A stretch of DNA of 64,000 nucleotides from Takakia lepidozioides (taxonomy: Eukaryota > Plantae > Bryophyta): positions 36,270,001 through 36,334,000 of the forward strand of contig CM060731.1 of NCBI GenBank assembly GCA_030704615.1, in the 5' to 3' direction. The notes beneath the pieces are model-generated. The model did no database searches. It worked only from the letters and a program-made list of their open reading frames with translations, and was not told the DNA's origin. The position numbers and the translations under genes are program-made. Positions within the stretch are counted from its first letter, which is position 1; each line of letters begins with the position of its first letter. Shown one piece after another: positions 1-64,000 of the stretch.

Positions 1-1733
1 TAATTTTGTAATACGGGTTTTTTGTAGACACCATATTTTGAACTAAAAAGAATACTAGATTCTTTTATTAGCACCCAAATTTACTCTAAATATTATATAA
101 AGTTCAATTCGAACGAAAAAAAACGCAACACATGCATAACAAACAACAAAATACATGAACTTTATCCAGGTGAATATGACCTACTGTTATTCACTAACAA
201 ACTCATTCAGTGAGTCTGCATCATTGCTATCTAACACATACAAGTTTTTCTCTGGCTGGTAAGTTAAAGTGACAGTAATTATAATGGTGAAGGGAATCCT
301 AGCTTTCTTCTTCTCATATATTCTTTTTAAGAAATTTGTAACACAAAGTACCCCTTTTGTTTTTATAAATATATTTATCATAATACCACAACCCTTTGTT
401 AAAAATAAATTTATTAGAATTTTTATTTTTCAAGAGTTTGTTGGACCCTAGGAATTCATGCCGAGTGACTTCCCCTAGACTGCTTCTCTAGGTGGCTTTC
501 AGACTTTCAGTACTCTATCCTACTCTGTATTTGCGTCCATCTCCAGTTGATGTCTAAAGGACAATGCAAGCTGATTCGAGTTCTTTGGTGGCTTCGTTCG
601 TCTTTGTCTTCTCCTCGACAGTTAAATGGAAGCAAGATAGCTGTGAATAGTTTATGTAATGACTTCGAAGGAAGATTGCGCCCTAAATCTCCTCATTGAT
701 ATAGATATAGACAAGATAAGCTACAGCTGAATGGATGCGGGGATAACAGTGGGATGATCTTGGACAAGTGTTGGATAGAAGAAGGTGACATGGTGTCATG
801 TATTGGGGGGACGAACGATTTATGATGTGACAATAAGGGGCTTGGTATCGGTCCAAGAATACTCACTTGTTGTGTGGATTGCAATATCGCGGCAAACTCC
901 GGCTTGTCTATAATGTGTAATTAGGTATGACTAATACACCCAAAATTTGAAACCAACAAATAATCAAGTGTACGACAAACACGTCATTTATATTTGAACA
1001 AATTTCAATCGATCTTAAAAAATAAAAATAATTTAAACCTACACAATCTAGCGGTCATAACTAATTAAAAAATACGAAAGCAACTGCGAATATCTGGCGG
1101 TGACAATTAAAAGGAAAAAAAATAACCGCAATGATCAAAATTCGAAGGTCACAACTAACTTAAGAAATACCAAGATACATACGACCGCCGATATTCGGCG
1201 ATTGCATGTAATTTTAAAAAACCAAATAGCTGCGACCACCAAAAATCAGCGATCATAGCTAATTTAAAAACACAGATTATATAAGCACCCATTAGTATTT
1301 GGCAGTCGCATGTGATAATCCGGTTGGCGGCCGCGGCTAATTAGTAAATACAATCGTTTACTTTGTATCTTATATAAATTGAGACTGCTAGCATTGGCGG
1401 TCCTAATTTAATTTAAAATATAAAAAAAAAAAAAACCGTTTGTGGTATATGATAAAAAAAAACTTCTTATAATCCTTGAAGTACTTTAAACCAAGGTACA
1501 CATGGATGTCTAACAACACCACCATACGTTGCTACAGCATCACAATGTGATACTAGCAAAAAAGATGTAGGTGTTTGAAGAAGAGTGTGGAGATGTGAAG
1601 TAAAGTGAGAAACTCATTAAGTAGATGAACGAGGCAAAACAACAACAATTTGAAAAAGACCGTGTAAATTAAAAAAACTACTTTATAGCCTATGTCTTTC
1701 TCTTTTTATGCCTAAGCAGAGCTTCAATCGCAA

Positions 1734-2301
1734 ATGAGAGAAGAAGTGAAGTCATTTATGTTGATTATTCCAATTTCTTGGAAGGCGGCGTGGGCTAACA
1801 TTTGGAAAAAGCATAGATCATCCAAGATCTCTGCCTTTCTCTGGAGAATAGCTAATTGCATCATTCTTGTTGGAGCTCTAATTGCTGACCCCCCCTCTTC
1901 TTGTGCTACTTGCAATTTAAATGCTTCAGAATATTGAGCATTGTCTGGTCTCTTGCCCCTTCGCAGTTGCGGTTTGGTCTCGCGCTTTCTTTCTCTACTC
2001 CTTGTGGAATACAAACCTTACCTTTTCTGCTTCTGCTTTGCTTCTACACATTCATCGGGGAGCTAATTTCTGTTTTTGTCCTGTATGGGAATCTCTTAGA
2101 GGCATTATTTTGTGGCAGATCTGGAGAATGAGGTGCTCGATTGTATTCCAACATGCTGACCTTTGTGTTCAGAAAGTTCTATACTTGACTCACTTAGACC
2201 TTGTGTCTGCTCGAAAATCCTGGTGTGTTATTATGGCAGCTATTCCCAAGTGTGGCGACAGACGGAGAGCACAACTCCTTGCGTCCTTCAACAACTCGTA
2301 G
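1734..2301 (+). mobile_element. L1-type LINE relic, ORF2 C-terminal zf-RVT region (frameshifted)
   Basis: Two overlapping ORFs join to W..IWK...SKISAFLWR...C..C...E//NIEHCLVSCPFAVAVW...IILWQIWRMRC..VF, the zf-RVT and 'W.IW..RN..VF' signature of plant LINE ORF2 ends. Confidence 0.75.
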
Positions 2302-2671
2302 GGAAAAAACGGTTTCTTCTGCACAAGGATTTCAGACTCGAGAGTTAGATGGGAAGATTCAATCCCTCCCTGCTGGCACCTCAGTTACTGCTAGGCGCTC
2401 CCCTGTGGATGCAGATGATGCCGAGGTGAATTGGCAGCATAGATGTTCACTTAGAAAATGAAAATCTAAGGCTCAGTTATCATTTGAGGCTCCTATGATG
2501 AAGGAAGTAGCATGTAGTGCTGTTTTTCTTCTTCAGTTTTGCTGTTGTTCTTGTGATTTGCTGCATGCTCTTTGTTCCTTCCTTATATTGTCTTGCCTTT
2601 CTCCCCCCGCCTCCGCTATAGAGCCATTGGCTTAGAGTGGAACCTCAATCCTCAGCCTGATGGCATTGTAA

Positions 2672-4092
2672 GGCCCCGGTCACACCTGCCGGTTAGATAA
2701 CCGAAGGCTAACCGGTCAGTTACGTGACTGGTCAGATAGCTAATTAATCGCCGGCCGCACATGCTAGTTAAGTTTAACTGGTGCAACGCGGTTTGTTAGC
2801 CACGCTGCTGCCCGCACGACGACATCGCCATCTTCTCTCTCCGCGTGCGCACAAGCTATGTCTGTGGCTCTGTCCAACCTATATCATTATGAATCCAGGA
2901 CCTTAAAATATGCAAGATCTTCATTCACATATAATAGTCATTTTCAAGCTCATGATAAATGCCAGGGACCTCCAAACAAACATGGAAAATAGTAGGGTCC
3001 ACTTTAACCAATCCAGCTATGCACAGTCTCAACTACAATATGGAGGAGCCCAAAGACATGATGAAGCAAAATACCAGACTTTGATAATTAAAGCCTGGCT
3101 CTTTGTAAGGTCTTCATATCCACAACATATGACTGAAGATGTACTTTGTAATCAAAGCACAAAGTTCAAAACTTTCCTAGACTGCCCTTATGTGATCCAC
3201 TGCGATTACATGCAAGTTGCCTAGTAGCCGTATGTTTGAGTTTGTGTTTTGCAAGACTCAGCTTTCTTGAGCAGTATCAATGGCCATTGATTGCAGCCAA
3301 TGCCCCAACAAGTGCTGGTAAAAGTTCATTAATCGTCAACAACTGTGCATTTGCTTCGGAGAAAGGCTTTTGTATTTCCTTGACAAAAGAATGAGGATTC
3401 AGCCTAGTCAGGATGGCGGATTCCCCCTAAAGATCTCTGCGAGTTACACATCACTGTTGCCTGGATGCTTACATCCCCCACATTAATGCATATTGCCATC
3501 AACAGAATAAATAAGTGTAGAACAGCCAGCGACAAAACCTTTGTGTAGTCAAGTTTTGCAAGGTGTAGCCAAGCTTCGTGTTGGTGAACGCCAAAGAGCA
3601 GAAATAGAATCAGATCAACCATGCGGTCTAGAGTGCTTGCAGGGTTGGAAAAAGTGTGTATGATTATGTGCCTTGAAGCTTCTTGTCGAAGGTATTTGTT
3701 AGCTCTCGGTTCTCGACTGTGCCCCCATGCAACGTACAGATTCATAATCCGAATGTATATCTGATAGACCAGTGGAAAAGTTGGATTGCTCCCAACAAGT
3801 CACTTGATAGAACAAGTTGATCAAGAATGTGATGGCCCTTGCACTCTGATTCATGAGAGAACGAGTTGACGAGAACGCTTGCTCCGCTGCCCGATTTTTA
3901 ATTGCTGACCGAGGTTTAACACCTCCATGGAGGAGGTGTTAAATCTCGGCCTCTCCCCATTACAGATTTTAATGTCAGTTAATCGCCGGTTAGCTAACGG
4001 GCGACGTAATCGGCAGTTGCATCTTTCACCGTGCCATTAACACCAATTAGCTAACCTAATTGACTTCCTAACTGATAGGTGCGGCCGGGGCC
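2672..4092. mobile_element. Non-autonomous PIF/Harbinger-type DNA transposon
   Basis: Left end GGCCCCGGTCACACCTGCCGGTTAG vs reverse complement of right end GGCCCCGGCCGCACCTATCAGTTAG (20/25 identical). TAA on both flanks (2669-2671, 4093-4095). No intact transposase inside. Confidence 0.8.
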
Positions 4093-4500
4093 TAAGGTTA
4101 TTGTTTCCTTACCTATTAAGAAAGTTTCCAGGGCCACTGTCCCCTGTTCTATAAAATTAAAAATAATAATAATAATAATAATAATAAAAGCTTGAAAAAT
4201 GCCGCTTGGGTTGATTGAGGCTCATGTGGCAGTTTCCAACTATATGGATGTGGTATAGAAATCTTTTTGTCGACAACTTTGCTTTAAGAAGATTTCACTT
4301 TCTAGAGACATTGCAAGGAACTACAGCCATTGGGAGAGATTTGTGTCTTCCTCAGCTTTTTCTCACCCTTTCTCTTTTCAGAACATGCACTTTCTCTTCA
4401 TTGGGGGCTTTGAGAGTTGGGTCCGAGTGGATCTTTGTGGGTCTGCGTGTTTTTCATGTTACACTGGATTTGCGAGCAATATCCAGAAAGCAATAATAGA

Positions 4501-4956
4501 GATGAGGAGAAGATCTGGAAGAAATATTTTTCAAACCCAAGTTAATGCAGGGAGAATCAGGGCAGGAAGGTGGTGTTGGTGTTTGCCATGTAATTTATGG
4601 CTAACCGATCTCAGCTCCTTCCGGCAAGGGGGCGGATCTATGCACCTGTTGTTGTAGCTGAAGCAGGTAGGGATGGAGCGCGGGGGCAGATCCATCCCAT
4701 AGAACCAGATTTCAAGCACAACAGTAAAATCAAGGCTTTGTGGATTGATAGCTACAAGAAACGTCCATGGGTGGATGTGCACCTTGGAGCACAGACAGCA
4801 CAGTTGCTTGAATCAGACACTTCAACTGTGGCGACTGCCTTTGTAACAGGAGCAAGGGCGGGAATCCACCAGAACTCTTCTAACTCTTGTCGGGATGTGA
4901 GGACACTGAAAGATGGGGACAGGAAGCTGATATGGTCCTTCGCGTGTTATGAATGA
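4501..4956 (+). pseudogene. Truncated fragment: OSB-type PDF motif fused to a PPR-protein N-terminus
   Basis: DEEKIWKKYFSNPS*CRENQGRK | GT..AG intron 4570-4689 | IHPIEPDFKHNSKIKALWIDSYKKRPWV...QNSSNSCRDVRTL. The last part matches NKNSSGTCEDVRTL at the start of the 36780 PPR. In-frame stop; no PPR array follows. Confidence 0.7.
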
Positions 4957-5267
4957 AATAGTGTTCTTCCATGAACAACATACTCTGCAGCTCCTCCTCA
5001 CTAACATGCAAAACGCTCAAAACTCCTCAGTACCACCAATGTGCCATTGAAGCATATTATGGAACCCAACATGATGCTTCAAATTTTGAGACATTTTTTC
5101 ATCCTCTATCAGGAAACTTGGTAGCTTAAACCTCCCATGGATCTAATCCTTTCAACTTACTCCTGTTGGTCAACAAAGCCCAAAACTGACTTTGTTAGAC
5201 CCCTGCTACTCGTTCCAGAAGTTGCAGCAAGTAACTAGTGCCTAATGTCTTCCGGGTTCCTGTGAAA

Positions 5268-8200
5268 CTACTTATGACCCTTCTTCTTGCCCTTATGCGA
5301 TCCAGTACTAGGAGGCAGTTTTGGGGCCTCACTGGTTGCTCTCAAATTTGTGGTCTTGCTAGACGCTCTAGAATTGGAAGCTGTGACTGTGCTGGGTCCA
5401 TTCGTATCTGTGGCACTTGGATCGCCTGACTTTTCTCTCAAAACTGATCCTTGGGAACCCCGAATCTGAGCTTTCAATTTGTCTTTCTTCTTTGGCCTGT
5501 AAGACGACCTCTCCCTCTTTGGTAACCATCTCTCTGGGTCAGGTGGGGGCCCGGGATTTGCAGGATCAAAACCCTTTGGGTACAAAGGTTTTCTCTTCCG
5601 TATTTTCTTTGCTTTGACTTCCTCAATCTTGTCATCACCTGTTTTGTTACCCTTCACTCCCTCCTCAGCACCCCGTCCTCGTTTTGAGCCGAGGGTTGAG
5701 GGTGCTGCCCTTTCCAAAGCTTCAACTTTCACAGATGACAAGCCTGGTAAGGGCGGAAGCTGTTTTACATAGAGCTCAGCATTGACAGGATCCGAGTATG
5801 CAGTACAGCACACGAGTCCAGTCAAGGCTTCTGTGCGTACCATGGTTGCTGAACTATTCACAAGTCGTTTCAAAATAGTTGCTGCTTCCTGCATCTTGTT
5901 GTGTCTCAACTTGAAAGCTGCTGCCTCCTGAAGTCCGCACTCTACAAACCCTGTATCGTCATCACCCATGTAGTTGTCCCAATGCTCTACAGCTTCTTCC
6001 AACACAGCATCAGCTGCCTGTATATCACCCCCCTTTTCTTTCAAAGCCACAATTGTAGCAACCATTCCAGGTTTGTGGCGAAGTTCAGTGATCATCTCCA
6101 ATGCGTCTGCAGCCTGCAAGTAGTTTCCAGCTGCAGCTGCAGCCTGAGCACGCACAAGATGGGCTTCTGTTGCATCGTTGGGGTGTGTTTTGGCATATTG
6201 TACCAGTAAGTCATCCGCATGTGCATGCTTTCCCTCCTTCAAAAGAAGAGATGCTGAGAATATCCTTGGCACCACGCTGTCTGGAAAAGTCTCCACTAAA
6301 GAAGAAACATATTCCCGAGCCTACATGGAAACAGTTACAAGTTAGTGCATGAATGTGTGATTTGCTGTAAACACCCTTCAACCTGCAGGATGAAAAAACA
6401 CAATTTCTTGTCATGTGGCAGGAAAAATATAGCCCTTGGCAATGTACAAGACGAGCAGGAACGAGATAGACAGGGAGATGAAGCGGTGAAGCCCTGAAAT
6501 ACACAGAACCTCACCTGGTCTAGCTTACTAGAATGCAACAGCAACAAGCATCTATTGTAGCAGATTGCCTCCTTCTGCCTCGGTGAGAGCTTGTGCTCCA
6601 AACCCTCAACAAACTGAAGCTTTTGCCCACCCTGCTTCTTCTCCAGTAACTTATCAGACTTTTTCAATGAATCGAAAAGGTCCCTTGCACCTCTCATCGC
6701 AATGAGGTTGTTAGAGGCTACAGCCAATGATGGTTTGTCTGCAAGCTTGCTTTTTAATAGCTTATTATAGCCCACAATAGCCTCCTCAGTGCGGCCCTGC
6801 ATCTGAAACAGCAACCAAGCTCTAAATCAGCTGTGCATCTGACTTGTAACTACCCTCATCTAGAACTTGACAGCCATGTGTGAAGCAAAATGAGATACAT
6901 GCTTCACTTACCTGATGCACAAAAGCAAGCTGCACAGATATTGGAGCCAGCTCACCCTCAATTTCCTCCACGGTGTACTCTTCGTCATACAAGATCTCTT
7001 CCCCTCTCCTATGACCAGCCAGAATCCAGCATAATCAAAATGCAATCAGGGGAGCTCTCTGTGAGTACTGCTATTGACCTTATGGTAATATTGAAATCCT
7101 CCATCATCTCTTCATTTGTGACCATCCTCTCAAAGATCGTTGAACAAATGCATGACCAGTCATTTCACTATGAAATACTCACATAATTTAGGGCCAATAG
7201 TCAGTGATTTCAAGAGAACGTACTTGTGAGACGTTGTTTGCCGTAGCCTCAGTCAGTGACTTCAAGAGAGAGAGAGAAAGAGAGAGAATTACTTTTGAGC
7301 GACCAATAAAAGTTCTTCAGCTTTGGAAAATTCCTGTCTTTCAACCAGCCCACATGCAGCATTGTGGGCAAGTTCGAATCCACTGCGTGGGGTCACTTTC
7401 AACGACTCCAACAGAGAGGGAACTTCAGATGACCGCCCCCCAGCGACATAAGCAGCCACGAGGTTGGTCTTCACTTCAATTGAATCAAATTTGGGCAGTC
7501 TAAACAGCTTTTCACAGCTCGGTATACAATCCCTGAAGTTCCCCATCCTGTACAAGATCTGAGCTTCCAGCTGCAGCACACTTGCGCTCCTTTCAACCCC
7601 TTTCAATGCTGCAAGGGCTTCAGTAGGTTGATTCAGCCTGTAAAGGCAGTATGCCTGCCAGTTTGAAAGGGGTGCTGTCAGCATTACTGAACATAGCATT
7701 TCCTCCAACCATTCATAAGAGTGCAAATTGATAGGCCATAGAGAATAAAATGATACTCGACAAAAAGACTTGGGACATTCCAAATACGTCCATAGCTATA
7801 GAACAGTCATACTTGGCCGTATAGGCCTTCAAGAATCAATCTAAAGACCTTTCTGGTAATAGGGTCCCCTGTCAATGGAATGTATTACTCCTGCAGATTG
7901 TCCAACCATCATCCCCTGCCTCATGGTCGACGGATGTGAAAAAACTACCTACAATAAACATATTTGCCAACACCGACCAAACCCGTGTACCTGATGCACT
8001 TCGGGATCCAGGAAACCCAAAGCGCATCAGGTATAGGGGCTTTATCTTTCATGGAGGATCACAGTGCACAGCTGTGCATTGACAGTAAAGTTGTCCCTCC
8101 TATGACCATGATACACTCCACTCCAGATCCATTGGCAATCTGGGCCCGAGAAATCCAACCTTGTGAAAATTCAGATCAACATTCGGTTTTTGAGTGGAAT

Positions 8201-8733
8201 CAATTGTTTGCAACGCCTGAGAGGTGTCGCCCGACTGTATCAATGCAACCACCTTGCATTCCAGCGCTTCCACATCTCCAGGTTCCAGTGCCAAAACTTT
8301 CAACGTCGTTAAGGACTACTGCGTTAACGACAAGAATTCCTCCTCCGTCTTTATCCTGTTAAAACAAAAACCCTAATTCGACTTCCAGTCCATTTCGTCC
8401 AATCCAAATTTCAGCAGACACAAATGCAGGAGCTCTCTTCAAGATTCTAGAACACTGTCTGATTCGACTTCCAATATTCCAATACATTCACATATTCCTC
8501 TTCGTACCTCTCTGTAGACACAAATTCAGGAGGATACTTTGGTCTGCAACTTTGACAGTCTGCTTGTAGTCATTGGCCCGCACATGGCGATCCAGCAACG
8601 CGATCAAGTCATCCGAAGAGGGCCCTTCCTTTTCCACCACCTGCGCCTCCCTCTTCACGTCCCCACCCGGTGTCGTGCTCTGTGGCGCAGGTGGCTTGGC
8701 CTTGGCGTTTCCACCTTTGGTCTTCTGCCCCAT
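5268..8733 (-). CDS. SRP72: Signal recognition particle subunit SRP72 (about 6 exons)
   Basis: ATG 8733 (MGQKTKGG), TPR-like exons (ECKVVALIQ; AYCLYRLN..QILYRMG; EIEGELAPISVQLAFVHQ; AVASNNLIA) with GT-AG boundaries. C-terminal RKRKPLYPKGFDP..PDPERWLPKRERSSYR is the SRP72 RNA-binding motif. TAG at 5268-5270. Confidence 0.95.
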
Positions 8734-9254
8734 TGTGCAGAGCACCTCCAAACCTGTGGACTACTTCAATGCAACAACCGGCACCCACAAACCTCAAAGA
8801 CAACCAAAACACACTAACCACCACCACCACCTCAAGCTGTCCACATTCTCTTCTCGGAATGCTTGGGATAAGTCACAAAACACAATCATGCCAGCGGTCT
8901 ATCTATGGCTTCCATTGCAACACTGCATTGCCCGATGCTCTGATGAGAGAAGGCGATCTATCGATCTGTCCGTCTTCTCGCTCTCTGCGCGAACCTCGAT
9001 GCCTTGACGGCTCAAAAGCTCAGCTTCCTTCAACAGTTGTTGATTCGAATCTGTTAAGCACAGATGGCCGTTAACTAACGTGTTGTTAACTAACAGAATT
9101 TGAGACATGGGCTTCTTCCAGCAAGCTGAACAAATTCTAGTCTCTGCCTGTTTACATGTGCAGGTTGTGCAACCAGAGACCCTTGAAGTCCTGAAAGCCC
9201 TGTACTAATAATGTGTGTGTGTGTGGGTAAGAGAGGGCTTGACTGCTTCACTTG

Positions 9255-12200
9255 TCACCAATAATCCCCACAAGAACACTCGCCATTCTTGAAGTGATGA
9301 AAGCGGCTGGCATCCCTTGCAACAATTTCTCGACCAACAATGTTGGAGATGAATTTGGTGGCAGTGTGGCAATCTCCGCATACCCGAAGATTCTTTATTA
9401 TGCGGATAGGTGTCCCAGGGGGTGTACTGATGAGCCCAAAAGCAATGGCCAGCTTTTCACTGTGGTGGCAGAGAACTTGTTCCTTGGCCTGCTCATCCAC
9501 ATCATGCAAGACGAAGCGAGTGTCTGGGACATATCCTGCATGCTTCATCTTCCTGGTTAATCTCTCCAACTCGGCGTGAATCTCTTCTATTTGTGGGTGT
9601 GATCTATCTTCCACAGCAAATGTATGCACCCTGTTATGGACCTCTATTGAGGTGTACCCTGGCTTTTTCTCCACACCACTATCCTCCATTTCTTTTGTCA
9701 CATTTGCTACATCATCCCACTTGCCAGCAGCAGCATAGATATTTGAAAGCAGCAGATATACTCCACTATTATGTGGTTCCAACTCAAGGGTACATTCTGC
9801 TGCGCGTTTTGCTAGCTTCACATTGCCATGGATTCTGCAGGCACCAAGCAAGGCCCCCCATACTGGAGCATCTGGTTCAAATGGCATTGTGTTGATCAAT
9901 TCCTCTGCCTCATCCAAGTGTCCGGCACGGCCAAGCAGGTCGACCATACAGGTATAGTGTTTCCGTGTTGGTTGGATGCCATGATCTCGACTCATCGAAC
10001 GGAAGCAGAGACGGCCTTCATCAACTAGGCCCACATGGCTGCATGCGCAGAGGACACAAATAAATGTGACCTCGTCTGGCCTTATTCCTTCCCGCTGCAT
10101 TTGTTCAAATAATTGGAGGGCTTCCAGGCCACGCCCATGCTGGGCATATCCTGTGATCATAGCATTCCAAGAGATCACATTTCTTCCGATGATATTGTCA
10201 AACACTTGCTGTGCATCCCCCAAACTCCCACACTTAGCATACATGTCAACCAGGGCAGTCCCCACACAGACATCGGACTCCATTCCAAATTCGATGACCC
10301 GGGCATGGACCCACCTGCTCTCTTCCAGGACCGCAAGACTGGCGCATGCATTGAGGATGCTCATGAATGTAAGCTTATTAGGTGTCACACATTCCCACTG
10401 CATTTGCTGAAAGAGCTGAAATGCTTCTACACTGTGCCCTTGCTGAGCTAATCCTGCAATCATTGCATTCCATGAGATTACATCTCGCTCAGCCATTTCA
10501 TTGAACTTTTGATATGCATCCACCACGCTCCCACACTTGCAATACATGCTGATAAGGGCATTTCCCACTCCAATATCTGACTCTAATCCAGCTATGATGA
10601 CTTCCTCATGAAGCCACTTGCCCTGTTCAAGAGCTGCTGGGTTGGCACATGCATGAAGGATGCTAATGAAAGTGATATTGTCTGCCTTCATGTCTTCTTG
10701 GTGCATCTGCTGAAAAAGATCAAATGCCTCTTGACCTTGCCCCTGCTGAGCAGATCCTGAAATCATTGCAGTCCAGGAGACCACATCTCGCTTGGGCATT
10801 TTGTCAAATACTTGCCGTGCATCCACAACACTCCCACACTTGCAGTACATGCTGATAAGGGCATTTGCCACTTTGACATTTGACTCAAAGCCGGCATTGA
10901 CAATTTCTGCATGGAGCTGCTTACCATGTTCCAGGGCTATTCGGCCAGAACATGCATTGAGAATGCTCATATAGGTGATCTCGTTGGGCTTCACTCCTTC
11001 TCGTTGCATTCGGTGAAAGAGGTCAAATGCCCTTTCAGCATGCCCTTGTTGAGCTAATCCTGTAACCATAGCATTCCATGAGATCACATCTCGCTTAGGC
11101 ATTTTGCCAAACACTTGGAGTGCATCTACCATTCTCCCGCACTTACAATACATGCTCACAAGGGAAGTTCCTACAAAGATATCTGACTCAAATCCAGCTC
11201 TGATGATCCTCACATGGAGCTGCTTGCCCTGTTCCTGATCCAAGACACATGCATTAAGGATGCTAACAAAAGTAACTTTGTTGGGCTTCACGCCTTGTCG
11301 TTGCATTTGGTGAAAGAGGTTAATTGCCTGTTTTCCATGCCCTTGCTGAGCAGAGCCTGCAATCATCGCGTTCCATGAGACCACATCTTGCTTTGGCATT
11401 TTGTCAAACACTTGGCGGGCATCAATTACACTTCCACACCTGCAATACATGCTGACAAGGGCATTTCCCACTTTGACATCTGATTCCAATCCAGATTTGA
11501 TGATGCCTGTGTGGAGCCACCTGCCCTGTTCCAGAGCTGCTAGACTTGAGCATGCATTGAGGATGCTTATGAAAGTGACCTTGTTTGGCTTAACGTTTTC
11601 TTGTTGCATTTGCTGAAACAGGTCGAATGCCAATTGACCATGATCTTGCTGAGCATATCCAGCAATCATTGCAGTCCATGAGATCACATCATTCTTTGGC
11701 ATTTTGTCAAAGACTTGACGAGCATCCACCGCACTCCCGCACCTGCAATACATACCGACAAGGGCAGTCCCCACTCGGACATCCGTCTCGAATCCAGCTT
11801 TGACGATGCCCCCATGGAGCTGCTTGCCCTGTTCCAAATCCGCTGGGCTGACACACGCCTTGAGAATGCTTATGTAAGTGACATTGTCAGGTTTCGTGCC
11901 TTCTCGTTGCATTTGCCGAAAAAGTTCAAAGGCCTCTGCAACATGCCCTTCCTGAGCATGTCCTGCAATCATCGCAGTCCAAGATATCACGTTCGGTTTC
12001 GGCATTTCCACGAACACTTTGTGCGCATCCACAACACTCCCGCATTTACAATACATGCTGACAAGAGCGGTTTCTAAGACGTCATCTAGCTCGAATCCAC
12101 TCTTAATGATGTGCTCGTGGACCGCCTTGCCAACTGCCAGTTCTTTTGTCCTACCAGACCCCTGCAAGAGATGAGCACATGTCTCGGAATACTCCCGAAA

Positions 12201-12530
12201 GCCTCGTTGCTCCATGTGATCTAAATTGCGCACCGCATCTTTCACTCGTCCCACCTTGACCAATGTGCTCACATACCCACTATTTCCTGAGTCCTGCTTC
12301 CATTGTTCTCCCTCCCGTATATCGCTTCGTCCTCCATTATAAGCAGTGGTGGTAGTGGCCAAGCAAACACACATACCCCTACCCCGACACTGATACCCAC
12401 TAAAGAATCGGGTTTGCTTGTATAAACCAAATTCCAGCTCCCTGCATTGTAAGGAAGAACGCCTTGAGCACAGTATCTCGAGCCCGGAGCATTCTGTGCA
12501 GAGAGCGCTAGCACTTTTCATCATGCGCAC
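9255..12530 (-). CDS. PLS-class PPR protein with E/DYW cytidine-deaminase domain (organellar C-to-U editing factor)
   Basis: Uninterrupted 1091-aa ORF with P-L-S repeats ([28 protein letters not shown]), PG box [21 protein letters not shown], terminal CSCGDYW. Confidence 0.97.
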
Positions 12531-13199
12531 CAGAAAGTCAGATAATGTACCAAAAGACAGCTGCCTTTAGTGCTTCGAGCTGCATCGTTCAAACTCACAA
12601 CTGCCCTCAGGCATCTGCTTGGTAGCGCAACAATCTACACATACCCAATTTGGCACAACATCACCTGCTTAACAATCTGCTCCAGAATCTGATGCAAAGC
12701 AGCAAAAAGGAGATGGTTGCCTTGTTCCCTCCCCAGTGACAATTTGGGATGAGAAGAGTGTTCCGTCTTTGGAACGTGTTCATCCGCAATGTCAGCTGGT
12801 GTCAGACTCGGAGCAGGGACACAGTCGCTGCTCATCGGGTTGCAGCTCCCCTGGGCTTCGATTGGGAGGGCAATGCCATCGCCACAGATTGGTTCCAGTA
12901 GCACCGAGGCCAGGTGCAGAATGCCTGGAGATGTCAAGTTCAGGGTAACAACAACAACCTCCATTTGCAGCAGGGTGTTCGCTTCCGGTGGTATGCATTG
13001 GTCTTGGGAAGTAGTGTGTTGGGGGCATTTGTAATTCGTTTGATTCGTTTGTAATTCGAATGAACCGGTTCCAGGTGGGTGACAATTTCAGTGTGAGATT
13101 ACATAGATGTCTCTCACAGGGACCGTGAAATAGCACCTCGGGTAGAGGCAGGAGAATCAGCATGTCAGTCTCAATACCTTTGGGTGCACAGTAAGTTAG

Positions 13200-14354
13200 C
13201 GGTCCCAATATGGATGTGGCTTGATTTTATTGCAACTGTGAGCTGACGGGTACGGCCCGCGAGGTACAGCCGGAACCCCCGCTCCGGCAGCCTCGTCGGC
13301 GAGCTGGACGCCCCATGTCAAATCATCCCCACCCCTCCGCCCGTTGCCCCGCCCCCGCCCGCCCGCCCGGGACCCTTGACCCCCGCCCCACCGCTGGCCG
13401 CGCGGCGCCCATCTCCCACCCCGATCTCCAGCCACATGGCGGCCCCCCCCCCCGCTGTGGATCCCCTCACGGGTTGATCCCCCTTCCAGTGCCGGAGTGA
13501 TCCCCCACCCCATCTCCAGCCACGTGGCGCTACCCCCCAACAGTCCATCCCCTCCCCATCCATCCAACCTCAATTGAATGGATGACGGCCGGTTGAAGGT
13601 CCCATGACGCGCCCATCGCCACGTGGCGCTCTCCCGAGACGTCGCCGCTCCCCCCACGCGCCTTGATCCCCCCTCCGGACCGGGAGTGATCCCCTAACCC
13701 CAATCGCCCGCCACGTGCGGCTCCCCCGGACCGTCGATCCCCTGCGCATCCATCGGACCTCACAAACAGTGGATGTTGTGTGTCATCCGCCCCTCATCCC
13801 CCGCCATCCTCCCGCTCCCCCCGCCATCGATCCCCTTTTCCAATCGACGGCCCGATCTCCCGACACGTCGCCGGCCCCCCCCCTCCGTTGATCCCCGTCC
13901 AATGCGGTGACTAATCCCCCTCCACCCATCGGACGGCACGTGGCGCTCCCCCCGCCGCCGATCCCCTCTTCCCATCCATGGCGCGATCCCCCGACACGTC
14001 GCCGCTCCCCCCGACCTGGCTTGATCCCCACTCCAGACCCGTAGTGATCCCCCACCCCTAATCGCCCGCCACATGCTCCCCCCGAACCTTCGATCCCCTG
14101 CTCATCCATCCAACCTCAAAACAATGGATGTTTTGGGTCATCCGCCCCTCATCCCCCCGCCATCCTCCCGCGCAGTGGATGGACGACGGCCGGATGAAGG
14201 CCCCATGGCATGCCCACCGCCACGTGGCGCTCCCCCGCCGTCGATCCCCTCATCCCATCGGAGGCGCGATCCCCCGGGCCATCCCCGGCCCCCCCCCCCC
14301 CCCCCCCCCCTCGTTTGATTGATCCCCCGTCCAATTTGGTCACTGGTCCCCTCC
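13200..14354 (+). repeat. Left TIR (~1.15 kb, GC-rich, internally repetitive GATCCCC / CACGTGG modules)
   Basis: Colinear inverted match to 28429-29643 apart from a few indels of ~40 bp. Confidence 0.9.
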
Positions 14355-14968
14355 AGCCATCGGCCGCCACGTGGTGCTCCCCTAAACCGAGGATCCCCTG
14401 CGCATCCATCCAACCTCAAAACTAGGTCATCCGCGGTCCCCCGGCATTCGATCCCATCCTCCCATCCAGGTGGCGATCCCCCGGGCCACTCCCCCCGCCT
14501 CGGTTGATGCCCCGTCCAAACCTGGAATTGATCCCCCTCTCTTCTTCTACCACCACGTGGCGGTCTCCGTAGCCATCGATCCCCTCGTCCCATCCAAGAC
14601 CCGATCCCCCGAGCCACCGCTCCCCCCGCCTCTGGTTGATCCCCCGCCGCCGCCATGCCACGTGTCTTCCCACCCTGACCCCCCCGCGCGTCAACGGTGG
14701 AACAGTTGATCGTTCCCCCCCATGGCGGTCCCCTCTCCGTTGATCCCCCACACCACCTGGACTGATCCCCCATCCTTCCACTCCCCCCCCCCCCAGGAGC
14801 GATCCCCCTTCCACGTGTCAAATGTCAGGGTTGTTTGCACGTGGCTATCATTCTGTTCATCTATGTCGTCCTCCCCCATCCAATGGCCATGCACGTCCCC
14901 ACCATTTTGGTCTGTCACATGAACGGTGTGGATGTATTGAAATTTAGGGTTTCCGGCTGCTCACAAAT

Positions 14969-15912
14969 TTGATCCTCTTTGCGCGCGTGTATGCTGCACT
15001 TGCGCGTGTAGTTTGCTACTCTGTACTGTTTCTGCAGAACGCGTGTGGTCTGCGGATGTGTACTGTTCCTGCAGGGGTGCCGGGCATCATGACTGGATTT
15101 GCACGTCATTCCTTCTATCACAGCTGCGTTGGCACGTTGCAAATCCCCCCGGATGGTTCCTTCAACCACAAGTCGCTTATATGGACTCCAACTATTTCAA
15201 GTGGAGGTGGACATCGTGTATATACGGATGTTGCGGTCATTCCTTGGAGTAGGATCGACGATTTTGTGAGAGGGGAGGAAGAAAGGGCAGAGGCGCCCAC
15301 TCACTTCAACAGAACGGTGCCTAAAAAGGGAAAGCATGAGGAGGGCGAGCTCTTAGCTCCAAGGCCAATAGTTGCTCTGTTGTGATAAAGTCCGCCTTCA
15401 CCTTTGTGGTTTCTGGATGGTCTCTATGTGTTCTTTGTAATGGCATGCTGCTTGTTTGCATTGTTTGCTCTTCTATTGTGTCAAAATGCTATGCTCTCTT
15501 GCTCCGAGTATTCCACTCCGCCGACATACTTCTCATCATTGTTCAGGTTCCATTGTACTTATGGACCTGAGGACAAGCGCACAAATGTAATACCTGTCAA
15601 TAAACATTCTTTGAAGAAAAGGAACGGTAGGAGAGGGTGTGTGCTGGATGCTTCATCGCCTTCTTACAACAACCACAAAGGGCCGAGATGGAAGAAAGTC
15701 GTTCAGGGAGAGTCCATCAAGAGGGGTTGCCTCTGTCAGTTTAGGATTGGACGATGCTACCTGGATCCTTCTCTTGTTGTCATAACATACTACAACAAAA
15801 ACAATGTTGATGGATGTGACAAGGTCTGTCATGGCCACATTGACCCGACTTCAAGTAACACCCGTTTCGCGCACGCACCTCACCTTAGTGAAGAGGTTAA
15901 GATGTGGATAAC
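14969..15912 (+). pseudogene. N-terminal part of a MULE/SWIM-family transposase, interrupted by LTR insertion
   Basis: IPWSRIDDFVRGEE; FHCTYGPED; KRGCLCQFRI...VVITYYNKNNVDGCDKVCHG...APHLSEEVK, resembling the N-terminus of plant MULE-derived SWIM proteins. Similarity ends exactly at the LTR edge (TGTCG, 15913). Confidence 0.7.
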
Positions 15913-16621
15913 TGTCGTGCGCATACATATCGCTACACAACTACATCGCTGTCCAAAACCACACAACACATGTGCACACCACACACTAGTATACCACTAG
16001 TCCACCACTAGTCCAGCCACTAGTCCAACCACTAGGCTACAACTAGTCAGTCACTAGGCTGCCACTATGCTGCCCACTATGGCAGTCACCAGTCCACACA
16101 ATGATAAAGAAAGAAGAAAGAAGACATACAAGCACAAGCTCATGAGAGCTCACAAAGCTGAAGCATAAACTCATGCATATATAACCTCATCACTCAAATA
16201 CAAGTCAAGCCAAGTGCACCCCACGCCATGGGGAATCCACACTACGGCGCCATAGCTAGGCGCGGTGAGGCTCAACTCGAGAAAGATGAGCCTTCCGCGC
16301 TTGCCATGAAGATAACCACTCCAGGGCCTAAATCTGCCTTGACCCCTGGATTGACACTTGGGCCAATCCCAAATGTCAATATGTAAAAGCTAGCTATTTC
16401 CTAGCTAGTTTCACACTAGTGGTAAAATAACTTGACAGCTGTCGTGGGCATACATATCGCTACACAACTACATCGTTGTCCACACAACACATGTGCACAC
16501 CACACACTAGTATACCACTAGTCCACCACTAGTCCAGCCACTAGTCCAACCACTAGGCTACAACTAGTCAGTCACTAGGCTGCCACTATGCTGCCCACTA
16601 TGGCAGTCACTAGTCCACACA
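15913..16621 (-). repeat. 3' LTR of the Ty3/gypsy element, with A-B-A structure
   Basis: On the minus strand it follows a G-rich PPT-like tract (~16625-16633), starts TGTG and ends GACA. 15913-~16099 is repeated at 16440-16621. No matching 5' LTR was seen in the window. Confidence 0.7.
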
Positions 16622-16881
16622 ATCGCCCCCCTAGCTGGTGCTTAGGTCCCTCTAAGTCCAGGTAGCCACAAGATGTGATAGTGACCATAGCCTCACTAAG
16701 TCCTCCACCACTATCCCTACTACACTCAAACTCGATAGATCAAGAGGCCGGGTGCAAGAGTTGCCCCATCGTTAGTCGCCGTCTTGCAACCTGTGAACTT
16801 GAGCTTGGGATCTCATGTATTGACTCCTATGAGCTTGGCCTCCCATGTCTTGTTAGCTGCCTCCAGTCATGTCCACTGCCA

Positions 16882-17040
16882 CTATCCCAAGCAGTGTGGA
16901 CACAACCAATCTCCGTTAGGAACCTTCTCAAGAGGTGGTGTCAAGCATCCCATATGCCAACCCCTTGAGCATCGATCACACACCAGCATGGTGGCTGCCC
17001 TTTGGCAGACCCACAGAGCATGCACCTCAAACCTGCAGGT
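16882..17040 (-). CDS. PHD finger at the C-terminus of the retroelement pol
   Basis: CQRAATMLVCDRCSRGWHMGCLTPPLEKVPNGDWLCPHC: PHD spacing with the CLxPPL..VP.G.W.C signature. Confidence 0.85.
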   Translation of the reverse strand, partial: TCRFEVHALWVCQRAATMLVCDRCSRGWHMGCLTPPLEKVPNGDWLCPHCLG

Positions 17041-18212
17041 ACCACTGCCAGTTTGGGTCAACTCTGCCATCGACATTGGGAAGGTGACATGGCGCACAAT
17101 TACGCACATGGTCATTCCAAGTCATGCCATCCCGACCCTCCAAGATCAGGACCCCTGAGGGCAACACCTCTCGAACCCTCAGAATAACACGCCCTGCAGT
17201 AACATCCAGAGTCGTAGGAGCAGTCTGCTGCAAATAACATAGTCACCAGGGCTAAACCTCCAAACCCCAGGACGATATCCTCCACCACGTATAGTGGCAT
17301 ACCTCAACGTATCATGGTGCTGTGCAATGGCAAGGTTCTCAAAGCCATGGGCATGACTTTCTTGAACAACTCTGCACGCTGATCACATGCACGTACCCAC
17401 ACGTCGGATCGTCAAGGTTAAGGACTTGAGCAGTGTCCCTACGAATGGCTGCAGGCAAATCCGGCTCTCGGCCAAAGAGAAGGAAATATGGTGAGAAGGA
17501 GGCAAGTGATGCTTGTTTGCTGAACCTGTAGCCCATGGCTAACCAAGGAACCTGAAGATCCCAATCTCCTAGGTGTCCCTTCTGCAAGCCATACTTGCGC
17601 AAACCCCTCTTCACCGTCTGAACAACTCTCTCTGCTAAGCCATCGGCCTCAGGATGATCCCGAGAAGTGGTGCGGTGTTCTATCAAGGCTTTATCACACA
17701 AAGCCTGAAACTCCCCCAAAAACTCTCTCCCTTGGTCCGTGAGTACCTCAGCTGGAGCACCAAATCGGCTAAGCACACGATCCAAGAATGCATACGCAGC
17801 CCCCTCACTAGCCTTGTCAGGCAATGGAACCAACTCAATCCACTTGGAGAAGTGCTCCACCATCACCAACACATATCTGTGGTGGCGCATAGTCAGTGGC
17901 AACGGTCCTGCGAAGTCAAGACTCCACCTGTAGCCCAATCCCATGATTGGTAAAGGATGCAACTGTGGTGTAGGGGCGTTGAATGAAAGCACGCACCCTG
18001 TCACACACCATGCACCTAGCCACGAACTGTTGCACCTCTGTATGCATACCACGCCACCAATACTGCCCCTGCAGTAAACTGTGAGTGCGTCGCACTCCAA
18101 AATGCCCCAACTCCTCATGGGCATGCCGCACTAACCGTGCACGCTGTGTGGGGTGAGGCACAATCCTCACCCGACCATCTCCCACACTCGAAGTAGGTGT
18201 ATCCCCTCCCAC
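17027..18212 (-). CDS. Retroelement integrase (frameshifted)
   Basis: HEELGH...WWRGM...CMVC zinc finger; WSLDFAGP...VLTDQGREF...ADGLAERVVQT D-D-E core. Confidence 0.92.
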
Positions 18213-19851
18213 TTGAACCTCTTGGCTCGTTGCAGGATCCGATCTCTCTCCTGGCAGTCACAATGGCTGTCGTGTCTCCCGTGCGGAGGTAGTCCAACAC
18301 AGCCGAATCCTCATGTATATCTCTGGCACCACCTAGCTCATCACTAGCCTCAGGGTCCTCAGACACTCCGTCTACAGTCATCCCTGTTGTAGGTCCAATC
18401 TGACCTCCCGATGCCAAGATACACAAAAATGCAGATGCGTGCCATCCCGACACCATCTCCTCGTCCGTCTCACCATGCCACCGAGCTCCAGTGTCATCCT
18501 GCTGGCTCATGCATGGATTGCGACTCAATCCATCCGCATCCCGATTGACCAAACCCGGTCGATGCACAACCTGAAAGTCATACTCCTGGAGTATAAGTGC
18601 CCACCGTGCAAGCTTCCCCGTAAGCTTGTCTGACTCCATCAACCACTTGAGTGGCTGGTGATCCGTGACAAGGGTGAAAAGATTGCCGTATAGATAGCAC
18701 CTGAAGTGTGCCACGGCCCACACTGCAGCTAAGCACTCTCCCTCATATGAGCTGTACTTAGCCTCTGCAGCGTTGTTCGAGCGGCTAGCGTAAGCCACTA
18801 CGAACTCTCTTCCCTCATCATCCACCTGTGTGAGCACCGCTCCAAGCCCCAGCATGCTCCAATCCGTATGCAGCTGAAAGGGACGCCCCCTGATAGGTCG
18901 TCTCAAGATAGGCGCCGAGGTCAACCTCGCCTTGAGCTCTTGAAAAGCTCGTTCCTGCTCATCTTCCCACTGCCACTCCTGGTCCACCTTGGTCAGCTTG
19001 GTTAGAGCCTTTGCAATGGTACTAAATCCCTTGACAAACCGTCTATAATAGTTTGCCAACCCCATGAAAGCTCGAACTCGGCTCACATCCGTGGGGCGTG
19101 GAATTTGTGCAATGGCCTCTACCTTAGTCTGCTGTACCCCCAATCCTCCAGGATATATCATGTGACCCAGATACTCAATCTGGTTGTGGAAAAACTTGCA
19201 CTTCCCCGGATGCAACTTCAATCCGTGCGCTCTCAAGCGCTCCAATACCACCTGAAGGTGTCTCTCATGCTCCTCCATCGTAACACTAAAGATGATGATG
19301 TCATCTATGTAGCACCGAGCAAAGTCCACCCCTGCTAGAATCCTATCCATGACTCTCTGAAACTCTGCAGGAGCATTCTTAAGCCCAAATGGTAAGAACC
19401 GCCACTGATATAGGCAATCCTTGCCGTGCTCATTGATCCCCCAGAATGCCGTCTTCTGCTTGTCCGCCTCCTTGATTGGCAACTGGTGATATCCGGATCG
19501 TAAATCCAAAGTGCTAAAGGCCTTAGCATGCCCGATGGCATCAAAGATCTCCTCTGGTGTTGGCATGGCATACTTATCGGACTTGGTCTGACGATTTACA
19601 GGCCGGTAATCACCGCACATACGTCTCTCCGTCCAATTGCCATAGACATCCTTCTTGGCTGGCATCACTGTGGCTGAAGCATACTCTCCACCAGAGAGCT
19701 CCACCAAACCTGCCTCCCAGAGATCTTGAGTCCTCATCTGAATCAAAGACCTCTCCATGTCACTGTATCTATAGGGTCTCCGAAAGATTGGCGTGTCAGT
19801 GGCCAACTCAATACGGATCTCTTGACCCTTCAGTGCTCCCAAGTCCTTCAA
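18115..19851 (-). CDS. Reverse transcriptase + RNase H (Ty3/gypsy)
   Basis: RMCGDYRPVN, LDLRSGYHQ, LPFGLKNAP, YIDD, LHTDWS, ECLAAVWA, TDHQPLKW, ADGLSR. Confidence 0.97.
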   Translation of the reverse strand: MKDLGALKGQEIRIELATDTPIFRRPYRYSDMERSLIQMRTQDLWEAGLVELSGGEYASATVMPAKKDVYGNWTERRMCGDYRPVNRQTKSDKYAMPTPEEIFDAIGHAKAFSTLDLRSGYHQLPIKEADKQKTAFWGINEHGKDCLYQWRFLPFGLKNAPAEFQRVMDRILAGVDFARCYIDDIIIFSVTMEEHERHLQVVLERLRAHGLKLHPGKCKFFHNQIEYLGHMIYPGGLGVQQTKVEAIAQIPRPTDVSRVRAFMGLANYYRRFVKGFSTIAKALTKLTKVDQEWQWEDEQERAFQELKARLTSAPILRRPIRGRPFQLHTDWSMLGLGAVLTQVDDEGREFVVAYASRSNNAAEAKYSSYEGECLAAVWAVAHFRCYLYGNLFTLVTDHQPLKWLMESDKLTGKLARWALILQEYDFQVVHRPGLVNRDADGLSRNPCMSQQDDTGARWHGETDEEMVSGWHASAFLCILASGGQIGPTTGMTVDGVSEDPEASDELGGARDIHEDSAVLDYLRTGDTTAIVTARREIGSCNEPRGSSGRGYTYFECGRWSGEDCASPHTACTVSAACP

Positions 19852-20309
19852 ACTGAAGGCAAAGCAATTCTTGTAAGCCCTCAGGAACCGCCGTATACGT
19901 CGTCTCTCTCCTCCGGTGACAATGGGTCCAATGTCAGGCTCCCAATTGTCCTCCGTAACTGCAACCTTAAGTCCAGTGGGCTTAGAGGTAGAGGACGCGT
20001 CCCATGGTTGCTATGCTGCAACCTCTTGAGCAGTACTCCCTGCCTGCTCAGTCAATGACAAGACCTCATCCTGCCCCATCATCTCATCATTGAGGACCTC
20101 CTCAACCCGAGAAGAATCCCCAACCTCATTTATCACAGCCGCCTTGGCTGCCAACTCTCTGAACCTCGAGCACCTCCCACGTGTGCCATGGATGCCTGCA
20201 CCCCGTGGTCCTCACATGCTCGCCCCCACTCACTGCCTGTACCGTCTCGGTAGGCAGAGAGACCATCGAGGGAAGTGTACTCCGCACTCTGCGTTGCTCA
20301 GCCAGAGCC

Positions 20310-21245
20310 AAGCTGATAATCCAGGTCAAGCAATTGAGATCACTTGACGACGTGATGCCTCAGAAAGAGACGACACCGCCGTGGTACCAGTGGTAAAACC
20401 CATTGCCCGCTCATGCTCGTCAGCATTAGGCTCCACTAACTGCTGCAACTGAGCATCCCACAGGAGGCCAGGTCCACTATCCCGGAAAACATGCGATCCT
20501 GGGAAGCTGAGCAGTGTAGGTAATGCTGCTCGTGGTTGACCCACCTTGTTGACCACTGCCAAAGGCGAACGGTCATCGTGTCTCACACGCTGAGACTGCC
20601 TCCCTGTGTCCAGAATGTTATCCACTGTGAGATGTGCTGGCCGCTGCACCCCATCAAATGCACGCTTGAGCAGTGCAGGTGGCATCAAGTTAGTCCACCA
20701 TAGCCGTGGACGATGAGCCCGTGACCCCACTGTAGCTGCATCTAGCAACACTGCTGACCCAAGCCACGACCGGACTTGATGCACACTGGCCATCACCCTG
20801 GCCCGAGAATCGCCCATCAGTGGCACATTCTCCAAGATGTATGCTGGAGATACAGCTTGATGAAGCTGCAAGTGGCGCAAAACCCGCACCATCTCCCAAA
20901 ACAGACCCGACCTCGAGTCTCGCAATCCATTGCCATGCCCGGCTGATGAATGCCCTTGGCAGGGCCAACCTGCCACTACCAGATCAATGGAGCCAACCCG
21001 CTCCAAATCCTGCGCCCCCAGCAACGAAATGTCTGCTGGCAAGGCCTGCTGATATCCACGAATTGCAGACACCGACAACAACTCAGGGTACCGCTGCACC
21101 AACTGAGCAACATGGCGAAGTGAAACGCGTCGTGCAGTCTCATCCCTCTCCACATAAGGTAACGCCGAACTCGTACACCTGCTTGTAACACAGCAGCCAA
21201 TCCGGTGCTGATCCCAGCAAACAAGTCCAGAAGACAAATGCCTTC
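20310..21245 (-). CDS. C5 cytosine DNA methyltransferase domain (DNMT3-like) inside the retroelement polyprotein, frameshifted
   Basis: Motif I LLDLFAGISTG; II YVERD; IV IDLVVAGWPCQ; VI YILENV; VIII AHRPRLWWTN; IX EHERAMGF; X RRQV..(deletion)..DLNCL. Non-permuted order. Frameshift near 21160. Confidence 0.92.
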
Positions 21246-23975
21246 ATCCGGATACTGCCACACAATAGGTGTGGTGTCCAATGGAGACAATTGAGGTGGT
21301 CCTGGTGCAATCCCCACACTCTCCTCCTCTCCTGACGGTACAAAAGCCTCCACCCGGGCTTGTTGCACCCGTCGATCAGTATCCCGCTGCAAATCCTTGC
21401 TCGTGCCCCACAATGGAGTCTGAGCAACCATGGTAGGCAACTCCGCCATACCATACAGGTCATCCTGCTCTCCTGGAGGTGGTACATCCTCTGAATGAGT
21501 ATTGCCCTCAAGCAACTCTCTAGGCCAACTCACTGCCGTTGTGAATGCTGCTAGTGTCGGCATCTTGCCTCGCTGGGCAACCGCAACTCCTCCTATGAAC
21601 GTCACAGGGAGCTGCACACGCCGGCCCTCCCCTGACTGCCATGCAGGCCTATAGGAAGCTGACTCCTCCCAAAAATCCAGGGTGAAGCCCATGGGGTACA
21701 ACACTGCCCCACCAACCAGGACATCGTATGAGACTGCGTCTGTCACAATGGCCTTGGCTCGCATCACTGAGCCATCTATAGGGTGATCCGGCCGTAGTCT
21801 AATAGCCAACTCACGCCGTGTCATGCCCCGAGCCTGCTCCGATCCTCCCAGAGACGTCTGTATCTGGAAAGGACAAGGCTCCATATCCGCCTCCGTGAGG
21901 CCCAAGCCTGCAATAGCAGCTCTGCCCAGCATCATTGGCTGAGCTCCCGAGTCCAACAAGACCCGCAGTGGCCGGTACCTCTTGCTTGCCGGTCCACTCA
22001 AACAGAAAATGCCATCCTGGTTGTCTAACATGACAACTCCAGGTGTCACCATGGCGCGCTCAATGGCTGGCCTAGCTGGCAGCTCCATCAACCTAGCAGC
22101 TGCAGCTTGCCATGGCGCCGCCGTGGCAGTCTTGACCCTCAAATCCGAGGATCCCTCCGGCACTACACCTCCCACTATCTCCGCAGAAGATGAAGTAACC
22201 TCCCCACTCTCACAGAGTGTAGCTACCAGCCTGAACACCTCAGCTGGTTTTACCCCCGGCGTCGCAATCATGGTAGCCGAGAACAATGGAGCCTGGCACA
22301 CAGATGTGGCCGCTCCTAGCAGCACACTAGCTGCCGTAGCCTTGGCGACACTAGGTAGTGGTGCTACCCGTGTAGCTCTCCCCAATGGCATAGTAACCTC
22401 CGCCTCGGTAACAGTCGGGCAAGAACTAGGTGCCATGGATGGCGTCGACACTGTCTCCGCCAATGTGAATGACTGAGGAAGCCTAGCCTGACGGCTTGCC
22501 TCCCCACGCTGTGGATCCAACTCCACCTCTGCACCTCGTGGCTCAGGAACTCGTGCTGCTTCTCGAGTCACGGCTGCAGCAGACTCCACCTGCACTAGTG
22601 GTAGTGCTGCTCCACACATGAATCCCATGCCTCCCATATCTCCTCCCTCAGGAGCAGGAGGTGGACCATCCGGCCTTAGAGCCGGTACCACCTGAGCTGT
22701 AGCCATGGCAGCGAGCCTCTGCTCTAGCTGCTGAAGCTGGTTGGCCATGCCTTGGTCAACACCCTGACCTCCGCATCCTTGGCCACGTTGAGCTTGCCCT
22801 TGGCCTGCACCTCGTGGCTGGCCACCTCGTCCTCTCTGGGCTGCTCCACCTCGCCCCCGGCCACCATTATCCCCTTGGAACTGGCCTGAGCGCAACTCAG
22901 GATGCAAACCATAACACTGGGCCTCTCCATGCCCGTGCTTGCCACAATGCCCACACTGCAACTGTGCAGGCTGTGCATGTGCCGACCCTTTGCCTCCCTC
23001 TGGGCAGTCCTTCTTGACATGGGGTCCTCCACATGTCTAGCACACCACATCCGCCCATTGTTGGCCAGCAAATGAAGGGAGAGACCCCTGCATCTGAGGT
23101 CCTCTCTGCCCTTCCCTGAGCTTCACCTGAGCCCCCTTGTTGCCTTGAGCACGTTGAGGTAGTGGTTGGCTAGGAGCACCACTACCCCGTGGTGTCTCCT
23201 TAGCAAATCCCACCATGACCACTCGTTCCTCCACCATGTTGAGCTCTATCCGCTCTGCCAGCAAAAACACATTTGTTAAGGTGGGTTGGGCCGCTTGTAG
23301 GAGAGTTGCATCCCGCACCCTTCTCCTCAGCTTCTTATCCAATATCCCATACCAGAATTGGACTGCCTGAGCTTCCGTAATCCCTTGGGTTACATTTATC
23401 AAACGCCTCATGCGAATGAAAGCCTCCCTCAAGCTCTCGGTCGGCTTCCGTTGGAACTCTTGCAAGCTCCACAACTTCTCTGTCCTCACCCCTTGGTAGT
23501 TCCCTCTCAACTCTTCGAAGAACTCCACAATAGGGTTGAAGGCAGGCACGGGTGCTAGTGCTGGTGCGGTAGTGGCTTGGGTGGACGTCGTAGCTACTGT
23601 ACCACCAGTCCCACTAGTTCCACTGCTACTTGCTGAAGCTGCCGGTGCAGCGGCAGGTGTAGCCACTGCTCTCGTGGCTCTAGTGCCCCTAGTGATGGAG
23701 ACATAGTCGGGTGACTAGTACATCCTCCACTCCTCGATCTCAACCTCATGCCCCCGCCTGAACTCATGGTAATCATCCATAGGCGGCCCCTCAAGGTGCT
23801 GAAACAGCCCTTTCCATGCCATGAACGGCGTAAATAGTTGTGTATTGCGCATTTGCTGCAAATCACACCAACTATCAAACTCTTGGATAAAATCATCCAA
23901 CTCGATGGTGCCCACCGCCCCAGAGTACCTTCGTGGCCCCTTGGTAGCTCCATACATCTCCTCCATTGTGTCCCA
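21246..23975 (-). CDS. Gag, zinc knuckles and aspartic protease of the retroelement (disrupted)
   Basis: Gag-like ELDDFIQEFDSWC and LQEFQRKPTESLREAFIRM; CCHC knuckle CGHCGKHGHGEAQC; protease VLLDSGA...YDVLVG. In frame with DNMT motif I in ORF 20976-22961. Confidence 0.85.
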
Positions 23976-24153
23976 CAGGGGGGGACCAGGGTCACACATG
24001 GATGCATGCTTCGTAGAAGACCGATCTGGGGGAGCAGACAAAACCTCGGGAGTAGAGGTGGGGGCTGCCAGGGCTAAAGGGAGACCAGAAAGGGAGGGAG
24101 CAGTGATACACACTAAAGCAGTACCAGATGAGGGGGGAGCACAAAAAGAAAAC

Positions 24154-27100
24154 TCATGCGAGGAGGGAGATGAGTCCGATGGGATAGCATGCGGTGATAG
24201 CCACTTCTGGGGGAGCAGATAATGGAAGAAGTGCAGAGGCGGGGGGATCACATGGTTGGGGAGGAGTGGCAGAGAGGGCGGCAGACACAGGGGGGGGGGG
24301 GGCGGAGAGGAGGGTAGCACTTGGTGCGGGTTCACAGATTTGAAGGGGAGCAGCGGCGGGGAGATCACATGATGGGGCAGCAGAGACAGAGAGGGTATCA
24401 GAGAGGAGGGCCGCTCCTTGGGAGCGATCAGAGATAGGAAGGGGAGAAGATGCGGGGGCAGCAGAGACAGCGAGGGCAACGGAATATTCCCTTGGGGAGT
24501 CTAAAAGAAGACTGTGAGGCAGAATAGTATGAGAGGGGATGGGATTGACATCAACTTCCGCAATGGGTGTGTAGAAACCTGCCGTCGGAGATTCCACTTG
24601 AAAAGTCTCTGTATGAGGCGCTTGAAGGTCTTCAACCTGTGAGGGTGTTGGCGACGCAATCTGCGATGCATGGTGGGACAACTGTGATGAATTGAAGGCG
24701 TCCACGTCAATGTGGGAAAGGTGAGGGGCATATGGTGACACTCGTCGGTTGTATAATTCATGTCTTCTCGCCAACAACACCTTGTTTGCTCGTAAGACCT
24801 CCTCCATGGCATTTTGAACTCCAACATCAGATGCCTCAGCCTCACCTATCAGAGAGACAAACGCTTGTATTTAGCTTTGACCCCGTGATCCCCTGATCCC
24901 CCGATCCCCGACTGTAAAGTCTGCTCCCCCATTTATCTATTCCAATTCTGATCTTCACAATGACAGACTGTTGGAGAGGCAAAGCATGCACTTACTCAAA
25001 AGATGCACGTAGGGTCCCAAATCAATGTGCTCCCGCCTAAACAATAGATCCTCCCAGGCCCGCACTGCACGTCGTATCCCTTTGGCATCGTTGCCCTTGC
25101 ACCACAAAACTTGGAAGTGGGCGGTTTCTGTTGCCGCAAATTCATGAAACGCTCGGGCACGCACCATGTGAAGAAATGCTCGGCAGGAGTCGACGATCTG
25201 CATTTTGTCATGCATTGTACCATATCTAAGCTGACCCTCTGCCAGGAGCACTTCTTTCAACATAGTCTCCTGATTCTGAAAATTCCCAAACGTCCGCCAA
25301 CCTCCATGCAAGAAGAGTCCAAATCCATGGTAGAGCAGTTTGTGAGCAGTCTGCGGTGCGAAAAGCATCATGATATGACTGGGGCAGATGTCGTGTCTTA
25401 AATCGGCCAAAGGATATAAGTGTGAAACAGGGGGTCGAGGGTCCATGGTAGAAAAAACTTTGGAGGGGAACAGGGACCGAAGGCAGTCGGGCTGGACATT
25501 GACGTTTCAACCAGGCAGCTCTTAGGAGAGGGAATTCAGGAAGCAGACGTCGAACGTCCTGCTCCTCCAGCAATAGTTCAACAATATCAAACTGGAGATC
25601 TACAGATGAGGGGGGAGCAGAAGAGGAGGGAGTAGCAGAGGGGGAGCAGCAGAGGGGGGAACGGTGCAAGGGGGACATGACGTGGGGGGATCTGATATGG
25701 GGCGAGCAGACCTGTTTGCAGCAGAGGCGGGGGGGGGGGGGGGGGGGGACAGGGGTAGACGATGAAAGGGGAGTAGAGACGGGCATGATGGGGGGAACAA
25801 CATTCACCGGACAGGAGGGTGTTAAGATAGGAGTACTCATCTTTCCCACAAGGTAGCTCTCAAAATCTTCCAACTCCAGCCCAATGGATAGAGCACAGGG
25901 AATGCCGTCTTTGCAGGTGCTCCATGCCCGCACTGATTTTCGCACAGCCTCAATTTCTCCCGCGGAAGCATTGATCTGCAGGCAAAAATGCAACACAGAA
26001 TGAGCATTTACAAACCGGGGACAATCCTGGGAAACTATTGGGGGGAGCAGATGGCCGGACACTCAAAATGAGATTGGGGGGGTGAAGCAAACGTGTTCTT
26101 GTAGAAGCCATCTTCTCCAGTGGCGTTCAGCCCTCTCCACTCCCTTTGCAAAACCTCCACTCCATGCAAAACCCACAAATGCATCCCAGAATCTTTCATC
26201 ATTCTGGTCAGTAAAATTGGAAGGGAGAAGTCCATGTTGCAGGAGTATAAATGTTCTAGTAGGGGTGATCGGGTGTGGTGTGTCGTGGTCGATGTCCATG
26301 GCCCCATCCCCTGCAAGAGGCCCCGAGCTCCCAGGCTGCTCCCTCTCGTCCTGATGAGTAGTCTGCTCCCCCTCGTCGTCCTGTGTAGTCCGCTCCCCCA
26401 TATCTGCGTGCCTTCGCTGTTTTCCGGATTGGCCCCCTTGACTTTGAGACGGATCCCCCCCATGTTCGATCCCCCCCATTTCTGCTGCTGGCTGCTCACG
26501 GCTGTAGGGATACTTTTTCTTTGGCTTTCTACTCGAAGTGACAGCGAGTTCAGGCCGCACTTTGGCTTGTCTCTCACGGGCGGAGGGTAAAGTAGTAACA
26601 ATCTTAACCTTTTTTGCCTCCTTCTTTGGTTTGGTGCACTCAGAATCGGTGTCGGACCCACTACGGCTACTCCTCTTGTGAGGGGCAACCACTTGTGACG
26701 GTGCAGGCGCATCAGGCTTCCGTTTTCTTGCTCCTTTGGGCTGCTGCTGCCAATCAGTAGGGGACACGTCGTCTCCTGGTACGTGCCACACTTCGGGGTT
26801 TGTACACCCTCTCAACCTCTCCACAAAATTACTAACCTGCTTCAGGAACTCGGCAGTGGGCCAGGGTTTTAGTGGCAACTGAACCTCGTCCCAACCATCC
26901 ACCATGTTCAACCAAGGACAACCCTCCCCATCAATGACATGCCTATTCAACCTAACCTTATCCTTCATGGGCCGCCCACAAAACTTGCACTTATAGGGAT
27001 TCCTTTGTTTCGCGCCATCACGAACTCTGAGGTCGCCTCTGCCTCCACTATCATCTCCTCCCACTCAGTTGGCGTATACCAGAAAGGAACCTCGTCCTCT

Positions 27101-27171
27101 TTCTTAGGCTTGTGCCAAAAAACCAGCATACCATCCTCAGGGGGAACAACCTTAGGCCTAGTCTTTGCCAT
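24154..27171 (-). pseudogene. Second (cargo) gene of the MULE, unknown function, with a C2H2-like finger
   Basis: Chain of overlapping minus-strand ORFs from ATG ~27171 (MAKTRPKVVPP), including YKCKFCGRPMKDKVRLNRHVIDGEGC. Converges on the transposase. Frameshifted. Confidence 0.5.
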
Positions 27172-28428
27172 CGGCAACAAGCACACGACGCCGAAATACA
27201 GAAAATAAAAAGCAAGGAACAGAAGCCAGAGAAAACAAGGAAGAGCACACGGATTGCAACGAACAAAAGGAAAACATACAGCATAGACAACAAAGAGGAT
27301 ATGAGTAGAGCAGCTGAAAAACCACAACGAAGAGCCGCCACCGAAGAGTCGCTTCGCGAGGAAGACATTCCGCACGTGCAGTGTAGCTAGGGGAGCGGGC
27401 ATGTGGGGGAGCAGGGGATCAGTCGATGGACACGTGTCAACAACACCAAAAGTGGGGATCAGTGATGTCGACACGTGGGGAGATCTGGGCGGTCATAAGG
27501 GGGAGCAGGCATGGGGAGATGTGAAGGGGGAGCGAACCCCTAGCCCCTCCCAGAACATGGGGATCAAAGTAGGGGGACCAGACACGTGGGGGGATGTTAG
27601 TAGAGGGGAGCTGACATGTGCGGAGAGTACTGGATATGACTTGCATGGCGATTTTGTGGTCAGGGAGGTGACATATGGGCAGCGAAGACAGGGGGAGCGG
27701 CGGGGGGGGGGACCAGACAGTGGGGGAGCAAAAACTCAGGAGGGATTGGATGTTTGGGGGTTTGCAAGTGACGGATTCAGGGAGGGAGACAACTCATGAG
27801 AGGAAGGGGACCCTAAACTGCAGGGGCAGGGAACATGAGAAGAGACCGTTGTGTAGGACGAGTAAAACACCATGCTAGGTCGAAAAAGAAATCCCTATAA
27901 GTGCATGCATTATGAGCTGGCCGGTATACAACCATCTTGGACTCTCCAACCTCCATCAATCCTATTCAGCTGCTCCATACCCAACCATGTTCGATTCTGC
28001 AACACACAGATATTCACATTTGAATCTAGCAAGGTAAGTAGTATGAAAAAACAAACATGAAGTTGAGGCTGCAACAAACAACAAACAAGAAAGAGGCAAA
28101 CAAGAAAAAACAACAAAAGAAGAAGAAGAAGAAGAAGAAGAGAAAAAGAAAACCCCCTGTACGCATTGTATGCAAGACGTGAGTCGCAAGAGAATCACAA
28201 ACGCCATAGAGCGCACACGATTGAGGCCCTGGCAGGTCATCCCAAGCCCATCAAAGCAGGAGCACGAACAAGCACGATAGCTGGAAACCCTCGCTCAATC
28301 CAGATGGAGAACCCTACCTCCACGACGAAGTGAATAGTACATGCAGGTCCACGTGGTGCGATACCCACCGTTGGAAATGGAAGGGATTGGGGGATCGGTC
28401 GAAGGGGGATCAAAGCAGGCAAGACCAG

Positions 28429-29643
28429 GGAGGGGGACCAGTGACCAAATTGGACGGGGATCAAACGAGGGGGGGGGACGACCGGCGATGGCCCGGGGGA
28501 TTGGCGGCTCCGATGGGATGAGGGGATCGACGGTGGGGGGAGCACCACGTGGTGGTGGGCGTGCCATGGGGCCTTCATCCGGCCGTCGTCCATCCACTGC
28601 GCGGGAGGATGGCGGGGGGATGAGGGCGGATGACCCAAAACATCCATTGTTTTGAGGTTGGATGGATGAGCAGGGGATCGACGGTTCGGGGGAGCAGCAC
28701 GTGGCGGGCGATTAGGGGTGGGGGATCATTGCGGGTCCGGAGTGGGGATCAAGCCAGGTCGGGGGGAGCGGCGACGTGTCGGGGGATCGCGCCATGGATG
28801 GGAAGAGGGGATCGGCGGCAGGGGGAGCGCCACGTGCCGTCCGATGGGTGGAGGGGGATTAGTCACCGCATTGGACAGGGATCAACGGAGGGGGGGGGCC
28901 GGCGACGTGTCGGGAGATCGGGCCGTCGATGGGAAGAGGGGATCGACGGCGGGGGGAGCGGCAGGATGGCGGGGCGGATGACACACAACATCCACTGTTT
29001 GTGAGGTCCGATGGATGCGCAGGGGATCGAAGGTCCGGGGGAGCCGCACGTGGCGGGCGATTGGGGTTGGGGGATCACTCCCGGTCGGGAGGGGGGATCA
29101 AGGCGCGTTGGGGGGAGTGGCGACGTCTCGGGGGAGCGCGCCGTGGATGGGAGGAGGGGATCGACGGCGGCAGGACGCCACGTGGCGATGGGCGCGTCAT
29201 GGGACCTTCAACCGGCCGTCATCCATTCAATTGAGGTTGGATGGATGGGGGGGGATCGACGGTTCGGGGTAGCGCCACGTGGCTGGAGATGGGGTTGGGG
29301 GATCACTCCGGCACTGGAAGGGGGATCAACCCAGTGAGGGGATCCATGGCGGGGGCTGCCGCGTGGCTGGAGATCGGGGGTGGGAGATGGGCGCCGCGCG
29401 GCCAGCGGTGGGCGGGGGTCAGGGGTCCCGGGCGGGCGGGCGGGCACGGGGGGTTCAGGGGGGCGCGGGGAGCAGCGGGCGGGCAGGGGCGGGGTAACGG
29501 GCGGAGGGGTGGGGATGATTTGACATGGGGCGTCCAGCTCGCTGACGAGGCTGCGGGAGCGGGGGTTCCGGCTGTACCTCGCGGGCCGTACCCGTCAGCT
29601 CACAGGCTTGCAATAAAATCAAGCCACATCCATATTGGGACTG
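28429..29643 (-). repeat. Right TIR (~1.2 kb)
   Basis: Reverse complement of 13200-14354. Confidence 0.9.
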
Positions 29644-30099
29644 GTAAATTAGAAGAGACTGCAATCTCGGGATCACAGTAGAGTGCTTTGCATATTTTAG
29701 ATCGATTTGAATTAGAGTCTTCACATTTTGTTCAATACTCAACTGGAGTGAGAGGAGTCCGTATGCCCTGTCTCTTTGCCCTGTCTCTTACTTCGGTTTG
29801 CGACCTCCGTGAGCTGCTCTGCTCCGGTACCATTTCCCCACCTTGGATGTGGTCTATCCTCAAGTTCTGGGGCTGGTAATTGTGGGCTTCTTTAGAGGGC
29901 TCTCTTTTCTCCAGTGGCAAGGCAAGATGTGCATCCACTAGATGAAGAGGAGGTAACAATGATTAGTCTCTCCTCCCCCTGCAGACATGGACGTTACAGG
30001 AGACTACAGACATGTACAGCTGATTGTAATTGGAGATTTGCAGTTGAGCAACCAATCTTCATTGTTAATGTACCAATGTATTTGGCACAGATCTACTGC

Positions 30100-31205
30100 A
30101 AAGGTAAGGGATGCATGGCAACTCATACATAGCAGAAGAATCCGGACACAAAGGGGGCCATAACATGCTGTGTGTGCTTGAGCTCTCTTTGCTCCCCCAA
30201 TAGCTGCATCCCTGACCTCTGTCCATTTGGTGTGTGGTCTGTGGGGTGGCAGCCCAAAGAACCCTGCAAAGGCACAGTTCTTCTTGACTCACACTCACCC
30301 CTTTGGAGGTGTGTCTGTTGCCAGAGTTTCGTTCACATTCAATGCAATACCATGCTGTTTGAAAGCATCTGATGAGATCTGTGACTTAGGACCTTATAAG
30401 AGGCTTCTCTTGTCACCCCCTACATGTTAGAGAGCTTGGTGGGAAGAGCTCGCCTGCTGGGATTTTCAGCTCCATCATGCACAGGGAGCCAATGATATCA
30501 CAGTGAGGGGTCAGATTCAAAAACGGTGCAAGAAGAGACGATAACGAGGCAGAGTATGCAGTAGGCAACAACAACGAAGGACACCTGAACGGCAATGGCA
30601 GCACTTCTGATCTTCAGCACCTGACAGGTGGCCTGATTAGGAGGAGTGTCAAATCAAGGTATGTAGTAGTTGATCTACCTGAAGATGCGAGGCCGCTCTT
30701 GGTGTTTATCAACCGGAAAAGTGGTGGGGTGGAGCATTGAAATGGCATTCCAATATGCTACTGAATCCGCTCCAGGTGGGTATGCTTACATATCCCTTAA
30801 CTGACTCTATACTTGCATGTAAGAAGCTGATCCAAAGTGCAGACAATAGGCGAGTATTCGGGCTGTCCCTCTTCACCGGGGTGGGCACTTAAAAATATTG
30901 TTCTGTGAGGGTGATGGGTCGGTAGGGTGATGATGGGTCGGTTTGGACGAAATTGACGAATGCAACTATGAGTCCCCCACCATCAGTTGCCATTTTACCA
31001 GTGGAACCAGCAACAATTTGTTCTTGGTTCAGGAGGCGGCTATGGAGCCAGAGAGGTCTCCGCATGATCCTTTACCACATTGACCATTCAGCAGTCACTA
31101 TGTGTGATCAGGGGCATGTCACCATCGGGTTGGCTGTCATGCTCATGGAGGCACTGTCAGAACCGAAAGTCCTAAGCAAGTTCATGAACAACTACTTGGG
31201 TATGT
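30100..31205 (+). pseudogene. Diacylglycerol kinase (DGK1/2-type) pseudogene fragment
   Basis: C1-domain remnants TCCVCLSSL..CVVCGVAA, WRCVCCQSFVHIQC, CDLGPYKRLLLSP; catalytic LPEDARPLLVFINRKSG..NMLLNPLQV; PPSVAILPV; IDHSAVTM; KFMNNYLG. Stops and frameshifts. Confidence 0.82.
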
Positions 31206-31252
31206 CTCATTTTTGACATTAGTACAGGTTGGGACACACAAATGAAGATACG

Positions 31253-33961
31253 TCACCAGTAATCCCCACAAGAACACTGCCCATTCTGGAAGTGATGAAA
31301 GCGGCTGGCATCCCTAGTAACAATCTCTCGTTCAACAATCTTTGAGACAAATTTTATGGCAGTGTGGCAATCGCCACATATCCGAAGGTTCTTGATGATG
31401 CGAATAGGTGTCCCAGGGGGTGTACTGATCAGCCCGAAAGCAATGGCCAGCTTTTCGCTGTGGTGGCAGAGAACCTGTTCCTTCGATTGCTGATCCACAT
31501 CATGCAAGACAAAGCGGGTGTCCGGCACATATCCTGCCTGCTTCATCTTGTTAGTCAATCTGTCCAACTCAGCATGGATCTCTTCCCTTTGTGGGTGTGA
31601 TCTGTCTTCCACACCAAACATGTGTATCTTGTTATCGACCTCGATCCAGCTGCACCCTGACCTTTTCTTCACCCCTACTTCATCCATCAGATTTCTCAAG
31701 TTTGCTACTTCATGCCACCTGCCAGCAGCAGCATAGATGTTTGAAAGCAGCACATACACACCAGTATTTTGTGGTTCCAACTTTAAGGTGTGCTCTGCTG
31801 CCCGTTTTGCTAGCTCAACGTTACCATGGATTCTGCAGGCACCAAGCAAGGCCCCCCATACTGGGGCATCTGGTTCAAATGGCATTGTGTTGATCAATTC
31901 CTCTGCCTCATCCAAGTACCCTGCACGGCCAAGCAGGTCGACTATACAGGCATAGTGTTCCCGTGTTGGTTGAATGCCATAGGCTCGACTCATAGAATGG
32001 AAAAAGAGACGGCCTTCATCAACTAGGCCCACATGGCGGCAGGCGGAGAGAACACCAACAAGCGTGACCTCATTTGGCTTTATTCCCGCTCGTTGCATTT
32101 GCTCAAAGAGTTGGAGGGCCTTCAGGCCACAACCATGCTGGGCATATCCTGTGATCATGGCGTTCCAAGAGATTACATTTCTTTTGATAATATTGTCGAA
32201 CACTTGCCGCGCATCCCGAACACTCCCGCACTTAGCATACATGTCGACCAGGGCAGTCCCAACACAAACATCTGACTCCAGTCCCGATTCTATGACTTGG
32301 ATATGGACCCATCTGCCCTCTTCCAGGGCTGCAAGCTTGGCGCATGCGCTGAGGATACTCATGAATGTAAGCTGGTTGGGCTTCAGACCTTCTCGTTGCA
32401 TTTGCCGAAAGTATTCAACTGCATTTGTACCCTGCCCTTGCTGAGCTAATCCTGCAATTATCGCATTCCATGAGATTACATCTCGCTCAGGCATTTGATC
32501 AAATACTTCGCGTGCATCCACCACACTCCCACACTTGCAATACATGCTGATAAGGGCATTTCCCACTCCGATGTTAGAGTTGTATCCAGATTTGATGATG
32601 CCCTCATGGACCCACTTGCCCTGTTCCAGAGCTGCTGGGTCAGCACATGCATTAAGGACGCTAATGAATGCGATCTTATCTGCCTTCATTCCTACTCGGT
32701 GCATCTGTTGAAAGAGATCAAAGGCCTGTTTCCCATGCCCTTGCTGAGCAGATCCTGAGATCATCGCAGTCCAAGAGATCACATCTCGCTCAGGCAGTTT
32801 GTCAAACACTTGCCGGGCATCCACAACACTCCCGCACTTGCAGTACATGCTGATAAGGGCATTCCCCACTTTGACATTTGACTCGAAGCCAGAATTGACA
32901 ATGCCCGCATGGAGCCGCTTGCCTTGTTCCAAAGCTCTTGGGCTCGCACATGCATTGAGGATGCTAATGTAGGTGATTTCGTTTGGCTTTGATCCTTCTC
33001 GCTGCATTTGGTGAAAGAGTTCCAACGCCTCTTCACCATTCCCTCGCTGAGCTAATCCTGTAACCATTGCATTCCATGAGATCACATCTCGCTTGCGCAG
33101 TCTACCGAACACTTGCAGCGCATCCCCAATACTCCCGCACTTGCAATACATACTGACAAGGGCGGTTCCTACTCGGAAATCTGACTCGAATCCAGCTTTG
33201 ATAATGCCCGCATGGAGCTGCTTACCCTGGTCCAAAGCCGCTGGGCCGACACAAGCCTTGAGAATGCTAATGAAAGTGACATTGTCAGGCTTTGCACCTT
33301 CTCTTTGCATTTGACGGAAAAGCTCAAAGGCCTCTGCAACATGCCCTTCCTGAACATGTCCTGCAATCATCGCGGTCCAAGAGATCACAGTCCGTTTGGG
33401 CATTTTCATGAACACCTTGCGCGCTTCCACAATACTCCTGCATTTACAATACATGCTGACAAGGGCAGTTTGTAAGAGATCATCTAGCTCGAATCCACTT
33501 CTAATTATGTGGGCGTGGACAGCCTTGCCAACTGCCAGTTCCTTCATCCTACCACACCCCTGCAATAGGCCAGCACATGTCTGGGCATAAGCCCGAAAGC
33601 CTCCTTGCTCCATGAAATCCAGACTATGCAGTGCATGTTTCAATCTTCCCTCCTTGACCAATTGGCTTACATACACGCTAGTTCCACAAGTTTCGTTGTT
33701 CCATTGCTCCCCGTCTCGTCTCCGGCTCTGTCCTGCATTAGAAGCGGTGGCGATGGCGGCCAACCCAAGATTCATACCCTTGCCCGGACTCTGATATCCA
33801 ACGCAGAACGGGGTCTGCTTCCACACATCACATTCCACCTCCCCGCATGAAAAAGAAGAATGTCTTGAGTACAGGTCATTGGGCACCGAGCGAAGCTGGT
33901 TGAAGGGAAGAGTGTTGTCCATCATACACATCAGAAAGGAAGATAGAATGCAAACAGACAA
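31253..33961 (-). CDS. PLS-class PPR-DYW RNA-editing factor (paralog of 9255-12530)
   Basis: 902-aa ORF with PLS repeats, SGCSWIEV, HSEKLA..CGDCH, CSCGDYW. Start codon approximate. Confidence 0.96.
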   Translation of the reverse strand: MSVCILSSFLMCMMDNTLPFNQLRSVPNDLYSRHSSFSCGEVECDVWKQTPFCVGYQSPGKGMNLGLAAIATASNAGQSRRRDGEQWNNETCGTSVYVSQLVKEGRLKHALHSLDFMEQGGFRAYAQTCAGLLQGCGRMKELAVGKAVHAHIIRSGFELDDLLQTALVSMYCKCRSIVEARKVFMKMPKRTVISWTAMIAGHVQEGHVAEAFELFRQMQREGAKPDNVTFISILKACVGPAALDQGKQLHAGIIKAGFESDFRVGTALVSMYCKCGSIGDALQVFGRLRKRDVISWNAMVTGLAQRGNGEEALELFHQMQREGSKPNEITYISILNACASPRALEQGKRLHAGIVNSGFESNVKVGNALISMYCKCGSVVDARQVFDKLPERDVISWTAMISGSAQQGHGKQAFDLFQQMHRVGMKADKIAFISVLNACADPAALEQGKWVHEGIIKSGYNSNIGVGNALISMYCKCGSVVDAREVFDQMPERDVISWNAIIAGLAQQGQGTNAVEYFRQMQREGLKPNQLTFMSILSACAKLAALEEGRWVHIQVIESGLESDVCVGTALVDMYAKCGSVRDARQVFDNIIKRNVISWNAMITGYAQHGCGLKALQLFEQMQRAGIKPNEVTLVGVLSACRHVGLVDEGRLFFHSMSRAYGIQPTREHYACIVDLLGRAGYLDEAEELINTMPFEPDAPVWGALLGACRIHGNVELAKRAAEHTLKLEPQNTGVYVLLSNIYAAAGRWHEVANLRNLMDEVGVKKRSGCSWIEVDNKIHMFGVEDRSHPQREEIHAELDRLTNKMKQAGYVPDTRFVLHDVDQQSKEQVLCHHSEKLAIAFGLISTPPGTPIRIIKNLRICGDCHTAIKFVSKIVEREIVTRDASRFHHFQNGQCSCGDYW

Positions 33962-34442
33962 TGAGCCTCGGTGCTTTGAGCTGCATCCTTGAAATCACAT
34001 GCCTCCGAGGTCTGTTTGCGATTTTGAAAAGAGTAATTGGGTAGAGGCCCTCTGTCTGTTCCCGTGAACTGTCGGAGTGGATACCGTGTCATATTCACGC
34101 TTACACGACTTCCATGTCTGTCGATTGCTGTTGTGATGTCAAGCTTTGGGCTCATCTATTGCACATTCTGGTCATCACATTCTCTCTCTATATGGATATT
34201 TCCTCGTAAAGAACTGGAGGGTGCACCAGCACATCAAACGCCTTGGCATGGGTCGGGGAAACCTTGCCGGCTGGTTGGAGAAGAGTAGTGCATACACGAT
34301 TGCAACCTCGGCGGAAAGCGTGCCTGTCCTATCCACATCTTCTGGAGGGATCCCGGGGTCCCCAAGGCGAGCCCGCTCGCAAGCCTGGCCGCGAGCTGGA
34401 AGCCTTTTCGCGAACATGTAGCAAATTTCCAAAAAGCCCACA

Positions 34443-36210
34443 GAGGAGCTTTGGAATGAACTTTTTCAAACCCCCGGCAGTGGTGGGACAATCCATATGG
34501 TAACGCGAATGCCTCTTATGGTACAGCAAAGAGAAGACAAGCAGCATTGAAAAAGGCGCTCGCAAAGTAATGGGTGTCACATCTGTTGGAGGCTAGAGGA
34601 GCAATGCTGGATCAACTTCCTCCTTTCCACTTCAGGACTAGGCAATATGCAGCGCATTTATGGGCGTTCAATCCCCTGTGATGGACAACCTACGTCATCG
34701 GATCTCCTGCAAAGCTAGAGGGCTAGAGGTGCAGTGGCGAAATTATGCTTGTTTGTGGGGTTTATGCAGGTAAGCCCTTGAGGTAACGTTGGTCCATGAT
34801 GCCAACCTCTCCAGTTTTTGCAATTCAGTGTGAAGTGCAACTGGCAGTGCGACCGCCGCCCCAGGTGCCATATCCTTTGGAGGCAAGGATATCTAAAGGA
34901 AACAAGGACGGAGTGCTGGTGCAGAGTCACCCTAGAGGTGCGGATTTCAAGGACAAGAGTACCAACGAGGCACTGTGGATCGATAGCTACAAAAAACCTG
35001 TGGAGGTACATCTTCAATCAGAGAATCGGGAAGCAGCTAGGGGTTGGTATCTTGCAATGCCTCTGTAGGATAGATCAGGTTAAAACTGTGAATTTGCTGC
35101 TCATTGTATTCTCTACATATCCCACCAATTGAGTCACATGACAGCACTTCAGCAAGGAGGGTATTTCTGTTAGGACTTAACGAAAATTACTGGATGCTAC
35201 TGTGTTGTTATGGCTCCAGGTCCAGGATCCCAACAGATTATTTGTCAAATTATCTGTTGGCGTCTAATTGCTGGGCAGCTCACACACAGCAGATTGATGG
35301 TTATTTCTAGAAGAAATCTGGAAAGCCTGAACCAATTGTTTGTACCAAGGTAAGTCCCACAACTGGAGTGAGCCCCACACAAAGGTATTGTCTGTTCCCT
35401 CTTGTTCTGTCCAAACTCGGCGTGGGGTCTATGGCCACAAGGCTACGACAAACAACATCTCCTGAGTACATTCTCTGGCACCCTTTCTCCTATGCAGGAT
35501 CAACCTCATGCTTTGTATCATGAGGGCAATGCCAGTGCATTAGTCTAGACTGAATCTGCTGTGGCCTAACTCACTTGGACATGTAAGACACCCCTTGCAA
35601 GCTAGAGGACTATAGAAGCAGTGCTGGAATGCACCTTATGCCTTTAAGTATGAGTGCAATGCCAGCGCATTAATCAATCCTCAATTCCCTGTGTGGGGAT
35701 TGTTGGTGGCCTTGTGCAAGCATTCCAATTGAACCTTGTCCTCTTAACATGCTGTACATACAAACCCTTTGAACATTCAATCCCCTGTAATCGAATTGTT
35801 CTGTTGACTGCGTGTGAGCGTATGTCAATTTTGGCCTACTTAAATCCATACCCTGGGTGGATTGCGACCCCTTGAGCAGCTGAAGGTGAGTATCTCTTTC
35901 TCACTTGCACACCTTGTTGTTGACACTGAGTCAATAAATAGCATCTGGCTGGTATGAGTGGAGTGTTTGCTATGCAAATTATGGGTGGTCTTTGTTAGCT
36001 ACTTGCAGAAGGATCTAGTCTTTTTTATTGTGGAGGCAGGGATAAGTGAAGTTTCGACTGTGGGGGTAGATCCATCTTACAGGACCAGATTTCAAGCACA
36101 AGAGCACCAGTGCGGCAGTGTGGATTGATAGCGATGAGAAGCCTGCTTGGGTGGATGAAAAATTGGAGAAGCTGGAAGCAGCTACGCAAATGTCTGTGGC
36201 GAGCCCTGGT
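34443..36210 (+). pseudogene. Degenerate OSB-type PDF-motif exons upstream of the 36780 PPR gene
   Basis: 34443: EELWNELF/SNPRQWWDN (1-nt frameshift). AG|34925: SHPRGADFKDKSTNEALWIDSYKKP. AG|36070: IHLTGPDFKHKSTSAAVWIDSDEKPAWVDEKL. Confidence 0.7.
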
Positions 36211-36779
36211 GGAGGGGGATACTTCCAGTATGACTGTCCCTCCTCTTTGATGCAGACCAGTTCTGATGTTTCTCTGTTAGTTGCATTGGATGTTCTGCTA
36301 AGTACTTCTAATTTAACTCTCATACAGTGAGCCATTCATTCCATATTGTAAGGTACAGAGTTCTTACTTTTTTGAATTAAGGTGTAGCGAGTTCTCACTT
36401 TCTCCAGAAATGGAGCATGATAGTTGTGTTGGGAGGTGCATACCAGAAAGTCTTATACAAGGGCGACTTGTACCCAGATTTTTTGGATCTAGCTTCTTTG
36501 TTGTGGAGGTGAACGCACTGTCAGAAGTGATTCTTAGTACTCCATGCAAAACGGGACAGTAATGGTACTGCAGCTGATGTGAGTTGGTATTTTACAAGGA
36601 CATAGCTCCATGTTGTGATGTGGAAGGGTAACCAAAACACACCCTGTTATTATGTAGCAAGGGAGCATGTCCTTATAAAGAGATCTTCTTTGAGGCGGAC
36701 AAAGATGTGTATATGTTTTTATATATTCTGGGAGTTTGAGTGTCCAGGTTTGTAACTTTAAGAGTTTGGATTATGCAGG

Positions 36780-39395
36780 ATGGCAGGGGTGAAGCAGGCA
36801 CAGTTCGAATCAGGCACCTCTGCCTTTGCAACTGTGGGTCAAGGAGAGAGAGTCAACAAGAACTCCTCTGGAACTTGTGAAGATGTGAGGACACTATGTA
36901 ACGCAGGACAACTGAAAGAGGCATTGCACATGTTGAATAAAGGGAGCATTTTGGCTGACTCGAATACTTACATTTGTCTCGTGCAGGAGTGCATCAAGTG
37001 GAAGTGCCTAGCAGAGGGAAAGCAGGTGCATGGCCACATTATACAAAGTGGATTCAAGCCAAAAATGTTTCTGCTCAACAACCTCGTTAACATGTATGTC
37101 AAGTGTGGAAGCGTGGTAGAGGCACGCCTAGTGTTTGACAAAATGCCTAAACGAGATACGTCTACTTGGAATATAATGATGGCAGGATACGCCAAGCATG
37201 GGTGTGGTAGGGAGGCCTTCAAGATCTATGAGCAAATGCTGCGGGAAGGGGTGATGCCTAACAGGGTCACCTTCATTTGTGTTCTCAAGGCATGTGCCAG
37301 CCTACGAGCTGTGGAAAAGGGCATAGAGGTCCATGCCAGCATCATTAAGGCTGGAATTCTGTCAGATATTACTGTGAACACTACCCTTGTCGACATGTAC
37401 GCAAAATGTGGGAGCATAAAGGATGCGCGCCATGTGTTTGACAATATGGCTGAGAAAAATGTGGTTTCTTGGAATTCATTGCTAACAGGATATGCTCAGC
37501 ACGGGTGGGGTAGGGAGGCTTTGGAGATATATCAGCAAATGATACGTGAAGGTGTGACACCTACCAATGTCACATTTATTTGCATCGTCAATGCATGTGC
37601 CAGCCTGGCAGCCCTGGCAAGTGGTAAAGAGGTCCATGCTGCCATCATTAAAGCTGGAATTGCACCAGATGTCATTCTACAGACCGCCCTTGTGGACATG
37701 TATGCTAAATGTGGGAGCATAACAGATGCACTCGAGGTGTTTAATGATATGACGGAACGAAATGTTGTCTCATGGAGTGCAATGATCAGAGGATATGCTC
37801 AGCATGGATGTGGTAGGGAGGCTTTGGAGCTGTATGAACAAATGGTATATGAAGGAGTGACACCCGATAAGGTCGCATTCATCTGCATTCTGAATGCATG
37901 TGCAACCCTGGCAGTCCTGCACAAGGGCAAAGAAGTTCATGCTGACATCATCAAAGCTAGAATTGCACCAGATGTCATTCTAGAGACGGCCCTTGCTGAT
38001 ATGTATGCTAAATGCGGGAGCATGACGGATGCACGGCGAGTGTTTGACAACATGGCTCAACGCAATGTGGTCTCATGGAGTGCAATGATCACGGGATATG
38101 CCCATCATGGGTTTGTTAGGGAGGCGCTGCAACTATTTGGACAGATGCGACAAGAAGGCTTGAAGCCAAACGAGTTCTCATGGAATGCAATGATCGCAGG
38201 ATATGCTCAGCATGGGTGTGGCAGGGAGGCTTTGGAGATGTATGAACAAATGACACTGGAAGGGATGATGCCTGACAAGATCACGTTCATATGTGTTCTC
38301 AATGCGTGTGCCAGCCTGGCAGCCTTGGAAAAAGGTAAAGAGGTTCATGCTGACATCATCAAAGCTGGGATTGCATCAGATGTCATTCTAGAGACTGCAC
38401 TTGCTGACATGTATGCCAAAAGCGGAAGCATGAAGTATGCACATCAAGTATTTGACAATATGACTGAACGAGATGTGGTCTCGTGCAGTGCAATGATTGC
38501 AGGGTATGCTCAGCATGGGTGTGGTATAGAAGCCTTGCGACTCTTTGAAAAAATGCAACAGGAAGGCTTGAAGCCGAATGGAGTCACCTTTTTATGTCTT
38601 CTCTCTGCATGTAGCCATGTGGGTCTAGTGAATGAGGGCTTGCATTACTTTGATTCCATGTGTCAAGATCATGGCCTCACACCGACAGCCCAACACCTTG
38701 GCTGCATGGTGGACCTTCTTGGCCGTGCAGGGCGGTTGGATGAGGCAGAGGACCTCATTAACAAACTGCCAATCGAACCAGATGCGGTGGTGTGGGGGGC
38801 CTTGCTTGGTGCCTGCAGAATTCATGGCAATCTGGAGGTAGCAGAGCGTGCAGCAAAATGCCTTCTCAAGTGGGATCCAGTGGATGCTACGACTTACATG
38901 CTGCTATCAAACATCTATGCTGCTGCTGGCAGGTGGGAGGATACAGCGAAGGTTAGAAAAATGATGGCAGACAGAGGGTTGACAAATACTCCAGGGCATT
39001 CCTCCATTGAGGTTGACAATAAGGTGCATACATTTGTTGTAGATGAAGAATTACATCCGAAAATTCCGGAAATCCATGCTGAGCTGAAGAGACTCTCTGG
39101 GCAGATGAAGCAGGCTGGGTATGTTCCTGACACCCGCTTCATATTGCATGATGGGGAGGACGACAAGGAATTTTCTCTTTGCTACCACAGTGAGAGGCTG
39201 GCTATTGCATTTGGGCTCATCAGCACTGCCCCTGGGTCGCCACTTCGTATTATGAAGGACGTCCGTGTGTGCAGTGACTGCCACACGGCCACCAAGTTCA
39301 TCTCAAAGATCGTTGGACGAGCAATTGTTGTTCGGGATGCTAATCGATTTCATCACTTCCAAGATGGGGTTTGCTCTTGTGGGGATTACTGGTGA
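36780..39395 (+). CDS. PLS-class PPR-DYW RNA-editing factor (possibly the terminal exon of a longer gene)
   Basis: 871-aa ORF with PLS repeats, PGHSSIEV, HSERLA..CSDCH, CSCGDYW. Acceptor-like TTATGCAG ends at 36778. Confidence 0.96.
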   Translation: MAGVKQAQFESGTSAFATVGQGERVNKNSSGTCEDVRTLCNAGQLKEALHMLNKGSILADSNTYICLVQECIKWKCLAEGKQVHGHIIQSGFKPKMFLLNNLVNMYVKCGSVVEARLVFDKMPKRDTSTWNIMMAGYAKHGCGREAFKIYEQMLREGVMPNRVTFICVLKACASLRAVEKGIEVHASIIKAGILSDITVNTTLVDMYAKCGSIKDARHVFDNMAEKNVVSWNSLLTGYAQHGWGREALEIYQQMIREGVTPTNVTFICIVNACASLAALASGKEVHAAIIKAGIAPDVILQTALVDMYAKCGSITDALEVFNDMTERNVVSWSAMIRGYAQHGCGREALELYEQMVYEGVTPDKVAFICILNACATLAVLHKGKEVHADIIKARIAPDVILETALADMYAKCGSMTDARRVFDNMAQRNVVSWSAMITGYAHHGFVREALQLFGQMRQEGLKPNEFSWNAMIAGYAQHGCGREALEMYEQMTLEGMMPDKITFICVLNACASLAALEKGKEVHADIIKAGIASDVILETALADMYAKSGSMKYAHQVFDNMTERDVVSCSAMIAGYAQHGCGIEALRLFEKMQQEGLKPNGVTFLCLLSACSHVGLVNEGLHYFDSMCQDHGLTPTAQHLGCMVDLLGRAGRLDEAEDLINKLPIEPDAVVWGALLGACRIHGNLEVAERAAKCLLKWDPVDATTYMLLSNIYAAAGRWEDTAKVRKMMADRGLTNTPGHSSIEVDNKVHTFVVDEELHPKIPEIHAELKRLSGQMKQAGYVPDTRFILHDGEDDKEFSLCYHSERLAIAFGLISTAPGSPLRIMKDVRVCSDCHTATKFISKIVGRAIVVRDANRFHHFQDGVCSCGDYW

Positions 39396-39956
39396 CATGA
39401 GCAACACACATCAAAGAATGTATGCAGGTTCAAGGATAGTGTGTGATTGAGTGCCGGAGTCATCAAGTTTCTCAATAGCTGAACATGTACAGATTCATGT
39501 AGCAACAGTGTAACCAGAGTATGTAAGATGTACTCAAGGCAAGTATTCGTCTTCAGATAAACCAAGTTTAGTTGACTGATCATCACAATACTGGATAGGA
39601 AAATCCAAGAAGGCCCAACATGTGTCGAACAATCCAACTTGAGTGAGGAGTACTTGAAAGTTGAACGCAAGTTTGTGTTTCCATAGGAACAAAAACGGTT
39701 CTCATTTCCAAACACAGCATGCAGGATGGGAGCTTGTGTGTTCATGTCATTTCCAACTCTGCTCCTCAATTGTTTCAGGAAAATGAACGAGGTTACGAAG
39801 CTTGAGGCATGTGGTGATGAATAGTCTCTGGTGGTAGTTTGTGTTGGGGGACGGTACCCAATTCTGAAGTAGTGGTGATCGTCAAACCTCAAGATCCAAG
39901 CGAAATCCTTAGATGCAGTTGCAGATACAGGAGTCTGAGTTGTTTGCAGGATTGGA

Positions 39957-40278
39957 ATGGATGTCAAACTGTTTGGAGATATGAAGGACGGTATTAAAGT
40001 GAAAGTTGTTGCAAGGGTGGCTGGTGGGTCCAGTCACAGTCACACCAACAATGAGACAGCTGAATCTCACAAAACTGGACTTCCTGGTGCCTCCCCCACT
40101 CATATGCCGACCATCCTTCTATTTAGTGCGGACGAGAAGGCACCAAAAGACCCAGCCTCTGTTGCAACTCTTCTCCAGAGGTAATTGTGCGAAGTGCTGG
40201 CACCTCTCCTTTTTTCCAATGGCAGGCAGAGTGCGACATGGAGATGGTGAGTTTGTGCTTACAACAGTTCCTCCCTAG
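39957..40278 (+). pseudogene. BAHD/HXXXD acyltransferase N-terminal fragment
   Basis: LVGP..VTPT..LNLTKLDF, HMPTILLFS and FFPMAGRV across shifted frames. Confidence 0.55.
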
Positions 40279-42589
40279 TAGACAGGTTACAACTCCAGCA
40301 TGCATGATAATTCAAATGTGTGTTCGTAGATCTACTACAACTCACCGAATAAAGCCTGTTGATCTGCCTTTCTGATACTGTACCTAGGTCAATATTGTGT
40401 TACTTTCCCTGTCGTGACCAGCGGGAGCTTCGCAAGAGCTCTACATCCATTGAACAAGTTGCAGATTTCTCAGGTTGTAATGTGGATTTTACTTGTTGAG
40501 TCACCAACTGAGTCACCAATTGAGCATGCATCAATATGGGATTCAGATGGTCATGGATTTTAACCAATTAGAACTGCGATCTTCTGACGACTCACCAAGA
40601 GCAGGTGTGAAGAGACTGCAGGCTCGGCCGCCTCCGGCACACCGTCTACTTCCGACTGAAGGCCGGCGACGCCGCCGTCAAACGTTCAGGGACGACAATT
40701 ACCAACGAGCTGCTGGAGTGGACGGAAGCGTTCGTCGCCCCGTAAGAATAAGAATATGCTGGCCGCCACCAACAGAAGGTACCGTCCTCATCATCAGCCA
40801 CATCGCTTTCCCTTTACCGGAAGATCGACTTCCGGTGGGGCCGGCCGACGGCGCTTCTCAGCTTGGATCCATTTTGCTGGCGGCGCGGCCCCTGAAGGGC
40901 GGTGTGGACGCGCTGCTCACACTTCCTGTGAGTGAAATGAGGGTTTTGAGTCTGAGTTCATCCAGTTCCTCCACAGGATCCATGGATCTTACCCCAGCTT
41001 GTCTCCTGCAAGCTGTGACCTGGTTGAAGCAACACCTGCAGGGATAAACATGACAGTATCACCTGAGGGACACCTGCATATCATGATCTTGTCCTCTAGA
41101 TCTCTCCTGCAGATGGGCGCTGCTGGAACGATGCCTATTTGGTGGACCTTGACATGATCATTTGGGCGGGAGTTGCAGTCCTGCAGATTAGAAGTACTGT
41201 CTTCCAGTCAGTAAAGTTATTTGCTAGTCCTGATTAATCAGAAGTAAGCTAGTACTCTCTATGTGCATAACATTCTAGTCAACAAAGTTAATTATGCTTA
41301 CTAAAGAAAGATACATGCAGCAGTAAAGACAGACAAGTTATGTACTTTCAGCCAGCTCTCTCTCTCTACAATCTATTGTCTTCTCAAACACGAAACACAC
41401 AGTTGTAGTAAAGAGGTTAAGGTCTCTCTCTCTCTCCAGAGATCACTGTGAAGGTCACACAAGTGAAGAAAGTTCTTCTCCAAAGCAAAATACTGACAGA
41501 AGTGATGAAGATGCTGCACAAGTACTTCCAGGAGACATCTTCCACCTCACACAAGTAAAATGAGGAGTGCACTTTGCATGACTAGTCAGTACAGGAGAGC
41601 GGGAGTATCCAAAGATGTCACAAATACTTCCATATGGCCGTACAGTAGAATACCGAGCCAGTAGGTAGACTGCGCATATATCATTTTATTAAAGATAATC
41701 CCCACTAAACGTCAAAGAGAGAGAGATGACGCCAACCGTGGCAGTTACCGCCTCTTCCCCTTGCACGGGTCACTAAACATCAAACGAAACTACCTTGAAC
41801 AAAACTTGTTCAAATCAGTATCTTGCATTTAATGGGCTGACAAATGCTAAGACATATCTGCGCACACATCATATCCTGGTAACTGAGTATGGTAAACCTT
41901 TGGATCAGTAGGCAAATTATCTATAGATGTGTACATACATTTCCTTCAAACTGATTTCTTTTCAAACATATTGGCTCAATATAGTCGGGCACATTTCATC
42001 ATCAATTGCAACAGTACACTATATGTACAGCGATGAAAAATATACATTTTGAGACTTCTTCAATGACATATAGTGGTTCAGTGTCCATGCACTGTGTAGA
42101 GTGCTTTCCCAACCATCACATGGACGTCAATCAATCATTACAAACATGTATATTCATGGAGCTTTGATTAATAGAGACTAGCTGATAGAAATCAAAGTCC
42201 TTTCAAAGTCCTGAAGATCTTGCCGCAAAACAAAGGCTGGATAGGAATGAAGTCCTTTCCAATCCCAACTAAACTGGAAGATGCAACTCAATGAAAAATG
42301 ATTAGAGTCCTTTCTTCACAGAAAAACGATAGAGTCCCTTTCAAACACCCCCAGACCAAACCAAAAAATCCAAGTCAATGGCATATATTTACTATATTAT
42401 TTACAATCAACTTAGTCACAACTACTTGAAGTGCTTAACACAGCGACTCCCTGTATGTGTCCTTGTAATTGTTTCAGGCATACTCAAGTCCTGAATAGAA
42501 ATACACTGTATAGCTTCACATGTACTACTTCATGACATACTCAAGTTGAGTAGAAATCTGTACGCAGTGAAGGGTAGTCTTATTTGCCA

Positions 42590-43045
42590 GTGAGGCAAGT
42601 CTCAGGGAGCAAGTATAATCAGCCACGTCAATATATATACGTACCTACTGCTTGTACAGCATCTGACATGAACGTTACACTAGTGAGCCTGGCAAGCTGC
42701 AAATCGAATCGACCTCAAATATTGGGCTTGGGACTTTAGATGGAGGTCTCAAGGAGCAGGTCCACCCAGTCAAAAACATGCGTGGGGCCTATACATATAC
42801 TGAGCTGGAGAGGGTCAGATGGAGGTCTCAAGGAGCAAGTCTAATCAGCCACAAATATATATGCACCCACATTCTTGGTTTCCAATTACTGCGCTGGAGA
42901 TGTTCTAATCAGTCACATATACGTGCCTACATGCTTGGCCTCCGATTATTATATGCTTGGCCTCCGATTACTGCGCTGGAGATGTTCACATGGAGGTGCG
43001 GTCAAGGAGCAAGTCTAATCAGCTCCCACAAGTACATACGTGGCT
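42590..43045. repeat. Degenerate tandem repeat (GGAGGTCTCAAGGAGCAAGTCTAATCAGCCAC-like, ~5 copies)
   Basis: Motif recurs near 42595, 42740, 42820, 42895 and 42990. Confidence 0.55.
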
Positions 43046-46000
43046 AGACATGCTTGGCATCCGCAGATTGCGCTTCCAGGGACGTTCTTACGCGTGCTGA
43101 GAGCATCATATCGACCATTAACCACGCCTGATCGTAGATCTGCACGCATCTAGTTTTCAGGGCAAGGGGGGATGCTCCGCTGGGTTCTTCCTTCCTTGCC
43201 TGTCCTTCTCTGCATCTTAGATCTCCATCTCCATCTCCATCAGGCTGGGCCACAGTCCTCTCGACGAGAAAATCTAGTGGGAGCTGCATTGTTCTAAGTT
43301 CCTTCCTATATATTGTTAACCTTAACCACATGTACAAGTTAAGAGCTGGGCAATAAGAGATACGAAAGGGTTTTCATGGGTTTTCTGGCCTCCTACTGCA
43401 AACCAACTACAACTGATTGCAACGATATGAAAGCAAGGTCTGAGCAGTCCCTACTTAAATCGACATATTATAGATAAACTATCCTCCAAGAGTGCCCAAA
43501 AATTGTAACTTAGTCCAGAATTGATCCTTGTCTAGTCCTCCCAAAATTTTGATTGGTGCCTCTAATTTGAAACTCAAGAGCTCTCAATCAACTACCAACC
43601 CAGTGGCATGTTTAACAACCATAATTCCTTCTCTTAGCCAATGCTTCCAGGCACAAACACGTCTATCCAAGCACATTCAGAATGGAAGTTCTAGAGGAGC
43701 CCATGAACCGTGATTTGACCTAGAGCAGAGAGAAAGAACTGTTCTGTCAGAGCACTTGAGAGCAGACCTGCAAGCTGTTTCCAGTAATCATAACTTATCA
43801 TGTCCTTGTAACTTTTCAGATCTGAATTAGTGGCTCGTTTCCCCGAAGTGGGGCCCAATTTAATTGTGACAAAGACCTCAACCCCAACACCCAACAACCA
43901 AATAGCAAGGCCAAAAACTTGAAAGAAAAGATCAACAGACATAACCAAACCCTAAAAATATCAACTCTCACTGTAAAATGCCTCTCTAGATCATTGGATG
44001 CCAACTGGAGGCATCGAAGGTTTTTTCTAAATTTGAAAACATGTCATAAAATAATATATAATGTAACGGCCGTGCTACCCCATCAGGGATCCAAAAGCTG
44101 AGGTACATTTCAGCTCAGAAAACTGAGCTAATGAATGATTGCGTTGTGTTTCCAGAGCTTCTCCTGATCTTGCGTGACATCGTAGTGAAGAGTATAAAGG
44201 AGGAGCCAGCCTCTGGATACCTCCAGTCTCTTCTTTCTTCCTTTCTCTTGCTTCCTTTAGTTTTCAGCGGGGTGCTAGTCCTTCCAGCCCCTCCCGGAGT
44301 ACAGGGGCTTCATTGTGCGCCGATAGCCTTTCATTGAGACTGGCCAGATGGTTACCTTCCCCAGTTGAGACGATAACATCTCCCCTCGAGCGTGGATTAA
44401 TAGCTGTGTACTGTTGTTTTGGGCAGGGGGATTTTCAGATTGCAGGATAATCCGATTGCTTCAGGGCAGCAAGGATTAGTGCTGTCCATACGCACAGAGC
44501 TGCAAGAAAGAGTGGCCGGCAGCTGCAAGGGCACTCTGATCAAGCCTAGCTGTGCCCAGGGCAGCATTAAGGCCCTCCATCGAGATACCCGACCACGGCG
44601 CTGCGTCTACCACATTTTCCAATTGAAGGTACATTTCCTATTTTCAGCTGATGTTAAAGAACAGAGAACAAAATAATGTACTTTGTCTCTAGGTAGTGAT
44701 GTAGCTCTTAACACCTTAAACTCCTTGGGAGTGAACTTACCGATCTTATATTTTTTGGGACGTAGCAGGCTGCAAGCTGACAGTTTTTGAGTCCTTCCGC
44801 AGAGTGGGGAGCAAGCAAGAGAGTTGCACAGGCATAATTTCGGGGAGCCCCTTGTTCTGTAAAGGAATGTTTTGGGCCTTCGGCAGGTTACTGGATAGCA
44901 AGGGATCAGTCTTATAGACCATTGGAGGAGTCCTTGTTCAGTGAGCTTGTAGTTTTTCTTACTTCTTCCTATCGAACAGACCGTGCAGGAAGTCATGGGT
45001 TTGGAGTCCAATCAGTATGACCTTGCTGATCACTGCCATTGAACACTCAGGCCCTTCGAAATTCCTTTAAACACACCGTTCCTTGTCCCTAATCGGCTTT
45101 CCATGCCACGGAAGGACCCTCTCTGGAGTCATCGACTACGACTGGACCACACGACTATCATTCGTCGGTTACCATGTGCGTGCAACCCCTTCAGATGACC
45201 ACCACCTAGCTAGCTGCCTTCCTGCACAGTTTTAAGTGTCACTGTTCCATCTACATATTAGAGTAGGAGGATCAAGAGCAGAGCTTGAGAAACCAGGGCC
45301 ATCTTCCGGTCTGCAGCCATATATTGATGCAGTACCAGCTAGCTAGCCATGCCAGCTCTTGGATTTCAATCTAAGTGGTGCGGCCTTTTATCACGACTAC
45401 CTAATCCCACGGGAGGGCCTTCATCACTATGTCTCCTGCAGGCCTTAATTCATCATCCAGCCTTTTGATCTGTATTCTATGTCTGGAGAGGTCCTGAGCA
45501 GACATCTGCCTTCTACAGTTCTGGGAAACTGCAGGGAGCGTTTTGGACAGTTGATCACACACATCACAGAAGCCACAACGACTGATCACACATAAATAGC
45601 ACCTTCGACGAGAGTCAGTTTATAGCTACTGATTGTAGCTAGCTGTTGGGAGGGTGACGTTCCAAAATGAGGTTTTGAACGTTACTGCTACTGACTGCAC
45701 GTGGGAGGGTACTGTTTAAAAAGTAAGGTTGTCATGTTTAGTGGCCAAAACTTGGTTGGTGGCCTCATGTGGCAAACTCTCATTTAGGGTCATATATCCT
45801 TAGTAGAAATGAAATGAAATGAAATGGTGCTTTATAACGTCCGCGGAAAGCTCATAGTAGAGCTCAAGTAGAGCAAGAGGATTTCTCGGGAGTCTGAAGT
45901 CAGACCTTGCAAGGTAAGTTCACACCCATTTCCATCTAAGGCATGAAAGATGATTCCTTGGGAAGCCAGATCAGATTATCATGACGACATTATGACTAGG

Positions 46001-46743
46001 GTTTTCTGAAGACCTCTAACAGCATGAGCAGAAATACTGTTGTTTGTGCAGCAAGGCAGATCTGGATCGACCAACTGGTAATTCAAATTCTGAGGCCGCA
46101 GCTATCCAGACATTGAGTAATTTGATAACACAAATACAAGTCCAAAGAAGCCATTCCTAATGGAGCAGCAACTAGAGGAGACGGGTTCGCCATCTAATTA
46201 TCGGGCTGTTGACCAGCTTGAGGTCTGTCTATTCCTTTCCATGGGTCATCCTTGATCATAGATTACACAAAACCATCTGAAGGAATATATTTAGTGCACA
46301 GTTAGATCATCACTATATTGTGTTTCAAATGATCCTTCTTGCAGTTCCCAATCACCATATTACTAATTTCTGATATACTGTTGAGCATGCAGCTGTCCTT
46401 GTCAAGTTCCGGTGCTTTTTCCTCGCGGTTCAATGACGAGAAGGTATGAACAGGAATGGAAACCCACTTAAGTTGGGAAAACCATAATATTTGTGCTCCA
46501 ATGACGTCTTGATGAATTGAGTTCTGGATAAAAGAATAGTAACTTGGATATGGACATGATGCAAAGCTAGTAGTTTGCAACTACGTTAGATTAAATTATG
46601 GTAGCAGATAATAGCAAACTGCTGTCCTTAAATTATTCAATAGGTAGCTAGGAAGCCACAGTTTTCTAAATTTCCTGTTCAATGCTTTCTAGTAGATGTT
46701 GCGGGCCCAGGCTACCGATCCAACTATGCCGACATGGTGATTA

Positions 46744-48189
46744 ATGACGTCCTCCTCTTGTCCTTCTCTAATTACCGTTGATGTTGCGCTGGCTTATTTA
46801 TGTGACTGGAGAATGTCCTTAGTGTACTGTAATTTTGGTGTAAGCTGGCCACTGTTGAGATTGAAATTGCGGGCTGTACAGGTACCTCCAAAGATAAAGG
46901 TGTTCGTTCTTCCTGCCCCACACGACTGGGACACAGAAAAGGAGATCGGACGATGCCCAATGACAAGTTCTTGGGAAAATTGGATCCAACAATCCGAAGG
47001 ACAGAGCATTGGAGACAGGAATAACATTGCAGTGATTTGGGAAACTCCTAGGGATCCCCACAACAGCAGGCAGCCGATGTTGCAGGATCTGATGACTGAG
47101 GAGATTGGATCCTCAATTGCAGCCTACCATGAAAAATGGGACAGAGCATTGGAGGCAGAAATAATCCGGCATCGAAGGCATGAACAATCCGAAGGAGGCA
47201 CAAATATTGCAGTGACTTGGGAAATTCCTAGGTATCCCCACAATAGGCAGCCGATGTTGCAGGAGCTATTGACTGATGAGATTGGATCCGCAAATGCAGC
47301 CTGCCCGGAAAAATGGGAACAAATATCCGAAGGCAAGAGCATGCGAGCCGGAATTGCTCCTACAGAACCCCACAACAGGCTGCAGCCGGTGTTGCAGATG
47401 GAGATTGCATCCTCGCAGATGGAGATTGCATCCTCAATCGCAACGTCATCGAGGGGATGCCCAATCGTGACCGAGGATCTAAGTTTCCATGAACTGTCCG
47501 AAAAAGATACAGAAGGACGGCTTACTCCAGGGCAGCTTGCAAATGGGCTTTGACTATGCCCATGGGGCGACATCATTGGTACATGGCCAGAGCAATGGAC
47601 CGAACATTGCAAGAAACTCCTAGCAAAATCCTAAAAAGGAAGTGCTTTACTGAAGAAGGATGAGTCCATGAAGCTCGGAGGATGCCGAATGAGGAAGCAT
47701 GGCAATGCTGGGTCAAATGTGCAGGAGGAGAACCATCGCTCCCCTGCAATTGCAACTTGGGAAAATCCTGGGGAACCCCACAACTGCAATCGGGTGTCGC
47801 ACAAGCTAATGACTAAGGATGGCCCCAAAGAATGCCAGATCTGCATGATAGACCTGACCGAGGATTTGGATTCGCAAGAATTGTTGGAAAAAGATGCAGA
47901 GGCACGGAAAGTACTGGAGGAAAAACTCCAAGTCGACGCAGACGATACAGTGGCGCCACAGATACTCGAGGACAGGCTGCAAGTGGGCTCAGAAGGTACA
48001 GAGGCACGGATAGTCGTGGAGTACCAACCGCAAGTTGGCTCAGAACTAGATGCAGAGTCTGTACGGATACTCGAGCACCAATTAATGCAGCTTGTGGACT
48101 CAGAAGACGCTCAGGAACAGCTGATCCTCGAGCTCCAGTTGCAAGCTAGTGAGCTTGGACACTGCCAAACAGTGGATACAGGTGCATGA
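46744..48189 (+). other. Unknown, probably decayed coding region with internal peptide repeats
   Basis: ORFs of 269 and 173 aa with 3-4 copies of IAxxWExPxxPHN(S)RQPMLQxLxTxEIGS and acidic ILExQLQVGSE repeats, separated by stops. Confidence 0.35.
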
Positions 48190-48559
48190 CATCTTCTCAT
48201 AAATATTCTTAAAGAGAACATTTGCATTCGCAGAACAGTAGTCTTATAAGCAAGTAATTTTTCTTGAGCTGTTTGTTCAAGAAAGGATTCCCTCGTCTGA
48301 TCAAATCCAGACACTGTACATACCACTAAATTTGATCTATCCTCCAATCAGCCATTGTACCACAACCTCTAGTTAAGCTCGGTGTTAGGTCCAACTCACA
48401 CAGGGAGGTTTGGTCAAATTCCAATGTGGAAATTAGTTTAAAATTGCTATGAAGATTGCCTGATATTTAGAACTGACTAGGGGATTTGCAAATTGAACCA
48501 TTCCCTGATTGGACACCAGGGAAATTAAGTCCGAACATCCTTTTCAAAATTTAGTGGAC

Positions 48560-48830
48560 TTTTCCAGGTGGCACTTTTTTAAAAAACTCCATATGGTATT
48601 ATGAGCCGTGTTATGATACACTTTCCGGTGGCATTTCTATTGAGATTCCAGATGGCATTATAATAGACATTCCAGGTGGCACTTTTTTTGAGATTCCAGA
48701 TGGCATTATAATACACTTTTCAGGTGGCACTTTTTTTAATATTCCACATGGTATTTTGATATTCCAGATGGTCTTGTAATACACTTTCCAGGTACTTCTT
48801 TTGATGTGCCAGATATAATACACTTTTGGT
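48560..48830. repeat. Minisatellite, ~48-bp unit (TTCCAGGTGGCACTTTTTT..ATTCCAGATGGCATTATAATACAC)
   Basis: About 5 imperfect tandem copies. Confidence 0.75.
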
Positions 48831-50926
48831 GTCCATATATATCAACTTCCCTTGCTTCCTACATATGCAGTTTGTCTCTGATGTGCAGTGCACATAAGCT
48901 AAAATAAAGGCCAAGAGGCTACTGCTACTGTAGCTGCCTCTATTGAAGTCCGCCATACAATGCATAGTTGAGGTCCCCTGTACTATCCCTTCTTAGCACA
49001 TAAACAACTGCTGAAATCACAAAGGAGCTAGCAAGAGGTGACTGCAGCACTCCCGCTACCATCTCCTTCCTTCAATAAAATATGGCCACAAAACACGCAG
49101 TTCACTACTTGGTTACTAGAATCACCCCAAGACAGGGTGTGCTGATGCATTTAACACATGGGCACTTGAAATGATTTAGTTATGGAATGAAAACCAAGCA
49201 ATGAGTGCCCTTACACATCTGTAGGGTAAAGGATGGCGCCCATTGTACTTCCAACAGCGTTGAATCAGATTGTAGTGGGTAAGCATTGATCCCTACACAA
49301 ATGAAGGCAAGGCACATAAAGGCACATCTTGCACAAACACAGATTTGCTAGCCCCTATACATCCCCCTCACACCAATTTGTGATAACTTTGCGATCACCT
49401 CTGGAAATGACAGAGTCGGTGCCTGAACCCTTGTCTGCATACATGCCATCAACATATGCACTGCACACTTTCAGAGAGGGCAGTTGAGATCCACTGAAAA
49501 GCCTAGCTAGTTAAGAGCCACAACATGCATGTTATTGAACTGTGTACATATGACAATATGATTGTATCTTCAAGACTTTGATAATCAAAGCACACAGAAG
49601 GCCGTGAAACGACAACTTAGGTTGGACAGATATGCATTGCAAATTGCATCTCAAATTATTGAACCAGGAATAAAAACACTATGAGATGAAGGTGTTCATC
49701 ATGGGCAGCTAAAAGAGTTTACTGCCATGCCTACATAATTGGGTCTGCCATAAGCTTAAGATTGGATCACCTTCAAATTGCATGACTATGAGATTATTGA
49801 CACACAGCTTTTTCTTCATACTGACACCAGTCTCGAAGAGTTCTAGTGAAAACCCATTTTTGGCATTAGTGTTGAGATAGACTTTAGTGGTCCGCGAAGG
49901 CAACCCACATCCTCATAAAGGTTACCGTACATAGGGCACAACCTAAACAGCAGTCGAACTGCAAATGACCCATTCGTAAGCTTGGTTGAGACAACTAATT
50001 CTACAAATGAGATCCATCAATTATCATTTTGCCAAAAACTTTTCACTTGCATCTCCCATGACCTTCCAGGAGGCCCAATGGAGGTTTACTATTTCATGAG
50101 CAGAAACCATGAGCCATGAGCCATGAGCCGCATGAGCCGCATGAGCGGTGAGCCGAAGTCTAAGATACGCGGATTTCATGAGCGGACTCCTCCAAATTTG
50201 GAAATGCGGCAGATTAAACAAGTATTAAAATAATAGTTTTTTAATTTGACCTTGCCGTTTTTGGACGTTCCAGATCATGTAATGCGGCGAAGATATGTCG
50301 TCAGTAACAAGTCCGCTCATGGTTTTATAGATCCGCTCATGGAAATAAGTGACCGTGCAACGGGAAATCCAGTATACCACTGCAAAAGGACGTCGCATAC
50401 TGGCCTGTATAGAGTATTCCGCGGTTTTACATGCCTTAACATTGGAATGAAGCTAACCCTTTTGCCGCGATTGAACCAATGGAGTCTGCACCAATACAGT
50501 CTGCAGTACTTCACAATTCTGTCTTCTTCGGGTATTCGGCGGGAAAGGTTTGCAACTGAACTGGGAAATAGGGTGCCGCATTAGGGTTCGCACGTGCGAA
50601 ATTTCGGAGCGGTTTGGTGTTGGCGAAGGCCGCCTCTGGGGGTACCTACGACGATACTTGGAAATTCGGCGCCGCATTTCCTTGTCGGAGGTCGAATGAG
50701 GAGAGCAAGTTTTCGGAAAGCAGAAAAACATGAACCCTCCAACATACAAAAATACATGCACGTGGAAACAAGTGAACGATATAGTAATATCTTAGTTCGA
50801 TCAAAACAGGTTACTGGTAGGCAAGACATATGTCGGACCTTTGTGTGGCCAGAGTCTGAGGTACTGGCAGCAGTACAGTTCTACTATCCGATGGGCGTAC
50901 CATTGTATGTGGACCGCAAGCCAAGC

Positions 50927-53900
50927 TCACTGGTCCCCTGGATCCATATTCAGAAGAGTGTGAACCTCCTGGGGGCTCAACCCTGGTGCATGTATAAAGT
51001 GATGAGTTGTGGAATTACAACGGAGTCTCTTTAGGTACACGTAGTACAAATGCTTGCAAGGGCAGTATGATGCCCCCTTGTTCGCCATGATCTGGAAGTC
51101 GGTGCAATTGCAGGTGGGTAATTCTGAAATGGTGATGGTGTACACCTCATTGCGAACAGCTGAGCCCGCCGTGGCCATCTGATACACACGCCCGAATCCT
51201 GGTGGGGGCACTTCTGTCGAGCTCTGGATTGTACAGTTCATCCGAAGTGCATTCCCCATCCTTGTCTCGTTCACTTTTGAGGGAGGTCGCCGCCTCTTCG
51301 GTTTCCCCCAACGGTGTGTAGGATGCTTAGAGCTGTCGTGTCCCATTGTTCTTGCTCTCACAGGGGTCGGTGGTGGAGGCTGTGGAAGCGGAAATGGTTG
51401 TCTGGGCACGTCAGTGCGCTGCACCATCCAAAATCCTGCGGCGGTAAGGGCGTCGGCCTCAACCTGACTCAGATCGCTGCCTGGTTCCACCGGCCACACC
51501 GGGGGAGCCTCTGGCATTGTCTGTATGCCGTACTTGGGCTTTCCATACACGCAAGTCATAATGTCGTGCCTGCAGAACCAGAACTGGGTGGTTGTCGCCT
51601 CCGCAAACTTTGCATGGACAAATCTTCCTGTAAAAGTAGGAGCAGGGACAGCCCCATCTGGATTCCTCCTTATCATCTCTAAACAACGTTGCCGTGTATC
51701 CACACGAATTGCGGAACACCTTCCTCGAAACAACGGCTTTGTGCGAGCAATTCTCCACTGTGAGGCAGACACAGTCGTCTCCACAATGGCTTGGCCATAC
51801 TGCATAACAGCGGGCGGAATGTGGGGCAAGGGAGCGGTGGGAATTTGTTGCACGAAATCCCCGGTTGAAGGCGACGGCGATCTGGAATTTCTTGGGCTTC
51901 CACTGCTGGAAGACACATTGTGCGGCAACATGACGGGACCTCGAGGTGCTGTCCGAATGTTCCTGTCGGATCTCTAGGAATCCTCTTCGCACCCGGGTTC
52001 CTCTTCAATCCTCCGCCTGACAGGGCGAGTCCGGACGTCCCCCTCTAGGTGTTCACCTCTGCGGTGCAGAGGCGTCCCTTTGATCTTCTCTCGCAATGTT
52101 GTCGCCCATTTCACTGGATTCTTGGACCTCGAAGCTGTTCGTACCAACAATTCCTCCCTGTCCGGCCCAAAGCCCCATTGTTTGCCGCTCAGGAACTTGT
52201 AGTACGTGGCTTGCTGCATGATTGCTCTGTCGATGTCCTCCGTTGTGGCCGTCACTACGTCCACCAGATGTGCGGCAGAAGACGCTCGCCAGGAGGAGTG
52301 GACCGATTCTGCCATATTCGTGTTCGGCATGTCCGTGTCGGAATCCAAGCACCGCTCCTAGAAGGACACAAACAACGGTGAGGGACCAATCGAAATGTCC
52401 GTAACAGAAAGACAAATGAACGAAATTGACAGCAGCCTACCTCCCGCATGTACTGTCCGAACTGTCGATACCGAAAATGCCACCACCCCAACCAGCTGTG
52501 CAATGCTCCCAGATTGGTTGTCTCCACTGCACCTGACGTGTTCCACCAAGCCTCGATGATAGCAAACTTAACCTCCGCGTCATCAAATGTGGGTGCATCC
52601 TTCCACGCCGTACAAAGGACACGGTGTTCAGCCTGGAATGAGCTAGCAACAAATTTGGTAGTGTAGTGGGATAGACTCTGCATCCAATGGAATCCACAGG
52701 ATCTCTCTTTCCCCTCCATTGGAACATTGGGGTCCTCACCGTACACACGCCGCACCGCTGCCCAGTTGGCCTGAGCGTTGTCTGCCATGAATCCCCTGAA
52801 ATTGGGCTCTGGCAATCCCGCCCTTGCCATCTGCTCGTTTATGCCCTCCCACAGATGCATCTCGGACTGTGTGTCCTCCCCTTTCATCTCGCAGATTGCA
52901 ATCGTCATGAGCCTCTTGGAGTGATAGTCATAAACATGCGCACCCATAGTCACCCACTGATGGTTTGTAATTCGCTTGATGTGATCAAACATCACCCAAG
53001 CATTCGACAAGTTTCCAGTTGTCATGCGAGTGACCAAGTCGACTCCACTCCCAGGCCCACACGTCGACATTTTGAAAATGTAACAACGATCGGATTCGCC
53101 GCCTTGCCCTGGAAACCTGCTACCTTGGATGTAGTCATATCCAGTCATTCGTTTCACCTCCAGGATTGAGTACATGTCCGACCCCCTGCCGAACTCCTGC
53201 TTGCAAGATACGATGTGATTCCGCACATTCGGACTACAAACGTGCGAGACGGACTCCAAGAGGTCACGCATCTCGTCTTCGGTCAAGGGCTCTCGGTCGG
53301 AACCATCTTCAGACATGATTTTGCCAAGAGCAATCTTGTGGGCTGCCTTCAGCTGAATCTGCTTTGGTCTGGCTCCGGGGCTCAATTTGACCTCCTCTTT
53401 TATGATGTCGTGTGCTTCCTGCACAGCCTCACGCATGTTGCCTCTCGCCAAGGGGTGGCAGTGGACCCCAACGTGTATGCAAGCTCTAGTCAAGTCCGGG
53501 AGCAAATGGATTACGTAATATTGCTTGGCTCTGCACATGGACATGCACGTCGGTGGTTCTTTGCAATGTGCACACTTGAAAGAACCCGCAGGAGCTTGGC
53601 TGGAGACAATGAATGGATGATGCGTTGTGCCAGTCCAATCCGTCTCGTTTCTCCGCCCTCCTTTGGAGAGAAAGTGGAAGCAGGTGGGATTGAGGCACCT
53701 CAGCTTCCCCGCACAGAGGACATATCGTACACGAACACCATCAGCAATTTTCGTGCTACTGGTCTTCGTCACACACCAGGGGTGTCCGTCATGCTTTCGA
53801 TCCATGTCTGTTAACATCCCGGAGGCTTTCTTTGACGAAGAAACAGGTGGAAACTCAAAGATGACATTGCCATCGACTTCGGGAGGCAGAAAAGTTACCT

Positions 53901-54534
53901 TTCTGACTGGGAATTTGGCATAGTCGAGAGCAGCCAGCTCGGAGCGAGAACCATCGAGGTGATGTTGTCGTAGGAGCTGCACAATGGACCGGGTTGGAGT
54001 TATGCTCGAGGGCACATGCGTAGCACCTACAGAGACGTCCATGCCGGATTTGAACGACCGTGTGGAGGACATGGGTACCTCAATGCAATCATCTTCCTCG
54101 TCGGAAATGTCGAATACGTCCACACGAGAAGCTATGGAGGGTCTTGACGGTCCAGGTCGGGAATGATTATCGTTGCATACCTCTCTGTTGGCAGTGGCCG
54201 CCTCTCGGTTTCCGGACTCCTTTGTGGATGGTGTGGGCAGCGACTGATTCGGAAAGGGAATGGGCATTCCCACAGCTCGGTACAGGATGGTGTCTGACGG
54301 GGGAACGTGCCATTCGATTCCGCAACCTCCGTCGTTACCTAGCACGACAATGGTCTCGTCAACCTGTCCAGGAACATCCTTCCTTTCTTCTTCCAAATAA
54401 ACTGTGCCCGGTTTGAGCTTGAATTTGGAACAAAGGTAAGTTTCAGTCACTCTGCAAAGTCCTCCCTCGTTTGGGATCCAGGCTCTCCCAAGTTGCGGAG
54501 GACAGCAAACTATAGCGTAGGAATTCGGAGCCAT
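50927..54534 (-). pseudogene. MULE-type DDE transposase with N-terminal GCM/WRKY-like Zn domain and C-terminal SWIM finger; premature stop
   Basis: DGHPW...CAGKLRCLNPTC...CAHC..C...HVGVHCHP; D (WVMFDH), D (FMADNA), CxxH (CGFH), E (NMAESVH) after a phase-0 intron 52358-52440; SWIM CNC..CPCKH. In-frame TAG at 51974-51976. Confidence 0.85.
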
Positions 54535-54963
54535 CGAACACCGCACGGAGTTGGCAAGTGCGAGGTTCAGTATAGCGACAGACCAAGGCTCACAGGCACC
54601 ATCTAAGTGGATCTGCGGAGTCCATCGACGATTGGAAGTCGCACATTGAAGTGGAAAGTATTGTTTCAAGCTACATGCATAAAGGTGGGAGGTTTGATTC
54701 CATAGCCAGTGAGTAGGACAATGATGGCCGATTCGGCGACGAAATAACATCTCCTGACAGTTTCTCCTGAGGGTGGATCCAGTAGTATTCTCGGTGCAGA
54801 CAGGAACGTTCGCACTGACAAGTGCCAGGACTGCTGGTTAAAACGGTCAGACAACCAAGTTGTGCTCATCAAGACTGGCCGCAATTGTGTTGTTTCGGAA
54901 CAATGCAACCCATTGAGGTTCCAGATTTCCCGTCACGAGTGATTCTGTCGATTGCTGGTGGAC

Positions 54964-56655
54964 GGAAATACGGCGCCGCATTTCCGTATTGCATCTTGGT
55001 CATGCAACAGAGCGACGGAAATGCGGCACCGAGTTTCCGTCCGGGGGAAACCTTTATACTCTCCAGAACGGAAATGCGGTAACGCATTTCCATCCAGCAA
55101 GCACGGTATGTGAAGGTGGAACGGAAATGCTGTACCGCATTTCCGTTCTGATTGAGATTTATGAACAACGGGAACAGAAATGCGGCACCGCATTTCCGTC
55201 CGAGTCGCACTTTTCGACATTCCAGAACGGGAATGCGGCGCCGCATTTCCATTTTGTATCTGATGCATGGAGCTGAGGGATAGAAATGCTGCAGCACATT
55301 TCCGTCATTCAACAAGCACGGTATGTGAAGGTGGAACGGAAATGCGGTACCGCATTTCCGTTCTGATTGAGAATTATGAACAACGGGAACAGAAATGCGG
55401 CACCGCATTTCCGTCAAAGTCGCACTTTTCGACATTCCATAAAGGAAATGCGGCGCCGCATTTCCATTTTGTATCTGATGCCTGGAGCCGAGTAAGATTC
55501 CGACAGCTTCATACAGCGCAATTCCGACCGGTTGAGACATTCACACTATCCAGAACGGAAATGCGGCACCGCATTTCCGTTCTGACTGAAAATCGTGAAC
55601 TATCTGAACTGAAATGCGGCACCGTATTTCCATCCGAGTCGCACCTACCATCATTCCAGAACGGAAATGCGGCACCGCATTTCCGTTCTGACTGAAAATC
55701 GTGAACCATCGGAACTGAAATGCGGCAACGTATTTCCATCCGAGTCGCACCACCATCATTCCAGAACGGAAATGCGGCACCGCATTTCCGTTCTGACTGA
55801 AAATCGTGAACCATCGGAACTGAAATGCGGCAGCGCATTTCATCCGAGTCGCACCTCCCAACATTCCAGAACGGAATGTATTAGATTTAAAAGGGAAATG
55901 CGGCACCGCATTTCCGTTCTGATGAAATATCCTGAAACATCGGAATTGAAATGCGGTACCGCATTTCCGTCGGAGTCCCACCATCCGACATTCCAAAACG
56001 GAAATGCGGCACCGCATTTCCGTTTTGTATGTGAGGCATGGAGCTGTGGAACGAAAATGCGGGAAGGCATTTCCGCCAGCGTCAGACGTTAATACTCTAC
56101 AGAACGGAAATGCGGTACCGCATTTCCATTCTGACTGAAAATCGTGCGCAACGGGTACAGAAATGCGGCACCGCATTTCCGTTCGAGTCGCACCTTCCGA
56201 CATTCTCGAACGGAAATGCGGCGCCGCATTTCCGTTTTGTATATTCGGCCTGGAGCTGTGCTACGGAAATGTGTTGCCGCATTTCCATCCATGTGAGACC
56301 TTCAACCTTTCCAGACCGGAAATGCGACACCGCATTTCTGTCCAGGTGAGACCTCTATACTTTCCCGAACGGAAATGTGGCACGGCATTTCCATTCATCA
56401 ACTAACGTATGTGAAGTGGGAACGGAAATGCGGCGCCGCATTTCCCTTCTGAATCTCATACATGGAGCTGTGGGACGGAAATGCGGCACCGTATTTCCGT
56501 TCAACAACTAAGGTATGTGAAGGTGGAACGGAAATGCGGTGCCGCATTTTCTTCAACAAGTACGGATGTGTAGCTTCGTGATGGTACTTAACGGAAATGC
56601 GGCGCCGCATTCGCATTCTCGCTCCAACTCATCAGACGCTGGGACGGAAATGCCT
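54964..56655. repeat. Phased array of ~30 palindromes GGAAATGCGG-YR-CCGCATTTCC, 53-bp period
   Basis: Unit starts: 54964, 55017, 55070, 55123, 55176, 55229, 55282, 55338, 55391, 55444, 55557, 55610, 55663, 55716, 55768, 55821, 55894, then every 53 bp to 56530, 56593, and a half-site at 56646. Confidence 0.97.
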
Positions 56656-57049
56656 TGAAATGTGAACACGTGGAGCAACGGAATTGCTGCACATGTCGGC
56701 ACTCTATCTGACTGAAGGGGCATGAGGCGGCGCGGCCTGACCGTTGGATAATGATGTTTGATTTTCGGACGGCGGGCGTACCCTCAACGATTCGAATTTC
56801 GTAATGACGCAAACTCCACGAGGAGACACTTTCGTCCAACCTTTCGAACCCAAGTGGTGCATCACCGCCGTTTCATCTACTTTTGTCGTGTCTCCTCAGT
56901 CACCCCTCTCGCGCCCTTTCCATCTGCACTCTTTGCCCCTTTTCCCTCTCTCTGTTCTTCTTATGCTCGAACCTGAGAGGGGGGGAGTTCGTGCACCAGA
57001 CAGGAGACCTCGTCGCAAGCTCCGGAAATTATACTTCGGACGTAGGCCA

Positions 57050-60000
57050 ATGCCGAAGGGGAGGAAGCAGATGCGTCTACAGGAGGAGATTGCCATCTCC
57101 GAGCAGCAGGCCACTCAGGCAACCCAGCCACCAGTGAGAGCTCCATGCGATCGGGCTGCGCGCAGCTGATCGAGCACCGAACCCCCCATTTTGCTTCTGT
57201 AATTCTTAGACTGAATGCTAGGAGACTTGAATGCAGAACATGTTTGCATGCCTAACAGGAAAGGTGGACGTGCTGGAGGGATCGCAGGAATCCGAAGAGC
57301 CGCAGGAAGAGTCCGAGGAGCTAGCTGCAGCACGTACACCCACCCGATCCCCGAGCGCGGGTACTCCTGCCGGGCCTAGCCCTCTGCGATTCAAAGACGC
57401 GTCTTCGAAGGGCAAGTTCAAAGTCTCAGAGATCGACTCGCGTTCTTCGATCATGGAGAATCGCCAGCAGGGGTCGGGCCCTTCTCCAGCAAAGTCGAAG
57501 AAGAAGCAGCCCGTCCCTCTACTGGCTTCTGAACCGGCTCAGGCCGATTCACCCCCCCCAACGCGAATGAAGCAGCAGGGTAGAAGACAGATTCTATTGC
57601 AGCAGACACCTTCACCTGCAAGGATGAGGAAGCAGAAGGCAATCAGGGCGACGGCCGAACAATCTCCCGCAAAACCGCTTCCACGAGCTGAAGCTCAGTT
57701 CCTGGAGGATTTCCCGCCTGCAGATGTTGGGGCCGACTCTGCTGCAGCGAAGGCAATGGGATCGACCGTTGATCTCGATTTGGTACCGGAGGAGGGTGCT
57801 GCCGCTGAACGTTCGCAGGCAGACCTCACCACCGATGAGCTAGCAGGCCCGGAGGAGGCCTCTGCAAGTGGCAGAATTGCCCGCACACAGGCCCCAGAGT
57901 GCAGCTCCAGTTGAGGATGCTCCACCTGCTCAGCCACTACCGGCACCTACAGACATGTCTCCGGAGGATTTCAAAAGTGCAGCGGATAAAATGTTGGAGG
58001 AGACACACAGTAGCATTGGCAGAGTTCTGGGCAGCAGGGTATTCCAGCGGACTCTTCGAATCCCACTCTGTCGCATGGTCTCCCTTCCCATCGTCAGGCA
58101 GGCCCTTCCCGGAGATGTGGATAAGCTCAAGTTCGCATTTCGAGAAGGGTACCGTCTGGGATCGGCAGCGTTTTACGTTTCCATAGAGAATGAGGACGGC
58201 GAAACCCGTGGACCCACTGCCGATGAATTGTCAACGTGGGATACCCACTGGACACTCGCAACCACGAATTCGAGGCGACGCTGAAGGGTGATCCCGACTT
58301 CGGCCATATGTCGGGAAAAATGTTCTTTGTGTGGGACGGGAATCACCGACTTCTCGCCTGGTGGGAGTACATCAAGCAGAACCATGCCAAGCACATTGGC
58401 TGGCATTACATGGTGGAGTGTGTCATCCTCAAGGTGAAGGCGGCAGACTCCTCCCTCCTCAAGAATGCCATGGCGGACCTCAACTCGTAAGATACTCATA
58501 CCCTCCCTAGCACATTCGAAATGCGGTGCCGCATTTCGGTTTCCATTCTGGTTTGATTCCGTGCTTCCGTGTACTGAACTGGAGAGTGCCTTGCAGGGTC
58601 ACTGAGAATGCGTAGTGTACCCACATGCACATGGCTGTACATGGTGAAACAGTGAGGAAAACTGGTCTTACTGATCCGCAGATGTTGCGGAAAGGAGCCG
58701 GAGCTCATTCAGAAAGCCGTTGCAAAAACAGACCGGAATGGTAGTCTCACTATGGATGGAATGGTGGAGGTGATATACGAAGTAAGTCGTGCTCCAATTT
58801 CCCCTGCTCATCCTTCCCCAATTTCCAGTAATGTTTCCACATGAATCGAATGTAACGCTTCTGCATGTTTTTGTTGGCAGTCAAACATCAAGCTGGATTT
58901 GGCCCATGCCAAACGCTTCTTCATGGAAAGTGAGGGGCAGGTCAAAACGTTGCAGTCATTGACTGAGCACTTGAAGGAAGCCGGTGTCAAGTCCAGAACC
59001 AAATACAAGTCAAAGCTTGTGAAGCTGGTGGCAATTGCAGATCCGGCACTTGGAAAGGACTTCATCCCCGAGATTGCAAAACACTATTCTCGGGCCATGC
59101 AGCCGACCATGCAATTGAGAGAAACTGCATCACCTCTCAACGGCATGTGTGGAGGCGAAAGAGAAGGTGAGGTTTCAATGCACTGAATTTCCTTCCTAGC
59201 AATAGCCACTCTCTTCCAGCCACTGACATTGGATCGGAAATGGCAGACACGGTGGCTGTCGATCTGGAATGCATCCGAGAGCATAAGGACAATGTGGTCT
59301 TTTCCACTGGAAGTTTCCGACCCTGCAGTGGATGTGTGGCTCAACCGCATGACTTGGTGGTTCCAGGTAATTCAAGGTACTTCCCCAGATTTGCTTTTCT
59401 GACATGAATTCCCTGAACTGCTACGTGACAATGCATTGGGAATGGCAGGTAATGTCGAATGCAAAGGAGCAAGTCGTAATGCACACAAATTCGTTCGGCT
59501 TGTACGTCAAATGGGATGGAACACAGACATTGGAAGACTACGTGACACGTTTCAGATGTGCGTACAAGGACAACCTTTTCGCCAGAGAGCTACAGACAGC
59601 AAGAAGGAGCGTGGAGTTTACACATCAGGAGGGAGCGGGGAAAGCTGCAATGCGAATTGTTTACAGGTGAAGCACAGCTGCCCTTGTATGCGAAGCCTGG
59701 TTACGAGGTTTGTCTCGGAAATGCGGCACCGCATTCGCATTTTATGTTTTCGGTGGCACTCTGCCAGTAGGTTGGTCTCAAGTTTTGCTCACGCATGCTG
59801 ACTGCCTTGCAGGTATATGAAATACGTGCTCCTTCAGACAGGGGCCCTGGCTCAAGAGCCCCCGTTCTTCATGGCTTGGACCGTGGCGGGCCCAAGCTGT
59901 GTCTACACACCCGAGATGCAGAAACAATGGCATCCCGCGCATCTCGTTGGATGCCCGTGGTACCTGGACATGTCTGGCGGTATTGTTGACGAGTCTGAGA

Positions 60001-62162
60001 AAGATCTGCACGCCTTGGCAGAAGAGAAGAGAAAGGAAAGACGTGTCCCTGCTGGGCCAAAGTCGGCAAAGGAATCTGCTGCTCTGGAAGAATCCAGAAA
60101 GGCAGCTGAGATGGCACAAAAGACGGTGGATGCAGCTGTGCAGGCCCAACAGAAGGGGTCGAAGAAGAGGACTCGCCAGCAAGGAGCAGCTGTTGTGACA
60201 CCCGCCAAAACGAAGAAGCAGAAACAGCCTGTTCAGGAAGAGGGTGAGGAAGAGGACTCCGATGGAGACTTTGCAACCAGCCCACCCCCCCAAACGCAGG
60301 CTGCCTCCCCTGTGCCCACCGTTGTCACCAGAGGCACGAGAACTGGCTCGGCAAAGAAGGCACTCTTCAACCCCCAGGGGGGCACCCTTTCGAGCCGGTG
60401 GAAATGAAGAGGCCGAAAGTGGCTCCCGAAACTGTAGTCCAGTGTGTAAATGAGAGTTTCTTGGCGGCTTTGGATGGACGGGCAGCCAAGTTGGCATACA
60501 TGAAGACCATGGAGGGTCTGAAGGGCAGAGCACTGAAGAAGGCGACTGCCGAAGAGCCTTCCGACACCCCAGGATTTCAGAATATGTCTCGTTCTTTGAG
60601 AGGGTGTGTGCAGACAAGGATTGTGGAGGGGCGGAAATGCCACCGAGTGGTCTTGCGATATGATCATCTTGGATATTCCGGACGGAGAGCCTGTGGAAGG
60701 ACTGCAAGCTTTGCCATCTTGGAACAGGTACTCGGAGGACTTTTGGAAGAAAGGATTCGGGCTTGCCCGCATGGTGTTGGACGACAGAGGCTGTGTGGTT
60801 GTCCTGGCGAGCAGAGGAAAAAACACTCAGACAGGAATTGCGAAGTGGACCCGCAAGAGCGCCGTCCCGATTCTGAAAAAGAAGTGGACGTGCATCAACA
60901 CACTGGGCCTTCGGTCGGAAGGGAAGAAGGTGATTACGACACTGGCACTCGTCCATTCATTTGCTTGGGTGCTTTCAAATGCGGTGCCGCATTCGGTTTC
61001 TAATCGTTTTCCCCTGTGTATGCAGACGAAGCAGTTCGATGCATACTGCTTTGTGAAGGAAAACTCCACCTTTGCTTTCCGGAAGGAGGGAGGAAAGGTT
61101 GACCCGAACTGCGACCCACTCGATTACGACGTTCTGTTCAACAACGTTCCCAAGGAACTTCTCCCTCATAGCCTCACTTCAACGGAACCCCTGCGGTACT
61201 CACGGACTCGGAGCCCTGCGTTCATTCAGACAATTATGGAGACATGCACAGACGTGGAGGGCACAGTGCTGGACCTCATCTGTGGGACAGGTATGCAGAA
61301 TCTTGATCTCTGCTGTTCTGCAAATTCTCGTTAGGATGTAGTTCGCAACATCTGAAGCGCCATGTGGTAATGTGTGGATGGCATTGTAACAGGTGCCTCA
61401 ATGTGGGCTGGGCGGTTTTCCGACCGGCACCTCTTTGCCTACGAGGAGGATTCATCCGTGTGGGGATCCCATCTGGAGGGGCTGCAACGGAATGTGAAGG
61501 CTCCCGACAGAGCGGAAGTCTCCTCGGATTCGTCGGAGTCCGAGGAAGACACAGTGGACATTGATGCAGAGGAGAACCCGGAATACGAGTGAGTGCAAAC
61601 ATTGTAAGTTTGCAAAGCCTTCTGGGTCATTTATGTCAAAGGAATTTCACGACTGTGGTTCTCATTAGTCTCGTTGATGATTGTCATGTGCAGGATTGCA
61701 GGGTCCGGGTCGAAACATGTAGGGCCTACACTTCCTGCCAGGAAGAATGTCCCGTTCTTTGCGAGGGCCGACTTCATGACGAGCCCGGTGAGGGACTACT
61801 CCCTTCCTAGTTATGCAGCTAAACTCGCAAATACAGCGATTAGAAGAAGTGAGAATCCCAGTAAAGTAGAGCAGATTTTGGAGAGGGCTAGGGAGGACAG
61901 AAGGATAAGGAAAGAGTTGGCAGCAGCTCAGACAGGTAGACGGGTACGAAAGTACATATGTGATTCAGCGGATGAGAGCGACGCAGACAGGGAGGAAGAC
62001 GACCCAACGGAGGTGAGATGGACAGTTCCGCAAGGGGAAGATGGGATTTTCGAAAGCCTGGCCAACGAGCAGTCCGCCGGAGATGAGAGAGGCACTGAGG
62101 GGGTGGAGGAGGAGCAGGACAGTCTAGAACAGGATGAGGATTCCGATGATTTTCAAGATTAA
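57050..62162 (+). pseudogene. Multi-exon gene: ParB/Srx-like domain + beta-class (N6A/N4C) DNA methyltransferase fold + acidic tail; frameshifted
   Basis: RIPLCRM..VRQALPGDVDKLKFAF..GY and FFVWDGNHRLLAW (~58335). CDMIILDIPDG (motif IV-like, ~60672). RSPAFIQTIMETCTDVEGTVLDLICGT|intron|GASMWAGRFSDRHLFAYEED (motifs X-I-II). GT-AG introns, e.g. 58487-58597 and 61291-61393. Frameshifts near 57900, 58255 and 60400-60620. Confidence 0.72.
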
Positions 62163-62350
62163 TAGAATTTTAATGAAGTCTCTGTAAATGTAAATTCTCT
62201 TCCAGAGTATATAAAGAAAATTCTGCCCGACATTCGTGACCCCTCTCCAGTGTGCATTCCAGCCACACAATCGCCCAAACCAGGACGCTCCCAAAATCAG
62301 AAATGGGTCAGGGCATTTCCAAAATTTTGGCAACTCTAAGAACCTCTTTT

Positions 62351-63135
62351 GGAAATGCGGCACCGCATTTCCAAAACAGGGGAGGGACTAATTTTTCCAT
62401 TTCAATGTTGGCATAGTAAAAAGTAATCTTAATTGGGAATGCGGTGCCGCATTTCCAAAATTTCCTTTGTCCACACGCCAGTTTTGGCCTCTCCCGCTCA
62501 TTGCATGGATGCCACCACGCTTACAGAGGTCGAACAAGGAGGTCGAACAAGGAGGCCGACATGGCGGGATTGGAAATGCGGTGCCGCATTTCCATATTGG
62601 GGATGGTGGTTGTTCGAACTGCAGACCCATCAGCAAAAACTGGCACCGCATTCCATTGTAAAAAAAAAGTCGATGACGGACATGGAAATGCGGCGCCGCA
62701 TTTCCAGAACGGACATCGCAATTTGTCAATTTGCAGACCCTCTCTCGGAAATGCGGTAACGCATTCCATCGCGCAAGTCGGAAATAGGTGCACTTTTCGA
62801 AGTGTTGGACGGAAATGCGGCACCGCATTCCCTTGTCCAAAAAGAAGTTTCCATTGCCAAGCTGGAAATGCGTCGCCACATTTGCCATGCCAACCTCGTT
62901 TTCTGATCAATTTATAGACCCGTGTTGGTATTTCGTGTACCTGGACGGAAATGATGCACCGCATTTTCTTGTCCCACATGGAAATGCGGTGCCGAATTTC
63001 GATGTCCGACATGGAAATGCGGTGCCGAATTTCGATGTCCGACATGGAAATGCGGTGCCGCATTTCGATGTCCGACATGGAAATGCTGTGCCGCATTTCG
63101 ATGCGGACATGGAAATGCGGCACCGCATTTCAATG
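62351..63135. repeat. Second cluster of the same palindrome (~14 copies), ending in a 33-bp tandem array
   Basis: Copies near 62351, 62435, 62572, 62684, 62747, 62811 and 62864, then 62947, 62980, 63013, 63046, 63079 and 63111. Confidence 0.93.
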
Positions 63136-63435
63136 TCCGACATGGCGTTACTCTGGTATATTCTTGACACATGACTCACATACCGGTTACTCTGCTTTAT
63201 TCAACCAGACAGACAAATTGTAGAAATGAGACATCAAATTGTAAACAGTGGGCCAAATCCGAGAGTTATTCAACACAATGAAACACAGTCATACAGAAGT
63301 GAGGTACATTCCAGGGCACAGTCACTGCCAGGTGGGCCGATAGCCACTGGACACGACGAAGTCCATCCCCTCTTCGATGTAAATGCGGCGCCGAATTTCC
63401 ATCCGGGGGGATGGACTTCGGTGGCAGATCTCAAA

Positions 63436-63951
63436 CTATAACTTGTTGATGAGAAAGATGTATGGGTTCATCCACCGCTGGCGTGATGAACACGTTCCAC
63501 CTCCGTCGGTGGGTACGTGTGACCCAGATGCTCCATTTTGGAGGCCGGACTGCTCTTCCGCTTCGTATCTTTTCCAAAATCTAAGGGCTTCGTAGCTGTC
63601 CGCAAGGTCATCGGCATCCAAGTCGTCCTCAGGTCCTCCTTTGCAAGGATGCCGTGCTTCCGGAACCGGGACGACTGCCCCTTTGGAGGCATCGATTATG
63701 CAATGTATTCGGCCACATCGGGAGACATTGTTATCTGGTACACAGATTACACAGAAGATACTGGTTCGATTGTGGAAACATTGGTGGCTTTTGAGTATAT
63801 CGTAGGCCACTACGCCTTCGAGCGGGGTGACGATCTTGGTTTGAGGAGTCCGTGGCTCCTGCGCATCCTCGATTCCGATTTTCCCAGCTACGACGGTCAC
63901 CCATGCAGAAGAAGGCGCACTGCTATGCTGTTGCGGTGGAACTGCTGCCAC
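63436..63951 (-). other. ORF of unknown function, possibly the 3' part of a third gene in the element
   Basis: 171-aa open frame near the window edge; no recognised motif. Confidence 0.25.
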
Positions 63952-64000
63952 TGGACGTGGGTGGACTCCATCGGAGAGACCTATTCTCCTCGAGGAGTGC

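Follow-up and report, generated by a model that had tools for sequence, protein, structure and literature searches.

Since 2018 it has been asked why retrotransposons carry an enzyme whose normal role is to silence them; only one Gypsy-borne enzyme has been assayed, and it showed no activity in yeast. The question is raised here by a locus in Takakia lepidozioides (GCA_030704615.1, contig CM060731.1, positions 36,270,001 to 36,334,000), a stretch of 64,000 nt that is called the window below. The original prediction, made from the letters alone, was that positions 16882 to 23975 hold a Ty3/gypsy retrotransposon of a land plant with a DNMT3-like cytosine methyltransferase (MTase) between protease and reverse transcriptase (RT) and a PHD finger after integrase.

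Results

A Pfam search of the window revealed an element on the minus strand whose domains run from gag and protease through C5-methyltransferase, RT, and RNase H to integrase and PHD. The Gag-PR-RT-RH-INT order of Ty3/gypsy elements is present with its catalytic motifs, and the predicted domain order, host, and PHD position are all borne out. The features are as follows.

15913..23977, minus strand: retrotransposon copy, delimited by a jump in contig depth; 5′ end lost, 3′ terminus ...CACGACA at 15913
23040..23966, minus strand: gag (capsid-like region), nearly co-linear with the N terminus of Mp_4g09160 of Marchantia (Retrotrans_gag, E 0.067)
22890..23045, minus strand: nucleocapsid with two zinc-knuckle-like Cys/His motifs, read from the translation and matched in relatives
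21640..22040, minus strand: aspartyl protease, LLDSGA at 21959 (Asp_protease_2, E 0.025)
20260..21260, minus strand: DNMT3-like C5 cytosine methyltransferase with motifs I, IV, VI, VIII, and IX kept (DNA_methylase PF00145, E 3e-13)
20005..20013, minus strand: in-frame amber stop, TAG CAA CCA (TAG at 20011-20013), with a TMV-type 3′ context; predicted readthrough signal
19100..19830, minus strand: reverse transcriptase, YIDD at 19311 (RVT_1, E 3e-33)
18510..18885, minus strand: RNase H (RT_RNaseH, E 6e-36)
17030..18180, minus strand: integrase with H2C2 zinc finger, D-D-E core, and GPY/F-like tail (Integrase_H2C2, E 4e-17; rve, E 3e-14)
16885..17030, minus strand: PHD finger at the integrase C terminus (PHD, E 2e-10), with a frameshift near 16997 in the window copy
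16439..16623, minus strand: split direct repeat B1, with the junction CACGACA-GC-TGTCA at its end; identity to B2 is 95% across 191 columns
16103..16436, minus strand: split direct repeat A2, between B1 and B2, starting TGTCA; size and place as A2 of locus L015
15913..16102, minus strand: split direct repeat B2, the 3′ end of the element, placed by repeat comparison and its terminus

The gag and protease matches lie below the cut-off in the window copy; the protease of an intact relative, L017, matched at an E value of 2e-4. The MTase motifs FAG, PCQ, ENV, and RxR do run in order between protease and RT (DLFAG at 21227, GWPCQG at 20970, ILENV at 20838, RAHRPR at 20721, and EHERAMG at 20418). 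Motif I had been placed in frame with the protease, and a 686-amino-acid stretch (20976-23036) supports this, while the rest of the MTase lies in another frame after a frameshift near 21152. The core of motif X is deleted near 20341. With motif X gone and the frame lost after motif I, the window copy is dead. Its gag is cut short by two TAG stops, at 23715-23717 and at 23037-23039, and its integrase is broken by several frameshifts that are absent from many other copies.

In four runs, contig depth rose about 100- to >1000-fold over the span from about 15912 to 23977, and other copies diverge from the window sequence at 23977, where its 5′ end is gone. The predicted extent enclosed all of the named domains but fell short of the 3′ end. 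The host has many copies of the family, and across them the MTase is covered to the same depth as RT, so the MTase belongs to the family and not to the window copy alone. A homology search found relatives in Marchantia, Calypogeia, Riccia, and Sphagnum; these sit on plant contigs of 8 to 30 Mb, and bacterial contamination was rejected on that ground. Hundreds of relatives, whose hosts range from algae to liverworts and mosses, have their MTase in the same place, and Marchantia polymorpha has many annotated copies with 59 to 75% identity to the window MTase. The window element belongs to a land-plant Ty3/gypsy family of high copy number and has itself decayed. A DIRS identity was rejected, since a DDE integrase is present and domain searches of the window and L017 gave no tyrosine recombinase family match. 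Pfam searches of the same two sequences found no chromodomain. As to the host, the best named matches of the SRP72 exon, in a search that covered full-length proteins of up to 613 aa, were to ferns (51% and 49%), followed by flowering plants (48%).

The ends of the element are split direct repeats rather than the two plain long terminal repeats (LTRs), one per end, of a Ty3/gypsy element. The layout is A1...B1-A2-B2 in L015 and B1-A2-B2 in the window copy, from which A1, the 5′ partner of A2, is missing. The B1/A2 junction is common to L015, L017, L021, and the window. All eight 5′ ends that were located, in seven different flanks, begin with TGTCA, giving TG...CA ends, and L015, the only locus with both ends, carries AAGG on both sides as a target-site duplication (n = 1).

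The DNMT3-like nature of the MTase was upheld in sequence and in fold. DNMT3A is the closest solved relative of the window MTase by sequence search, and DNMT3A/B/C are nearest among solved sequences and folds. A structural model of the MTase of a relative, L002 (pLDDT 88.9), matched DNMT3A/B in Foldseek with an E value of 1e-19, and the top 30 matches listed were all DNMT3A/B/C. The modeled fold is thus closest to DNMT3A/B. In the aligned domains, the catalytic Cys is kept in 72/76, the Glu of ENV in 76/76, and the second Arg of RxR in 74/76. The domain is intronless, lies inside the retrotransposon coding region, and has its motifs in linear order. The host-type enzymes PpDNMT3a/b share the DNMT3-type catalytic domain and this linear order, unlike DRM; in contrast to the window MTase, they carry DUF3444 and are multiexonic (available text of PMC6453930).

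The MTase is under purifying selection. Among L017, L018, and L021, the least decayed relatives, its dN/dS was 0.10 to 0.12 (three pairs), similar to that of the protease (0.13 to 0.15) and above those of RT (0.04 to 0.07) and integrase (0.025). Seven between-lineage pairs gave 0.07 to 0.17 at near-saturated dS, and nine pairs of decayed copies gave 0.43 to 0.74, with RT at 0.3 to 1.1 in the same pairs; 2 of the 21 dN/dS pairs were saturated.

All 21 loci that span MTase and RT have an in-frame stop followed by CAR at the homologous place. The full CAR-YYA context is found in the window and four loci (L002, L017, L018, and L021), and 17 of the 21, all of one subfamily, have CAA-CCC, which departs from the consensus by one base; the stop is TAA in seven of the 21. 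The chance of the full context is 0.0012 per site, and synonymous sites are near-saturated among the lineages of these four loci and the window. CAR is retained across lineages whose flanks fail to align, and no variant of 8% or more was seen among host copies at 20005-20036. L017 has a single in-frame stop from 973 to 8227, TAG CAG TTA at the MTase-RT boundary, and L018, L021, and L002 likewise have one stop only, with the same frame on both sides (the L017, L018, and L021 stops were read in frame, as MAFFT places them 6 bases off at the junction). Marchantia and Calypogeia proteins terminate 92 to 94 amino acids past motif X, and the two decay stops in the window gag are without CAR-YYA. Decay as the origin of the TAG was rejected. 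According to PMC2194720, as far as its text is available, CAR-YYA alone directs readthrough in TMV. The conserved stop is probably leaky, judging from its sequence context. Predicted RNA structure 3′ of the stop had z scores of −0.8 to −1.6 in five of five sequences, none significant. X12, a putative RNA data set, has one contig across the stop, which is kept, and says nothing on expression; X8 (organism B) gave no match on a 341-base stretch, which is no proof of absence.

Fingers of the CHD4, PHF21A, KDM5-PHD1, and AIRE type are presumably readers of H3K4me0. In PHD fingers, the cage Trp stands two residues before the His, and the H3K4me0-reading type lacks it. The PHD finger of an intact relative is closest, by sequence likeness to solved structures, to CHD4, PHF12, PHF21A, KAT6A, ATXR5, DPF3, and KDM5 PHD1, and the five fingers read by eye (window and four relatives) have G-W-H. 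The finger is predicted to steer the site of insertion. Two Chlamydomonas elements, REM1 and Gypsy-7a_cRei, also join a PHD finger to a Gypsy polyprotein, and it was proposed to bias insertion; Gypsy-7a insertions are intergenic 2.6 times more often than chance (PMC9940879, PMC6673714, available text). Unlike the window family, Gypsy-7a has no methyltransferase among the domains in its figure legend.

The link of this locus to the elements of de Mendoza et al. 2018 proved to be direct homology, with 44% identity to KFL_009030040 of Klebsormidium (P0168), the KnitGypsy-Dnmt3 enzyme. Both families have the Gypsy domain set with a DNMT3-like domain, intronless and unpermuted, located between protease and RT, and the available text of PMC5890265 also gives KnitGypsy-Dnmt3 purifying selection and, in the Fig. 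4c legend on which this comparison rests, a DIRS-like repeat arrangement. RT grouped with the Klebsormidium element in a 13-row clade (SH-aLRT 97) of a quick 29-row tree with no non-DNMT gypsy outgroups; in a smaller tree, of 18 rows, Klebsormidium was placed across the midpoint root. The DNMT tree was also a quick tree. The window family differs in its land-plant host and high copy number and in its coding layout: the MTase closes the Gag-protease frame at the conserved stop and shares no open frame with RT, whereas the available text of PMC5890265 assigns the KnitGypsy-Dnmt3 MTase to the Pol ORF, and in Klebsormidium the gene model continues from MTase into RT. A PHD finger after integrase is absent from the main text of PMC5890265, and the Klebsormidium protein is partial and ends before that place. 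In chlorophyte relatives, the MTase lies between RNase H and integrase. The original prediction included neither this position nor the conserved stop, the split repeats, or the dead state of the window copy.

Two later papers in the field say "streptophytes" for these elements, so specialists may already have seen land-plant members. A bryophyte member, the MTase-RT stop, and the PHD finger were not found described in the available literature, and the supplements of PMC5890265, PMC12344493, and a 2026 preprint may include land-plant members. The main text of the REXdb paper does not mention Marchantia, Klebsormidium, or a methyltransferase. Other retrotransposon-borne C5 methyltransferases are those of SymbioDIRS-Dnmt3 (PMC5890265) and the EpiLTRs (bioRxiv 10.64898/2026.05.21.726589), as far as the available texts go. 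DIRS elements use a tyrosine recombinase where the window family has a DDE integrase. EpiLTRs likewise pair the methyltransferase with a chromatin reader, but their DNMTs are reported sister to DNMT4, with DAM and a chromodomain, unlike the window family.

Discussion

We favor a reading, at a probability of roughly 55%, in which a first frame encodes Gag, protease, and the DNMT3-like MTase, and RT, RNase H, integrase, and PHD, encoded in register after a single conserved stop, are likely reached by low-frequency readthrough. If the stop is leaky, the MTase would be made in bulk, at capsid level, with RT and integrase at a few percent. The protease would release the MTase inside the particle, where it would methylate element cDNA ahead of integration; each new copy would then arrive marked like host chromatin. 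The PHD finger would read unmethylated H3K4 and steer integration, which the DDE integrase would perform, away from active promoters. Counted against this reading are the inactivity of the Klebsormidium domain in yeast, the CAA-CCC subfamily and the TAA stops, the AUG that most of the sequences checked have between stop and RT, the high dN/dS of decayed copies, and an MTase dN/dS above those of RT and integrase. SIRE1, MuLV, and Tca2 also have two in-register frames split by one stop, and the TMV-type hexamer is as in the window family, but their stops lie at gag/pol or pol/env (PMC2194720, available text). Here the stop comes after protease and MTase, and an epigenetic enzyme is thereby placed on the side made in abundance.

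The same anatomy and readthrough could serve an MTase that acts mainly in the nucleus, in trans, on host chromatin or integrated family copies, as self-restraint or interference with host silencing, and not on packaged cDNA. Capsid-level output would far exceed the need of one cDNA per particle, the chlorophyte MTase adjoins integrase at Pol level, where low amounts would suffice, and self-restraint was raised in 2018 (PMC5890265, available text). Gag fusion, however, would package the MTase, as is established for retroelements, and no targeting domain is joined to it in the first frame (protease and MTase were the only families in a Pfam search of L017 frame 1), so that action in trans seems somewhat unlikely. 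Bypass of the stop is unlikely too, whether by splicing, as in Ogre, or by a separate transcript or start codon, with the stop context simply inherited. Marchantia gene models P0126 and P0128 join MTase to RT across the stop, but at different places, which counts against such a bypass; an AUG lies soon after the stop and ahead of RT in five of seven sequences checked, but the window and L017 have none there. Tca2 is a precedent for a gag-pol stop that is in frame but not TMV-like (PMC2194720, available text). Against bypass stand the single stop and shared frame of L017, L018, L021, and L002, and against mere inheritance stands a CAR kept amid unalignable flanks.

That the MTase is kept for a noncatalytic or non-DNA role (nucleic acid binding, RNA or RNA:DNA hybrids, or sequestration of a host factor) we consider very unlikely. 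In yeast, no de novo DNA methylation was seen with the Klebsormidium domain, a result that the authors deem inconclusive; human DNMT3B also failed in that assay, in which SymbioDIRS-Dnmt3 was active (PMC5890265, available text), and across the 76 domains the motifs for SAM binding and catalysis hardly vary. A one-off capture of host DNMT3 that now decays neutrally would fit the broken window MTase but is hardly credible and was rejected: family copies do not lack the enzyme, as the matching depth and the hundreds of relatives show, the domain is under purifying selection, and it has neither the introns nor the DUF3444 of host DNMT3 (PMC6453930, available text).

More tentatively, the favored reading may extend to a green-plant-wide integrase lineage with split direct repeats, whose one DNMT3 and one H3K4me0-type PHD finger would predate the chlorophyte/streptophyte split. 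The MTase would have shifted from the Pol to the Gag side, where a leaky stop, evolved in land plants, would bring it to capsid level, and particles would deliver premethylated cDNA. Active families might then supply liverworts and mosses, M. polymorpha among them, with a de novo methyltransferase that has gone unrecognized.

Given the split direct repeats, LTR-finding pipelines probably overlook such elements, and their reverse transcription may take a route that is unusual for elements with an integrase. Family copies inflate DNMT3 counts in bryophyte annotations. The family also brings the question of why a retrotransposon carries such an enzyme into a genetic model, Marchantia polymorpha.

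Organization of the element and its neighborhood

Translation of 15800-24600 combined with Pfam searches gave the order gag, protease, C5 methyltransferase (MTase), RT, RNase H, integrase and PHD finger, 5' to 3' on the minus strand of the window:

gag, minus strand, two zinc-knuckle-like motifs (translation)
aspartyl protease, minus strand, LLDSGA motif
C5 methyltransferase, minus strand, Pfam E 3e-13
RT, minus strand, Pfam E 3e-33
RNase H, minus strand, Pfam E 6e-36
integrase, minus strand, Pfam H2C2 4e-17, core 3e-14
PHD finger, minus strand, Pfam E 2e-10

The gypsy domain order of the original prediction, with the MTase between protease and RT and a PHD finger after integrase, was thus borne out. 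Motif I does lie in the protease frame as claimed, and a frameshift near 21152 places motifs IV, VI, VIII and IX in another frame. The motif X core is deleted near 20341, premature stops interrupt gag twice, and frameshifts break the integrase-PHD part at several points. The window copy is a dead retrotransposon.

The surrounding DNA contains the following genes, of which the three PPR genes with E and DYW domains identify the host as a land plant:

5268-7795, minus strand, SRP72 gene exons (only 44-65% identity to the 120 relatives listed)
9255-12566, minus strand, intronless PPR gene with E and DYW domains
31253-33994, minus strand, intronless PPR gene with E and DYW domains
36762-39395, plus strand, intronless PPR gene with E and DYW domains

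An inverted repeat pair of 1.25 kb (13192-14351 versus 28433-29651, 87% identical) flanks the retrotransposon, which appears to be nested in a long-TIR DNA element, presumably Mutator-like, located between two PPR genes. Further along, a 244-aa open stretch (60600-61334, plus strand) carries D-I-P-D and, late in its sequence, DLICGTG. Nothing relevant matched it in Pfam or among PDB sequences; an Atlas feature search returned N6/N4 amino-methyltransferase clusters (PF01555; best 0.93, 162/256 shared). Repeat-like ORFs surround it, so this land-plant genome may have a second DNA methyltransferase carried by a TE, one of 4mC/6mA type. At 50927-54837 (minus strand), two long ORFs of 348 and 860 aa resemble a transposase and carry a SWIM-like Cys/His motif, and are without a Pfam match at E 0.01. 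Arrays of 53-nt and 33-nt units (54948-56650 and 62346-63145) have a common near-palindromic core, GGAAATGCGGCACCGCATTTCC, and are probably DNA transposon subterminal repeats.

A land-plant Gypsy-DNMT3 family with a constrained methyltransferase

In four public runs, contig depth across 14500-26000, which does not equal copy number, rose about 100- to >1000-fold above the flanks between about 15912 and 23977. Depth over the MTase equaled that over RT, so the MTase is not a one-off capture. Many placed contigs lack the window indels at 16997, 17049, 17235, 17340, 17404, 17986, 18178 and 20156. Since other copies continue differently beyond 23977, the window copy has lost its 5' end.

The MTase matched 168 relatives close to it in length and a further 63 that were longer. 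Those named came from Marchantia polymorpha, M. paleacea, Calypogeia fissa, Riccia sorocarpa, Sphagnum troendelagicum, S. fallax and Klebsormidium nitens (44% MTase identity); no fern, lycophyte or seed-plant name occurred among the matches listed. The window element is a real member of a land-plant Gypsy-DNMT3 family.

The closest solved sequences to the MTase were DNMT3A, then DNMT3B/C, with M.HhaI and M.HaeIII ranking lower. The predicted structure of the natural MTase domain from a related locus, L002 (pLDDT 88.9), matched DNMT3 structures in 30/30 of the Foldseek matches listed (best E 1.4e-19). In an alignment of 76 domains, drawn from 61 proteins, 14 loci and the window, 72 retain the catalytic Cys, and all 76 have the ENV Glu and the motif VIII Trp. 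Neutral evolution of the MTase does not fit the related loci L017, L018 and L021, where Nei-Gojobori dN/dS was 0.10-0.12 (protease 0.13-0.15, RT 0.04-0.07). Between lineages MTase values were 0.07-0.17, with dS near saturation, and in decayed copies of one subfamily 0.43-0.74 (RT 0.3-1.1).

A conserved stop separates MTase and RT

The related locus L017 is undamaged, and its single frame (973-8227) has only one stop, TAG CAG TTA, at the MTase-RT boundary; protease and MTase precede it and RT-RH-INT-PHD follows. Of 33 loci obtained, 21 cover both domains, and all 21 have a stop then CAR at this boundary (14 TAG, 7 TAA), although five pairs are near-identical and 17 belong to one subfamily, which has CAA-CCC after the stop. 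The complete CAR-YYA hexamer, expected at any one site with a probability of 0.0012 given this composition, occurs in the window and L002 (CAA CCA), L017 and L018 (CAG TTA) and L021 (CAA TCA); the window's two decay stops lack it. Among the 27 rows listed, host copies had no variant of at least 8% within 20005-20036, while neighboring positions 20003, 20004, 20037 and 20042 were variable.

At the protein level only, 24/28 relatives checked end 42-196 residues beyond motif X and 4/28 did not match the pattern searched; for one Calypogeia and two Marchantia proteins this distance is 92-94 residues. The MTase continues into RT in ten more distant proteins, including Klebsormidium and Closterium, some of which are gene models. 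No AUG precedes the RT domain in the window or L017; one is present in five other sequences. Passages of PMC2194720 state that CAR-YYA by itself directs readthrough in TMV and that MuLV readthrough is 5%. From these sequences we infer Gag-PR-DNMT as the main product, with RT-RH-INT-PHD probably arising through readthrough.

Ends and repeats

The window contains a direct repeat (16439-16623 versus 15912-16102; 191 columns, 95% identity) with a 336-base spacer. The complete plan is found at the related locus L015: A1 (1676-2017), coding region, B1 (10238-10350), A2 (10350-10691) and B2 (10693-10805). This fits the Klebsormidium Gypsy-DNMT3 element, described in the Fig. 4c legend of de Mendoza 2018 (PMC5890265) as having DIRS-type repeats with Gypsy-type domains. 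The L015 element starts with TGTCA, ends with CGACA and has AAGG on both sides, and TGTCA starts all eight located 5' ends. The TG...CA ends, one 4-bp duplication (n = 1) and the DDE core argue for insertion by integrase.

The B1/A2 junction reads CA(C/T)GACA-NN-TGTCA in four sequences (window 16429-16445, L015, L017, L021) and resembles an end-to-end element junction carried internally. In L015, the 22 bases directly after A1 (2017-2038) are complementary to 1837-1858 inside A1, as also in L014 and L028; this candidate Tf1/Tcn1-type self-priming site occurs in one subfamily only. The junction and possible self-primer are leads to how the ends get copied.

History across green plants

An MTase profile search (E up to 1e-30) gave 546 clusters at 50% identity; those named among the 20 looked up were Closterium, Scenedesmus, Haematococcus, Chlamydomonas eustigma and Cymbomonas. 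The order RT-RH-MTase-INT-PHD was found in 31/137 new representatives, the named carriers being chlorophytes, and most other multi-domain ones were parts of it. The MTase lies immediately before integrase in relative proteins P0359, P0358, P0420 and P0396 (Scenedesmus, Haematococcus, C. eustigma, Cymbomonas). In a quick RT tree of 29 hand-picked rows and no outgroup, PR-MTase-RT elements, including Klebsormidium and Closterium, formed a single clade (SH-aLRT 97), and the window clustered with Marchantia, L002, L003, L017 and L021 (SH-aLRT 99). A quick MTase tree split along much the same line. The simplest reading would be one old MTase capture and a later domain move.

Predicted roles and relation to known elements

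A PHD finger follows integrase in L006, L007, L012, L013, L015, L017 and L021, as it does in the majority of the long relatives from algae. The nearest solved matches to the L017 finger are CHD4, PHF12, PHF21A, KAT6A, ATXR5, DPF3 and KDM5 PHD1, which we take to be mostly readers of unmethylated H3K4; the L017 finger lacks the cage Trp. The stop falls between MTase and PHD, which would therefore belong to different proteins, and a PHD role in guiding integration is more likely than one in guiding methylation.

Gypsy elements with PHD are already known from Chlamydomonas (passages of PMC9940879 and PMC6673714), and the Gypsy-DNMT3 kind from PMC5890265, as originally stated and as the Klebsormidium relative confirms. 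The proposed extension to an embryophyte holds. The species table of PMC5890265 has no Marchantia or Sphagnum rows, and its main text mentions neither PHD, embryophytes nor Marchantia; in its yeast assay the Gypsy enzyme was inactive, as was human DNMT3B. Passages of PMC12344493 and a 2026 preprint (bioRxiv 10.64898/2026.05.21.726589) place such elements in 'streptophytes', which may cover land plants. The literature searched contained no description of bryophyte members, the conserved stop or the chlorophyte arrangement.

The most likely mechanism, to which as a whole we assign a probability of about 0.55, is that readthrough at the stop would hold the MTase at capsid level, where it would mark element cDNA, and that the PHD finger would guide integration.

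Follow-up and report, generated by a model that had tools for sequence, protein, structure and literature searches.

What does a DNA amino-methyltransferase fold do in a moss genome when its motif IV lacks the usual aromatic residue? This question is raised by a window of 64,000 nucleotides, the whole stretch of DNA analysed here, from Takakia lepidozioides (GenBank GCA_030704615.1, contig CM060731.1, 36,270,001 to 36,334,000, forward strand); all positions below are those of the window. A preliminary description had placed a beta-class domain with DIPD instead of DPPY/SPPY at 60606..61480. It left three readings: an inactive SAM/DNA-binding derivative, a decayed copy of an active enzyme, or a transposable-element reservoir related to the N4C methyltransferases of Marchantia and bdelloid rotifers.

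Location and predicted fold of the domain

Positions 60627-61490 are predicted to form a beta-class amino-methyltransferase fold, coded across two GT-AG introns. The exons, introns and motifs of this region are as follows.

60627..60929, + strand: 3' part of exon 7, with motif IV DIPDG (60672-60686), PSWN (60714-60725) and the motif V-VI strand region
60930..61025, + strand: first domain intron, GT-AG, containing one palindrome (60977)
61026..61290, + strand: exon 8, with motif X LRYSRTRSPAF (family form WRGAREKSPAF) and motif I VLDLICGT (61266-61289)
61291..61392, + strand: second domain intron, GT-AG, phase-1, separating motif I from motif II
61393..61588, + strand: exon 9, with motif II HLFAYEED (FAYEED 61434-61451) and an acidic tail
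61694..62162, + strand: predicted last exon (predicted splice sites only), with a low-complexity acidic tail and stop

The order IV...X-I-II, first read from the window alone, was borne out by the alignment of the family with phage enzymes, and VLDLICGT is indeed joined to ASMWAGRFSDRHLFAYEED across the intron at 61291-61392. The domain that had been drawn from 60606 is present, but no exon starts there; coding sequence continues upstream of about 60606. Single-base differences of other runs at 60585 and 60624 make 59813-60929 one exon, and an intron at about 60580-60614 was rejected because this stretch is coding in other runs.

In the window copy the first domain intron reads through, and the structure model gives most of it a pLDDT <50; it is absent in the contiguous homologs P0011, P0014, P0015 and L001. 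At the second, a separate motif II exon, ending EED, was found in five of seven further metagenome loci, the remaining two ending short of motif II; the fern homolog P0014 is contiguous at this position. Both introns were assigned from their GT-AG ends and homology, as no matching contig carried a splice joint at either of them, and one X10 contig continues unspliced into the first. Skips at 61285-61367 and 61299-61368 in the DNA run X3 were rejected as splicing.

The fold was supported by several comparisons. The ESM Atlas returned 30 matches, the best 6 of which were all N6_N4_Mtase clusters (top score 0.93). A 28-row family profile searched against the PDB found M1.HpyAVI first (E 5.5e-6), with CcrM (0.053) and RsrI among the weak matches. 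An hhalign comparison of 13 family rows with 7 phage beta-class enzymes gave a probability of 97.4 and an E value of 1.5e-11 over 183 columns. The structure modelled for the window ORF (mean pLDDT 73.8) was aligned by VIA-align with M.MboIIA (Z 12.3, rmsd 4.5, 165 aligned), M.BceJIV (12.1), CcrM (12.1), M1.HpyAVI (10.9), PvuII (10.9) and RsrI (10.6). The best 20 rows of this fold search were all beta-class or MT-A70 enzymes, with 11-20% identity to the top structure rows, and the model of a fern homolog matched CcrM with a Foldseek E value of 3.5e-12.

Sequence searches were far less sensitive. Recovery of N6_N4_Mtase by profile, on which the preliminary description had staked its assignment, failed with Pfam (PF01555 matched neither the window ORF nor any of 18 homologs) and succeeded with the ESM Atlas, the family profile and the fold search. 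The window ORF sequence had no match in Pfam, PHROGs, NCBIfam or the PDB, nor did word-indexed homolog searches with the single ORF, at longer and near lengths, return one. A PHROG DNA methyltransferase match was obtained for P0014 only, confined to motifs X-II (E 2.9e-5), and tblastn of P0014 against phages gave weak matches in motifs X-II only (best E 0.05). Scans of viral contigs, GTDB genomes and a first metagenome set, by short exact patterns only, found no relatives. Levivirus coat and exonuclease III matches were rejected as short and without support from the predicted fold. The domain is built like the beta-class enzymes and, by its motif IV, stands outside their canonical members.

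Motif IV and the catalytic residues in the family

A phmmer search over 1.84 billion representatives gave 18 homolog clusters at E up to 0.001. Motif IV was scored in the 14 clusters that cover it and motifs X and I in 8, as counts in alignment columns. The first position of motif IV is Asp in 13 of the 14 clusters and Gln in the other, never Ser; the second is a small hydrophobic residue in all 14, Pro follows in 13, and Gly closes the motif in 12. At the fourth position, D, E, T, S or N is found in every cluster and an aromatic residue in none (0/14). DIPDG is therefore not a sign of decay, as the aromatic-less motif, correctly read from the window copy, is the family consensus. In the seven metagenome loci the motif is DIPEN or DIPEG. 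No member bears a name apart from hypothetical proteins of Adiantum nelumboides and A. capillus-veneris.

Other catalytic motifs deviate as well. In motif X, Gly occupies the His column of HPTQKP in 8/8 clusters and the Lys is kept in 6/8, with Arg in its place in the window copy. Motif I retains its first Gly in 4/8 and its last in 6/8, and the window reads ICGTG. The column of CcrM Thr191 holds Arg or Lys in 6/8 (the Arg of WRGAREK). Motif II keeps its acidic residue, as EED in the window and five loci and as END or DND in the fern proteins. The 15-member cluster P0015 has Gln for the motif IV Asp and Leu for the motif X Lys, and some such deviant homologs may be dead copies.

The motif IV region of exon 7 aligns with D[PLI]PYG of phage enzymes and the Trp 3' of that motif. 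In the seven aligned phage enzymes, Tyr and His are always kept (7/7) and the motif I Phe is absent in three. L008, L014 and L015, with DLPYG or DIPYG, are nearest to the family in motif style, and the simplest history would be loss of the Tyr from a phage motif of this type. The Trp 3' of motif IV occurs in 14/14 clusters and likewise in the Tyr-bearing phage enzymes L008, L014 and L017; we therefore rejected the Trp of PxWN as a substitute for the lost Tyr.

According to the accessible text of PMC6787082, CcrM grips the flipped adenine through the Asp side chain, motif IV backbone groups and Lys193, with the base stacked between Tyr34 and Thr191. Stacking of the flipped base by Tyr is described for CcrM there and for N4CMT in the available part of PMC10406627. 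Direct mutant evidence, as given in the accessible part of PMC8885841, comes from Ser and Tyr altered together. Since the aromatic stack is lost throughout the family, the His column is lost and the motif I Gly is lost in half, we consider it probable, from these residue patterns, that catalysis has been given up family-wide. Of the three readings first offered, an inactive SAM/DNA-binding derivative is the one we favour.

A somewhat unlikely alternative is an active methyltransferase with a rebuilt pocket, in which activation of the amino group is left to Asp, the motif IV backbone and the motif X Lys, another side chain such as the WRGAREK Arg stacks the base, and 4mC or 6mA is written on the element's own palindromes. 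We kept it because most clusters retain the Asp and the motif X Lys and because in RlmJ a Trp from another motif, outside motif IV, provides the base stacking (PMC3814359, accessible text). The Pro, the Arg/Lys at the Thr191 column, the acidic motif II residue, the purifying selection on the domain described below and the existence of phage DLPYG/DIPYG enzymes without the motif I Phe also fit it, as does an algal ParB+MTase cargo that has been suggested to modify the element carrying it (PMC12477816, available part). However, it must accommodate the complete loss of the aromatic residue and of the His, the relaxed motif I Gly (4/8), the changed Asp and Lys of P0015 and the Arg for Lys of the window copy. 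The Trp after motif IV, being shared with Tyr-bearing phage enzymes, offers no family-specific replacement.

The family could also be the pool from which Marchantia DN4MT1 or rotifer N4CMT was drawn, or be closely related to either, which we regard as very improbable. Both occur in eukaryotes and share the fold class (PvuII Z 10.9; the rotifer N4CMT is row 7 of the fold search, with Z 10.3 against 12.3 for the best). However, the known enzymes read TSPPY or SPPY and no cluster has Ser at the first position; the Marchantia enzyme is without extra domains in the accessible description (PMC8885841), and no homolog match was named as such an enzyme, most matches being unnamed. In the reservoir idea of the preliminary description, the transposon part holds, as the gene is transposon cargo, and nothing ties the family to the N4C enzymes of Marchantia (TSPPY) or rotifers (SPPY).

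The cargo gene and its copies

The methyltransferase-fold domain is the C-terminal part of a cargo gene whose spliced product has about 1,360 residues, not counting a first exon that is unsettled. Its upstream exons are as follows.

56963..57133, + strand: possible first exon, start and donor unsettled, proposed from sequence only
57259..58486, + strand: exon with a disordered N-terminal part and ParB/Srx-like VWDGNHR (58329-58349)
58597-58781, 58881-59166, 59247-59366, 59449-59666 and 59813-60929, + strand: exons 3-7, from tblastn of homologs

In the nine-exon model (57259-62162), all eight introns are GT-AG. A middle domain (within 58597..60626) is common to the homologs and includes CPWYLD at 59952-59969. 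One contig of run X9, which is RNA by guess only, has the spliced joints 59164^59245 and 59363^59446, and so omits two of the model's introns exactly; none of the matching runs listed is recorded as RNA.

We take VWDGNHR to resemble the ParB/Srx signature, and the phage proteins L010, L011 and L016 carry GGHQR or GEHR at a ParB/Srx-type motif. The ParB-like domain had no match in Pfam, PHROGs, NCBIfam, the PDB or phages. Its hhalign score against ParB was 15.1, exceeded by 2 of 30 shuffles, with a template of only 3 sequences.

The window copy has about ten frame breaks of 1-2 bases upstream of the domain (at about 57868, 58251, 58737, 58743, 59118, 60370, 60585 and 60624, among others) and a stop in exon 3. 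Between the breaks the translated segments are stop-free, most of exon 3 being unresolved. Other runs covering the break sites have the alternative form, wholly or largely, and several breaks lie within short base runs. The breaks may be assembly error or the mark of a dead copy, and in both cases the family gene is likely open.

Within exons 7-8, 14 of 15 variants among the best 40 of 70 differences were synonymous, against 23% expected (p ~1e-8, the variants not being independent). Among all exonic variants in the same set, 19 of 24 were synonymous, again not as independent events. In a divergent copy in X7/X10, 4 of the 6 changes listed were replacements. The domain is under purifying selection.

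These data bear on the reading of the motif as copy-specific damage to a DPPY/SPPY enzyme. The frame breaks and the stop would agree with it, but the motif is common to 14 clusters including those of ferns, no variant falls in DIPDG (60672-60686) among the best-supported differences listed, the domain itself is open with synonymous variants, and most of the upstream breaks do not recur in other runs. We therefore find a decayed copy scarcely credible, and this part of the preliminary description is not supported.

The gene is present in many copies. For 60560-61560, runs X1 and X3, from one sample, matched with 7,530 and 2,449 contigs, at identities from above 99 to under 90, and in the very small assemblies X4 (1.75 Mb) and X7 (3.7 Mb) all 30 gene bins were covered; run X8 had no matching contig. 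The wide identity classes and the full cover in tiny assemblies indicate many copies, depth itself not being copy number. At a loose end in X3 and X6, motif X has its family form, PWRGAKEK; therefore other subfamilies share the host. Contigs of X9, X10, X3 and X6 match only the stretches of VWDGNHR (58319-58372) and motifs X-I (61211-61333) and then diverge, which suggests that the host also has more distant subfamilies.

The element, its palindromes and the proposed function

The cargo gene stands head-to-head with a divergent Mutator-like transposase gene. The features of the element outside the cargo gene are as follows.

50560..50685: the two leftmost palindromes, near the element's left edge
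50927..54837, - strand: putative Mutator-like transposase gene
53715-53452, - strand: Cys/His-rich region
52998-52972 and 52791-52768, - strand: two D motifs
52698-52684, - strand: CxxH
52324-52298, - strand: E region
51112-51044, - strand: SWIM finger
54960..56620: central array of 30 palindromes GGAAATGCGG(YR)CCGCATTTCC, mostly 53 bases apart, between the two genes
62340..63400: right-hand cluster of 14 palindromes, with five steps of 32-33 bases (62949-63113)
63436..64000, - strand: possible third gene, an open frame that the window end truncates; a palindrome (63381) lies immediately beyond the frame

The order D, D, CxxH, E, SWIM is what we take to be a Mutator transposase signature. Pfam gave no MULE match for this gene, and SWIM scored E 0.038, under the cut-off. 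The third open frame (63436..64000) had no Pfam or PHROG match. No terminal inverted repeat was found within 48-64 kb, and the element's right end is probably beyond the window. A short repeat of CATGAGCCG units lies at 50108-50152, near the apparent left edge. The linkage of cargo and transposase was seen in this window only, the relatives' sequences, at 1.2-3.7 kb, being too short to show it. The ParB-like motif, the transposase partner, the palindromes and the second domain intron go beyond the preliminary description.

The palindrome has an 18-base core (22 with flanks) and occurs in 49 copies at up to 3 substitutions; none lies in coding spans (0/49), none left of 50 kb, and none was found in 20 shuffles. 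Three are in three cargo introns. As 53 bases are about five helical turns and 33 about three, the sites would lie on one face of the helix. The CpG observed/expected ratio is 0.70-1.37 in the element compared with 0.43-0.55 in the PPR genes and gypsy pol, a comparison confounded by the CGs of the motif and by element age.

The rest of the window contains other genes and elements. Long intact PPR frames ending in DYW (9255-12566 and 31253-33994, - strand; 36762-39395, + strand) are presumably typical of RNA-editing factors, and 5268-7795 (- strand) we take to be exons of an SRP72-like gene. A gypsy-type element at about 13-30 kb includes a C5 cytosine methyltransferase frame (20326-21243, - strand; Pfam DNA_methylase E 3e-13), which adjoins the RT and integrase frames. 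Open frames at 24154-27799 (- strand) lie in or beside this element, one with a C2HC-like finger (YKCKFCG...H...C). The three DYW-PPR genes and a gypsy element with a C5 methylase suggest that the host is a land plant without seeds.

We tentatively propose, at somewhat less than even confidence, that the gene is a conserved cargo of a multi-copy Mutator-like transposon whose pseudo-methyltransferase binds the element's own palindromes and acts against silencing as VANC does. The ParB-like part would recognise the 22-base palindrome, and the protein would load at the array of 53-base (five-turn) spacing and at the intron sites. The methyltransferase-fold domain would then clamp the DNA, probably as a dimer, and the coated palindromes would protect the promoter region that transposase and cargo share from host 5mC silencing, as VANC protects VANDAL elements.

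The palindromes could instead serve transposition, with a dead fold that pairs their clusters into a transpososome and replaces terminal inverted repeats. That no such repeat occurs in 48-64 kb, that clusters lie towards both edges and that the sites are in helical phase would suit this role. However, 30 of the 49 sites are central between the genes and three are in introns, which fits regulation better than end pairing, and the element probably extends past the window on its right. We consider it distinctly improbable, and prefer the anti-silencing role.

VANC is a functional precedent: by the account in the accessible part of 10.1101/2025.02.11.637652, binding to and alteration of the own element have been shown for VANDAL/VANC alone. 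There, too, a short motif is multiplied in the non-coding parts of the element (PMC5735166, available text), as all 49 of 49 sites are here. Unlike the present protein, VANC has DUF1985/DUF287 domains, its motifs are short and non-palindromic, and its activity was shown whereas ours is inferred; the accessible text of PMC5735166 leaves its mechanism of action open. The cargo frames scanned had no Pfam match to DUF1985/DUF287. Inactive methyltransferase domains have been described in DIRS1 elements (PMC4738411, accessible part).

Among cargo genes, the closest descriptions are algal. The Ectocarpus element Sola1-1_Ec32 carries an accessory gene for a protein of 1,104 aa with ParB-like and N4C/N6A methyltransferase parts, and the accessible text of PMC12477816 also refers to green and red algal elements with such cargo. 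As here, the cargo and the transposase are on opposite strands, the ParB-like part (putative in the present family) and the methyltransferase part are in one protein of similar size, and the protein is proposed to bind and modify its own element (PMC12477816). In contrast, Sola1-1_Ec32 belongs to a brown alga and has a Sola transposase, whereas the present element is Mutator-like in a land plant, the two being compared by description.

Bostrychia Plavaka elements (PAG2/PAG3) have ParB-like cargo beside tandem inverted-repeat arrays and a PF01555 methylase in the same elements, and related cargo occurs in Chondrus Mutator elements, as described in the available part of 10.1101/2025.02.11.637652. 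In those elements, however, the methylase, which carries SET, and the ParB-like protein, which carries a 2OG oxygenase, come from two different genes, and Pfam does recognise the methylase, whereas the present cargo is a single, putatively fused gene that Pfam misses.

Phage ParB-MTase fusions also come close. With CcrM, M1.HpyAVI, M.MboIIA, M.BceJIV and the phage enzymes, the family shares the fold, the order IV-X-I-II, Asp-x-Pro, the acidic motif II and the motif X Lys. It differs from the bacterial and phage enzymes in lacking the motif IV aromatic residue, in having Gly for the motif X His, a relaxed motif I and an insertion before motif IV, and in its introns. MpDN4MT1 and the bdelloid N4CMT resemble it as beta-class folds of prokaryotic origin in a eukaryote, but they are active host genes with (T)SPPY, whereas the present family is multi-copy cargo with DxP[DET]G (10.1101/2021.02.12.428880, PMC8885841 and PMC10406627, accessible parts). 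In the literature searched we found no paper on a land-plant aromatic-less lineage or motif, and supplements may describe the family. New here are the motif IV count across the family, the test for selection and the comparison residue by residue.

The family is a second candidate of this kind, unrelated to VANDAL/VANC; its site of 22 bases is defined, and its domain belongs to a known fold. As Pfam misses it, it has likely escaped surveys of plant amino-methyltransferases. If the enzyme is dead, selection in distant plant lineages would have kept a methyltransferase fold in a new role as a chromatin shield. If it is active, the definition of motif IV would widen and plants would gain a transposon-written 4mC/6mA mark. 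An active enzyme with a D-x-P-[D/E/T]-G site and WRGAREK stacking, loaded through its ParB-like part, whose 4mC/6mA on phased palindromes blocks host 5mC, seems to us unlikely; it would amount to a private, transposon-encoded epigenetic mark in mosses and ferns that is invisible to Pfam.
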